Of a DNA stretch of 64,000 nucleotides, positions 1 through 64,000 are shown one piece after another. The translations under genes and the position numbers were made by a program. A model generated the notes under the pieces. The model had not been told where the DNA came from. It ran no database searches and saw only the letters and a list, made by a program, of their open reading frames with translations. Origin of the DNA: Leidyana gryllorum EB-2025a (taxonomy: Eukaryota > Protista > Apicomplexa); contig JBLWGC010000177.1 of assembly GCA_048772705.1 (NCBI GenBank), positions 62,001 to 126,000 of the forward strand, read 5' to 3'. Every line of letters starts with the position of its first letter. Position 1 is the first letter of the stretch.

Positions 1-2
1 TC

Positions 3-679
3 GGGCAGCCGGAGAGTCAATTCTATGTTCAGAATCCCTGGGCGGATCCAAATTATGTGCCAGTCATATCGTGGGGGCCGATTACCCATGTCAAAGCAAC
101 TGACACGACCCATGGGGGCCCAAAATCACGTGACACATCGACGAGGCGCGCCGGGAGTACGCAGTTACTATCGGAGCCGTTTGCGAGAACGGAGGTGAAG
201 GGTGCGAGTACGGAGACAGATGGCGCGAGACGGAGTCTCCGGAAACGTCTGGCGAACAGCATGAGTGGGCTGACGAGGAGTCTGAGTGCGCGGATGTCGC
301 GCAAGAAGGACAGAGCTCCTTCCGAGAAGACTGTCAAGAGACACCGTACGGATGCCGGGGAAAAGCGAAGTGAGCGACTTGGGGGTGAGGCACGCAATTA
401 ATGTGTTTTCGGTGCGCAGGGTTTACAAAGGACTTGAAGCCGGTGATTCTGGGAGGATCTAATGTTGAGCATCGGAGACCACTCGAGCCCGAGTACCGTT
501 ATCCAGTGATATCGAGGGCTATGGCTCAGGACCAATTGAAATTGGGATCGCAGCCGGTGCGTCAGCCGTGGGAAGAAGACACAGAGGCTGACGTGGAGGC
601 GTGGCTGAGGCGGATGAATATGATTGTGGCAGAGAGACGAAAGAGTTTCAGTCAGCTGGACGCGGAGTCATCGTCGTAA
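3..679 (+). CDS. Hypothetical basic protein, probably 5'-truncated by the window edge; intron 385-419
   Basis: The frame is open from position 3. A 35-nt GTGAGG...CAG intron joins ORF 57..401 in frame to ORF 401..679. No recognisable domain. Confidence 0.5.
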
Positions 680-769
680 TTGAATGAATGCATCATGTGC
701 TGCGTATGAATGGTGATTTGGGCTCGCATGAGACTCACATGACACATATTCTGTGGCTCAATTCACACA

Positions 770-3000
770 ATGCATTTACCCCCAGTTTACTACGCCTTCA
801 TCTTGGAGTATCTGACTATTGATGAATTCCCTCGATTTCGAGGAGTCTCGAGAAACTGCCGACGGGGAGTCGATCGTCATTTAATAACCCGAAAGATCAA
901 CATCGATAACGACCACGCGAATAGCCCCCAACTATTCGATCTCCGCAATTGGCCGCATATGAATGACTGGCTACGCCGCTCGGCCATTCCCCTCGAAGAG
1001 TTGACACTCCGAGAGGACATGACCTCCCACGGTAGTTGTTGGGACGTCTTTGTCACTTTGGCTCGTGTTGGACTCCCAAACTTGAAGAAACTCACAATGA
1101 CTGTGAGATTCCCAACAAGCTATGACATGACGAGTCTCCTGGAAGTCTCTCTCCCACAACTGACTTACTTCAAGTACGAAGACGCCGACCCCTTCTCGAA
1201 AAAGGTCGCGCCTCTCTGGAGACTCAGCGCGCCCAAACTCAAAAGACTGATCATGTCGGCTACGTGTCTCGACACCATTGATGCAGAACTGGCCAACCCA
1301 TACCGGCGCCAGCTCCGCGGCTTCCGCGGGGGCGAGACACGCAATAAAACCCGTTTCGTCTTTGATCGCAGTTTGATTGATGGCTATGCTGCCTTTATGT
1401 ACAATGACAGAGAACAAGACGTCAGTGTCGCTCGTTGGGACGAAGACGGTCTCACGTTCCGAGCCGAACCCCCAAATGTCCACTCGCCTCTCAGCAGAGA
1501 GGACTCACCCGACTTGCACACCAATCAAGTCTTCGGCCTGGAACTCAAGAGTCCAGAGTATTGGACCAAAGATCCCGAGCGGTGAGTTCTGCGCGGCAAT
1601 CTTCAGTTTGATATATTTTCTTCACTTTCTCCTTCAGAGTAGAAGAAACCCGCATGGGACTCATCACTTATTCGAGAAACTTCAAGTCCTCATGGCACCG
1701 TCCCATAGTCGAGGCCATTATGGACTGCAAAGGAGAATCCGTTCCTGTCACTTGGTGCAGCGGACAGCACTGGAAGTGGCGTGAACTGGCGGAGACGCAT
1801 CAAATTAAGGGTCTATTCGACTGGGTCGATGCTGTCCCGCTCGGTCACTACCTCACTGGCGATGAGGAAATCATAGAGCGGTCTGTCAGACATATGCTGT
1901 ACGTCGGAGACCAATTCCGGAGCCGCCGCTTCAAGTGGAACACTGGGTGGGAGATCGTTATCCCCAATGAGTGCGTCGAGTTTGTCGGAGACGGAGGGAT
2001 TCAAGTCTCAGAAGTCATCTCGCCCTGCCATCCAGAGATGATCCGACTGAAGGCCATCGAGTTGGGGATGCGGACGTGGAGAGCCATCGGCCAAACATCC
2101 GGCCACCCGAGACCCCAGTGGCCCGAGAACTGTTTGGTGATAGTGCGCACTCCCTGGGAATCATTGCCCAAGAATGCCGAGCAAGCAGCCTTACTGGCCA
2201 ACACTATTTCCTTCTGGAAGATCAATCGAATTGTCATTACCGGGAACATAGATAGAACTGTCCCAATATTCTGGACCTATATGGCAATGTACACAGCCAA
2301 AATTCGAGCTCATCAAGAATGCTATCTCTTCCTCCACACTGTCAGCTACTTTCATCCGCTGTGGCTGGAAGTCCTTCGCGAGATGATATCGGGCGATCTC
2401 TCCGAGCCCACCCTCCGGAATATCCTTTCTCACGTCGGGATGCCGGATTTGGAGCGTTACATTCCTCGCCCCCCGCCGCCGGCGACGGTTGAAGAGGGGG
2501 AAGAGGCTCCTGAGAACCCTCCGGATCCGGATCCACGCGACCCCACACTTTACGACAAATGGGCTGAAATTGACCATTTGGTCGCCGAGATACAGAGCCG
2601 TGGACGAAGCGTCGGCAAGTTGGAGGGCCGACAATTAGAGGAGTTCCAAAGATTCTATTCGGCCGCGGCGAGTACGATAAAAAAGGTACCCTTTCTGCAA
2701 GCCCGGGGGGCTGTCTGGCCCCAATACACAGTGGGCAAAATCTCCCTCGGGTCGGAATGGTTTATCCACAACCTTTTGCACGCCGACTCCTTCGATGAGC
2801 TTTCCGGATGGGGCATCCCCGAAGCCTTCCCGAGTTTGTTCTCCGACGAGCTGGAGGCCGGCTTCGCTTTGCCGCCTCCCCCCTCCCCCCGAGACGGAGA
2901 GAATGATCGATTAGACGTCTTTCTCGCAGAGGATCCCCCAGAGGACGGTTTCGCGCCCTTCCAGATGTTTGCTGTAACCATCACTCGCTCCGCGGGCTGA
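770..3000 (+). CDS. F-box-like family paralogue 1 (~724 aa); exons 770-1581 and 1638-3000
   Basis: N-terminal LPPVYYAFILEYLTIDEFPRFRGVSRNCR fits the F-box pattern. A 56-nt phase-2 GTGAGT...CAG intron joins ORFs 770 and 1654 in frame. C-terminal motifs are shared with paralogues 2-4. Confidence 0.75.
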
Positions 3001-3275
3001 TTTCTATTGTCACTGGAACCCTTCTCACAACACTCGTAGACGTGACCTGCCACTCTACACAGACCCTCTGACTCCCACACAGGGAGTCCACGCTGGCATG
3101 TAGAGCCGGAGCGTCCAGCCGGTGGCCACAAGCCAAAGGCTCGGCTCTCATTCTGGGCTGATGCCACCGCCACTTCCTCGCAACAGGGCGTTCCCGAATG
3201 CGGGCAGCTCAGAGATTGTCGTTGTTAGCCCGAATACGTTGAATAAGAATTTGTGCCATTGCAGGGGGAGCCGCG

Positions 3276-4920
3276 ATGCAACGGCTGGGAGCTATAATAT
3301 TGGATCAGATATTGGACTACGTGACCACTCTGGATCTTGTGTACCTGAGAGGAGTGTCCAGAGGATGGCTTGAGCACATCGACAACCATCTGGTCTCCAC
3401 CCACCTGGAAGTGGTGTTAGACAGCTCTCTGGCGATCACCGCCAGACGGAGGGCATTCGGGCTGTGGGAGCGGTTTGACGCGTGGCTTTCGCGGTCAGCC
3501 CCGGCCTTACGCCGTGTTGTCGTCAAGACAAATGGCTCCGACGCTGGCAAGCAAGTCCTCTTCAAGGTGATGGCACAAAGAGGTCTCCCGGTGTTGCAGA
3601 GTTTGTCTGTGATGTGGCTGTGCCCGCCAGTGGCCGTTTCTGAGGTGCACAGCTGGAAGCTGCCCGCCTTGGAGTATCTGGAGTTCCTCATTGTTCGCAG
3701 TGACATGACAGTGGATTTAGAGGCGCCTAAATTGGACACCATATTGATCGATGAAAGCTCGCTGCCTTTCCTCCACACAAAGCTGATGGACCCTTTCAGG
3801 AGACGCGAGCGGCCCAATCTGATTCTCTCCGAGGAACCACTGGTCTTCAACGCCAGATTGCACAACGGCTGGGCTCCCTTGTCGGCACTGAACCGCGAGG
3901 TTCGTGGGATCCTCACCGGCTGGGAAAAAGTCCCTCAGTTGAACCAAGGACAGAGTAAGATGCTGGTGCCGTGTCGGCTATGCTGCCCACTTGTCTCAAG
4001 CTGCCAGAGACTTCCGGAGGCTGATGTGTCTGAGGAATCGGTTTTTGAGACAGCGGTGGTCGCCGTGGGTTCTGGAAGCTATGCGTAGTGCTGATGTCGT
4101 AGGACCCCTGGCGGACAGCGAATCCATCATGATCACTCCTGCGTGGTGGGAATGTGCTGACACGGGTGACATCTCGGAGGTACCGTCGTGCATCCGCCGT
4201 CTGCCGTTGATCCCGTATGGCCACCAGCAGTCGTGGAAGAACGCGGACGGGGGCGCGCTGGCGGGTGACCATCCAGCGTCCTTCCAGGAAGGTCTGCTGA
4301 CGAGAGAGCATACGGCATCGTTCGCACTCTGCTCGCAGCGATCGACGATGGACCTTTTCCGGAATGCCAATATCACTCGGATTTTGTTGATCAGAGGGTT
4401 TTCGAGTAGCGAGGAGATTCTCTGGACTTACATTCTGTGTCTCCGTTTACGCCAAGTTGGTCATATTGTTCGAATTTCAATGGCTTGTTGTGGATTCTTT
4501 CCCCGGATATGGAGGAAACTGATACTCGAGATGAGCTCCGGACGGTACAGTGAAGACACCTGGTACGAGGTGCTGAATTACTTGACAATCAAACCATTTG
4601 GGCTGGAAGCTATCGATGCTGAGTACCCCCGCTTGACTGCTCTCGGCAGAGCGTCTCTGAGTCGACGGCAGGGAGTGGGGCCCCGGTGCGGCAACAAACT
4701 TTTCCAGTCGTGGTACAGAGACATGTTGCAGAGCACCTTACCCTCATCTGTAAAGGCAACGGATGTGTATGGGGAGATTGGGGACATAAGGCCGGACTCC
4801 CCCTGGTGGATTTGGAGGATGGCGAGCGGCGACAGAGCGACGTTGTCGAAATGGGGAGTCCCGGATCACCTGCCGTGTCCAGTGGAGGATTGGGAGTGTT
4901 TGTGTGATGTTTGGCCATAA
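3276..4920 (+). CDS. F-box-like family paralogue 2 (~532 aa); exons 3276-3954 and 4001-4920
   Basis: F-box-like LGAIILDQILDYVTTLDLVYLRGVSRGWLEHID. A 46-nt GTAAGA...AAG intron restores frame. Shared motifs WLSRSA, LILEMSSG, IGDI and WGVP. Confidence 0.72.
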
Positions 4921-4978
4921 AAGTTGTTGGTGGATGTGTTAAATTTGCATTGAGATCGATCTTTGTAATTAGAAATCT

Positions 4979-6962
4979 ATGGCATCATTCCTCGCGTTAT
5001 GCCAAATTGTGGACTTTCTGTACCCAAATGAGCTCGTGCGATTCCGACGATTGTCTCGGCGGGCGTATAACTTTGTTGATAACATGTCACGGTCGTCTCA
5101 TGTTGTTATCAGTACGGCTAACAATGTTGCGGGAAGATGGACGAAAATGACAAGATGGTCGAGTTTGATAATGTGGTTGAAGCGTTCCGCCTCGGTGGCG
5201 GAAATATTGGATCTCGAGGGGGCTGGAGATGATGAGTGTCGGGGTCTCTGGTCTGCTTTTAGCATAATGTGTTCCGAAGGAATGCCACGTCTGCGAACCT
5301 TGCGACTACGGTTCGACCTCTCTCCGGTGTCATACGAGTCTCGAATTGAGTGCACTTTACCACGACTCAAATATTTGGAGCTCAACAGCAATAGGCAGCC
5401 ATGTGTACACGCTGATTGTGTATTATTGAGCCTCGATGCCGCGGAACTGGAAACTGTCAAGCTGAGTTTGGGGGAGTTGCATCATGTTGACACCCAATTA
5501 ATCAACGACTTCCGGGATGAGCTCTTGTCTCAAAGGGATTCAGGGATGTGGAAAGCCACAATACTCGTGAACCAAAGGTTCCCTCGAGGCTGGACTGAGC
5601 TCAAACTGCCCTTCTTCTTCTCAGACATTATACACGCATTAGAAAAGGAAGGAATCAAAACCAAGAATCTGCCCCTACCATTCTGGCCCGACCATGTTGA
5701 TCCTGACATCCCAATCCGTCATTGGCAGTGCCGTGAAAGGTGAGCCGCTTTCAACACCTCCCTCCCCTCAGCCAACCCTGTCATGTGGCCTCTTTGTTTC
5801 CAACAGAGACATCAAACAAGTACAATTTTATGTGTTCGAGTACTCTCGAAGATTGTGGCAATCTCATTGTCCTTCAGTGATCCAAGCTATCCACGACCAT
5901 TGCGACAAAATCTCAATTCCACAGAGGCCACAGTGTCGGCCTCAGCCCTGGCTGCACTTTGCAACTTCTGGCGACCTTTCGAATCTTCCTCCATGGCTCA
6001 AAACGCTACCGGTGGTATCGCACTCCCACCAGCCGCACTTTGACTGGACCAAATGTGTCCGATGGACGAGCCATCACGGTCGCCATTTGAACATTGAGCA
6101 TTCTCAAGTGCAAACCTTCATTGGTGTTATGAGCTTCGCTCCCACTGGTCTGCATCAGTGGCCTGACTTTGAGGCCTTGAGCGATCTGCGAGCGATCGAG
6201 ATGAGTTCGAAGGCTTGGCGGCTATTGTCCGAGTGTCTACACGGCAAACGTATCAATTGGCCTCCGTCAACTAGCAGTATTATTCTCAAGGGTTCAGCAA
6301 CCCAATTCCCCACTGACGGAGTGAGCGCAATCGAGTTTCTGACTTCAATTCGTCTATGCCGAATCAATCATCTGGTCCTAACTGGCGACTTGGCTCACTC
6401 CTGGACAATATTCTGGGTATATTTGATCGCCTATACGCTCCACAGGCAAGACAATGTCACACTTCGACTCACACAACACACCGTACGGTACTTCCCGCGT
6501 GTGTGGAGACGGCTGCTCTTGGAGCTGGCCTCTGGCGACTTCACCCAAGACACTTTACGCTCTGTCCTGATCTACTGTGGCGTAAAGGAGGTGGAAGACT
6601 GGTTGCCGATGACCAGATCTATGGACGAATTGGAGAGCCACTGGCAAAGTTTGGGACTTTTTCTGAGGGCCACTCACGTAGAATCACGAGATGTGGGCGC
6701 GATATCATCTGACGATTACCGAGGCGAGTTTGAGGACTGGTACAAGCAGCTCCTCCAAGAGACGTTGCCAGATGTACTGGAAAAGTGCCAAATGAGCTCG
6801 TCTTCAGAAGTGTTGGAAATTGGCAGGATTTCCTTGACCTCGACTTGGTATCTGCAGCGACTGTTTTCCGGTGCTCTGAGTGAACTCGCGGCCTGGGGAA
6901 TCCCCCTTACACTCCCAACTGTTCTTCCTTTGTCGTATATTGAGAAGCAAGAAGGTGTGTAA
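4979..6962 (+). CDS. F-box-like family paralogue 3 (~638 aa); exons 4979-5739 and 5807-6962
   Basis: Degenerate F-box LALCQIVDFLYPNELVRFRRLSRR. A 67-nt phase-2 GTGAGC...CAG intron lies at the same protein position as in paralogue 1. Shared C-terminal motifs. Confidence 0.72.
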
Positions 6963-7249
6963 TTAGTAAGTACCCTCCCTTTACTGCCTATGATGTCCAG
7001 ATCACCGGCGTATTGGACCGTAATCTACCGATAATGCGCGACCATCTATGAATTGGTGTTCTGTTTGTTGTGTAATGCGATTGTTTGATGAAAAGGTTTC
7101 TGTTTGTTTGTAAGGTGTTCCATACATAAGCACCACCCGATTAACCTATTCCGTCTCGGTAACCACAGTGGTGATTCAGTGATCCAACTCGCTTCAATTC
7201 GATATTCTTGACATCCAGAGCTCTCACAAGCACAACTCCAGCTTCAGCA

Positions 7250-10200
7250 ATGCCGACCCGACAGACTATCTTCCGTTCCGGCAGAACGCTGCCGCTCCAC
7301 AGCAGCGTTATAATCGATTTCATCGAACAGGAAGTCCAACACATCAACGAAGAAGGACTTCCCCGCCCAGACGACCCGTTTGGGCTCGGTGACATAGTGA
7401 CAGGGAAGCGCAACAGCTTTGCTAACCGCGTTGACCTGTCACTAGACATTTTCGACGCGTTCGACGCCAACCATCCCCAAATCCCTATAGCGCAGCTAGT
7501 AGCGGACCAAAGGGCGGCGCGTCGACCGGTCTTGGACCCAGATCGTCCAGAGATCTCGAAAGAGATACTTCGCCTGGACGAACTGTGGCAGATGGATCTC
7601 AACATGTCAGGAGAACCTTCACCCGAACTCCTGACAAGTGAGTCCAGCAAAGAAGCAGAAAACGATGGCGACGAAGATGTCACGAAAGGTGGTTGCGCAA
7701 TGGTTCTGAAATCTGTGGGAAAACTCCGCATACTCAAACAGCCATTCATACGCTGGTTTGTGCACAGCAAACGCGTGCAGACAAGTTCGTGCTCAGACAA
7801 TCTGGGTACATCAAGTGCTGATTTACACAAAACGCTCATTCCAGACATGACTTCTTCCGTCATGCCAAACCAGATCAATCCGACGCTCACCACTCCTGAG
7901 CCCCTTTTAGCCCGCCCAAAAGCCAGCAAGCACCACAGCCCGCTCCAGAAGCTGCTTACGCCTTCGAAATGGGTTTGGTCACGGCTCAGATCTCACAAGC
8001 GTCATCGTTCCGCACGTGGGGACAGCACGGCCTCGTCAAATCCGCAGCAAACTCCCCAGCCTACTACAGTCACGGTTGATCCGGCCAAGAATACTTTGTC
8101 ACCAGCCAAGGAGGGTACAGACACGGCATTAGGTACAGCTGCGGTTGCATCGCGATCAGCTCATTCCGTTTCGCGAAAAGCTTCGTCCGCTGAAGCAGCC
8201 GACGCTTCGGCCTCGGACGTCTCCGTCCCTGACGCCCAAGGCGCTTCTGCCTCTGACGTCTCTGACAACGAGTCTGTCCCGGCCATTACCGTCGCCGAGC
8301 AGCCACGAGCCGAGCCCTCTGCTACCTCGCAGGTGTCTGATTCTGAGCCGTGTTCACCCAGAGAAGATGCTGTTGCTGAACGAATGCGGGAGTATGCTGA
8401 TGTTGTGGCTGAAATTCCCGAAGCTCGATATCTGGCCAGGGAGTTGGCGGAATCTGGTCCCCGAGTTAAGTTAGATCATAAACCCTTCAAGTACCGCGGG
8501 CCTTACGAAGAGCCCCGATTCTACACACCCGCAATGGGTTCCTGCCCGTCCCCCCGAGACGAAGACGACACTTTATATGACAGGCCTCGATTTGATTATA
8601 AGGAGAAATACCTCGCCAGATTGATTGAACGGCGTACTGCTGGTCCGGGCGACAGCCCAGAGATCTTTGAGCGACCCTTTGTACCGACCCGAGGGATCCA
8701 AGGTCCCGATATCCTAAGTTCGGGCGGAGTTCTGCAACCGTTTCCGAGAGGGGCGACCCCGGGTAGCTTCCCCGAGCTCACACTTGTTACTCCCTATTGG
8801 TTCCGCGACGTTGTCAATTTCCGCCGCCAGGATCCTCGGCTATTCGCCGGGATGACGCAGGGCGAGTTTGCGCAATTGTACCCCGCCTTGAAGGCCGAGC
8901 TCTTTCCGGGAATGATCGTTGAAGCTTTCCCCGAGACCCTGGCATTGAGTTCCTGCGGGTCCGGCATTCGATTGAAGCGCGGGGTTTCCCCCTTCCCAGG
9001 CATTATTCCCCGCCGCAAGGTGGCTCGAGCCTTCCATAGACTTCCTGTCAAGTTGGTCACCCACATCTGCGAGTTCCTTCTGCCCGAACACCTGCCCCGT
9101 TTGCGAGGTGTTTCCAAGGAGTGGCGGACGATTATCGATCAATCGGTCGCGAATGACCGCATTGTATGCGATAGTCTAAATAACCTGCTCCGCCAGTGGA
9201 AGATCTGGTCGCATTGGAACACCCAAATATTGTGGAGTCAACGCTCTGCTGCCTTGGCCACGGAGGCCAGGTTCAGAACGCACCCACTGGTGGCATCGTA
9301 TCTCCAGGAACTCATTGACTTTCACGCTGAAGGAGGTGCGGATGTGCTCGAAAAGCTCGTTGTGACCGGGGCTATCGGCTCCGAAGTCAAATCTGACACA
9401 TCGATGAGCGCGCTCAAAACGCTTATTATCCGATACTTCCGCCCTCTTAGACAGACCACTGCGCCCTGGAAGTTCAAAATGATCTGCCCGAACCTTCAAA
9501 CCATAGTGTTCCCGGGGGCCGACTTGCGCAACATTGACATGGCTCTCGTGAAACCGTTCCAGAAACGTGAGGTTCTCGAGTTCATCAACAGGCCACTGAG
9601 ACGCCACATTATGGATCCGATGGTGACTGTCCGTACCATTTACATGCTGGTAGACAGGGATCTCGGCGGACCGGGAAAGCCCGACTACACACTCTTACAG
9701 GCGACTTTCCCCTCGAACGCCACGTGGAACGAACCCATATGTCTACCCCCATCTGAGTGGAAGGATCAGCGGATGCTCTACGGCACATTGACCCCGCCAA
9801 AGGATCTTTTCGGGTCCGGAGCCGAGGAACAGTTGAAGAACAAATCATTGACTATCGATGAGAAATACGAAGTCGTCAAGGAGTGGGGCGCCGAGAAGTG
9901 GATCGAGTGGCCCTCCAAACTCACCCACGTCGTACCCTTCCTCCGGAAAAACACGGAGAGAATGAAAGCATTGTTCCCTCTGAGCACTCTGAAAGCCATC
10001 CCCGAAGTCCTCGTCCCCGTCAAAGTCTTCGATACGTGGCAGGTGCCCAGCAAGACCTGGAGAGAGCAGTTCAGCTTCACCACCGTCAAGAAAGTCCCAA
10101 GCTGGGTGTCGACTTTGCCCGTGGCGCCCATCAAATTGCTTCCCGTTGGACAGTGCGTTGCGGAGTACACAGAAAGGCCGTACATGTCCACCCGCTGGGC

Positions 10201-11293
10201 CGATGAACTGTACTTTAGCGATGCCACTGTGGGTGGCCTCGAAATACTCGACAGAGTCTTCGACATGACCAAACTCATCTCCATCGACGTCACCATGGAA
10301 ACCTGGGAAAGACTCAGATGTCTCAACATTGAGAAGAACGGCCGCAACACACCCTTCCTGCCAAATGTTCAGTACAAAACCCTTCGTATAACCACAGTGG
10401 ATACTGTACCGGCCACCCCTCAGCACGTCTTCAAAGTCGTCAACCTGATGAGAGAAATGAAGATCAACCAAATCCTCCTCACCGCCGCTCCCGTCTCCTC
10501 CATCCACTGGTTCTGGTTGTATGTGACTCTCTTCCTTTACAACTGGCACAACCAGAAAGACTCGCTGTCGCCCGAGTTCGACCGCTTACTCGACCTGGCG
10601 CGCGACTATCAAGTGGAGGCAGGACTCTGCGCCCCCGTCAAGTCCAACCCCGTCTATACCAGGTGGCAGAAACTGCACCGGAAATTCCAGACATACTATC
10701 ATGGCGCCGAGTATCACGAGACATTGAAACGTGAAGCCTTCCACGCTGCCAGAGAGGCTCATCGGCGTACCTCAAAACACTATTGCCATCTCACCATCCG
10801 TGGCACCTATTACTGGACGGAACTGTGGCGACAACCCATATTCGAAATGATCTGCGGCGTATTCAGTTCTCACACCATGTCCAAGATTATCAGCACAATG
10901 GAGGTCGACGAAATCGCCGGTCAAAACTTCCTTGACTATCACTGCCATGAGAAAATCCTCAGAATTGCCCATCTCACTGGAATGGCCTTCGGCCACAGAA
11001 ACGTTGAAGAAGGCCAACACATTGGTGCGCGGTGCTCAGAAAATACCGAAGAATGGGATCGCTACCTTCTCACTCTTCGCAATGTATCCCACCCCATATT
11101 CTTCCCCACCAATGCGTCCAAGCGTCTAAGCCGGGAATTCGGCCGTGACAATTATGCCATCGTCATTGGTGAAATCAGCGCCTATCATTCCTGGTACTAC
11201 AGGAGAATCACGGATCCTGACACCAAAGGACGTGAGCTCAACGATTGGAACGTTCCTGTCATCCTCCCCTCGGTCCTCCCTGATATGCTCTAA
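7250..11293 (+). CDS. F-box-like family paralogue 4 (~1347 aa) with a ~600-aa N-terminal extension
   Basis: One long ORF with first ATG at 7250. Internal F-box LPVKLVTHICEFLLPEHLPRLRGVSKEWRTIID starts at 9041. Shared motifs WSQRSA, FWLY, IFEMICG, IGEIS and WNVPVILP. Confidence 0.75.
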   Translation: MPTRQTIFRSGRTLPLHSSVIIDFIEQEVQHINEEGLPRPDDPFGLGDIVTGKRNSFANRVDLSLDIFDAFDANHPQIPIAQLVADQRAARRPVLDPDRPEISKEILRLDELWQMDLNMSGEPSPELLTSESSKEAENDGDEDVTKGGCAMVLKSVGKLRILKQPFIRWFVHSKRVQTSSCSDNLGTSSADLHKTLIPDMTSSVMPNQINPTLTTPEPLLARPKASKHHSPLQKLLTPSKWVWSRLRSHKRHRSARGDSTASSNPQQTPQPTTVTVDPAKNTLSPAKEGTDTALGTAAVASRSAHSVSRKASSAEAADASASDVSVPDAQGASASDVSDNESVPAITVAEQPRAEPSATSQVSDSEPCSPREDAVAERMREYADVVAEIPEARYLARELAESGPRVKLDHKPFKYRGPYEEPRFYTPAMGSCPSPRDEDDTLYDRPRFDYKEKYLARLIERRTAGPGDSPEIFERPFVPTRGIQGPDILSSGGVLQPFPRGATPGSFPELTLVTPYWFRDVVNFRRQDPRLFAGMTQGEFAQLYPALKAELFPGMIVEAFPETLALSSCGSGIRLKRGVSPFPGIIPRRKVARAFHRLPVKLVTHICEFLLPEHLPRLRGVSKEWRTIIDQSVANDRIVCDSLNNLLRQWKIWSHWNTQILWSQRSAALATEARFRTHPLVASYLQELIDFHAEGGADVLEKLVVTGAIGSEVKSDTSMSALKTLIIRYFRPLRQTTAPWKFKMICPNLQTIVFPGADLRNIDMALVKPFQKREVLEFINRPLRRHIMDPMVTVRTIYMLVDRDLGGPGKPDYTLLQATFPSNATWNEPICLPPSEWKDQRMLYGTLTPPKDLFGSGAEEQLKNKSLTIDEKYEVVKEWGAEKWIEWPSKLTHVVPFLRKNTERMKALFPLSTLKAIPEVLVPVKVFDTWQVPSKTWREQFSFTTVKKVPSWVSTLPVAPIKLLPVGQCVAEYTERPYMSTRWADELYFSDATVGGLEILDRVFDMTKLISIDVTMETWERLRCLNIEKNGRNTPFLPNVQYKTLRITTVDTVPATPQHVFKVVNLMREMKINQILLTAAPVSSIHWFWLYVTLFLYNWHNQKDSLSPEFDRLLDLARDYQVEAGLCAPVKSNPVYTRWQKLHRKFQTYYHGAEYHETLKREAFHAAREAHRRTSKHYCHLTIRGTYYWTELWRQPIFEMICGVFSSHTMSKIISTMEVDEIAGQNFLDYHCHEKILRIAHLTGMAFGHRNVEEGQHIGARCSENTEEWDRYLLTLRNVSHPIFFPTNASKRLSREFGRDNYAIVIGEISAYHSWYYRRITDPDTKGRELNDWNVPVILPSVLPDML

Positions 11294-11746
11294 CCCCTAT
11301 TCGGGAGTCAAGATCGAGGTTGATTCAAACTTGAGTTGATGTAACAACGCACATCACTCATACGAGCTCCTGCTCGCCTTATATGCATTGATCTCCCTAT
11401 ATGCTCGTGTGTGCGTGTTCATGTAGTAACGCTTTACCAAGCAATGTGTAATATTTATGTAAGTTCACTTGTAATGTTACCACGTAAGCTTATGCCATGT
11501 GCCGTGTTGTTTCACGACTTGATGACGCATTCATTACACATCTGGCAGCACCATTGTGGCCGAGCGCACACGTGTGTAGCCGCGCCCGGTCTCCTGCCTT
11601 ATACCGTCTTTGCTTTGCAGCGCTCAACCGCGTCCTTTTTCTTACATAAATGTCACCCACGTCGCACAGTTGAACGCGGTAGGCGTTTGTGACTCTTTTC
11701 CACAGGCGTGTGTGTATCTGAAGAGCAAAGATTACCACCCTGTCAC

Positions 11747-13483
11747 ATGGTGAACTACGTCCTCCTGGGGAACGCGGCCACTTATGGGCGGAAGGCTGTC
11801 GAGTTTGACATCCAAGGCAAGTTATGGGAAGCACATGATAACTATGTGGCGGCGGCAAATGTTTTGAAAGACCTAGTGAATGGTGAGTAAAGCCTTTGGG
11901 ACCTGTAGAAGCTTATCATGTAGCCGAAACTAATGAAACCTTTCGCGGGGCGATGGAGAAACAGAGAGTGGGGTATCTACGACGGTGTGATGAGATCGAA
12001 GCTCTATTCTCAGTATGTGTATTTGGCGAAAATCCCAAAGCGGTGATGGAGGTGGGCACCGAGCCCACCCAGCCCACTGAGACTGACAGCAGCGACCCAG
12101 ATCCCTTGCTGACGAGCGACAGTCAAGGAGCCGACCACGGTCCAGGCTCACTATTTGACCAGCCCAAGGCTGAGGTTTGTGTTCGTTCAATTGATCGCTG
12201 TCATCACAGAGGGCTTGAGCCGAGCAGCAGGCACTATCCCGCGATTCGGCCAAAGAAGCTGGGGAAAGATCGGGCATTCCCACACTTGAGGAACTCGCTG
12301 ATGCCAAATGATGATCGAAGTCTGGAGAACTTCAAGATGGCGCTGCGGCAGACAATCTGTCGGCCGAAGACGACGTTTGACGATGTCGCTGGTCTCGAAC
12401 AAGCTAAGAATGCCATCGAAGAAGCCGTTGTATTTCCTCGGGAGTTTCCGGGGCTTTTTGCCAAGATGAAGGCCTGGAAGGCCATATTGCTGTTTGGTCC
12501 TCCTGGTACAGGAAAGACCCATTTGGCTCGGGCAACGGCGAACGCTGTCCAAGCGACGTTTCTGTCGATTTCAAGCACTGATTTAGTATCGAAGTGGCAG
12601 GGCGACTCTGAAAAACAGATCCGAGCTCTGTTTGAAGTCGCTCATGAGAATAAGCCCTGTATAATCTTTTTCGACGAGATTGATTCAATCTGCTGCAGTG
12701 AGTGAAGGAAGTTCGTGTTCAGATATATCAGTGTGTGCGATCAGCTCGTGGGGAGGGTGAGCAAGACTCGACCAGACGGCTCAAGACTGAGTTCTTAGTT
12801 CAACTGTCGAAACTTGCAGACCGAGAAGATCCCGCTCATCAGTCGAATGTGTTGGTTCTCGGGGCCACAGTGAGTTGAACTGAAACCCTCGTGTGTTAAT
12901 CATCAATTATGTGCATCAGAATGTGCCATGGAGCCTCGATCCCGCAATTGTCCGACGATTTGAACGCCGCCTGTTCATTGATTTACCTGACGAGCCAGCA
13001 CGCCGACGCATCTTTGAGATGCACTTGACCAAGTTGGGCGAAAGACTCTCCGCCGAAGACCTGGATTACCTGGCAAGATCCACAGAAAACTATTCAGCAC
13101 ACGACATTGCCATGGTCGTCCAAGACGCTGCCATGGAACGAGTTCGCAAGGTCCGACGAGCGCGGTACTTTTGCAGGATACACGATCCCAACGGCGAGGA
13201 AAAACTTCAAGCCCTCACGACTGATGAGTATGAGGGCATTCCATACGCCAGCAGAGATCTCGTCGCAGCCCCCATGTCATACTCTGAGGTCGATTCGACC
13301 CGCATATATTGCGAACCCATCACTTTGGTAAGCGAAAGGGTGTCATCTTTGATTGGCAATACTTGTAATTGTGTGCAGAACGATTTCGCTTCGGTATCGG
13401 GAAAGGTCAAGAAGACTGTAAAGGCGTCGCATGCGGAGGCGTTCATTCGGTGGAACCGAGAATACGGGATGACGGACTACTAG
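11747..13483 (+). CDS. VPS4: VPS4 AAA ATPase (MIT + AAA + Vps4_C); introns ~11883-11923, 12698-12744, 12870-12919 and 13328-13378
   Basis: MIT-like N-terminus (AVEFD...EA...Y). GPPGTGKT Walker [16 protein letters not shown] pore loop, FFDEIDS Walker B, spliced [29 protein letters not shown], and C-terminal EYG. Confidence 0.88.
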
Positions 13484-14398
13484 AAACAGCAGCACGCCTT
13501 TTGAAGTGGCGTCTTTTTCGGACCCTTATTGGCCCATCGGCTTGCAGCATAGGCACCAGCACCAGCCGCTGTCGAGTACGGATCAGGCTGACCTCCATAC
13601 ATTCCGTAGTTGTTGGTTCCCTCGTCTTGTGGTACTTTGCGACGTTTCAATGCCCCGTGGGGATCTTCACCAGTTAATTGGGCGAACTGTCGATAGGTCA
13701 AAGCTGGATTGGCTGGATTGTAAGGAGTCCCTCCGCGGAAACTTAGGGTCATATGGACCTCTCCGCGAGTTGCGGTTCCTCGCTGACCATAAATCTGCAG
13801 CAGGGAAAGATTGGTGTCCGGAGACACGGTGTGTGCATAACACACTCACAGTGACAGGCCCAGTCCAAGATCGACTATGACTGTTTAATACTGCCATTAG
13901 ATCAAGTGGAACTTCTCCAATGAATTCGTCGGCACTGCTTAGCATACTTTTCACTGGCATTAGGGTCGACAATACTGACTCACATTAGCTCCTTGGCGAA
14001 AGCTTGCACAACTACGAGAGGCTCTCCAGTCTTGGGAAGAAAGTTGTCGCAGCCTGCTTTTACGCGGTGGTACTTACGAATGGTAAACGAAGCTCGGTAT
14101 CAAAGGTGGGGTTACTCCCACCCCACGTCTTGGGCGATGTTTTGACTCTTTGAGCTTTCTTGCTTGTTAGATAGACCGCCACATAGGGGTCCTGATGTAG
14201 TGGTGGAGGTGTGAGCCGTTGTCAGCGTACCATCTTTAGGTTGGAGATGACTGTGGGCTTGTAGAGATTGGTACATTTGTGTATGGTGACGACGACGACT
14301 TCGGGAAGGCTGCCTCCAGGTTGGACGATATCATCTGCTTTCGTGAGAGTCTCCTTTCCCACCAAGAAATCCTTTAGTCCTTTGAAGGTTGTTAGCAT
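13480..14398 (-). CDS. C2-domain protein with C-terminal Cys cluster (KACCCF); about 5 exons
   Basis: Spliced translation VVVTIHKCTNL...MDPYVAVYL...KT...GGSNPTFD...DEFIGEVPLDL...GEVHMTLSF is a typical C2 domain. Confidence 0.75.
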
Positions 14399-14442
14399 GT
14401 TGTTATGGTGGTTACTACGAAAATGCGAAAGAGAGAAAGAGT

Positions 14443-14979
14443 CTATTCATGGAAAAGACCGTGAGTGGGGATGTTGGGGAGCATCTTGTCGCCTTCCAAG
14501 GCATCCAAAACTAACAGAAAACAGGCGCCGACGACTTCGACACCCTGGGAGTGGACCAGCTTAGCGATGGCACTGACTGTACCCCCAGTGGCGAGCAGAT
14601 CATCGACTATGACGACCTTGTCATTGGGTTTGAAAGCACCCTCTTCCACCTGCAGCACCGCCTCTCCGTACTCTAGCCCATAAGCCACTTCAATAGTCTT
14701 GCCGGGGAGCTTTCCCTTCTTCCTAGCTACAATAAACGGCAGCCCAAGTTCGTAGGCAACGGGACATCCAAAGATGAATCCACGTGCCTCGGGGCCCACT
14801 ATTGCCGTTGCCCCGAACTCACGAGTGACACGTGCCATCTCTTGAATCACCTGACGGAACGCACGCGCATCCGCCACGACACCCATGACATCTCGGAAGA
14901 GAATGCCTGGTTTGGGGAAGTCTGGGAATGACTTGATCACGCTCTTAACGTGATTTCGCTCTTCATCATTCCACACCAT
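14443..14979 (-). CDS. APRT: Adenine phosphoribosyltransferase, intronless
   Basis: FPDFPKPGILFRD, EARGFIFG, RKKGKLPG, YGLEYG and the PRPP-binding motif VVIVDDLLATGGT. Confidence 0.95.
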   Translation of the reverse strand: MVWNDEERNHVKSVIKSFPDFPKPGILFRDVMGVVADARAFRQVIQEMARVTREFGATAIVGPEARGFIFGCPVAYELGLPFIVARKKGKLPGKTIEVAYGLEYGEAVLQVEEGAFKPNDKVVIVDDLLATGGTVSAIAKLVHSQGVEVVGACFLLVLDALEGDKMLPNIPTHGLFHE

Positions 14980-15006
14980 TGTAAGCGAAAGAGGTAATTT
15001 TTTTCC

Positions 15007-15681
15007 TCACTTTTCTCTATCAATGTCGGAATTCTGCTGCTCCTCCTCCTCCTCTTCGTCCTCCATTTCCAATGATCTGAACACCATTTTGTAATCTAAC
15101 CTCCCAGCTCAAACATAGAAATCTCACCTCCGATGCTTTAGCACAAGAAACTCATTGTAGTGAGCCTTCCGACGCTGGGCGAATTCTTCCTTCTTTTTAC
15201 GGTCAGCTTCGGTCTCTTCCAACTGATCATTCAACTCAGCCATGAAAGCCGCAGTATCAGGTAGCTGTGTGTGTGCGCGTGTGTGTCTTAAGGTTTCACC
15301 CCTGATCGGCCAATCCCACCTGTCCCTGCATCAAATCCACGGATGATCGCCTGTCGGACCCGCTCAAGTTTGGAGTGGGTATCAATAGCACCTCTTCTGA
15401 CTGTTTGGGTTTAAGAGGAATTGGTAGTAGTCAACAAGAGCAGCCCAAGCTCACCTCTGGTAACAGCGGCGCTGGAGACGGCCCAAAGTATGGAGTCTTG
15501 GGCTCGTCAATCTTCATGCGGGTGCCGCGATCCTTGTCATGTTCGGCAATTATCTCTTCGTCCCACTGTATGTGTTCAGCTCTGAGAAACAATTTTGGAG
15601 TGGTTGTTGTTGAGTGTAAACTTACTGGTCTCGCGAATTGTCAGTCGGCTTCAAGATGCCTTTGCTCGGTTGTCTTTCCAT
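15007..15681 (-). CDS. Protein phosphatase 1 inhibitor-2 (IPP-2); exons 15681-15626, 15581-15455, 15400-15320, 15264-15128 and 15076-15007
   Basis: Not in the ORF track. Hand-spliced translation has KGILK (SILK-type), HIQWDE, MKIDEPKTPY and FAQRRKAHYNEF, the diagnostic inhibitor-2 motifs. Four GT-AG introns of 44-55 nt. Confidence 0.9.
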
Positions 15682-15710
15682 TGTGGTCGAAAAAAAAATC
15701 GAATCGGGTG

Positions 15711-18299
15711 ATGGCTGAGGGGTCTTCAGCTCCTGCTATCATCTGCCGCTTTTTCGAGCCTGGGACGGCGCCAGTTGAGTCATTGGCTTGCTCGCAGGTA
15801 TCGGATCGGGTGGCAGTCGGGAGAGCAGATGGTACCATTGATATTCTGAACCCCAAAGATTTCTCCTTGCTCAAGGTGGGTTTGCATATTGTCTTTGTTT
15901 ACACGCTTCTTCAGCGGTATGTGCGGACTGAGGAAGAAGAGAGCTCTATTAGAAACTTGATATATCTGGATGAGCCTCAATTCGGCGGGAAGTTTTTAGT
16001 TTCCAGTGGACTTTCTGGGAGGATTCAGGTTTGGTCAGATGCATTTCAACGAGTCGTAGCTTCCTCTGATTCACACGGCGGTCCAGTGTACGACCTTTGC
16101 TTACTGCCTTCCAGCGATCCAAGTTGGGTCCGCGTGGCGGCAGCTTGTGATGACGGGGCTGTGCGGGCGTTCCGCATCGGAAAAGAGACTTCTGTCTTGG
16201 ATTTTGGTGACACTGAGAAAGGAACAAGAATACTACCGACTGACCCCCTGCAGGTCACCTTCGAAAAGGTGATTTGCAAGGAACCCAATTGCCGCATTCT
16301 TAGTCTAACACTCTATGATGACGAGCATTTGTACTTCGGCACCGATCGTTCGATGATCTTTTGCGTCAATCTCACGTTAGGCGAGGTGGAATGCCGGATG
16401 GCCCTCACCAAGACCCGTCTGACAGAGCCGTCGTCCAAGAAACGCAAACTTGAAGAGCCCTCCGAGCTTCCAGCCGGGACCAATGTCTTCAAGTTCCTCA
16501 AAGAACAGCAAGAAAAGGAGAACGCGACCCAACAGGAGAGTGGCCCCCTTGGCAAGAACGCCCGTCTCGACGAGGTGGAGACGGCTGTCCTCTGTTTGAC
16601 TGCCTTTGAGAAGATGGTTATTTGCGGAGACTCCACAGGCCGTGTGAGTCTGGTCGACGGAGCCACCAGCACTCTGTTGAAGGAGTTCACCAAACACGAG
16701 GGCGGTATCACTGACGTCTTTTCGGTGAAGGCTAACACGAGTGAGGCACCCACTATCGTCTCGTTGGGCACAGATGGTCGCCTGGCCACATACTATCGCA
16801 CTGATGACGCTGAAGTGGACGACTCGTCCTGGGTGTCCGGTGTCATCCGTTATGCCCACCTTTCAGACTGCTCCAAGGGACTGGAATTGGGGAAGACGGG
16901 AGAGATTCTGGTCGGAGGGACCAACGGTACTGTGGCCATCTACGAGAGAGGCATAGTCAGCGTTAACAAGGTGGGCAATATGCCCCTGAGACTGCCAGCC
17001 TGTATGAACCTGGGCACTGGCCGTATCCAGGTGCTTAAGGGCATCGACTCTTCCAGTCCCGCTGTCATTATGGATCAGACCAGTTCCAAAATAAGTCTCT
17101 CCACCATTGTTAGAGAGTCGGCAACCACACCTCAGCAAGTCCAGGCCATTATGGAGGATGCGCGAGACATGCTGACACTGCCAGAGACCAAAAGTCTCTC
17201 CCACTTCACGGAAGAAGAGGTCCAAGTCTGGCTCGAGAAGGCTCAACAAAAGTTGTGGAACCCCGTCAAAATCACCGAGATGGCTTTCGACGGCTCAGCG
17301 AGCGCCGAGTATCGTCTACGGGCGGCCTGTTTGGTTCGGATTGAGCAAAAGAAGAAAGTGGTGTCTCATCTCGTTGCAGCAGCAACTACCAAAGCGCTCA
17401 AACTCTATCAGCTCAATCTCAAGAAAGCCATGCTGGAGGAAGTGGAGACGCCCAAAAGTCTCCGACGGTTCTTCAAGTCTCGCCAACCACTCTCCGTCAT
17501 GGACCTCGGCAGACCCTCAATGATGTTGGCCTCCTACTCAGAGGTCAATGGGAAGGATGTCAACTTTGGATTCGCCATAATATCTCTCGAACCCGCAGAG
17601 GAAAGAGTCGTTTGCCGTATCGATGACATTGGAGGATCCGTCCGAACCATTGCCTCCTCCCCTTTCAACCCGAACAGTACCAAGAGGCCTCCCAGGCTTC
17701 TGGTGACCACCAGCGAAGGGGCCGACCTTCTGTTCGAAACCACCAATGAGACCTCGTGGAAGAGCCTCAAATTCGTCACAGCCCTACCATTGAGGCCATC
17801 TGTTGCTGGCTATTCACTGGCCGTCCGTGGCGTGTCGGGTTCCCCCAACCAGATGGTTTTTGATCCAACTGGTCGATATATAGCAGCAGCGGTTCAACCC
17901 GAACATGTGTGGGTGTATGACTGTCAACGACGGTCATACCTCCGCACCTCCGATGGCACTTTGACCCTCAAAATACCGTTTGGAGGCAAACAGAATGTCC
18001 GCATTCATACCCTCTGTTGGTACGGTGGTCAAACGAGCAAGTCCCCAACGCTCCTAGTCTGCGGAAAGGGGAAAGCTACCTCACTGAGGCTGGAAATGGA
18101 CAACGGGCAGGTGCTCATCCGGCAAGAGCGGGTTTCATCGTTGAAGGCCGTTCGCGATGATGACTTTGTCCTTCAAGCATCTGTCAGCAGTCTGGAGCCC
18201 AAACAGGACCCCCTTCTGCTCATGATGGCCACATCCAGAACTAAATTGGACTCCATAGGTCCCCTCCCAATGGAAAGACGACGCTATGCGGCTCAGTGA
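15711..18299 (+). CDS. UTP4: WD40 U3 snoRNA-associated protein UTP4/Cirhin-like; probable in-frame intron 15876-15914
   Basis: N-terminal CRFF...VESLA...VAVGRADGTIDI, then SSGLSGRIQVW, AAACDDGAVR and CGDSTGRV. The C-terminal PLPMERRRY matches the UTP4 pattern. Likely start ATG 15711, because the upstream ORF portion overlaps IPP-2. Confidence 0.75.
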   Translation: MAEGSSAPAIICRFFEPGTAPVESLACSQVSDRVAVGRADGTIDILNPKDFSLLKVGLHIVFVYTLLQRYVRTEEEESSIRNLIYLDEPQFGGKFLVSSGLSGRIQVWSDAFQRVVASSDSHGGPVYDLCLLPSSDPSWVRVAAACDDGAVRAFRIGKETSVLDFGDTEKGTRILPTDPLQVTFEKVICKEPNCRILSLTLYDDEHLYFGTDRSMIFCVNLTLGEVECRMALTKTRLTEPSSKKRKLEEPSELPAGTNVFKFLKEQQEKENATQQESGPLGKNARLDEVETAVLCLTAFEKMVICGDSTGRVSLVDGATSTLLKEFTKHEGGITDVFSVKANTSEAPTIVSLGTDGRLATYYRTDDAEVDDSSWVSGVIRYAHLSDCSKGLELGKTGEILVGGTNGTVAIYERGIVSVNKVGNMPLRLPACMNLGTGRIQVLKGIDSSSPAVIMDQTSSKISLSTIVRESATTPQQVQAIMEDARDMLTLPETKSLSHFTEEEVQVWLEKAQQKLWNPVKITEMAFDGSASAEYRLRAACLVRIEQKKKVVSHLVAAATTKALKLYQLNLKKAMLEEVETPKSLRRFFKSRQPLSVMDLGRPSMMLASYSEVNGKDVNFGFAIISLEPAEERVVCRIDDIGGSVRTIASSPFNPNSTKRPPRLLVTTSEGADLLFETTNETSWKSLKFVTALPLRPSVAGYSLAVRGVSGSPNQMVFDPTGRYIAAAVQPEHVWVYDCQRRSYLRTSDGTLTLKIPFGGKQNVRIHTLCWYGGQTSKSPTLLVCGKGKATSLRLEMDNGQVLIRQERVSSLKAVRDDDFVLQASVSSLEPKQDPLLLMMATSRTKLDSIGPLPMERRRYAAQ

Positions 18300-18356
18300 T
18301 CATAGATTGAAGCAACTGTCTTGTGCGTGTGTGTGCGGTTCGGTTTTATCGGATAT

Positions 18357-20604
18357 TCAGAAACCCAGGCAATCATCACTACACATGTACTTCTTCGCAG
18401 GATCATCAGTACAGAATCTGCTGGACAACCAGCAAGCGTAGGCACATGTGTGCCAGACGTTTGTATTGAGGGTGACGGGTGCTTGGAACTTGAGTTCGCT
18501 CACGGACGCTGTAGCCACATCCACATCAGCCCGCATGATCTGATCGTCTGTGAAACGGGGATCGAGCTTAGCCATGTCAGCCGTGGGGATCTGCCGAATA
18601 GGTTTGAACAGTTTGACACCGCGCCCCGAAAACGTACCATGATAAAATTGGGATATGTGGCGTAGGGCCCATCCCTGCCAGAGCCATGGATGGCCATTGA
18701 GGTGCGAGCATCACAGCGTGGAAGGCCCGATCTGTTGGCGCAGGGGAACGCCGGGATGAGATCCAACTCTGTCATCATGAAGCGAACGTTGACACCGAGT
18801 TCAATCATTCGATCCAAGGCAACTTGATTGATTCCATGAGAGGGAGCAAAGGCAATTGCTTGAATTTTAACACCCAACGGTGCGTATTTCTCGGCAAACC
18901 TCACGCCGTAAACTTGTGTCATACCGCCGCCCAACGAGTGGCCGGTGATAGTGAGAGTGGTCTTGTCAGGTTCACATTCGCCTGTGCCGAAGATTTTGTT
19001 ATCTAAATAAGATTGAATTATGGGCAACGATAGATCAGCGAGTTGTTCGTATCCCCGGTGACCATAAGCGTCTTCAGACTGGCCGCTGATTGGCTGCAGT
19101 TGAGGGTTGAAATTGACGTTCCACTCGTAGCCACCTTTGGTCCCCCTTTGAGTCAGCAGGAAGTCGCAGGTGTACTTGGAGGAGCGAAGGGGGGCGTCAG
19201 TGGGGCGGTTTCGGCCGTCCTGAACGTATGGATAGACCATATCGCCTTTGCGACTCAAAATGGTCAGCGGGAGGGCCTCTTTGCCGGCGGCTCCGAGCTC
19301 TGGAGAGGCTGCAGACGAGGGAGATGGGGGGGAGTTACGGCGGCGGTGGTGACTTACCCTCTTCGCGGGCCCAAACCTCCAAGACTCTGTCCCAGCCAGG
19401 GACCATTTGAAGGGGGTTTGGGAATGTATCACAGAGGCCCTGTTGCAGAGTCCACTTGGTCTGGATGTTCATCGCCCAGTTCAGAAACATGTAAGTCGGA
19501 CCTTCGGCTTCGACGGTCTCAGGTTTGACGCTCCCATCCTCTGCAATTGCTTCGGATGGCGGCAAAAGAACCAAGTCCACAGGCTCAGTCGCCACGCCAT
19601 CCGGATACAACTTTTCACATTCATTCCAGTTTGGAGTTGGAGACACGGGTGCAGTTGCACAGTCCGGCGGGATCCCGGCCGAACAGCCCAGAACTGAAGA
19701 GAAAAGGAACGATTAGGAGAGAGACGTGCGGGGGGGAGACGCGGGAGGAGATGTCGGAGGAGGAGACACCGAACACACACTGCACACGCGGGGCCAAAAG
19801 CTGAGTCAAACACTTACAGGCGCCAATGATGCTGATGAGACCACACCCGGTCCATTCGGGATCAAAATCGTTTTCCAAAGACACATCAGCTGCCTCACAT
19901 GCGGCAGCGCCCACATCCTCCATGGGGGAGCGGATCCAAAGCGTCAATTTGCCGCTTTCTTGTGTGTTGTCTTCGACATAAGTGGTACCGAGTGCCCTCA
20001 AAAGGAGGCGACCCATCATTTTGGAGGTCACGAACCCGGAGAGGAGGTCAGGGATTCTGGCCTCCGGATCCATAGCTTCCATGAAGGGTATTTCGTCCCT
20101 CGGACGTTCATAAAGATCGCAAACACCTGAATCCACATCACACTCAGACTCCAGTGGGGGGGTTGCGACGTCGCGTATAATGTTTTTGATTATGTCAGAA
20201 ACGGTCTCGTTATAGGCCAAGTCTTTCAGCGCATAGTGAGCAATCAGTCGGTGGCCGGTCGGCGTGTCCAACAACCTCTCGACAGCGCCGCTCAACAACT
20301 TGAGTTTTTGGGATGTCGTAGTCGGACCGCCGCCTTGACCGCCGGCTGTGCTTCGAATTGCCTGAGCAGCGTTGTTTAGGGAGGGCAGCGCGTTCATAGC
20401 CTCTCTCAACTCATTTGTGTCGAGCCCGAGTGAAGAGGCTAACGCTCCCAGCATGCCCAGGGAGCATAGTCGCATCGGGGGGTCCGATGCAAAGAAGGAT
20501 TGCGGAACCCCCTCATACACAGGATAAGGTAGTTGACTGGTAAAGTCGGATGCTGTAGCCACTGATACTATGGCAACCTTTAGTAGAGGTTGAAGGAACC
20601 TCAT
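18357..20604 (-). CDS. Secreted class-3 (alpha/beta hydrolase) lipase-like protein, multi-exon
   Basis: Signal-peptide-like MRFLQPLLKVAIVSVATA. Oxyanion-region QRGT, GHRGY, ITGHSLGGG nucleophile elbow, DLIPAFP, and a candidate catalytic His in VWHTCAY. Confidence 0.78.
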
Positions 20605-20640
20605 CGCGCAGAAATCAAACAAGGTGAACCAAAAAAAGAA

Positions 20641-23600
20641 CTACACTGACCACCACAGCACAAAGGCTACGCCTCTTTGATACCATAGTGTTGGATCCTC
20701 CTTGTCGTCGATCACAAAGTCGGCCGTCGTAATACATTCTCTGCACAATCAAAGTGTTAAGGGGGGGTGTGCTGTGCCACAAACACTTACTGTCGCGCAC
20801 GAGTCAGGAACACCGGTAGCTTAATAACGTTCTTCTTGCGTCTGCTCTCACTCGTCCGCGGCCGGGCCCACTTGAGTCTCGTCGGCGGTAATCGGCTCAT
20901 CTCGGAATCGGCCAAGTGTAACATCTTCGACTTGCTGTCATATGTGGCTCCGCACACGTACATTCCAGTCAGCAAGTAGGATTGGTTGTCAATCTGCAAC
21001 AAGAAGATGCGGGAGAGGTGGGCACCACCACACTTTACTGCTCACCTCAGTGTTTCCAATGTCAAGCGACATCACCAGATCGTCTACGGGCCACTTGTAT
21101 ATCTGAGCCACCTTCTGCTGGGTGGCTGATAGGTAGGCCTTGGGGTTCGAGAGTCCACCCGGCCACAGACACTTGACACTGAGATCTTCAATCTTTCCTG
21201 TGGGCAGCATACTGCTCAGATCCTGCAGCACCGGAGCCCTAACAACTTCGTGGGCGGCCTCCACATCGATCGGCATTGCTTGAGCACCGCCTGAATAGTA
21301 TCTGGAAATCGCCACCAACTGTTCAGCTCTCCGGTTGAGATCCAACATCCATTCGTCCAAGTTACGAAGATTGGCCACTCCACCATACGGTTGAGACTTC
21401 CACTGGTCGGGTACCTCACCCGCGACCACTTTCTGGGCGATCTCTCGGATGATGTTTGTGAACTTGGTTTGACCGCTCGCCACCCCTCTCAAGGCGACTA
21501 GATGTTCGGAAATGTCAGCCCACATTCTGCGAAGCAAAGAATAAGTGGACACGAAATGTTCCCAACTTACAATCGATAGCTGCGCACTTCGGTGTCGAAG
21601 AATCTGAACAGAGGATCTTCGCTGCCCTCTGAAGCCACTGGTTGGAGGTTAGTCGCATCAGCGGGAAGAGATGTCCGCAGGAGATCAATTTTGCTCAGAA
21701 TGTCAGCCGCGTGGCCACCACCCAACGAACTCGAGAGACGGCTCAACGCGCGATCCGGAGGAGTGGGGGCCCCAGCAGACTTGACCCCCATTGAGATACT
21801 CGCTTGGGAGCGCAGAATATCTCCCTCTGTACCCACACCGACAAAGGAGCTCACAGGCAGAAGATCTTTGAGCTCTTCGGCACTGCGATTATTGAGTACC
21901 TGCCAGTCTGTCAGCATTCCCAGAGCAGTGTCAGCCTGCAGCAGTCGGTCGGCGTGAGCCGCCAGTCCAATCCATGTTGGGTGGTCGTTGGCGGTACCGA
22001 GCTTTCGCACCCATTCGACATACTGATCAATCGACTTGTCCAAAGGAGGAGCATTGAGGGGAGGTCCTCCGCCTGTCGCAGCCACCAAAGGCGCGTTTTC
22101 GTCAAACATTCTCGGACTGATCAATTTGTCCACGAAGCTTCTCAGGACACGACGGTCAATATCATTGTCGAGACGGCCTCCATACATGACGTCTCTCAAG
22201 AGCGTCTGGAGTGCGAGCCATGGAATCTTGCTCGGGTCCATGCTGCCGGTGCTGGTGAGCCATTCGTCCACCTCTTCCAAGCTGCAGAGCAGATCGGCGT
22301 CACTGAACTCGTAGGCTTTGGTCCATCCGATGGGGGCGAATCGGCGTCTCTCCAGGACGACAGCGTGGAGGAAGGCGACGTAGAAGTAGAGACGGTTCCT
22401 CAGAATGGTCGGGGGTCTTTCGGTTCTCGGAGGTATGATGAAACTGGTGAGACTGCGTTCCAGGGAGGCACGGAGACCGACCGGAGGCTCAAAGACGAAT
22501 TTATAGGCGAGACGCAGAAGATTGGCGGGGACTTTGTCTTTGAACTCCATTGTCAAGAAGATTCGGAACTTGTCGTGGTGTTTGAACTTGAACATTGTCT
22601 TCTCGAGGTTCTGCAGCCATTTAGTACTGGTGAGATGGACGTTCTTCAACAGGACCCAAGTACCAACGCGAGACGCCGATTGGATTGCCTTATCGGCCGC
22701 CAGATACCCTTCCTCGCTACCCATTGCAATTGATGTCAGTTGACGACCGGAAGAACCCGCAACGGCCACAACTCTGCCCGACGGATCGAAACCAGGAGCC
22801 GAGACCAGAATGACTGGGACCGAACTGGAGATTGAGGGACTGTTCAACAAACTCGTCAGCAGATCTTGACTCAGAATGGGGACCTCCAAGAACGAAGGGC
22901 CCATAATGACCGATACCACCCGATCCAATGCTGCAGACAATCTGTCGGCTCTCAGACATTTGACCAACAAAGCCATTCGCAGCGCCGACATCATATCCAT
23001 AGACATTTTCTGTAAGGGTTCCTTGAGCGCTTGGAAGTGAGGCAGAGACAAAAAGTGGTCGACATCGCTGCCCAGCTTTCCGGGGACGCCCTTCTCCTCG
23101 GGACGATCGCTGTTGAGGAACTCCAGCCAGAAAGCCTTGTTGGTCTGCATGTGTTGTACCAACATATCGAAACACCGAAGACTGGACGCCAGCGTGGCCA
23201 ACCCACGCTTCTGGTCCAGACGAAGGGTGCCATCCAGCAGAGGAGTGAACGAGTCGGCCGTCACTGTCGCCAGGACACCGCCCCGCGTGGGGTGGCCGTC
23301 ACGGGCATCGAGTGAGGTCGAGTGTCCCAAGTTGACGAGAAGCTTTCCTTGGAGGAGCACATCCAGTTCCATCGACCGAAGACTGATTTTCGTCATACTC
23401 TCGAAACGAATACGAGCAAACTGCAAAGCGAGAATGGCTTTGTCTTTGTGCAGATGAGAGAGTGTGCAGCGATCATAGAAGGCTTTGAAGAAGGAGGCTA
23501 ACAATATCTCTGCCCGGGCGGCAAAATCGTCCGCTCTGACTGATGACAATGCAGCTTTATTGTTGAGTGTCTCCTTGAAGATACTCTCGAAGAAACGGAG

Positions 23601-26600
23601 ATCGTAGTGATATAAGAAGTACAATGACGACAAATGCTCCAGCGTGGTGTATAGACGGGCCGCTGCATCGGCCAGTGGTATATACATTGCCGTAGTCTTC
23701 TCGACCTCAGCCATAATCTCGTCAGCTCGAGCGGCCTCTCGGTTCACTTCTTCCGCTTGTTTCTTCAGGTTCTCCAAAGTATTGACCACTCTCTCGTCAT
23801 CCAATATATTCCCGCTAACATTGGCCAGCGAGTTGAGCAGAGCGTCTTCCAATTCACGGATCTTTACTCTGAACTCTCCCTGCAATTTGAGCACATCTCT
23901 CCGTTTCTTATCCACATCCGGCCTCTCCGACCTCAACACCATATTGAGACACTGCGGGAGAAGAATGATGAGAGAGGGAGAAAGAGGGAGAGGGAGAGAG
24001 AGTTACCTGATTACGCAGACTCGCCGGCGTTGTGGTGTAATTGATAAGAGTGACTCGCGAACAGAGATCGGGAGTGAATTGAACTGTGGGATCTCTGGTG
24101 ACGAGGAAGATGACAAAGGTGGGGGAAAAGTCAATTTCCTGTTCTCCAACAGTAATCAGTATACGGCCACCCGATCGGTGAGTTTCCTGATTGAGGACAT
24201 TGTTCAATATGGTATCCATCTCCTCAACGTCCTGAACCAACAACGCAGTACCGAATCGCAGAGCCGATTCGAGTTGTTTGACGAATCCAGAGTCAGAGAA
24301 GCTCGTCTTGACGATCTTCTTGTCAGCAAAGAGGTTCAGAATGAACTCTGTCGCCTGGCCCGAAGGGTCAATGATCAATGGGTAACGGATGAAACGTCGT
24401 AGAATAACGGTATTCTCCATCGACAAATCGTCGGGCGGCAGTCCGTTTGCCAACCACGAGTATCTCTCAGCCGGTTTCGAGAGGTACTCTGTCATACTCA
24501 AATCGTGCCGATATTGGATTTGCGACCCGTCCAATACTGAGTGCCATTCGGCAATCAATTTCCTGAAAAGAGAGGAGAGAAGATCAAAACGCTGACGCCG
24601 TACGGATGCACTCACTCTCGTTCGCCCTGCTCGAAGAATCCCATATAGGCAGAGAACGCTGAAGCCAAAATGTTGTCTCCCAACTCAGTGGTGAGACTTT
24701 CCTTGCTCTCATTGCAACTGTCGGCCCAACGCTTTTGTTCAGATGTCAGGTTCTTCAGCATCATTCGAGACGTCTCGACTTTCCGTTTCACAGCCTCCAT
24801 TTCCCATTTGATCTGTTGCTCCTCGGCGATAAGTTGGGCGTATTCGGCCTGGAGCAGAGCCAACTTCTCCTCGAGTGTTGCGATCAAAGTTTTGGTGCGC
24901 TCGTACTTGAGCTGGTTCTGCTGCAAAGCGGCCTCCAACTGAGTGATCTGTTGCCGTAGTGGATCCACTTTCAACACAATCTCAGCGCACTTGCACGACG
25001 AGTTGACCCAAAGTGACAGAGGTCCAGCTGCTTTCGAAGCCTTGTCAATCTTACTGTACTCCCAATCGTTGCTCTCGAGATACCTCCGTTTCAGGGTGTT
25101 CACGGTCGCTTGCGACAACACCTCCGGCTTTGTGGCATCAAAGTTAAGAATCCTGTTGATGAAATCACTACGCAGCGTCTTGCGAACCTCGTCCCAAGTC
25201 GCCACCTTGTCACCACTGTTGGTCAACAATACCACCACCGCCTCACAAACCATCTTCACCGACGCCGGCGGAGAAGACATACCTCTCAACTCGTCCAAAG
25301 CTCTGCAAAGATAGAAATGATTATAGACGCGCGATCAGAGAGTGATCACATCATTAGACGACGCAACAAGACACTCAGAGCGGGTGTGTGTTTCCCCGTC
25401 GCCCGTCGGACACACACTCGACGAGTGCACTCACGGCTCGGGGACTTACTTTCTGGGAATACTGGAGACGGACTCTTTGGCTTCGAGTAACAGCGGCTGC
25501 ACTTCGTTCAGCTCATTCTGGACCTCAGTCTTTTGGGCACTGATCTTTGTCTCCTGAACATTCAACACATCAGCCAATGCCTCGGCATCCTTCTTCTTTT
25601 CCTCAGCCTCCGCCTTCTGCGCCACCATAGCCTCCATTTTGGCGCTCGACAGCTTCTGTTTCTCGGCCAACTCGGCCTCTTTGATGGCGAGACTGGCTTG
25701 GAGCTCAGCAACTTGAGTTTCAGTCTCAGCCAATTTGGTTAGACCAACGGTGAGATGGTGAGTCGTATCGGACAGCTCGGCTCTCTTCTCAGTGACAAAG
25801 GCCAGAAGGTGTTTGATGAAGTCCAAGAAGTCTCGTGGGGCCACAAAGTTCCGTTTCTTTCCCTGTCTTGCTAGCCATTCGTTGATCTGCCCAACAGCGC
25901 TGTGGCATCCGACCATCGCTTGCGCCAGCAGATCTCGGCGTTCATCTTCCTCGGCTTCCCGCGCCCCGGCAGCGTATGCCTCCTGCGGGATGGGGAAGGC
26001 TTCTGTGAACTCGCGAGCGACGTGCAGCAGAGCCTCCTCGGGCCAGTCGCCGAACCAGTCGATGACGCAACGGTTGAAGAGGGCAGGCGATGTGGCTTGA
26101 CGGTTATAAAAGTCCGGATTCGCCGGATTCATTGTGAAGACAATGTGGAGGTTACGTTGGACTTGTTTGGTGAATCGGTTGAAGAGTTCTCCCTCATCCA
26201 TCTCGCCTCCGAACGCGGCGCGGCATTCACTGATCAGTTGAGTGTATTCGTCTTGTTCAAAGAGGCCAGGAACTTCACCAGCCGCAAGGAGGGCGTTCAT
26301 ACGTTCTAAGAAAGCGGGTCCCAAAACGTTGGACTCGTCGAAGATGAAAGTGATCTTCTCCTCACGGACACCGGCTCTCTTCATGACGCTGCGCAGATCG
26401 TTCTCAAAGGCGACGGTGTCATAGTTCCGTCCCGCTTTGATCTGGAAAACCGATAGGCCATTGAGCCAAGCCACAAATTTACTCAAAATAGTCTTTCCCG
26501 CGCCTGACACACCCACGAGGAGTAAGTGACCCAGGGGTTGCCGAAGGACACGATCAATTCTCAATATATGTTGGAGACACTGATCAAAGAGGACCAATTT

Positions 26601-29600
26601 GACACTGACTTCCTCTTCGTAGAACACATTGAGTTTACTCTTAATGACTGAACGCAACTTGTCGATGGGTGCCTCAGTGTAAGTGCCATTGAGAATGGTG
26701 GTGAAGAGGATGGGACGTTGAACGTCCTCACTGCTGACCATTCCAGCGAAGTGACTCAAGAAGATCTCATCCAATGTCGAGTCAGTCCATTCTTTGTGAA
26801 TGTCTTCAACCAAACGGTCTCTGAAGATTCGTTGGGCCTCATGGATAGCGAGACGCACGAGCTCGACGGGGCTCAGAGCGTCAGAGTCGCTACGATCTTT
26901 GACCGCCTCGTTGATAGCCACCTTCCATCTCGAGAGCTCACGAGGCGAGTAGATGTAATGCGGTTGCATATCGACAGTGAATTGTTCTTGACTCGCCATA
27001 TAAAACTCAACCATTGCTTCCGTCAGTGGTGACGCCAATGATCTCATCGATCCACGAAGCATTGCCCTGTTGAAGGTACCATAAATCTTCTTGAGAGAGT
27101 CTGGGCCAGGGAAGTCCACAAACAGAATTGGAGCTCCACGAAGGAATCGATCTGACATCGGATGTCGGCCAGCGTCAGTGGGTGGGTTACACGCGCCAGC
27201 GAATTGTATGCGTTCGAGTGTGACCTTCTCCCACACACCTGGCTGTGTCATCTTCCAGAAACAGCCACTCGCAACCATTTGCCGAACGAAACTGATGACC
27301 CTTTGGGTTCCGTATCGATCGGGAGACGGCAAGTTGATCTCATCACAGAAGAGGATCAGCCATTTCCCGGGTGTGTTGGGCCTCAACACAACTCCGCCCG
27401 CCGTCTTGACGTACTCACAATAATGATTGAACGTCTTGAGCAACATATCGGGTGTGGTTCCACTGCTAAAGTTGAGAGAACAGATCTCAAACTCTGCTTG
27501 ATGAGCCTTCAATGTACTGAGCAATGTCATAGTCTTGCCACTACCCGGAGGTCCACACAGGATGAACGGCCGTCTCTCCTGGAGATAAGTTCCAATGAGG
27601 TCGCGATGAGACCGCGTATCAGACGTCTCAATAACCAAAGTAGCTTCTTCGACCTGTCTCGGATCAATCTCAGTAGTGGGGACGGTGTCTCTCCATTTCT
27701 CCCACTCGCCAGAGTGGAGCACGACAGAGTAATCCAGCATTGTCCACCCTTCTCCGCTCCCTGCCTTTCCGCTGTCACCAGCCAAGTCGCTTGGCAACGT
27801 CACTGACGTCTCCGTGGCAAAGAGGTTACCCACGTCTCTGGCGAACACTGTCCGTTCATTCAGTGGCATAGAACCTCCGAATGCCCAGACAACCGCGACC
27901 ACCAGCGATCGGCAAATCACCTTCTCCACAACAGCTTCGGGTAGCGACTCCTCAGTGTGTCCCTGAGATTTCTCTTCCTGCAGGTCGATTAGCTCAATGG
28001 CTTTGCGTTCTAAACAGCTGAACAACGCTTCCACCACTCTGACCCGTGTGAATGTCATAATGTGGAAATGATCCTCGGCCAACTCCAGAGCTTTCATGAT
28101 AACACCGTTAGGATCAAAGTATTGCTCCAATACATTGGCAACGTGACCGCGAATGCGCATCGCAGCCTCAGACGTTCTGTAGACGTCTTGACCAAAGTTG
28201 ACTCGAGTGGTCTTCGCAGCTGAGGCTCGAGCCGGAGCTGTTTGCTGTTGAAGCCGGATGGCTGCTGACATGTTGAGCTCCTCGGCATTGGCTTCCTGCA
28301 AGATGACTTGGAGATTGGAGTTTCCACGTTCCAAACCTCCCTCTTTGAGCATAGTCTCGCCTCTGGCGAGTTGCACTCTGTGACACGGGTTTGAGGAGAA
28401 ACGTTGTTCGCTCTGTACTTACGTGGACGCCAGTCGTTTCATTTCCTCTGCAACATCTGGAGGTGAGTCGGTCTTGCCGCTGAGCTCGGCCAAATGATGT
28501 TTGAAGATACTGGTGAGCGACAGGACGGATTCAGACATCCAAACCATACCACAGCGACTCACAGTCGCCAGAGTGGCTGACTTGAGTGTGTCGACTTCGA
28601 ACACCAGGCGTACATTGTTCGGCACCTGGAATCTTTCACCGTTTGGAAGAGTCAACAATTTGTTGTCATCGAGCACAGAGTTGAGGTTCTCTGCCCACTC
28701 GGGATCAACGTCGCCATCAAAGATAATCCAATGACGGAACCGAATCTTTGGACTCGATGCATTGACAATCTTCCTCAGCGTACTGGTGAAGACACCATCG
28801 GTCCACTCCAATGTGGTTGGATCGAGTCTGCCGTACAATTGCTCCTTTGATAACGCTTTGGGATCAATGACATAGCTGACACCTTTGACGCCATCGACCC
28901 GCTCCATAGCGGCCAACAACACTGTCCAGGCAGATGTCTTGCCTGTGGACGATGCAGTGATGATGATAGACAGTGGAGAGATGTGATGTAGTCCTTACCG
29001 ACACCTGTGGGCCCAACGAGCATAACACCGTGATTGAGTTTCTGGATTTGATAGAGTTGTAACACTTTCTGTTTCCAGTTGATCTCGGGCTCGTAGTGAC
29101 GTTGACTGCACAGATTGGTGATCTCCGCTTCCAGAATGGCCTCCTCCACGGGCAATGTGGTTGCGCCTGGGAACACCGATGTCAACAGCGACTGCATACG
29201 AGATACATCTTTCTGGACCAACTTGGGCACCAACGAGTCACAGATTGACCGAATGACGATGGTGCGCTCAGCATCTTCAATGGGGCTGAAGGGGTGAGGA
29301 ATGATATGAAAGGGATCGTCGATGTTGGCACTCACTGTTCATCCTTTTGGGCACCTTGTTTCCTCTTGAGTTGACCTGCAGCACTGAGTACAGATTTGAG
29401 AGCTCGGAGGCCAAAGTCGTAGTGAGGTTGACGTGATAGTTGTTGGAAACAGAGGTCGAACAAGGCGACCACCTTGGTGGCCAACTTGTTCGCTGTCTCG
29501 AATCCTTGACTGTAGAGCATAACTTCTGTAATGAGAGACTTATCGGGAACGATCATCGCAAACTCTCGGAAGAGCTGTTTGAGGTTATCGGGCAGATTGC

Positions 29601-32600
29601 TTCTGCCAGCGTAACCAGGATTGAGAGTGACGAAGATGCCGACTTCGGTACTCAGCTTGACTTGTTGGTTGAGGAGGTCGATACTGCTGCGTTTCTCGCG
29701 GAGACCCGTCTGAATCGTCAGAATCTGTTCACTGACAGCCGACAGCATTCGCTCTTCCAGCCGGTTAAACTCGTCGAAACATCCCCAAGCACCGACTTCA
29801 CAGAGACCGACAAATATACGGCCCATTGCGTGGAAATCAAACGCTTCGTCACAATTAAACACCAACACGAACCGACCCAATGTGGCACCTAAGAATTTGA
29901 CGGTTTCGGTCTTCCCAGTTCCAGCCGGGCCGAAAGGATTTCCACCCAATCTGAGATGCAGAGCTCGAGTGAGAGTCAAGTAACATTTGTCAGTGAGCGG
30001 TGTCTGTACCAAACGCTCTGAGACACCCAGATACTCATAACCGTAGGAGAACTCGGCATTGGCGATCTGTATTTTGAGACGATCTTTCTCTTCCGGGACA
30101 TTGGCGTCATAATAGAATCTCATATATTGCAGCCAGTTGAAGTCATCGGTTCCAGTGCAATTACTGGCCATCAGAGCTTCACAGACATCACGTTGGTGAA
30201 CAACCTCTGTGATGAGTTGTACTGTCTTAATTCTGGTGATTCGGTCGTTGCTGCTCTCGACATTGTCCGCCAACACTGTCAGGAGTCCACGACATTGGGT
30301 CAGGAACTTCTTCAAGCCCTCGGCGGGCACTTTGTCTCTGAGAGCAGTCTCCAGCCAGGTGGTCCAGCGAATTTGGATGCTGAGAATGACAATCTGTGTT
30401 GGGTATTTCTCAATCCACGAGAAGAACTTTGCTGCCGTCTCCTTGGTGGGCACATCAGGTGGCAGGTCCTTCAAACTGCGCTCGAGTGCGAGACACAAAC
30501 TGGCAATCATATTCTTCTCCAACGCTGTCAGCCAAGTCATCAGCGACGTTTGGGGTGTGATCTCAATGGGATGTTCGAACGGTACCACTTCCTGTTCCCT
30601 GGAAACCATACCCGTCACACAGTTAGGCTTCTCAAGATCAATGCTGAGACTGGCGATGCCAGCGAACATTTTGTTGAGGTGACGTTGGACTGTGGCGGGG
30701 TCACGGGCGTTACCGATCATTTCCAACAGATCCTCGTCACCAACAAAGTAGAAACGAGGACAGCTGGACCTCTGTTTCTCCAGATAGTCTGACAAAGCCT
30801 TTTGTACTTTGGTCAACATTTCACTCAGCCGAGTCAGAGTCTTGAGGAGTCCTTCTTGATTCACGACATCAATAATCTTCGGGCGACTCGCGGCACGTTT
30901 CATGATGCCGACAAAGTCAGTATCAATGCTCTTGAAGCGGGCAAACTCGGTGGGCAGCAGCGCTTTAATGTCAGCACTGCCACTGAACACGCCCTCCAAA
31001 TAGACCCACTTTCTCTGCACATCGAGCCAAACATCCAGAATATTGCGGAGACGAGTCAACTTGTCGTCCCAAGCGGTCGCTTCCTCCTCAAAACTCTGTG
31101 GATGTTAATATTCCAATGAATGACCCTCATTGTCGACTCACCGCAAAGTAAGGACTCATTCTCATCGACTGTAAGAGATTGAGGTGTTCATCGAGAATAG
31201 AGAATATATCGTCGCCACCCGAAATGAGTTTGACTTTGGACTTTGTGAGAATGAATTGGAACTCCAAATCCGCCCAAGTCTCTTTGACCGAACTCAAGAA
31301 TTCCGACAGACCCGACTCGCCCTGCGCCCTGGTGAGCACATCCTTGAGGTACTCTTCTTGCTGTTTTGGGCGAGAATCTGCGTAGGTGGGGAGGAAAAAG
31401 ATGGAAATTGGCAGAAACAAAGCGTCAACATACCGTAGACGTCGCCCAGTGATAAATCTTGGATCGACTTGCGGATATTGAGGATCTCCAGAATCTTCTT
31501 CCAGTGACGATCTTTGAGAGTCTCGCTCTTCAATTCCGTTATCAGATGGTTGTGGGCCAAATAAGTCTTGAGGTCCTCTTGGAGCCGATCAAACGCTTCG
31601 TACTGACGGTATCGCACTGGGATCTGTTTCACTTGGTTCAGCAACGTCTCGAGACTCTCGCGAATCTTTCGAGGCTGCACAGCCGACCACGGAGTGTTCT
31701 TGAGCTCAGCGACATTGTCGTGCAACGAGCTCAGTTCGCTCCATACTTGTTTTAGATTGGACACTTCCTCTTCCACAATGCGAGGATCCATACCGCCGGC
31801 TTCCATGATCCCACCAGCAGGCAGTCCCAAGGCCGCCTTGGCGGTGTCCAGTTTATCCATCCGTTGATTGAGCGCTTGGATCTTCGCCTCTGTGTCGAAG
31901 AGCGTGCGCAGAGCCTCCTGTGGAGCCGTCTCGCCGCCGACGGGTTTCGATCTTCGCCAGTCGGCCTGAACTTTCTCCATAGCTTCACGTAACTTGCGGT
32001 CGATGACTCGCACAATGTTCTGTAACTGCGGTTTGTAGCGCTCAAAGAACTCATCCTGTTGTGTCAGGATGACTTGGAAGGCATCCCATTCTCCGGCGAC
32101 CCGTTCCGCGTAGACCTGTTGAGGGCAAAGCAGGAGAGTGTTTTTATGTCACCAGCAGCAAAGGATCTCTTCTTACCCATCCTTCAGGGAAGACATAACG
32201 GTTAGCACTGAGAACCTGTTCAGCAGCTTCGATCTGATGGACTTTACCGTCCCAATCTTGAACGAGTTCCTTGGCTCCACGGATCTTGGCGACATAATCT
32301 GCAATCTCGGTGGCCACGATCCTTGTGACCTCGTCTTGTCCAGTGAGAGTGTTGGGATCAATGGTGGCAAACTTGGCTGTAGAGAGGTCTCCCTGTTTCT
32401 CCAAAGCAGTCCTGGCCGCAGCCAAGCGGGCGAAGAAGCCCGTTGTTGACTCTCCCAACTTCTCACCAAAGAGACTGACCATTTCTCGAATTCTCTGTTC
32501 GTACTTTTGATCGACTCGAACTTGAACTCCGGAACAGTCTATGGTAACGGGACCGAACGATCTCCGATCGCTGATTCGATTGATGGAGGCTTTGACGGCT

Positions 32601-35600
32601 CTCAGCTCCTGAATGGTTTGGGACCAGACATCAAAGTCGTCACCCATCAGCTCAGCGCAGTGATTGATATCCGCGTCCCAGATCAAACTCAGATCGTCCC
32701 AGTGGGCGACCTCCGACTCTATCTCTCGCATAAGAGACTCAACGGCTTGATACGCCTCAGTGACTATCTCAGGATTCAACTTTTCCAACAGGTCGCGGTA
32801 AGAGGGCAGCTCGATGCCACTCTTGGAGTCGAGCAATGTGGGACGAGGGAGACGCGCTAATTTGGCCACAACTCGGTGGAAAGACTGAACCCATTTCTGA
32901 CGTGCCATATCGATGGGCGGGGAGATTGTGACAACTTTGTCAACAATGTCAACTTCGTGGAGTGACCGCTCTTTAATAAGTACTGTGCCATTGGTGGGCC
33001 AAGCGCTAAACTCCTTCGTCCAGGTGGCTACGATATTGGAGCACTGTTCGAGAAGAATAGTTCCCAACTCTTTCTCGAGATGTTCCACATAGTTCCGCAG
33101 ATTGGAGTATCCAGACTCAACGAGACGGTAGATGTATCCCTGGAGCTCCTCCGCACATTGTTGGAACTCTTTGGCGGGAGCCGCAGGCGGTAAGTCTTTA
33201 ATCTTTCGCAACAGTCGATCGACATTCTGAGCAGTGCTGGTCAACTCTGACATTTTCCGTTCCATAGATTCGATTGCCTTTCCGAACTCCAATGCCATCT
33301 CCTCAACTTGCTCAGATTCCCACTTCAACTTGAGTCCTTTCTGTATGCTGTCCAGGACGCGTTGCTGTTCCTCGGCGAGCAGCGGAGACATGGCCTGGAA
33401 TCGAGGATCGGACGAGAACTTGTCAGCGAGAGACTTGTTCGCCCGTAGAGACTCTTCCAAAGCGATGTAAACAGGGTACATAGCGCGACTCTCGTCTGCA
33501 CTCGTACGTACGGAGTAGGGCAGTCTGACATTCAAGGCACTGAAGAAGCGGAACTCCTTCCAGATATTGATTTGGACAGAGTCACAGTTGACTTCGAGCT
33601 GCAGTACTCGAGGCCCCATTCTCAGTATATGGAACACAGCGGCTCCGAGGTCGAGTTTCTTACGGGTCTTCACCTCTTCCAGCCAGGTGTCTACTAACAT
33701 TTTAGAGTTGCAGATCCGCAGGAACGAGTCGACTTCGGCTTTGATCTGTTGGCCGTCTTGAAACTCTTCCCAATTCTTTCCCAAAACATCTTCCATACGC
33801 TGCAACGCCAACTTGACTCTGTCTTCGATCTGACGGGTCCAAATAACCTTCTCGGCATTCGGGGGATAGTCCCGAATGCGAGCTGAAAAACACGCCTCAG
33901 TATTGTCGTGACCCTCTCGGAACTTCTTCTGGAGCGAGTGGAAGTCGGCCTTGACTTGATTCACCAAATCCGCCTGATGCTCCTGAATAGCACTTCTGAT
34001 TCGGGGACGGAAGAAGAGTGTATTATACTCGGAGAAGACTCGGAACATCTCATTTCCATCTTTCGCTTGACTCAGTCTCTCACGAATACGTTGAGTGATA
34101 CTCGTTTCAAAGCGGGTCAACTTTTCTTGATATATCTTCCGGGCAGAATCCCAGGCCTCCTGGCCGATCAGAGACACATCGAGGACATCAACCTGCTGCA
34201 ACTGTTTCAGGTTACTGTTGAGCTCCAAACACGCCTGCGAGTTGGCACCGCCCTGAGCGATCAAAACTTGCGCCACAACTTTGACAAAGTCCTGATGTTC
34301 CCGCCGAAGTTGCACGATTTCTTCCAGACGCTGTTTCAGCTGCTGATGATCAAACTTGGGTTGAGCCGCCAACTGTGCCACACCACGAGTCTTGGTGATT
34401 TGACGGGCCGTCTCCTTGAACTTGCGGAACTCCTCGTCCCATAGCTGAACAACAACAATGGATGAGGAGGGGGTCGCGTCAGTGTGTCAGTGTGGCAGAG
34501 GCGGCGTGGTTGTGACAAGTTGGTGGTGACGTACCAAAAATATATCTTTCCACTGTCCGTGAAAGTGAGCGAATTCTCCATATTTCATTTCAAAGAGACG
34601 TTGGGGGGCCAAGACTTTGGCCATTTGACTGCTGAGTTCGCGACTTATGGCTTCGATGAGAGCAAATGCTTGGGGAAGGGGGTAGGCTGCGGCACTTTTG
34701 ATCTTGCGCAGTTGACTGAAAATGATCTGGAGAGCATAACGGATCTCCTCCAGTGTAGCGGCTGTTTGCAGCTGAGGTATCGGGAAGTCTCGCATGAGCG
34801 TGTTGATGCTTTGGACCTCTTCCAACTTGCGTCCGACACCCGTTCCCGACTCGTAGAACAGACACCGTTTGTTTTCGTTCAGAATGGCCAGTTGCAGTTC
34901 CACCTCGGGATTGGTGAACTGCTCCTGAATACTCTTGAGGGAGGCCTCCAGATTCAACCAGTAGTTGACTTCGTGGGATGCCTTGGTGACCGGTTTCACC
35001 TCCTTCTTGACCACTTGACCGATTGCCGCTGACCACCCATGCACCTGGGTTTGTAACTTGTTTAGATAGACGGAGTCACTAGCTAAGGGGCCCATGTCGC
35101 TGACCATAGCCTTGCGGCCGAGCTCGCGTGCGCGGGCCACCGCCGCAACCACCTTGGCGTCGCAGTGCAACTCCACATGCACGATAGCACTGGCTTGCTG
35201 GGCTTGTTGAACTGCGCCGACAAACTCCTGCAACTTGCGACGAACTTGGGCCACATTCCGTCCGACTGCATCGTCCTCAGCAGTGGTCTGTGCGTAGATT
35301 GATCTCTTTGATGTACTCAGATCTGTCTCACCTTGCCGTCTCCTGCCCGAGCACCTTCCTCTGTGGTCAAAACGGGCTCTATTGAATTCTGCAGAAGATT
35401 CTGGAGGGCTTCGAGAGTGGAGTTTTCGCCTTGACCGAAACTGAGGGTCGAAACTTGCAGCTTTTGTCCAAGAGGTATGGGCTGACGATCTTCGCCCGGC
35501 TGTCCTGGGGAGACCGGACTCTCCTCGTCGGCGAGAGTCGCGATGTGAGGCCGCTTCAATATAGCGATGGCCTGGCTATTGAGCAGACGGCGGTCATACT

Positions 35601-35890
35601 GAGTCTGCAATAGGATCCAGGATTCCGAGGTCTCGGCGTCATATATACGGCAGACTGACAGAGAGGCGGGGACGGCGATAAGTAGTTATCAGGGAGGAGT
35701 TACCTAACAAGAGACGGACATTGGAGTCATTCACGAAGGCAGCGAGAACATCCTCGATCTCAGCCTGAGATTGCCGTAGGCTGCCGCCGAGGAGGTATGA
35801 TTGGACTGATTGCTTTGGTACACCAAGTAATGCAGGACAGATCTCGCTGAGGAAATTGACCAGTTGCGTCCGGAGTGACGCTCCCGACAT
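20641..35890 (-). CDS. Cytoplasmic dynein heavy chain, about 16 exons
   Basis: P-loops [17 protein letters not shown] (spliced), GPPGSGKT and GVSGAGKT. Also [35 protein letters not shown], stalk coiled coil and terminal WYQRGVA. The tail and the [11 protein letters not shown] motif are cytoplasmic-dynein type. Confidence 0.95.
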
Positions 35891-35941
35891 ACTAGAGTTG
35901 TGCTTTTTTTGTTGGTCTACTGATTAGGTTGTGCAATGAAA

Positions 35942-37204
35942 TCACTTCTTGGCCACAAGGCTGACGCTGTCGCCAGAAACTTTGAATGTCTTAGTTCTGT
36001 CCTTCAACCACTGACCGAGTTTGCCTTTGAAGTCAGCGGGCTTTTTCACTCGGGCACCAATGTGAGAGATCTTGCAGCTTCCGCCGGCGGCTTTTACGAA
36101 CTCTACGACAGCAGTCTCGTAGGCATCACCACCAGTGGCAGCTTTCTTGGGTGGGGGAGACGTTTCGGGGGATCCGGTGGCCTTGCGCTTCTTGTCATTG
36201 GTAGCGGCAGCAACCTCCTCCTTCTTGGGCTGTTGCTTGCCACCCTTTTTGGGAGCGGGCTTCTTGGGCTCCTCTTCCTCCTCTGAAGACTCCTCGTCTT
36301 CCTCCTGAGACTCCTCAGAAGAGTCAACTTGAGCAACAGGCTTCTCGTTCTCATCAGCAGACTCGTCAGAGCTGTCCTCGACTTCCTGACCCGCAGGGGC
36401 CTTCTCCTCCATAGCGTCCTCATCGTCGCTGTCGGCCTCCTCGTCGTCACTCTCAGCCTCTTCCTCGTCAGAGGAGACAACAGCAGCCTGAATTTTGGCG
36501 ATAGCAGCTTCCGCCTTCTTCTTGGCGGACGCGGAGTCCACCTCGGCCTCGGACTCGTCAGAAGAATCGTTCTCCTCCTCGTCTTCAGCGGACTCGTTGT
36601 CATCGTCCGAGTCGTTCTCCTCCTCGTCTTCAGACTCGGCGGCCTTCTTGGCAGTCTTCTTGACCTTCTTCTCGATGGCAGCGCGGAGCTGGGCTTCGGC
36701 CATCTCCTCTTCCTCATCAGAAGCCTCCTCGTCATCAGAGGCCTCCTCGTCGCCGGACTCCTCCTCCTCCTCGTCGTCGGCCTTGGCAACTCCGGCTTTG
36801 CTCTTCAGGTAGGCCTGGACTTGTTTGGCGAGTTGGGCCTTGGCGCCCTCATCGAGACTCTCGTCGCCGCTATCGGTGGCGTCGCCATCCTCGCTGACGA
36901 GGTCAGCGGGCTCGGTATAGCCGGTGAGGTGGACCTCAACCTTGGAGGGCTTGCCGGTGGACTGGGTGAAGGAGACCTTCGCGCCGGCAGACAGGTAGAG
37001 ATCGCAGGTATGTTGGAGGTGCTCGTGGCTCAAGATGGCTGCGACGTATTCCTTCTTGTTCTCATCCGAAACGGAGACTCTGAATTGATCGCCGGTTTTG
37101 ACATCACCAACGAGAACGAGGTTGGACAAGTGAACCAACTCGGCATCAGTGGCCTGGAGGCTCAATGAGTCTCCTCTTTTGATTGTAGCTCCGAAGAATG
37201 ACAT
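35942..37204 (-). CDS. Nucleoplasmin-like (NPL) domain protein with a long acidic tract and small C-terminal domain; putative histone chaperone or nucleolar protein
   Basis: MSFFGATIK...VHLSN...VHLTGY is the NPL fold of FKBP39/HD-tuins. It is followed by D/E tracts, a K-rich NLS-like segment and a ~55-aa globular end. Confidence 0.75.
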   Translation of the reverse strand: MSFFGATIKRGDSLSLQATDAELVHLSNLVLVGDVKTGDQFRVSVSDENKKEYVAAILSHEHLQHTCDLYLSAGAKVSFTQSTGKPSKVEVHLTGYTEPADLVSEDGDATDSGDESLDEGAKAQLAKQVQAYLKSKAGVAKADDEEEEESGDEEASDDEEASDEEEEMAEAQLRAAIEKKVKKTAKKAAESEDEEENDSDDDNESAEDEEENDSSDESEAEVDSASAKKKAEAAIAKIQAAVVSSDEEEAESDDEEADSDDEDAMEEKAPAGQEVEDSSDESADENEKPVAQVDSSEESQEEDEESSEEEEEPKKPAPKKGGKQQPKKEEVAAATNDKKRKATGSPETSPPPKKAATGGDAYETAVVEFVKAAGGSCKISHIGARVKKPADFKGKLGQWLKDRTKTFKVSGDSVSLVAKK

Positions 37205-37306
37205 GCCGTTGGACAACCGCTAAACCGCTGACGAAATTTTTTGCTTTCTGAAGCAGGCAAGAGCAAAACGATGGAGCACGAACTATTCTATCATCTCATA
37301 AACTCT

Positions 37307-38392
37307 TCAAGCTGTTGACATGTACTTCTCCTTAAGGTGCAACTTAAGCTTATTCCAGTCGGCATCAAAGCCGCGGATGCCCTCAGCGAGTTTGTCGCAT
37401 GCCATCTTAGAGGCGTTCATCTCCCAGCGGAATTTCTCCTCAGTGAGGTTGAGTTTCTCCATAGTGCACAATTTCTCTGCATCGCCTGCGGTCAATTTCT
37501 GTACCAATTTGGCCGCGGGCATATCGGCCAACTCCTTCAGAAGCTTGGGAGACACAGTTAAATTGTCGCAGCCGGCGAGTTCGAGAATCTCGCCAACATT
37601 CCGGAACGAAGCTCCCATGACCACGGTCTTGTACCCGTGTTTCTTAAAGTAGTAGTAGATCTCGCGAACGGACTTGACGCCGGGGTCTTCCGAAGCCTCA
37701 AAGTCCTTTCCCTCAGCAGCCTTGTACCAGTCCAGAATTCTGCCGACAAACGGAGAAATCAGATAAGCACCGGCCTCGGCAGCTGCAATCGCCTGGTACA
37801 GGGAGAAAATCAGAGTCAGGTTGCAGTTGATGCCTTGGGCCTGCAGTTCCTTGGCAGCCTGACATCCTTCCCACGTCGAGGCCAACTTGATCAAAAGACG
37901 GCTGTGGTCGATGCCCTTCGCCTTGAACAGCTCCACAATGCGCTTGGCTCTGTCAATGGACCCCTGTTTGTCGAAAGACAACGAGGCGTCGACCTCGATC
38001 GAGACAACTCCAGGGACGATTTCCAGAATCTTAGCGCCAAAGGTGGTCAACAGCTGGTCACAGATCTCGGGAATCAACACATCCGGGTCAGTGGAGTTGT
38101 TAGTCGCCTTGCGAGAAGCCTCGACCGCCTCGTCCACAACAGACTCGTACGCGGGATTCTTCACAACTTGGAGGATCAATGACGGGTTAGTAGTAGCGTC
38201 CACGGGCTGGAAGGTCTTGATGGCCTCGTAGTCGCCGGTGTCGGCGACAACTTTGGTAATCTTCTTGAGCTCGTCCAAGGCGCTCACTTGTTGCTTCTTA
38301 GTGGCCGGATCCTCGACTGCATCGTTGGTGGCGGTAGCGGAGGAGGCGGGGCGTTTGGCAGGGGAAGCAACAGTCGGCTGCTGATCGGTCAT
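37307..38392 (-). CDS. TAL: Transaldolase, intronless
   Basis: VVADTGD, DATTNPSLI, catalytic-Lys motif LIKLASTWEG, CNLTLIFS, ISPFVGRILDWY and MGASFRN. Confidence 0.96.
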   Translation of the reverse strand: MTDQQPTVASPAKRPASSATATNDAVEDPATKKQQVSALDELKKITKVVADTGDYEAIKTFQPVDATTNPSLILQVVKNPAYESVVDEAVEASRKATNNSTDPDVLIPEICDQLLTTFGAKILEIVPGVVSIEVDASLSFDKQGSIDRAKRIVELFKAKGIDHSRLLIKLASTWEGCQAAKELQAQGINCNLTLIFSLYQAIAAAEAGAYLISPFVGRILDWYKAAEGKDFEASEDPGVKSVREIYYYFKKHGYKTVVMGASFRNVGEILELAGCDNLTVSPKLLKELADMPAAKLVQKLTAGDAEKLCTMEKLNLTEEKFRWEMNASKMACDKLAEGIRGFDADWNKLKLHLKEKYMSTA

Positions 38393-38457
38393 GTTGATTC
38401 AATACAGAGAAAGCGAAGAAAAAGGACAAGTGGGTGGAGTGAAATGAATTCTAAAAA

Positions 38458-41732
<3,275 letters not shown>

Positions 41733-41754
41733 GGGGTGCAACCGTGTGCTCTCT

Positions 41755-43780
41755 ATGTATCGATTCCGCAAGGCTCGTCCGAGGAGTTTGACTCCTCCAC
41801 CTCACAAATTAGATCCTCGGTAGGGGATAGACGCATTGTATGCTTTGAAGTGAAGCTCCTTATTAGTGCTTTTCATCAACAACGGGATCGGGAAGAAGAC
41901 AATCCTCCGGTTGACTGCCGTCGTCGTAATCCATGGAAGGTGAAGGGACAGGAGGAATGTCCCGAGCCTCTTGATGTATTCTGTCGGCCAGCGAGCATTC
42001 GACGTCCAACTCCACCGCCCCCACTTTCCCCTTTTCGAGAGTCTCTGGAGAGTTTGTGGCCGACGCATCCGAGGGTGACCTTGTCGAGGGACAGCCTCAC
42101 GTCCTGCACCGCTTCGTCCCACGAAAGTGTCGCGCCTCCCCGCTTCCGGGCCCCTCCGCGGCCTTTGGGGTATCATTTGCGGTGCAGTTGGAGTTTGCTG
42201 ATTGGGCCTCACGGCTCGACTTCGTTAGCATACATTGACCACTTGCGGCAGTAAGCACGAAGATTCGGCCTGTTAATGGCGGTGACCCATCAGAGAGGCG
42301 ATAGCCCCTAACGTCCTGTTTTTGACGTTAGCGGAGACGATAGATTGGGCGCTGGGCGACGAGAAGGCGGAATGGTACCATGAGATTGCGGAGTGTGTGA
42401 GAGAACATCGACCTCTTTCAATGATGCTACTGCGAGACGTTGTGGCGGAGCTGCTGCCATCGCGGATCAGAGTGTTGCAGACATCGTTGGCGAACGATAT
42501 GCCGCCCCCGCGTCGAGGACACTATCCGATATTCGTTGTTCTGGAAGGCTTTGTGACATCTCCACGTGCTGCCACGGAGTTTGAGGCCCTCTTTGGTCCC
42601 GTGCAATCGGTGATCTGCTTCGAGCTGTTGAACGGTCACATCAGGAGACTGGCGCAGATACCGGAGGACGATCCCCGATCGCCTGTCGGGAAGGACTCGT
42701 GGTCCAAACTGGGCATTAGCTTGGAGGACTCGGAGAGACGGGCAAGAGCCATCAAGGCTTACTACTCGAACAGGGGGCTCTTGCAGGTGAGGGGAGAGAG
42801 ATAGTTTGATGAGGTGATGAGGGGTCGCATTGTTCAGGTGATCAACTTGGGCCGAGATGTTTATTACATCCTCGACTCGCTGCGGACAGCGATTCGGCAT
42901 CTCAGTACTGCGGCTGGGGTGCGTAGTTGCGCACATGTTCCATTCCGTGTGTGAGCGAGCCGACTGTGTGGTCTGCACGCAGATGAGCGAAGAGGGCAGC
43001 TTTATGGATGAGAGGCCGGAGGGGACTCCGGCTTTGTCTGAGAGACGGCCAGTGGGGTTGAAGAAGCCGCCGCCGATGACTCGGCGTCTCGGGCAACCAA
43101 CACCCAAAGTCGAAGCTACTCCGGTCAATGATCTATCCGAGATTAGTCACGAGTCCGTTGTTAATGATGATTCATACATGGCAGATCCAGAAATAATGGG
43201 TGGACCCGCAGAAACCGTCAATGAAAACGATATGGGCGACGATCACTCACACGTGCTCGGCACACCTTCCAGTATAGGCAGACCTCGCTCTGATGTCAAG
43301 GCTGCCTTTGAGGCCTATCACCCCAGAGAACAAGAAGAACAAGCTCCACGCGCTAGTCGCAGTTCTCGTTACACAACTGACACTACAGCTTCCACGGGAC
43401 GTCGTACCAGTGGGGGTAGCGAGCGCCCCCCAACCGAAAAGCACACCACTACTCGGCCACCCAAACGGTCAAAAGTCAAAACACCTCCAAATGTTTCGAT
43501 GCCCGCCGACGATGCCAACGGAGACATTGATTACATCGCCTCCGCTGAACAAAATCAGTGGGTATTCGACCAACAACCGCCTCCTCAAGGAGGCGAGGGC
43601 CTCGGGATACTGGGGGACGTTATGGGATTCTTCTTCGACGCATGCCGTCGTCCTCCGGCACACCACCATCCGCACCCCCATCATCATTATCAACCGGGTC
43701 CACCGCCACCACCACCCCTATATGGACCGCCTCCCAGCCCCTATCAGCCTCTGTATCTGTGGTATAGATCGACAGAATAG
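41755..43780 (+). CDS. Degenerate adenylate/UMP-CMP-kinase-like domain with a low-complexity Pro/His-rich tail; introns 41820-41866, 42251-42293, 42787-42837 and 42919-42982
   Basis: Four GT-AG introns join the ORFs in frame. LLIGPHGS, VVLEGF, FEALFGPVQSVICF and AYYSNRGLLQVI follow NMP-kinase motif order. Confidence 0.5.
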
Positions 43781-43805
43781 TGTCCATCAAATGTATTGTA
43801 CTTCC

Positions 43806-45583
43806 TCAAGGTAAGCTCGGCCATTCATCAGTCGACTTGGGCTGCTGTGGTGTCAACCCTGGAGGTCGAACGTGACCGAAATCCATTGACGGTCCGGCTG
43901 GTGGGGCCCGAGATTGCGGCGATGACCGATGGTCGCCACGCCCACGTCCTCCTCGCCCCCCTCGGCCTCCACCTCCACGTCTCTCGAATCCCGGAGAAGG
44001 CGCTGCCTCACTCATTCGATGTTGGCCACGACCAACCGATTGGCGTCCACTGGGCGCTGGTCCGTTGTTCGAGGGCTGTCGATGATGTTGAGAGTCACCG
44101 CCTCCTCTCCCACGGCCACCGCCCCCACTGTGGTCTCTTCCACGGCCACCGCCCCCACTGTGGTGGTGCCCTCCACGGGCTCCAATGTGATCAGTACCGC
44201 CACCTCTCCCACGTCCGGTGTCAGCTCTGCCGCCTCGGCCCCGATCGCGGCCGCGGCCGCCGCCGGCGTCTCGATGCATTTCTCTGTCTCCGGTGGGGGA
44301 GGGTCGCTGGACGGGAGACTCGACGAGTGGATGTTGGGCCACGGGTGAGTGATCGACTGCGGGTTCGGCCGCGGGCTCGAAGACACCGGCACCAAAGAGA
44401 GTTCGACCTCCAATTGATTGGGTTACAATGCCTTCATCTCGATGACCTCTTCGTCCTCCCCCTCTTTGGCGTCCAGGCTTTCCTCTTTCAAACCTTGTTG
44501 CAGGTGACGGCGCTTCGGGCTGCAGCCGTTTGGACATGATGGCGTTGGCTTCCTTATTAGTGACCTCAGCTTGGGGCTGAGGGGGAGCTGTGGCTGGAGC
44601 GCAAACGCTTTGCGGCTCCAAGTCCTCCATATCGACAGCGGCACGGGTTGCTGCTGTTCCCGCATGAGCGCCTTTGAGTATATCCTGTGCCTTGAGGAAA
44701 GTCGGAGGGTCCAATCGCGATGCGAGCGGTGGAACGGGCCTCTCGAAGGGAATGAAGGCGGGATAAGAATTAGTGCCGTGTCTGTTTCCTCGTCGATGAT
44801 CGGGAACCTGTTTTTCAATATGAGTCAGTGTGTTCGCTGTGAATGAATGCTTCTTACCATGTTGGACGCTGTCATGTTAGGGACTGAGCCACCCATATGG
44901 CGTAATTGGTTAGAATGCAGCATCAGCACCATATTGCAGCTGGTCTGCAGCTGTTGGTTAGTACCACTGAGTAAGAACTTCTCTCCAGGCGTGAAACTCC
45001 TCTTCTCTGCACCGATTCTGCACATTGCCTCCAGTACAGCGATGCGAAACGCTCCGGCGCACAGAATGTATTTCATCCGGCCACGAGCGTTAGACACTCC
45101 GGCAGTCTCCTCATCTTCAGGGATGGCTGTGGCATCGTCTCCTCCTTCGTCGTCGTTGACAACAACGTCAGCATTGTCTCCTCGGCCGCTGGGCTGTGAT
45201 ACACAGACAGCTTTGATCAGCTGAAGCAGCACCGGTTGGGGCCACTGCAGTTGGCGATTTGCACAGTTGAAGAACGGTAGGCAGAAAAGCACTTACGGAG
45301 ACAACTCCATCAGCTGCCTGAAGTACTTCGGCCGGAGGCGGGGAGACGGGAGCCAAAGCAAAGGCCCTGCAGTGATCGTGAGTGCGTGGGCGAAACGAAA
45401 GGAGACGAACCTCAAATCGATGTTCAACAGATAGCTATGGGCTTTACTCTGCCAAGCGCGTTTTGCGCCGCCGGTCTCATTGTCTTCTTCGAGGTGATTC
45501 AGAAAAGCATTCCACAGGTGCGTTTCTTTAGTTTCATGCAACCCGAATGTGCAACGCAACCAGGTGCGAAACTCGTCCTCCAT
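43806..45583 (-). CDS. Hypothetical protein with an RGG/RG-rich C-terminal region, about 4 exons
   Basis: Three short introns join the ORFs in frame. The C-terminus has many GRG/RGG repeats and ends in DEWPSLP. Confidence 0.6.
44110..44164. repeat. 30-bp-period tandem duplication within the RGG-coding region
   Basis: ccacggccaccgcccccactgtggt occurs twice, 30 nt apart; it encodes HSGGGGRGR on the minus strand. Confidence 0.85.
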
Positions 45584-45635
45584 GTTGTTTGGCAGAATAA
45601 TACATTTTATGGTTCGGCAATGGTAGAGAGAGATA

Positions 45636-46757
45636 TCACGCAATAGCCTTCTTTCGGAAAGTTCCCTGTATCCAACATCTGTCCAGCACCTTTCCAGTCT
45701 TTCTATTGACGAAACGGCGCTGAATCTCTTCACAACGGACCTCTTCCAGTCCAACTTTATCCAGAGACTCTAAGAGCTCTTTCTTGTCAAAGTAGGTCGC
45801 CAGCGTGCCGTCTTGGCGGACGTAAGCGTGTTCGGCGACGCGCGCACTCTGTCTACTGGCGAACCGCACCTCTTTTTGGTCATACCTCGCATAGTCTCGG
45901 AATAACAGGAGGCCCCCAGATTTCAGCGAGGACGCTATCCGTCCCAACACAGTCTCTACCAACTCGGGCGGGATAGCCGACAAGACAAACAAAAGTAGCG
46001 CAGCGTCGTAGCGATCTTCAACTTGGACTACTTGTTCAACTAGTTTAGTACTGAACTCAGAAGAGCCCCCCTCACTGTCCAATACAGCTGTGGGAGCTTC
46101 GTGATTGATCATGTCCCAGACCCCCAACTTGACGATACTCCCACACCCTTCTTTAGATTCCTGGGAGTAGCGTTGCGCGAGCAGTTGCACAGCGCGTCGC
46201 GACACATCGAATGCCTCCGCTTGGCAGAGAGGTTCTGTGATTGAAATTTGAGGATTGAGGGGAACAAGTACACTTACGATTGCGTAGGAATGGAATGAGG
46301 GCGTTTCCCACTCCGCAGCCTGCATCCAGCAGGAGCCATGGACGGTTGCGTTCGTTGAGGGCCTTCACAGAGGCAATATCGAGAGTTAAGTGATCGTCGT
46401 CATTTTGAGCGCCACTCTCTGAGTTGGGTGTGGTCTTAAGGTCAAACTCGCGCTCTAACCACGATCGATCCTTGAAGAAATTTGCCTCATTCCTCTTGTA
46501 GAAGAGTTCCCAGTTCTTGGCTTGATCCTTTCTATACTTCTCTGTGCGTGGAGGTGAGAGTAGGGGGCGGCGAGGGGGTGATGCTTACGAAGCCAGAAGG
46601 GTGGTAGCAACTTGTTGTCAGGATCGTTCAAGATCGCGTCCAGCTCCGAGCGCATGTCATCGGTAAACTCTATGGCTGTCACTGTCGGAGAGTTTGGATA
46701 GGCGAGAATGGATGAGAAAGGCGTACCGTGATCGTCATCGATGAAATCCTTGGGCAT
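45636..46757 (-). CDS. METTL2/METTL6 (Trm140-like) tRNA m3C methyltransferase, about 3 exons
   Basis: NWELFYKRNEANFFKDRSWLEREF, LDAGCGVGNA, LFVLSAIPP, LLFRDYARYD, YVRQDGTLATYF and RCWIQGTF. Confidence 0.9.
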
Positions 46758-46864
46758 CCGAGGAATAAAATTTTCGTCGAGGCCCAGCAGCAGGTTGATG
46801 GCTCAGGGCCCACCCACTAGCCAGAAGAGTTGATTGCCTCCGATGTGAGGTAGACTTGGTGCTG

Positions 46865-47720
46865 ATGAAAGCATCGTCGTCGTCTCAACCACAACAAGCT
46901 CCTCCTCCCCCCCCTCCTCCCCCGTGTTCCCCTGTATCTGAGCTTGGCGCCTCGTTATCAGCTCCGCCAGGATCCTTTCCTCCCCCACCCAGTCGGAAAC
47001 CACTCCCAAGTCGAAAACCAATAACAATTATCAAGAGGCCCAAGCTACCCAGAGGTCAAGCACCGTCACCCGACGAAACACCAGGAGCTGCGAGCGATGA
47101 TCCCACACTATATGCCCCTGGTGATAACGGTGAGCAGAGAGTTTTGTTCAATCACACTACTATGTCTGTCTGTATTGCAGTGCACCCAGGCTTGCGAGCC
47201 GCTAGTGAACTTGAGTCTGAGCCCGAGGCGCGCCGTGGTGCCTTGGGCTTTAAATCTCTCGAAGAGAGAGTGCGAGCGGTAGGACTCCATTCTTTCGACT
47301 GAGCCTTCAATTTCGAAATTACAGTATGAAGAAGCGAAGCGACGGATATGGACGGAACAGCATTTGCCCCCTCTCGCTGCTGAGGGGGCGGCAGCGGCTA
47401 CGAGTGGTGTCCGTTCTTCGTCTTCTACAGCAGCAGCAGCAGGCGAACCGCAGTGGGGCACTAACCGTTCGCAAACACCACCCGCCCCTATAGAATATGA
47501 AGTTAATCAGCCGCCGACGAACTGGGGCCCTCATCAGCCGCTGTTGTACGGACAGCCGCCGAACTGGTTGTGGCAGGGCGGAGGCGACAATCGGGGGGTT
47601 CATTATATGGGTCTGATGCCCCCTTCTTCTGCTGAGTATGTGGTACACCGCCAAGCTCCCCCACCCAGCCCGGCAGAAAGTGATCTCATGTGGCGTGGTT
47701 GGGCAGCTGGTGGGTCATAG
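46865..47720 (+). CDS. SUZ-domain-like Pro-rich protein; introns 47130-47180 and 47279-47324
   Basis: ITIIKRP plus spliced KSLEERVRAYEEAKRRIW matches the SUZ pattern (KILKR...KSLEERE..Y..AR.RIF). Confidence 0.7.
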
Positions 47721-47758
47721 GGTGTATACATGTCTGAACCTCTTTTTTTCGCTACGAA

Positions 47759-48718
47759 ATGGTGGCCACAAAGACCACACTGGGGGCGCCAATTCTGGCC
47801 CGTGAAGATGATGCCCTCTTTTGTGACTCTATTCAACCAGATACGTCGTTTACCTCCTCAGAGTTAGCATCCGAAGCAATTCTGCGACTCCTCCTACTGG
47901 CAGGTATAGTCGTCATTGACATACTCGTGCCTCAAGCCTTCCGACGACAAGTCGTTGGCAACAACTGGGCCAACTATGCGTATCCGTACACCCCCGTCGA
48001 GACTATATCCTTCCCGTCACTATTGCTCGTCGGGCTTACGATCCCTCCCATCCTTGTGCTCGCAGCCACTCTTTTGACACAACGCCCCGGGAAAAGACGC
48101 ATTGTCTTTCTCAACTTTGTACTCGCCATCACCCTCAGCATATGCTTGAGCGAGTGCCTCACCTCACTGGTCAAGAAGAGCTTCGGCCAACTCCGCCCTG
48201 ACTACCTGTCGCGCTGCTTTGGCACCCCCGATGTATACAAGTACCTGGCCGACGCCAACATGACCTTCGCCGACCTTCCGCCCTTCCCGGTGTGCGTCGC
48301 AGGGGCGGGCCCACAACTCATGGAAGAAGCGCGACTATCCTTTCCCTCTGGACACAGTGCATACGCGGCCGCTACATTCGGGGTTTTGGCAATGTGGTTG
48401 TACTCGTACATTCCGACACAGTTCGTCATTATCATACCGTCGGTCCGTCTAGTCGCAGGAATGGTCGCTGCTACGTTCCCGTTCTATGTTGCTGTCTCAC
48501 GCACAGCCGACTACCGCCACCATCCTAGCGATGTGATCGCTGGCCTTCTCCTGGGCTTCGTTGTGGCCTTCTTCTCATATCGAGTGTACCATCGTCCTAC
48601 TCGTCCGCAACAGCCTCTTCTCCTCAATCTCGCCAAGGAAACTTGGAATCAAGAACAAGAAACCACCAGCCCCTTCGTGGACAATACACCGACCACCAGA
48701 GGGCCTCTGGACGTATGA
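47759..48718 (+). CDS. PAP2-family lipid phosphate / phosphatidic acid phosphatase
   Basis: Three catalytic motifs, KKSFGQLRP, SFPSGH and SRTADYRHHPSDV, with about 6 hydrophobic segments. Confidence 0.92.
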   Translation: MVATKTTLGAPILAREDDALFCDSIQPDTSFTSSELASEAILRLLLLAGIVVIDILVPQAFRRQVVGNNWANYAYPYTPVETISFPSLLLVGLTIPPILVLAATLLTQRPGKRRIVFLNFVLAITLSICLSECLTSLVKKSFGQLRPDYLSRCFGTPDVYKYLADANMTFADLPPFPVCVAGAGPQLMEEARLSFPSGHSAYAAATFGVLAMWLYSYIPTQFVIIIPSVRLVAGMVAATFPFYVAVSRTADYRHHPSDVIAGLLLGFVVAFFSYRVYHRPTRPQQPLLLNLAKETWNQEQETTSPFVDNTPTTRGPLDV

Positions 48719-48736
48719 CACGGCGCCCCTTCCCTA

Positions 48737-50304
48737 CTACGGTGGCTCCGGACCCCCTTGAACCACATACAAACGGATGCGATCGCCCTGACAGTGAACA
48801 CGCCAATGGCAACATCAAACCCGAAGCATCACTCACTTTTCGGATCTGCTGATTTGCAAATCTGTCGTGTTCCATTCCCAACCGCTTTAACGGAACCACG
48901 ATCGGTGCATTCTTATCCAACACCGTAATATGAAGTCCAAGTAGGGTAATGGCTCGTTCAACCTTGCCTGAAACAAGAACGAGGAGATGCAGATTAGTAA
49001 GTAGAGTAAGTAGCTGCGATGAGGCAGGTGGGCTCGCAGCTTTTACAGAATACGTGTGTGTGCGGGCCGAAGTCAAGCACACACGACTGCATTGCTCACC
49101 TCCGTTTTGTGCCAAATATGTCGACCGTGACACTACTAAGCTCTCCCCGCAGTACTTGGACTCCTTCAACTGCCATTGAGGGCCATATACATCTGTTTTC
49201 GAGCAAGGGAATTGAAGGGTTGATCAGTGTGGTGTTCGTCCACTCACCGAACGTTGGTAAAGGGTCCGCAGCCCGAGTGCGGAAAGTATCGAAGTCGAAC
49301 CTGTTGTGGGCGGACATTGTTGAGGGGTGGGTCGACAATAATCGGGAGAGCTCACCAGAGGGTGTTAGGTTCTTCGAGTGGGCACTTTTGGCCGTATTCG
49401 CGCGGGGGGTTGTGCTTAGGTGTGATGAATTTGGGCGGATGCCAGACCAATGATTTCGGATCTAAGACGCCAAGGGCATTACACAAGTTGATTGGAATTT
49501 CGAGTCTATCGTAGACACAGACTTCGGGAACGAAGGGTCCCCCCACAACGAGAATTTCGTCGCCATGAAATCTGGTGTTGTCCTTTCTGAACCAGAGGTT
49601 TCGTCTCGTCCCATAGGGTTTGACTTCGACGCGGAAGGAGGTGCGGAGTCGGCGGTCAGCGGGAGATTTGGCACAGGGAGGTTGTGGAGAGTCGCATGAG
49701 GGCCTGGGCGACGGTTGTAATAGGGAGGAGCTGTAGGCGATCTCAAGGCATTTGCCCTTACAGGACGGGAGGACCTGAGGGGTGGTTTGAGATATGAGTG
49801 TTATTGCGGGTAGTCAGTCACCTTGGCAAAGATGAGAAGGTCCGCTCGTATGCCGAAATCCTCAATATAGAGGGGCTGTATGGCGAAGTCGAAGCATTCA
49901 AGTTCAAGGTGGTCTCGATAAGTGATCGCGAATGAATCAGTGATAGGCTTAACCCATACGTCGAGGATGAATTTGTGAATAGTGACAAACCAATGAGGAC
50001 AAACCTCGAGCAGTTTAGGCAACGTCGGGTCGCAAACGTATGGCAAGAAATGCTGCAATGTCTCGGGATTCAGGAATGGCTTATGATTCCGGGGATCGCC
50101 GTATACTTCATACTGAATAGGCTCGGGTTCGATAGATCCTTTTTCTTCAGTGAGCCTATATCTTGGCAAATACGACACTGCAGAAGCCCGAGGGCGGCCT
50201 GACTTGAGCAACACCTCCTGCATTTTATTGAAAGGCAACACTATCCGTCGGTTGGCGAAGAAGGGCCCTCGCAGCAAGTCATCCTTGCTTTCGCCCTGCC
50301 CCAT
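48737..50304 (-). CDS. N-myristoylated F-box protein, apicomplexan FBXO1-like, multi-exon
   Basis: MGQGESK myristoylation motif and F-box-like LNPETLQHFLPYVCDPTLPKLLEVCPHWFVTI. Spliced C-terminus PLKRLGMEHDRFANQQIRKGDRIRLYVVQGG. Orthology is from recollection, not a search. Confidence 0.55.
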
Positions 50305-50546
50305 GACCCGATTTTTTTCCACCCCCCCTTTTGGACAATGCTTTGACAATGTCATCAGCTTCTCTCAAAGGTGGCCCTGCACTCTTGCAACGGTCCCGTT
50401 CGGGACGAACAGCACAAGATGCTCTGGGCTTGGACACTGTACCATCCACCATGATGGTAACTCCTGGTGGTGAGCTCCTATTGAGAGCCGTTGTCGCATA
50501 TAATGTCGTTAATATGGTGCTTCGCTATCTGTGAATGTAACTCGCT

Positions 50547-53500
50547 ATGGCTCTATGGCCCTATGACCCCAGGGGTCTGTGGCGCTTGTCTCTATCCAAT
50601 ACTCTACCCGCCGTCTCCTCTGCTTTTCCGCCGTCTCCTCTGCTTTCCCGCCGCCTCCTCCCTCTCCACCGCCCCCGGTCGACTGCAGCTGTCTCAGGTG
50701 GTGGTGTTCACCGATCACTCCAGCGGAAACTGTCTGCCGAGTTTGGATTGGTGGTTATATCAGATCCAGTTAAAGAGCGGATTCGCAACGTTGAGGTTGA
50801 AGAAGCTCTGCATCAGATCCAAGCAGGTTCCACTTTGCTGAAATACTGCAGCGGGCGATTCAAATCAGTGAGTTTGAGCAGCTGAGTACGTCTCCGACAG
50901 ACCGAGCGACCCTCTTTTTGACAGCCACATGAGAGACACTTCTATGTGGATCTCGATTTGATGATTATTCGGTGGTTGAGTCCCAACAAATCGGTGACAG
51001 AGTCACAGATTTACCTCTCCGACATTGCCCGAATCGTGCCTGGCACGGACAGCGACTTTTGGCGAGTGAGTGTGCCCGCGGTTTCGACCGGTGTCTCTGT
51101 TTTACAGAACATTTCCGACAGCTCCGAAGCGACAAAGAGCGAAGCGACCTTGGAATAGAGATACTGGCGGGAGTTCGGAAGTTGCGAGTGGCGTGCAAGG
51201 ACGAGTGTGAATGGAAGCTTTGGTTCACTGGGCTGTTGTATGCCCAGCAGCGATCGATCACGAGTCTCCAGGGAGAAGGGAGTTTGTCGAGCAGCTTCAT
51301 CCGGAAACAGTGGGATCTGACCGACCGAAATAGGGACGGAAAGGTTCAATTCGACGAGGTACTTATCCTACTTAAGCGTCTGAACTGCAAGTTAGTGGTC
51401 AATTCATTTTCTGCCCACTCGACTGATTGCTGCCTTAGCACCGATATCGGCTATGCTTCCGAACTGTTCAAATCTGCAATTGCAACCCGCGACCGCGACG
51501 CGGACGGTCTGACCTTTGAGGAATTTAAGATAGTGAGCGAACCGCGGGTATACTTTGTGTGTATCCCTCCATTGTGCACTCAGATGTTGCAAAGGCTACT
51601 CACACACGTTGATGTGATGTCGTACTTTGAGCATTATATCAAAGGGGATATGGGGAAAGATCGCGTCATGTCTGTGGAATCCTATATAGAGTTCCTCAAA
51701 GAGGTGCAGGGGGCCGATCAATCCGAGATTGACCGCTCAGTCCGGATTCTGCGAACCCTTTCAGGACCCTTCGCCGCACATGACGAGAGCTACATAACAG
51801 ATTTGGGGTTCAATGCCCTCATAACAGGCGAATTCAACTCCATATTCGACCCCCAAAAGCAACGCAAGTACCAGGATATGTCCAGACCCATCACCGACTA
51901 CTATATTGCTAGCAGTCACAATACCTATTTGACAAGTAATTCTCAAATGCAAAAATCGGGCTCCCATCCCTTTCCGCAGGTGATCAGGTTGTCGGTCGCT
52001 CGGCGGTGGGCCAATACATCGAAGTGCTATTGACTGGATGTCGATGCGTCGAATTGGACTGTTGGGACGGTCCCGATGGAGAGCCTGTGATCTTTCACGG
52101 ATATACATTGACTTCCAAGATCCCCTTCGAAGCAGTGGTGAAGGCATGTAGAGACTACGGATTTAAGGTACCCTTCGTCGCCACACACTTACTGCCGTCT
52201 CTCAGAGAAATCCCTATCCAATCATATTGTCATTGGAAATGCACTGCTCGGCCCGTCAGAAGGCCAGAATTGGCGACATCCTCCACGAAGTGTTGGGGAA
52301 CTCCTTGCATGTTCTTACCGAATGTGAGCACCAAATGAATCCCACCCCTCCTATCGCCTCGCAGTGGACAAGCATCAACCGCCGTCTCCTGAGAGCCTCA
52401 AGTACCGCTTCCTCGTCAAAGGAAAGGTCCTCGGCGAAGGAGACGTGGAAGAAGAAGAAGAAGGAAACGAAGACGACCTGCAGGCAGAAGAAACTGAAAT
52501 TCGACAACAACTCCTCAATGAATTCCCTCAAGCTTTCTGTGTTGACATAGACTTACCAAATCTCGTACTCCCCCCTAAAGGCATGGGAGACATAATGGTG
52601 CAAACAGCCCGCGACAAATCTGGAGATCGCGAAACTTCCGGCTCCGATGCACGGCGCGGGCCCTCCTCTACGAGTGAGCCGGGCATTTTCATGGGTCTGA
52701 TCGCCCTCCACCTGTCTGTGTCTGTGTCTCCCCACCTGTGTCTGTGTCTATGTTCACCACCTGTGTCTGTCTCCCCTCCACCTGTGTCTGTCTCCCTTCC
52801 ACCTGTGTGTGTCTCCCCTCCACCTGTGTGTGTGTCTCCCCCACTTGTCTAACGTCTCCTGCTTTGATAGGATCCGCCGACGACTTGAGTCATTATTACG
52901 AAGCCATCTGTTTGCCCGGCAAAAAGTTGAGGAGCTTCGACGATCGCAGTCGACATGGTAAGCCGTAGAGTTGGGTTCTTATTGGCAAGGCTGAGCAGCA
53001 ATGCACGTATGTACATTCAATGAGCGCAGGTTGATGCGACTCTACAAGTTGGAGGCGCCGCAATTGGTCAAATTCCATCACGACTATCTGTCTAGAATAT
53101 ACCCGGCGGGTACCCGTGTCATGTCTTCTAATTACAATCCAATCTTTTGCTGGTCGGTCGGCTGCCAGATGGTTGCACTTAATTACCAAGTGAGTGTCCA
53201 CTTGACTCAATGTCTCATTAACACCGCCCGGCCGATCTCGCAGGCGGTTGGTATGGCTCTGTTACTCAATGTGGGCCGATTCAATGAAAACGGCAACATG
53301 GGCTACGTCCTGAAACCGCCCATTCTCACTGATAGTAGCATCTCGAGCTTCGATCCTCACAGATTGGACCCGGCAGTGCTCGAGCGCGGGGGAGAAGAGC
53401 CCTGCATGATAACATTACAGGTGGGCCCCACTGATCACAATCAGCTCTGGAACATCCACCTTCCTGTCCAGATCTTGGCTGGACAACAATTACCAAGACT

Positions 53501-53944
53501 CAAAGTGCGTGACGATGATGGGCGGAAACGGGATATGGCCTGCCCCTCGGTCACCGTGTCTGTACAAGGGGTACCCGGCGATACCACGACAAAAAAGACG
53601 ACTTCCGTCAGCAATAATGGCCTGAACCCTCGCTGGAACAATCAAGTGTTGGAGTAAGTTTGATCTATGTGCGTGTGTGTGTGTATCTGACACGGGACCT
53701 TCTCAGTTTCGTAATTGCCGTACCATCTTTGGCAATAATGGTATTTGAGGTTCGTCATAGTGACAATGCCCGTTCGGAGTACTTGGCTGGGAACGCTATT
53801 CCGGTGAATTGTATTCGACCTGGGCTTAGATGGGTGCCCCTCTATGATGCGCATGGTCGTTATGTTCGATGGTCCGGTCTAATAGTGCACGCCAAAAAAA
53901 CCCCAACTGTTCTGGACAAAGCCCGGTTTGAGCTGAGTTCGTAG
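50547..53944 (+). CDS. Phosphoinositide-specific phospholipase C (PH, EF-hand, X, Y, C2), multi-exon; start approximate
   Basis: [91 protein letters not shown] and [10 protein letters not shown]. Confidence 0.95.
52708..52849. repeat. Intronic minisatellite of ~20-23-nt units (ccacctgtgtctgtctcccct)
   Basis: Six to seven imperfect ccacctgtgt(c/g)tgt copies in tandem inside a PLC intron. Confidence 0.85.
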
Positions 53945-54025
53945 TTGAGATCTAAGATAACATACGGTGATACTGACCCATGTGTACGGTGTCATTTTGG
54001 AAAAATAGTTTTTTGGGTTATACCA

Positions 54026-55429
54026 ATGAGATCTGTGGTTCTTCCCCTGGTGGCCCTTGCGGTCGGACCCGCGACGGCCGTTGACATTATAGCTCACCGA
54101 GGGTTCAGTGGAGCGTACCCTGAATCGACCAGTGCCGCAAACATCGCGGCCGTGAAAGAGGGGGCGGATTGGCTGGAGTGTGACGTAGTGCCCTCCAAGG
54201 ACGGCGTTGTGTACTGCAGTCATGAGCCCCATCTGGCCGAGCTTAATTCGGATATCACCCGCTTCAAGCATCGTGAGAGATTCCCATTGGATGGTATCCG
54301 CAGGGCCACTGTGGAAAGAGCACCAGATGGGAACTACTACAATACTGTTGAAGGCTGGTTCTTCAGCGACTATAACTCGGTTGACATTGATGAGCTGAAG
54401 GTCGCTCAGCGGTACATGGAGAGAGATCAATCCAACAGCCTGGCAGAACCATTCCTGAAATTGAAAGATTTCATCAAATTCGCTCGAAGTGAAAAAGTTG
54501 GACTCTATATCGAGCCAAAGCATTCTGACTGGTTTTATGACGTTGCCGGCATCGAGCTTAATATGCTCATTGTAAAGGAACTGGTGGAAGGTTTCGGGGG
54601 CGAGCTTGTTGATGCTTCAGCGGACGAAATCCCTGAGATCGATCTCGAAGCACTCAACCCCCCCAACTCGGAACTTGCCATGTGGAAAGAGACTCTGGAA
54701 AGCGCTAAAGCAAAGGCAGAGGGGAAGAAAGTTGTATTCCCCAAGAACGCGTTCGATATTCCAGTTGTGATCGAAAGTTTCCTATACGAAGATTTGGCTT
54801 TTTACAAATACATTGGCTGGGCCGATCAGCAACCCACCTGTGCACTCACGTGGGATGCCAGGGGCCTCCCTACCTCCAACTGGGGTGAAACCTACCTCAA
54901 GGGGGAGAAATTCGTTGACTCCAATGAGAACAGCGACGAAGACTGGCAAGACGACTCTGGGCCTTCACTCAGATCTGTCGCCGTAAACGCTGCCAGCATG
55001 AAAGCAGTCAACGCCAAGTACCTCGGACCCGATAAGAACCTCCTCATTACGCACGAGGATCTCGTGTCCACTGCTCACAAGGAGAAGATCCAGGTCCATA
55101 TCTGGACGCTTCGCAACGACAACGCGAACCATGTTGCCCGTGGCCCCTGGCCCCCTGCAGCGGATGCGGCTACTGCGTCAGAGTACGAAAAGATGCCAAA
55201 GACCATTGTCGCCCGCGATGCCAACATCCCTAAACAATTCCGATCCTGTGTGACTCGCGAACTGGACTACTTTGTGGAGGCTGGAGTGGACGGAATTTTC
55301 ACAGACAACGTCAACACTCTCAATTTGTATCTAAAGAGGCAAAGGGCCAACAACAGCGGTATTTCCCCGTCCTTCATCGGCGGCATCATTACCTCTGTTT
55401 TGTCACTGCTGGCCATACTTGCTTTCTGA
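54026..55429 (+). CDS. Glycerophosphodiester phosphodiesterase (GlpQ-like) with signal peptide and probable GPI anchor, intronless
   Basis: MRSVVLPLVALAVGPATA signal. IIAHRG, LECDVVPSKDG...CSHE, YIEPK, IESF, VHIWTLRND and GVDGIFTD. Small-residue omega region NNSG plus hydrophobic C-terminus. Confidence 0.9.
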   Translation: MRSVVLPLVALAVGPATAVDIIAHRGFSGAYPESTSAANIAAVKEGADWLECDVVPSKDGVVYCSHEPHLAELNSDITRFKHRERFPLDGIRRATVERAPDGNYYNTVEGWFFSDYNSVDIDELKVAQRYMERDQSNSLAEPFLKLKDFIKFARSEKVGLYIEPKHSDWFYDVAGIELNMLIVKELVEGFGGELVDASADEIPEIDLEALNPPNSELAMWKETLESAKAKAEGKKVVFPKNAFDIPVVIESFLYEDLAFYKYIGWADQQPTCALTWDARGLPTSNWGETYLKGEKFVDSNENSDEDWQDDSGPSLRSVAVNAASMKAVNAKYLGPDKNLLITHEDLVSTAHKEKIQVHIWTLRNDNANHVARGPWPPAADAATASEYEKMPKTIVARDANIPKQFRSCVTRELDYFVEAGVDGIFTDNVNTLNLYLKRQRANNSGISPSFIGGIITSVLSLLAILAF

Positions 55430-55459
55430 TCGATGCACCGTATCACATTCTGGTTCAAA

Positions 55460-55820
55460 GTTCCCGTAGCCCGACTGTGTCCATCTAAGAGCGAAGAAAA
55501 GGGCTACTTTTGCGACCAAACTGATAACGAAAGATAGTACGACCAGGTTAGGCAGTCGTAGGATCAAAACACACAGAACACACACACACCGAGACCACGC
55601 ACAACACACCAACAACATACACACTCTTCCATTGACCTTAACTCATCGGTGTCGGAGAAGCGCGCTACGAAGTTGGTACCCCCGACTAGCCTCAGTCAGA
55701 GTTTTCTGGAAGCTTCAACAGCTCCGCCGCGGGTCATAGTTGGCGAGAAACTGCGGCATGCGCATTCACATTTACGCTTGGTTTCAGCACTTTAGCAGTT
55801 GGGCGATGAGTCGCTGGCGG
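55460..55820 (-). ncRNA. Candidate structured non-coding RNA of unassigned class
   Basis: No convincing ORF. Several inverted-repeat stems, two needing G-U pairs that work only on the minus strand. TATAAATA on the minus strand at 55848-55841. Confidence 0.25.
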
Positions 55821-55840
55821 GTGGTAGCTGGAGCTGGGCA

Positions 55841-55848
55841 TATTTATA
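55841..55848. promoter_or_regulatory. TATA-like element between the candidate ncRNA and the importin gene
   Basis: tatttata on the plus strand (TATAAATA on minus), adjacent to ccaat at 55852-55856. Confidence 0.3.
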
Positions 55849-55911
55849 GAACCAATAGACCTACCACTTTTTTGGGTGTGTGGCTTTTTAGGAGATCGCT
55901 ATGTGTTTGAT

Positions 55912-58900
55912 ATGGAAGGCGAGTGTACATATTATGAAGAAGAGGCAGTATCATCTTCGGACAGAGCGTCATATAATGATGCGACGGAGGCCACAATTGA
56001 CCGGCTGATCGGTAGTATGTTATCACTAGATCGCGATGAGCGTGATGCGTGTGAAAAGGAGATTGAGTCCCTGGCGAGCCCTGAGCGGTTGGCAAAGCTG
56101 CTCCTCAGTCTGGCCCATTACGGTTGCAGAGGTGCCTTTGCGGAGCGTCTTGCGGTCAGCGAGTCTGCTTCTTATCGAGCTGGCGTCGATGATGAGGACG
56201 GGTCCCGTCGACTCTTCTTCAGCGACGACGAGACTGGTACTCCTCAGGGGGGGCGAGGGTACCGGATGTGTCTGACTCCCGCATCGGACCGCCCGCTTTT
56301 TGGGGGTGGTCCGCCAGCGCTTACTCCGTGTCACCATACGGCATCACCGATAACCTTCAGAACCTCGAGAGAGTTTGGTGACCGGTCAACTGCCCACTTG
56401 GGAGGCGACGGGAAGGAAATGGAGGAGTCGGATACGTTCACTCCGAGTATAGTGCGGGGGAAGTCGTTTGAAGCCGCCTTTTCCCCGCCACGGCGGTTGT
56501 GGAGTCCGGAGAACGAGGACACCGCAAAGCAAAAGCGTGAGTTGAGCTTCATAGTTCTGAGAAAGTATGTGGTGAGTGGGTGGAGCGATCTGAGTGAGGT
56601 GACCAAGGAGAGCCTCCGTAATGTGCTCTTGAACAATTATGTGAGTGTGAGTAGATGCGATTCCAAGAGACTGGGGCCGATTATGACGAATGTAATTGCC
56701 GTCGTTGCCAAGCTCGGGGGTTCTTTGAAACATTGGAAGGGGTTCATAGAAACGATCCAACTGACCTTACAAGAGCTTTACAACAAGTCTCACCATGACG
56801 ACTTGTACAATGTCCTATGTCTGTTGCTGGAAATGAGTCAGGTGGACTCTTATAATAAGGTGGTGGATACCGCTCGGCCTCCCTCGTCCCCCCCGGACCA
56901 TCTGGCCGGCTCCTACTCACTCATCGCGTTCGACCTGCTCGATGCGGAGTATGGGCTGCAAACAGCCTTTCTGCACATGGGCAAAGGAATGAAGCAATAT
57001 CGCTTCACGTCCCTCCGCGAGGTGAGTGTCGTCCGTATGGTCCCACCTGTGTCTTTTGCTCCGCCAGGAAGACACATTGCCGGCCAAGTGTCGCCGGATC
57101 TGTTTGGAGACACTGCGCAACGCACTGCAACGATTGACAGCTGTGCCGAGCCCAGGCGGGCGTCTGGGGAATGGGGTCTCGTTGGCGGCCCCGAAGTTCC
57201 TGAAAGCGCATGTGGTTCCGAGATTTTATCTATGGGCGAAGATCTATGACGAGATAATGGATGAGTTGGTGGACAGTTGCACTGATATCGAGTGCATCAA
57301 GGGGGGGATATGTGTACTGAAGACGCATAAGCTGCTCTTGACAGAGAGTCTAAGCACTCACTTTGAGCCGTCCTACAATCTGATAGAACGATTTGTCAAA
57401 CTCATCAGTCAGTGTCTCCAAGTTCTGAGAGCTTACTACAAGTATTTTGAGAATATGGTCATCAATGAAGCCGACTTTACGGGACAGATCGAGGAAGATG
57501 AAGACGGAGGACCCATCGCTTTCATCATCCATTTTGCTCACTTCTGTGCCAGCGCTGTATCCCGTCGGAAATTCCGCACTGTCGTAAGTAAATCTCTCGA
57601 GGAAATCACAAATGTTCTTGCCTTGTTTGCTCAAGTCGTCGAAGCTCAGGTGAGACAGAGGGAGACAGAGACACATCACTATCACACTATCACTGCCCTC
57701 CACTACCCCCCTCGTCCCCACTTTCCATGTGATCCTCTTTGCAGAAAGCTCAATGGTCGAAAGATGCTGATATTTTCCTGGCGAGCGAGAACCCGTGTGC
57801 CTCATTCAATGGAACCATCCGGGTGGCGGTGCACACATTCATTGAGCGAGTACTAAACTACTGTGGTCGTTCGGGAGCGACCCGAGTTCTCAGTGCTGCT
57901 AACGGTTTGGTGGACGGGCAACAAACTCGAGAGTGGAAGTTGCTCGAGGTTTCAATGTGGATATTAGGGATAGTGGTCCGCCGAGCTGAGCGTCTCCGGG
58001 CAATAGAAGACGCGGTCATTCAAGCAGCCCTTATGAATATGGGCAGAATCCTCACTGATGAAAGTAATCAGTTTCTGAAAGCTCGTGCGCTCATGACGGC
58101 CAGCCGACTTCGCCCTTTTGTGGAAACCCGACATCCCTACGATGTACCCGCGATAGTCAAGATAGGCGTCAAATGCCTGAATGTCGAGTCGATGGTTCCC
58201 CTGAGAGTCTCAGGTCTCACCGCCATTGAAGCCTACTGGCCCACTTGCACTGCTGTCCTCAAAAGAGAGTTGGCTATCAACACCCCCTTAGGGAAGTCGT
58301 TGGCCGATATAGCTGCAGACGAATCGTCTCAACTCATGCGCCTGAAAGGATTGGAGGCATGGAAAACGATAGTTAAGAAGTGGGAGGATTCCGACGGATC
58401 ACAGGCTCTAAAGGAAGCCCTTCTCGCCACCGTCACCATCAGTTGGGAGAAAGCTGTGTGGGATCCCGATACCAAAAGCAGACTCCTCGATCTCATCACA
58501 GCGGTTCTGAGTGGATCCGACGTGAATATGAGGTAAGTAATGAAACCTCCATGCGCACACACTTTGCCCCCACCAACAGACGCTCGCTAGTCGCACACAT
58601 TCTCACCGCTATCTCAGTGGGTGTATCGGATCGGAGCAACGGAGACGCGAACCGCATATTAAGTCTCGAGGCTTTTGTCGTCATTTGCCGACAGTGGGCG
58701 GGATCTTTCAATGAAGTGTTGTGGCAAAGTGCTCAGTGTATCACACGTATAGACCAATCAGACGACCTCGAAGACAGCAATGTGGTCCTGCCGCTGGGAG
58801 AGGCCATTGGGTGGATAATGCGGAAGGGTAGAGGACTGATGACAGTGGAATTGGTGAAACCAATTGCCGCTTGTCTCAGTCGGATACTGGTCGCTCGGAA

Positions 58901-59987
58901 CATGAAACCTTGGGCTCTCAAATACGTCCCTGTGGCTACTCGTATAATGCTTTCTGTGTGTCGGAATGTCTTCAGTGCGCATGACGTGGGAGTGTTACTC
59001 GGGATGTGCTGTGTATGTGCCCTCGAGTCACAGAGTCAGCGGGTGCAAAAGGCGTTCGCCCTGGTGATATGCAGGTGTATCTGCGATAACAGTGCACAGG
59101 TGATACCCTCGATGGTCAATGCCCAGCTCAATATTGGTGGCCTCGACTGTTCAGGTGAGATCTTCGGGGAAAGAATTACAAATCGCTTTATCATCACACA
59201 GTTTTGGCCACCTTTGTCGGTCTCCTCGATGCTCTATACGTCACCGCTAACAGGGAACCCGCGACGCATTACAGTCGCGCGGTCGTCTACACTGCTGTTG
59301 TCGCCCTGATGACTGATGGACTGGAGTCTGTATTGGCGATGCCAACTTCCAGAGACGTCCCTCGGATTCTCACCGAGATTCTGCTCTATGGATTAGAGCG
59401 CGAGCTCCATCGCGCCCGTAGTGTCCGCCGACTGTCCGTTCCCGTAAGCTTTTTCTCAGTTGGCCCTTCAGTTCTCCCAATGACTTTCTCTCCCTTTTCC
59501 CCCGCAGAGCTCTGATGATGCGGTCTACAATGGAGAGCGTGACCGGCAAGGCGGGCAGATCACTGTGTCGGTATCGTCCGATGAGAGTGAGACTGTGGCG
59601 CACGAGTCAGATGGTGGGGGCGCTGAACAAGAGGGGGAAGGGATGGGTCAAACTACCATTGGCACAGGCCACGTGTGGCCCTCAATGCTGTCGATCCAGA
59701 CACTCAGCGACGGCGTCTCGCGCGATACCGAGGACGAGAGTGTGGAGCAATACGACTTGGAGGGAGACAACGAGAGGAGAAATGGAGGTCGAGATCTGAT
59801 TGAATATGAGCGACGTCGTGACCTGCGTTTCCAAAAGACTAACGTGCTGACATTGCTGCATTGCGCCTTTACTGAAGATCTTCGTGCTGTCCGCCCGGAG
59901 ATGTTTGCAGAGGTTGATAGCCCCTTAATGCTTAGATTGAAGCGGTGTTTAGTGTACCATGAGGAGGTCTGCTTGACACCCCTGTGA
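55912..59987 (+). CDS. Importin-beta family HEAT-repeat protein, importin-9-like, multi-exon
   Basis: IBN_N-like RELSFIVLRKYVVSGW...KESLRNVLL. QWSKDADIFLASE, WKLLEVSMWILG, FLKARALMTASR and LRVSGLTAI parallel importin-9 motifs. Acidic segment near the C-terminus. Confidence 0.68.
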
Positions 59988-60016
59988 GTCACCTTTTTCT
60001 CATCAGATTTGGAGGC

Positions 60017-63000
60017 ATGACAGAGGTCTGGCACGAAGTGGAGTCTGAGGCTGCTTCACTCTGTTCGGCCAGGGAGACACCTCTGACATCCTTTCAGCTA
60101 GACACTGAAACCGGAGTTAGTAATCTCGCCACGACTACACCAGCAACCCTCAGTGTACCTAAGCAACTCCATACTCCACCGCAAGTCGACCACAGGACTT
60201 CGCCCTTCGCCTTCCCCCAAAGTGAGCCCATCCACAGAAGCTCTTCTCAACAAGACGATCAACTCAAGCGTAGCCCTCACGTCACATGGGGTGTCACTGT
60301 CACTGCCCCTTCCGCATGTTTCGGGGGGGATGAGACAATCATTCCTTCGTCTACGAGCCGTACCAATTCTCCGTCTCCCATCCACCATGGTGTAGAAGAA
60401 GAAGAAATCCTCGACTATATCGATGACGACGAGGAGGAGGAGTATGAGACTGATGGAGACGATGAAGATGACGATATGGAAGAAGAACGCATCTCACCAG
60501 AAAGCCATCCTGACGGCTCGAACGGGAAAATGGAAGCTCAAGGCAGCAGTGGTGGCGAGGCCAGTGCCACCAGCCAAGACGACGAGAGCGACGGTGAAGA
60601 TGCCATGGGAGATTACGACGACGTTGATTCCTCAGACTTTGACGATTATACTCCTCTCCCCTTTCTGACACGATCTCAACTGCCACACCTCAATTCACTC
60701 CCCAACCCTTTACTGCCCATCGAGGAGGAGGACACGGAAGATACTGCAATGGCAGAAGAGTTGCAGACGGGAACCCTCAACGCTCAAGACTCTGTTCAAC
60801 ACGGGGTGTATACACGTACCCCCGCAAATCCGGCTCCGAGTAACACAAAGGAAGAAGTTTATAGTGTCGCGACCGCCAAGTTCGGCGTCGACGATGCCGC
60901 CGTGCAGTCAGACGACGAACTCGAGCCCACTCAAATCCTGCCCACTACGACGATAGATCTTCTCGCTTCACCCCCCAGTGAGCGCAGTGATGCAGGTGGG
61001 GAGAGACGGGGGGAAACTGGGGATGTTTGGGTGCCAGAAGTTTTGACTGCTGACAAAGGGGGCGCCGACGCTGACATTGGCACTCGTCAATCTCCCCCCC
61101 TCAAACCCAATGGGGCCCACGAGACCCACACTGACAAGGCGGCGGTGTCTACACTGACAGAGTCGGCCGACATATGGTTGACTGGCAACAGTCAGTGTAG
61201 CCCTGCTGGTAGGGGTCTGACCAATGCGCTGCCGACTACGCAAGACGCAATTATAATAGAGTGTCTCTCGAGAGGCGGCCTTCAGTCTCAGAATCCACCA
61301 ATGGCTCAGGAACGAATATTTGGAGGGAATGCGATACCGTCCCAACCCCGCGTCCTTATAACAGTCACTGCAGATCCGGGCCCACCAGCGCCTCCACCGC
61401 CCCCCGATCCAGCGTCAAGTGGCACAGCCCTCAGCGGAAATGCCGCCGAGCCGCCCCCCATTCTTCCACCCTCCGAATCTGAACCCGTACGGACCTTCGG
61501 GTCAAATCCGACTCCAAACTGGGGTGTGTCCGGTAGTCTAAATCTAAGTGACGAGACTGACACTCCTATGGTGGAGGCACCATGTCGTGAGAGTGGTCAC
61601 ACTCCTTCACTCAACGTGGGGGAGAACGAGCGCTCATTCAGGCCGGATACTAGAAGTTCCACCGATTCCGATCGAGTTTCGATTCCCAATATGAAGACGA
61701 ACCATTTTCTGGGATCCTCTCCTCCCAGCTCACCTGGGTTTCACAAACAATTCGATCGGTCCTCCACCATGGACACGCTGTCTCACAAACTTGAAAGTGG
61801 TGGGAGCGGCCGTATGTTTGTATGTGGACTGCTCAGCTCCTCACACGGTGCATCACCCAGTGACGGGTCGGTGGCCGCCTGGAGAGAGGAGAGTACAGAT
61901 CTTCTGAATCAAGAAGTGATGATGGAAGAGTGTACGCCTGTCCATATGGGTGTGTCCCCAATGTGTCTCTCTCGAATAAAATGCGAAGAGTTCCCGGCGC
62001 CCAGTTCTCAGAAGTTTCAGTACAAAGAGGCCGAGAAGTCAATGAACAATGATCTTCCCACCGGGTTGAAACGGCGACGCTCTGTTATGGAAGCGGGGGT
62101 TCAAACGGTCCCGATCGACGATATGGCTGTCGCTTGGTGCCGCGGAGTGGACATTGGAGTGGAAGTATTGCCCCCGAAAAAGATACGCAGGATCGTTCAC
62201 GGTGCCGTCCGTGAAGAGGAAGAGGGCAGATCAGTGTCCTCATTCTTAGCTCGAACGGATTCATGCGCCATCTTTGTCAAAAATGAGGGATGGCGTCACT
62301 CGACTGTCGGCAAATCCACCACCCTCCAATTGCCACCTCCAGCACGCACCGCACGCCTCAGACCCGCCGGTAAGCAACAAGCGAGAGTCTGGGCCGACGA
62401 GCTAATCTCATGTCCCCTGTAGCTTCTCAGATTGTTGAGCTTCCCCGTACAATGGTGAAGGACGGCAATATGAGCATTGAGAGCAGCTTATCAACAGTTC
62501 TCATGTCAGCTGCCGATGATTTGGAACTATCGTTCTCCCGAGATGGCTTTGAATACAGAGTCTCAAAACATCGCAAAGATCGCGAAATCCACCTACCGCC
62601 GAAACCGGCTGTCAATCCTACACAAAATCTCATCCCAAATCCTGTCACTGCAGACACTCTTTGTGATGAATCCTTTGTCGGACAACAGGGATGGAACCAT
62701 CAGTCTCAGTTTGCGAAGATTGGTGCCTTCCCCCCGGCTCAAGCAGCAGCACCGTCCAGCTGTCATCCCCCTCAACAAGCCCCGCTGCCTCCCCAAGTGC
62801 CCTGCCAGGCGTCACAACGCGCTCCAGCAGAGCAGCCACCCCCGCCATCACTGCAGCACCCACAGCCGCAACCGACCCACCCTCAGCAACGGCCGCAACC
62901 ACAGCACCCACAGCACCCACAGACGCACCCGCCCCACCCTCAGCAACCGTCACCAGCTGACATACGCCCAGCTGGTACGGTTGCTGGGCCGCCACCACAG

Positions 63001-64000
63001 GCGGCAGCACAGGTCCCCTCTGTCGGTGTTCAGGGCCCCGCTGCCGTAGCAGTGGGACGCGTCATTCCACAGAATCCGGTATCGTCACAGTCAAGCGGCA
63101 CTCAGTCTGGGGGAGGCCCGGCGAGGCGAGAATGCCCCCCACCGGCTGAGAAGCGTCCACCACAACAGTCTGCTCCCGTGACGATCCCTGAGATCAGGAG
63201 GGCACCACCACCAGCTCAGACACGAGAGAATCAGGGTGGTGCGCCAGGGGCCCAAGCGCAGAATGGGTCTTCCAAGTTGTCTCAGCCGAAACAGGCGCAG
63301 TTTTACCCCCTTCGGTGTCCCCAAGTGTATCCATTGGCGGAGAAGATGGGTAAGCTGGTCGGAAATGAAGAGGCACGGCTATCTGTGGTCACTCAGCAGT
63401 CAAGCCATCAGACTTGTGTCGCAAGTGGGGTCGGTGGGGGAAAGGGGAACGAGGGTGTTGGTACGCGAAAGACCAGTGCACCCGAGAAGGATAAGGGTTT
63501 GAGAAAGTCTAACAACAAGGCGCGACGAGAAGAGTCTGATGCGGAGGCCGGGGAGGTAGTTGAGAGCGAGGCCTACGGATCGGGATCTGACACTGAAGAA
63601 GATGTAAGGGTTGGGGCGCGCGAGTCGGTTGCCACGACGACGACGACTGTGAGTTCTGCTCATAACGAGGAGGAGGTCGATTGCTCGGGCAAAAGGGGTG
63701 TGCACGGGAAGGTGGAGGGGCGGAAGTTATGTATAACACGAGTGCGGCCTCGTTGCCGCGGTGAGGCTGGTAATGCTCGAACATGGAGTCCGATGTATTA
63801 CGAGGACGTGTTTCCGCCGCCCGATCCCGAGGCGCGAAAAGCATTGAATATGATGTATCCGCGGTTCAAACAGTTTCGGGACTGTTTGACAAAGGAAGTG
63901 TTGTCTCGGGAACAAGCGTTCAAAGTGTTCGCGTTCTGGCTGGAGAGTCGGTGGCTTGCGATCATTGCGAAAAACGTCCACCCACACTTCCTGATTGCGA
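60017..64000 (+). CDS. Large low-complexity (acidic, Pro/Gln-rich) protein, 3'-truncated; intron 62370-62422
   Basis: ORF 59984 splices (GTAAGC...TAG) into a frame that stays open to the window end, so the second exon is not in the ORF track. A possibly folded segment begins near 63780 (WSPMYYEDVFPPPD...). Confidence 0.6.

Follow-up and report, generated by a model that had tools for sequence, protein, structure and literature searches.

The window analysed here, a 64,000-nucleotide stretch of DNA, carries four consecutive plus-strand genes (g1–g4, positions 770–11,293) that a first-pass annotation took for a local array of diverged SCF adaptors. The locus raises two questions: do the four products belong to one F-box family, and does that family serve SCF ubiquitylation? 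We put at about 0.7 the probability that all four belong, as old members, to a large, lineage-restricted F-box family whose proteins would dock on SKP1, direct SCF ubiquitylation and recognize their targets through a C-terminal domain.

The paralogy of the four genes is established by pairwise BLASTP, in which their products align colinearly at 22–29% identity, with E-values from 2.7e-39 (g1–g3) to ~1e-5, far beyond chance. The conserved alignment columns comprise an F-box start and the motifs W..RSA, G.P.L..L, L.AP.L and D..L..PF, in agreement with the initial description of four plus-strand paralogues that share colinear motifs at very low identity. The genes are modelled as follows:

770–1581, plus strand: g1 exon 1, N-module, from the ORF and donor site; F-box at ~800–889, then an LRR-like region
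1582–1637, plus strand: g1 intron, 56 nt, phase 2, GTGAGT..CAG; open frame once spliced
1638–3000, plus strand: g1 exon 2, orphan C-module, from the spliced frame
3276–3954, plus strand: g2 exon 1, N-module; F-box at 3297–3389 (Pfam F-box E 0.0027)
3955–4000, plus strand: g2 intron, 46 nt, phase 1; top candidate, not unique
4001–4920, plus strand: g2 exon 2, C-module; ~80–100 middle residues absent, from alignment gaps
4979–5739, plus strand: g3 exon 1, N-module; F-box at 4994–5089 (Pfam F-box E 0.0056, LRR_4 E 0.026)
5740–5806, plus strand: g3 intron, 67 nt, phase 2, GTGAGC..CAG; recurs family-wide
5807–6962, plus strand: g3 exon 2, orphan C-module; the module folded by AF2
7250–11,293, plus strand: g4, intronless, 1347 aa; single ORF from the first ATG at 7250
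9032–9142, plus strand: g4 internal F-box (Pfam F-box 23.6 bits, cut-off 20.5)

The introns of g1–g3 are putative, modelled from sequence and family conservation, and their positions and phases (phase 2 in g1 and g3, phase 1 in g2) match those first described; each spliced model is one open frame. Paralogues across the genome repeatedly show a phase-2 intron at the module boundary, with the donor G|GT(G/A)AG; in most members it lies between the F-box/LRR module and the orphan domain. In g2, GTAAGA is the best donor and matches the family consensus, and alternative GT..AG pairs also preserve the frame. Gene g2 is the odd one out among the four: its C-module lacks HMM positions 100–183, it pairs in the tree with L005, an intronless paralogue, as its sister, and it has no counterpart in the syntenic array of a relative. 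The layout of g4 runs from a long N-terminal extension, poorly conserved among orthologues, through a conserved pre-F-box block to the F-box, the LRR-like region and a C-module that contains a helical insert. Searches, folding and complex prediction were run exon by exon; the joined spliced models served only for frame checks and for comparisons, both among g1–g4 and against retrieved relatives.

PF00646 matches in register in all four genes. Protein by protein, g4 alone exceeds the curated cut-off, and the F-boxes of g1–g3 score 14.5–18 bits, below the Pfam gathering threshold (20.5) when taken singly; in g1 the match lies at residues 11–40 (E 0.035). A six-frame scan of the genome places the F-boxes of g2 (21.4 bits), g3 and g4 (30.7 bits) above the cut-off. 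Across the family, 16 of 26 N-modules match the F-box at E≤0.01, with a best value of 3.5e-6. When the family profile was compared with PDB sequences, the top three matches were FBXO22 (two chains) and FBXL3, followed among LRR proteins by KDM2A and SKP2, all of them weak.

The AF2 model of the g3 N-module has a pLDDT of 84, with helices at residues 4–11, 16–22 and 27–35 predicted at pLDDT 87–96. Its best VIA match is FBXL3 (4i6j_B; Z 8.0, graded ‘middling’ by the tool, rmsd 4.3 over 159 residues), in an alignment that begins at the F-box and pairs residues 1–199 of the module with FBXL3 38–228; Dia2, FBXL5, FBXL17, TIR1 and FBXL2 come next. Foldseek E-values for the same module are weak (best 0.056). 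The repeats that follow the F-box give sub-threshold Pfam LRR matches (LRR_4 E 0.026; LRR_At5g56370 in one member) and align structurally to FBXL solenoids at Z 5.5–8. The in-register Pfam matches, the 16 of 26 N-modules and the FBXL-like fold together establish F-box homology and bear out the F-box-like start proposed at the outset.

The partners that an F-box protein would need are encoded in the genome, which holds a single SKP1 gene (92 bits) together with no fewer than two cullin genes, located on C202 and C104. Complex prediction for SKP1 (entered as three exon chains, unlike the tool’s calibration) with g3 residues 1–115 gave a median ipSAE of 0.48 (runs 0.42–0.71) against 0.05 for the best control, a score that may partly reflect the model’s memory of solved SKP1/F-box complexes. 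In these runs, the partner pLDDT was at least 64 and contacts agreed between runs at 77% or more. The tool graded the result as weak support, and members of the family may bind SKP1. Taken together, the in-register F-box matches, the FBXL-like fold, the single SKP1, the cullins and the weakly supported complex prediction suggest that the family probably consists of SCF adaptors, or substrate receptors. This agrees with the adaptor role proposed earlier. In the proposed mechanism, the N-terminal F-box would dock on the single SKP1, and hence on cullin-RING ligase cores. Behind the F-box lie an LRR-like solenoid of irregular form and, last, a conserved C-terminal α/β domain of ~380 residues without known relatives. 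The solenoid and the C-terminal domain would jointly form the substrate-recognition part, and recognized targets would undergo SCF-dependent ubiquitylation.

The C-terminal domain is the orphan half of these proteins. The ~380 residues encoded by g3 exon 2 fold in AF2 with a pLDDT of 91.2 and a pTM of 0.90, and searches with Pfam, PDB profiles and Foldseek against the PDB returned nothing significant. VIA gave a best Z of 5.2 in the wide search and 4.8 in a second look, both below the tool’s noise level, and the ESM-Atlas held no significant match (shape TM ≤0.37, features score ≤0.79). By Foldseek, VIA or PDB profile search, no recognizable interaction fold was found in the domain; hhalign found nothing significant between the C-module and the N-module, and in the four proteins Pfam detected none of the domains FBA, FBD, FTH and Kelch (E≤1). 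A motif, E..SG..T, is near-invariant in the C-module (entropy 0.12 in a young clade). The nearest shapes, none significant, are partial β/α barrels of enzymes, with radical SAM proteins, aldo-keto reductases and GH18 as examples.

These observations bear on an alternative in which the F-box-like fold has no SCF role, serving SKP1 outside SCF (as in yeast Ctf13 and Rcy1) or acting as a structural cap, with an unrelated and possibly enzymatic C-terminal domain. The barrel-like shapes nearest to the C-module are those of enzymes, the E..SG..T motif could be active-site-like, the SKP1 complex prediction lends docking weak support, and F-box roles independent of SCF have been documented (PMC11802861). 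Nevertheless, every structural match of the C-module (Z ≤5.2) lies below noise and no sequence match was found in Pfam or the PDB, while the F-box is kept across ~70 copies as other patches vary, the pattern expected of adaptors. We regard a role outside SCF as unlikely.

Seen across the whole genome, the four genes turn out not to be a local expansion, as first supposed, but the 3′ end of a 10–11 gene array on the contig, itself part of a family of at least ~70 copies in many tandem arrays on more than 25 contigs. Profile searches of the genome returned no fewer than 72 matches to the N-module and 90 to the C-module, arranged in tandem, which establishes the size and distribution of the family. 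Of the 48 F-boxes that Pfam detects in the genome, about 43 fall in arrays of this family, which takes up roughly 1% of the 15.5 Mb. Alveolin and AP2 domain matches point towards an alveolate, apicomplexan-like genome, and light-harvesting proteins were not found in it. The short introns (46–67 nt) had raised the idea of a fungal genome; these matches speak for an alveolate instead, and a search for Zn2Cys6 domains also came back empty, a blank that the tool itself treats as uninformative. Recent arrays elsewhere in the genome contain copies that are 92–97% identical, with pairwise dN/dS of 0.26–1.3, mostly <1. In a young clade, local hypervariable patches stand beside a conserved F-box and a conserved core C-motif. 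The family mixes old conserved members with young amplified ones. Reading frames are intact, up to 1372 codons, with in-frame stops in a few copies. Arrays often lie at contig ends; a search for telomere repeats of the TTTAGGG type found none, 14 contig ends lack a telomere repeat, and two finish in near-identical sequence. Assembly breaks caused by repeats are a simpler reading of these contig-end arrays than a subtelomeric location.

A family so large, tandemly amplified and fast-diversifying, with hypervariable patches, in an organism that looks like a parasite-type alveolate, could instead consist of exported effectors that hijack the host SCF, since bacterial endoparasites deploy F-box effectors in this way (PMC3417536). 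The organism has nevertheless retained its own SKP1 and cullins, and only a few residues separate the start codon from the F-box, too short a stretch to hold a signal peptide; the N-terminus of g4, inspected by eye, has no evident hydrophobic leader. Export to the host is thus quite improbable. It is very unlikely that the array lacks working genes and is DNA in decay or tied to repeats, such as pseudogenes or transposon cargo. Many contig ends are assembly breaks at tandem repeats, in-frame stops occur in a few copies and g2 has lost part of its C-module, but open frames are long and intact, splice sites are conserved, dN/dS is mostly <1, Pfam finds no transposon domains, and orthologues at 25–47% identity keep their gene order in another organism.

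The age of the array follows from these orthologues. In an exhaustive C-module profile search of 1.84 billion proteins, 14 relatives were recovered, which upholds the proposal that the family is lineage-specific. All seven whose source was checked come from three sequencing runs (ERR10900103, ERR10900105 and SRR28734874), and none of the nine looked up carries a protein name. Orthology and synteny are established for three of the four window genes: g1, g3 and g4 have 1:1 syntenic orthologues in a relative, in the conserved order g0-g1-g3-g4, with array genes at 25–47% identity. For g1, exon 1 is orthologous to an N exon on L068 (36% identity) and exon 2 to P0002 (43% over 406 residues, E 3e-103); g3 exon 2 corresponds to P0001 (46–47%); and the orthologues of g4 are P0008 (25% over 878 residues, E 2e-73) and a gene on L046 (29% over 506 residues). 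The array is therefore old at this locus, as the first-pass annotation had proposed. Synteny marks g1, g3 and g4 as conserved orthologues rather than fast-turnover copies.

Among known systems, FBXL proteins (human FBXL3, FBXL5, FBXL17 and SKP2; Dia2; TIR1/COI1; TgFBXL2) resemble the family in having an N-terminal F-box placed immediately before a curved α/β solenoid, and they are the best structural matches of its N-module, aligned from the F-box onward; docking on SKP1 would be a further shared trait. They differ in that the repeats of this family are hardly picked up by Pfam LRR models, and its second half is an orphan domain without a sequence relative or clear fold relative. Lineage-specific tandem F-box expansions are found in plants (F-box/FBD/LRR, FBA and Kelch types) and nematodes (FTH/FBA2). 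By general description, they share with this family large tandem arrays, an F-box that is conserved while the recognition regions vary, and a mixture of old conserved and young amplified genes; in the ESM-Atlas, the C-module lies closest in shape to a plant F-box/FBD/LRR cluster, at a TM of only 0.37. In contrast to theirs, the C-terminal domain here is unrelated by sequence, FBA, FBD, FTH and Kelch were not detected, and the family sits in the 15.5-Mb genome of an alveolate.

Within apicomplexans, the reported tally for Toxoplasma is 18 putative F-box proteins, of which only two are L-type (PMC11166348), compared with ~70 of one type here. FBXO1 of Toxoplasma and Plasmodium, an apicomplexan F-box protein like those of the present family, binds SKP1 (PMC10006092, PMC11802861); it is described there as a single conserved gene, and the likeness seen to the ~70-copy family is the F-box. 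Our literature search found no paper tying F-box expansions to gregarines, nor one that names the three run accessions.

The roles in defence and in stage-specific degradation that the first-pass annotation put forward are speculative. A further, tentative extension, which we regard as rather doubtful, is that the orphan α/β domain is a new substrate-recognition module and the hypervariable ~70-copy family a system of diversifying intracellular recognition in a gregarine-like apicomplexan, directed for instance at viruses or retroelements, or at rapid stage- or host-dependent proteome remodelling; retention of the boundary intron might then switch between full receptors and truncated decoys consisting of F-box and LRR only.

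For apicomplexans, in which few F-box proteins have been reported so far, ~70 copies would be an unusually large commitment to substrate receptors of the SCF type. The family joins a conserved F-box to a domain that folds with confidence and lacks relatives in annotated proteomes. Its members thereby form a defined set of candidates in which to look for new degradation targets, and for a recognition fold not seen before, in a parasite lineage that has been little sampled. The old syntenic orthologues of the window, set against the young amplified arrays elsewhere in the genome, provide a natural contrast for the evolution of a receptor family.

The four neighbouring plus-strand F-box-family paralogues, g1 to g4, were modelled from reading frames and splice signals, and each spliced model consists of a single open frame:

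770-1581 and 1638-3000, plus strand: g1, with a 56-nt phase-2 intron (GTGAGT..CAG)
3276-3954 and 4001-4920, plus strand: g2, with a 46-nt phase-1 intron
4979-5739 and 5807-6962, plus strand: g3, with a 67-nt phase-2 intron
7250-11293, plus strand: g4, first ATG to stop, no intron

Searches, folding and complex prediction were run exon by exon; joined spliced proteins were used only for frame checks and for comparisons of g1-g4 among themselves and with retrieved relatives. The predicted proteins are colinear, with 22-29% identity in pairwise BLASTP and E-values from 2.7e-39 (g1-g3) to about 1e-5, and the shared motifs that the first-pass annotation had quoted are conserved columns of their alignment. 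The predicted introns, phase 2 in g1 and g3 and phase 1 in g2, are also as it described them. The g2 intron is the least certain because several other GT..AG pairs preserve the frame too; its donor, GTAAGA at 3955, is the closest to the family consensus. In paralogues of six other arrays, the frame of the N-module (F-box plus LRR-like region) ends in G|GT(G/A)AG, with a pyrimidine-rich ..AG 36-70 nt on, at the phase-2 position of g1 and g3 (window 1582-1585 and 5740-5743; junctions L062-L067). A few members, g4 and the paralogue L005 on contig C35 among them, have no such boundary intron. Owing to its phase and donor consensus, a retained boundary intron reads TGA or TAA at once, and retention would leave a product consisting of the F-box/LRR region only.

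The F-box-like start proposed for all four proteins is supported by Pfam: PF00646 falls in the same N-terminal register in 4/4, with E-values of 0.035, 0.0027, 0.0056 and 4.5e-5 for g1 to g4, and g4 (23.6 bits) exceeds the Pfam cut-off of 20.5. PF00646 is matched individually by 16 of the 26 N-modules drawn from the whole genome for alignment A4 (best 3.5e-6), and the consensus of the family reads L...IW.QIL.FLPL.EL.R.AG.SK, a classic F-box signature. Against PDB sequences, the A4 profile placed FBXO22 (two chains) and FBXL3 on top, weakly (E 0.02 and up), with KDM2A and SKP2 lower in the list, mixed among LRR proteins. An AlphaFold2 model of the g3 N-module (pLDDT 84) begins with three short helices and continues in strand/helix repeats. 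Its closest structure is FBXL3 (4i6j_B; rmsd 4.3, 159 residues, 1-199 versus 38-228 of the chain) at Z 8.0, a middling value on the scale of the structure-comparison tool, with weak Foldseek E-values; Dia2, FBXL5, FBXL17, TIR1, Rad7, FBXL2 and SKP2 follow. F-box/LRR proteins are consistently enriched among the matches to this model, in alignments that start at the F-box, in line with what the sequences show. Just upstream of its F-box, g4 carries a block, WF..VV...DPR.FA.M (window 8750-9030, residues about 515-600), that has no match in Pfam. P0008 and the L046 gene, the two g4-like orthologues, both conserve this block, in contrast to the first ~500 residues of g4.

The genome encodes at least two cullins and one SKP1 (PF01466, 92 bits), the latter in three exons on the minus strand (L045, G000:C230:900022-903165 of the window's own assembly). 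With g3 residues 1-115 as partner and SKP1 supplied as three separate exon chains, complex prediction scored a median of 0.48 (0.48, 0.42, 0.71) versus 0.05 for the best control. The runs shared at least 77% of contacts, with a partner pLDDT of 64 or more. The tool rates the result as weak support and warns that, where complexes of a family have been solved, a pass may stem from model memory. The predicted complex is compatible with SKP1 docking, short of proof. SKP1 also retains the proline of its ..DFSPEEE.. segment, the position that undergoes hydroxylation and glycosylation in the Skp1 of Toxoplasma and Dictyostelium.

The C-module, the conserved C-terminal domain of ~380 residues, was modelled from 42 aligned copies (A5) with pLDDT 91.2 and pTM 0.90, in which strands alternate with helices ahead of a helical part. 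It has no match in Pfam at E<=1, and its profile has none among PDB sequences at E<=5. Foldseek against the PDB returned LRR proteins mixed with TIM-barrel enzymes, none recognisable (best E 0.012); VIA-align against 48,161 representative chains reached Z 5.2 at best, under the tool's noise level of 7-8, and a second look with VIA at the Foldseek candidates reached 4.8. The ESM Atlas yielded TM <= 0.37 by shape, where a plant F-box/FBD/LRR cluster ranked first, and scores <= 0.79 by features, and hhalign found the C-module unrelated to the N-module. As modelled, the C-module is an orphan alpha/beta repeat domain, which may continue the N-module solenoid. It is rather unlikely that the family acts outside the SCF, in SKP1-dependent or independent roles, with a C-terminal domain of unrelated activity. 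Export of the proteins as host-directed effectors is improbable, since they begin directly at the F-box and leave no room for a signal peptide.

An exhaustive HMMER search of 1.84 billion representative proteins with profile A3 gave 15 matches, 14 of them convincing (E<=1e-10), in keeping with the lineage-specific family suggested earlier; the fifteenth, a TPR protein, was marginal. Each of the nine convincing relatives looked up is an unnamed singleton that Logan assembled from a sequencing run; for seven the run was traced, and all of these derive from ERR10900103, ERR10900105 or SRR28734874. A quick maximum-likelihood tree supports the orthologue pairs with SH-aLRT of 99-100: P0002 with g1 (43% identity), P0001 with g3 (46%), and P0008 (25% over 878 aa) and the L046 gene (29% over 506 aa) with g4. 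The order upstream gene - g1 - g3 - g4 is kept in the relative, the organism in those runs. From the orthologue pairs and the kept order it follows that the window array predates the split from that organism, and g1, g3 and g4 are, judged from sequence, retained as distinct genes since then; the proposed expansion is indeed old. Since the frames are intact, the splice sites conserved and the orthologues syntenic, it is highly implausible that the array is non-functional repeat DNA. Alone of the four, g2 is not represented in the syntenic array of the relative. In the tree it is sister to the intronless C35 paralogue (361-363 kb), its intron is displaced and it is without about 80-100 residues of the C-module; g2 may have been inserted later or be degenerating.

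Profile search of the assembly (15.5 Mb, 237 contigs) found at least 72 matches to the N-module and at least 90 to the C-module, distributed over more than 25 contigs and mostly arranged in head-to-tail tandem arrays. On the contig of the window, N-modules lie at about 43, 46, 48.5, 57 and 59 kb, followed by g1-g4 (62.8-73.3 kb), which therefore close an array of 10-11 genes at its 3' end. The local expansion had been correctly seen as tandem, but not in its extent, since it is confined neither to four genes nor to this locus. Genome-wide, PF00646 has 48 matches over cut-off, all but about five inside family arrays; for Toxoplasma, 18 putative F-box proteins are reported, of which two are L-type (PMC11166348). 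The genome also contains 15 or more matches to alveolin (IMCp) and four or more AP2 domains. Light-harvesting proteins were not found in it, nor were fungal Zn-cluster domains, the latter an uninformative blank. This places the organism among the alveolates and, very likely, among apicomplexans in the broad sense. The remainder of the window contains, among other things:

about 19600-35300, minus strand: multi-exon dynein heavy chain, from Pfam matches on successive ORFs (DHC_N1, DHC_N2, AAA_6/7/8/9, AAA_lid_11, Dynein_heavy)
37310-38392, minus strand: transaldolase
39537-41729, plus strand: ORF of 731 aa, no Pfam match at E<=1e-5
53945-55426, plus strand: GDPD-family gene
55876-57246, plus strand: ORF of 457 aa, no Pfam match at E<=1e-5
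59984-62419, plus strand: ORF of 812 aa, no Pfam match at E<=1e-5

Young, near-identical arrays lie at the ends of contigs C205, C36, C186, C204, C47, C2, C133, C173, C9, C82 and C102, where they may be subtelomeric. Two examined contig ends terminate in near-identical sequence, and the TTTAGGG telomere repeat was sought and not found, with none visible at array-bearing contig ends; hence young arrays probably break the assembly there.

Ten sampled rows from arrays on several other contigs form one well-supported clade, in which copies of the same array share 92-97% identity and pairwise dN/dS ranges over 0.26-1.3. Mean column entropy in this clade is 0.61 for the F-box and 0.12 for the core C-motif, and rises to 1.3-1.8 in short patches, a descriptive pattern, not a selection test, that would suit docking through a conserved end and recognition through variable surfaces. 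The roles in defence or stage-specific degradation that the first-pass annotation suggested are speculative. With a probability of about 0.7, we regard the g1-g4 family as lineage-restricted candidate SCF substrate receptors of FBXL-like design, in which the F-box end would dock and an orphan C-terminal domain would have been added to the FBXL-like N-module.
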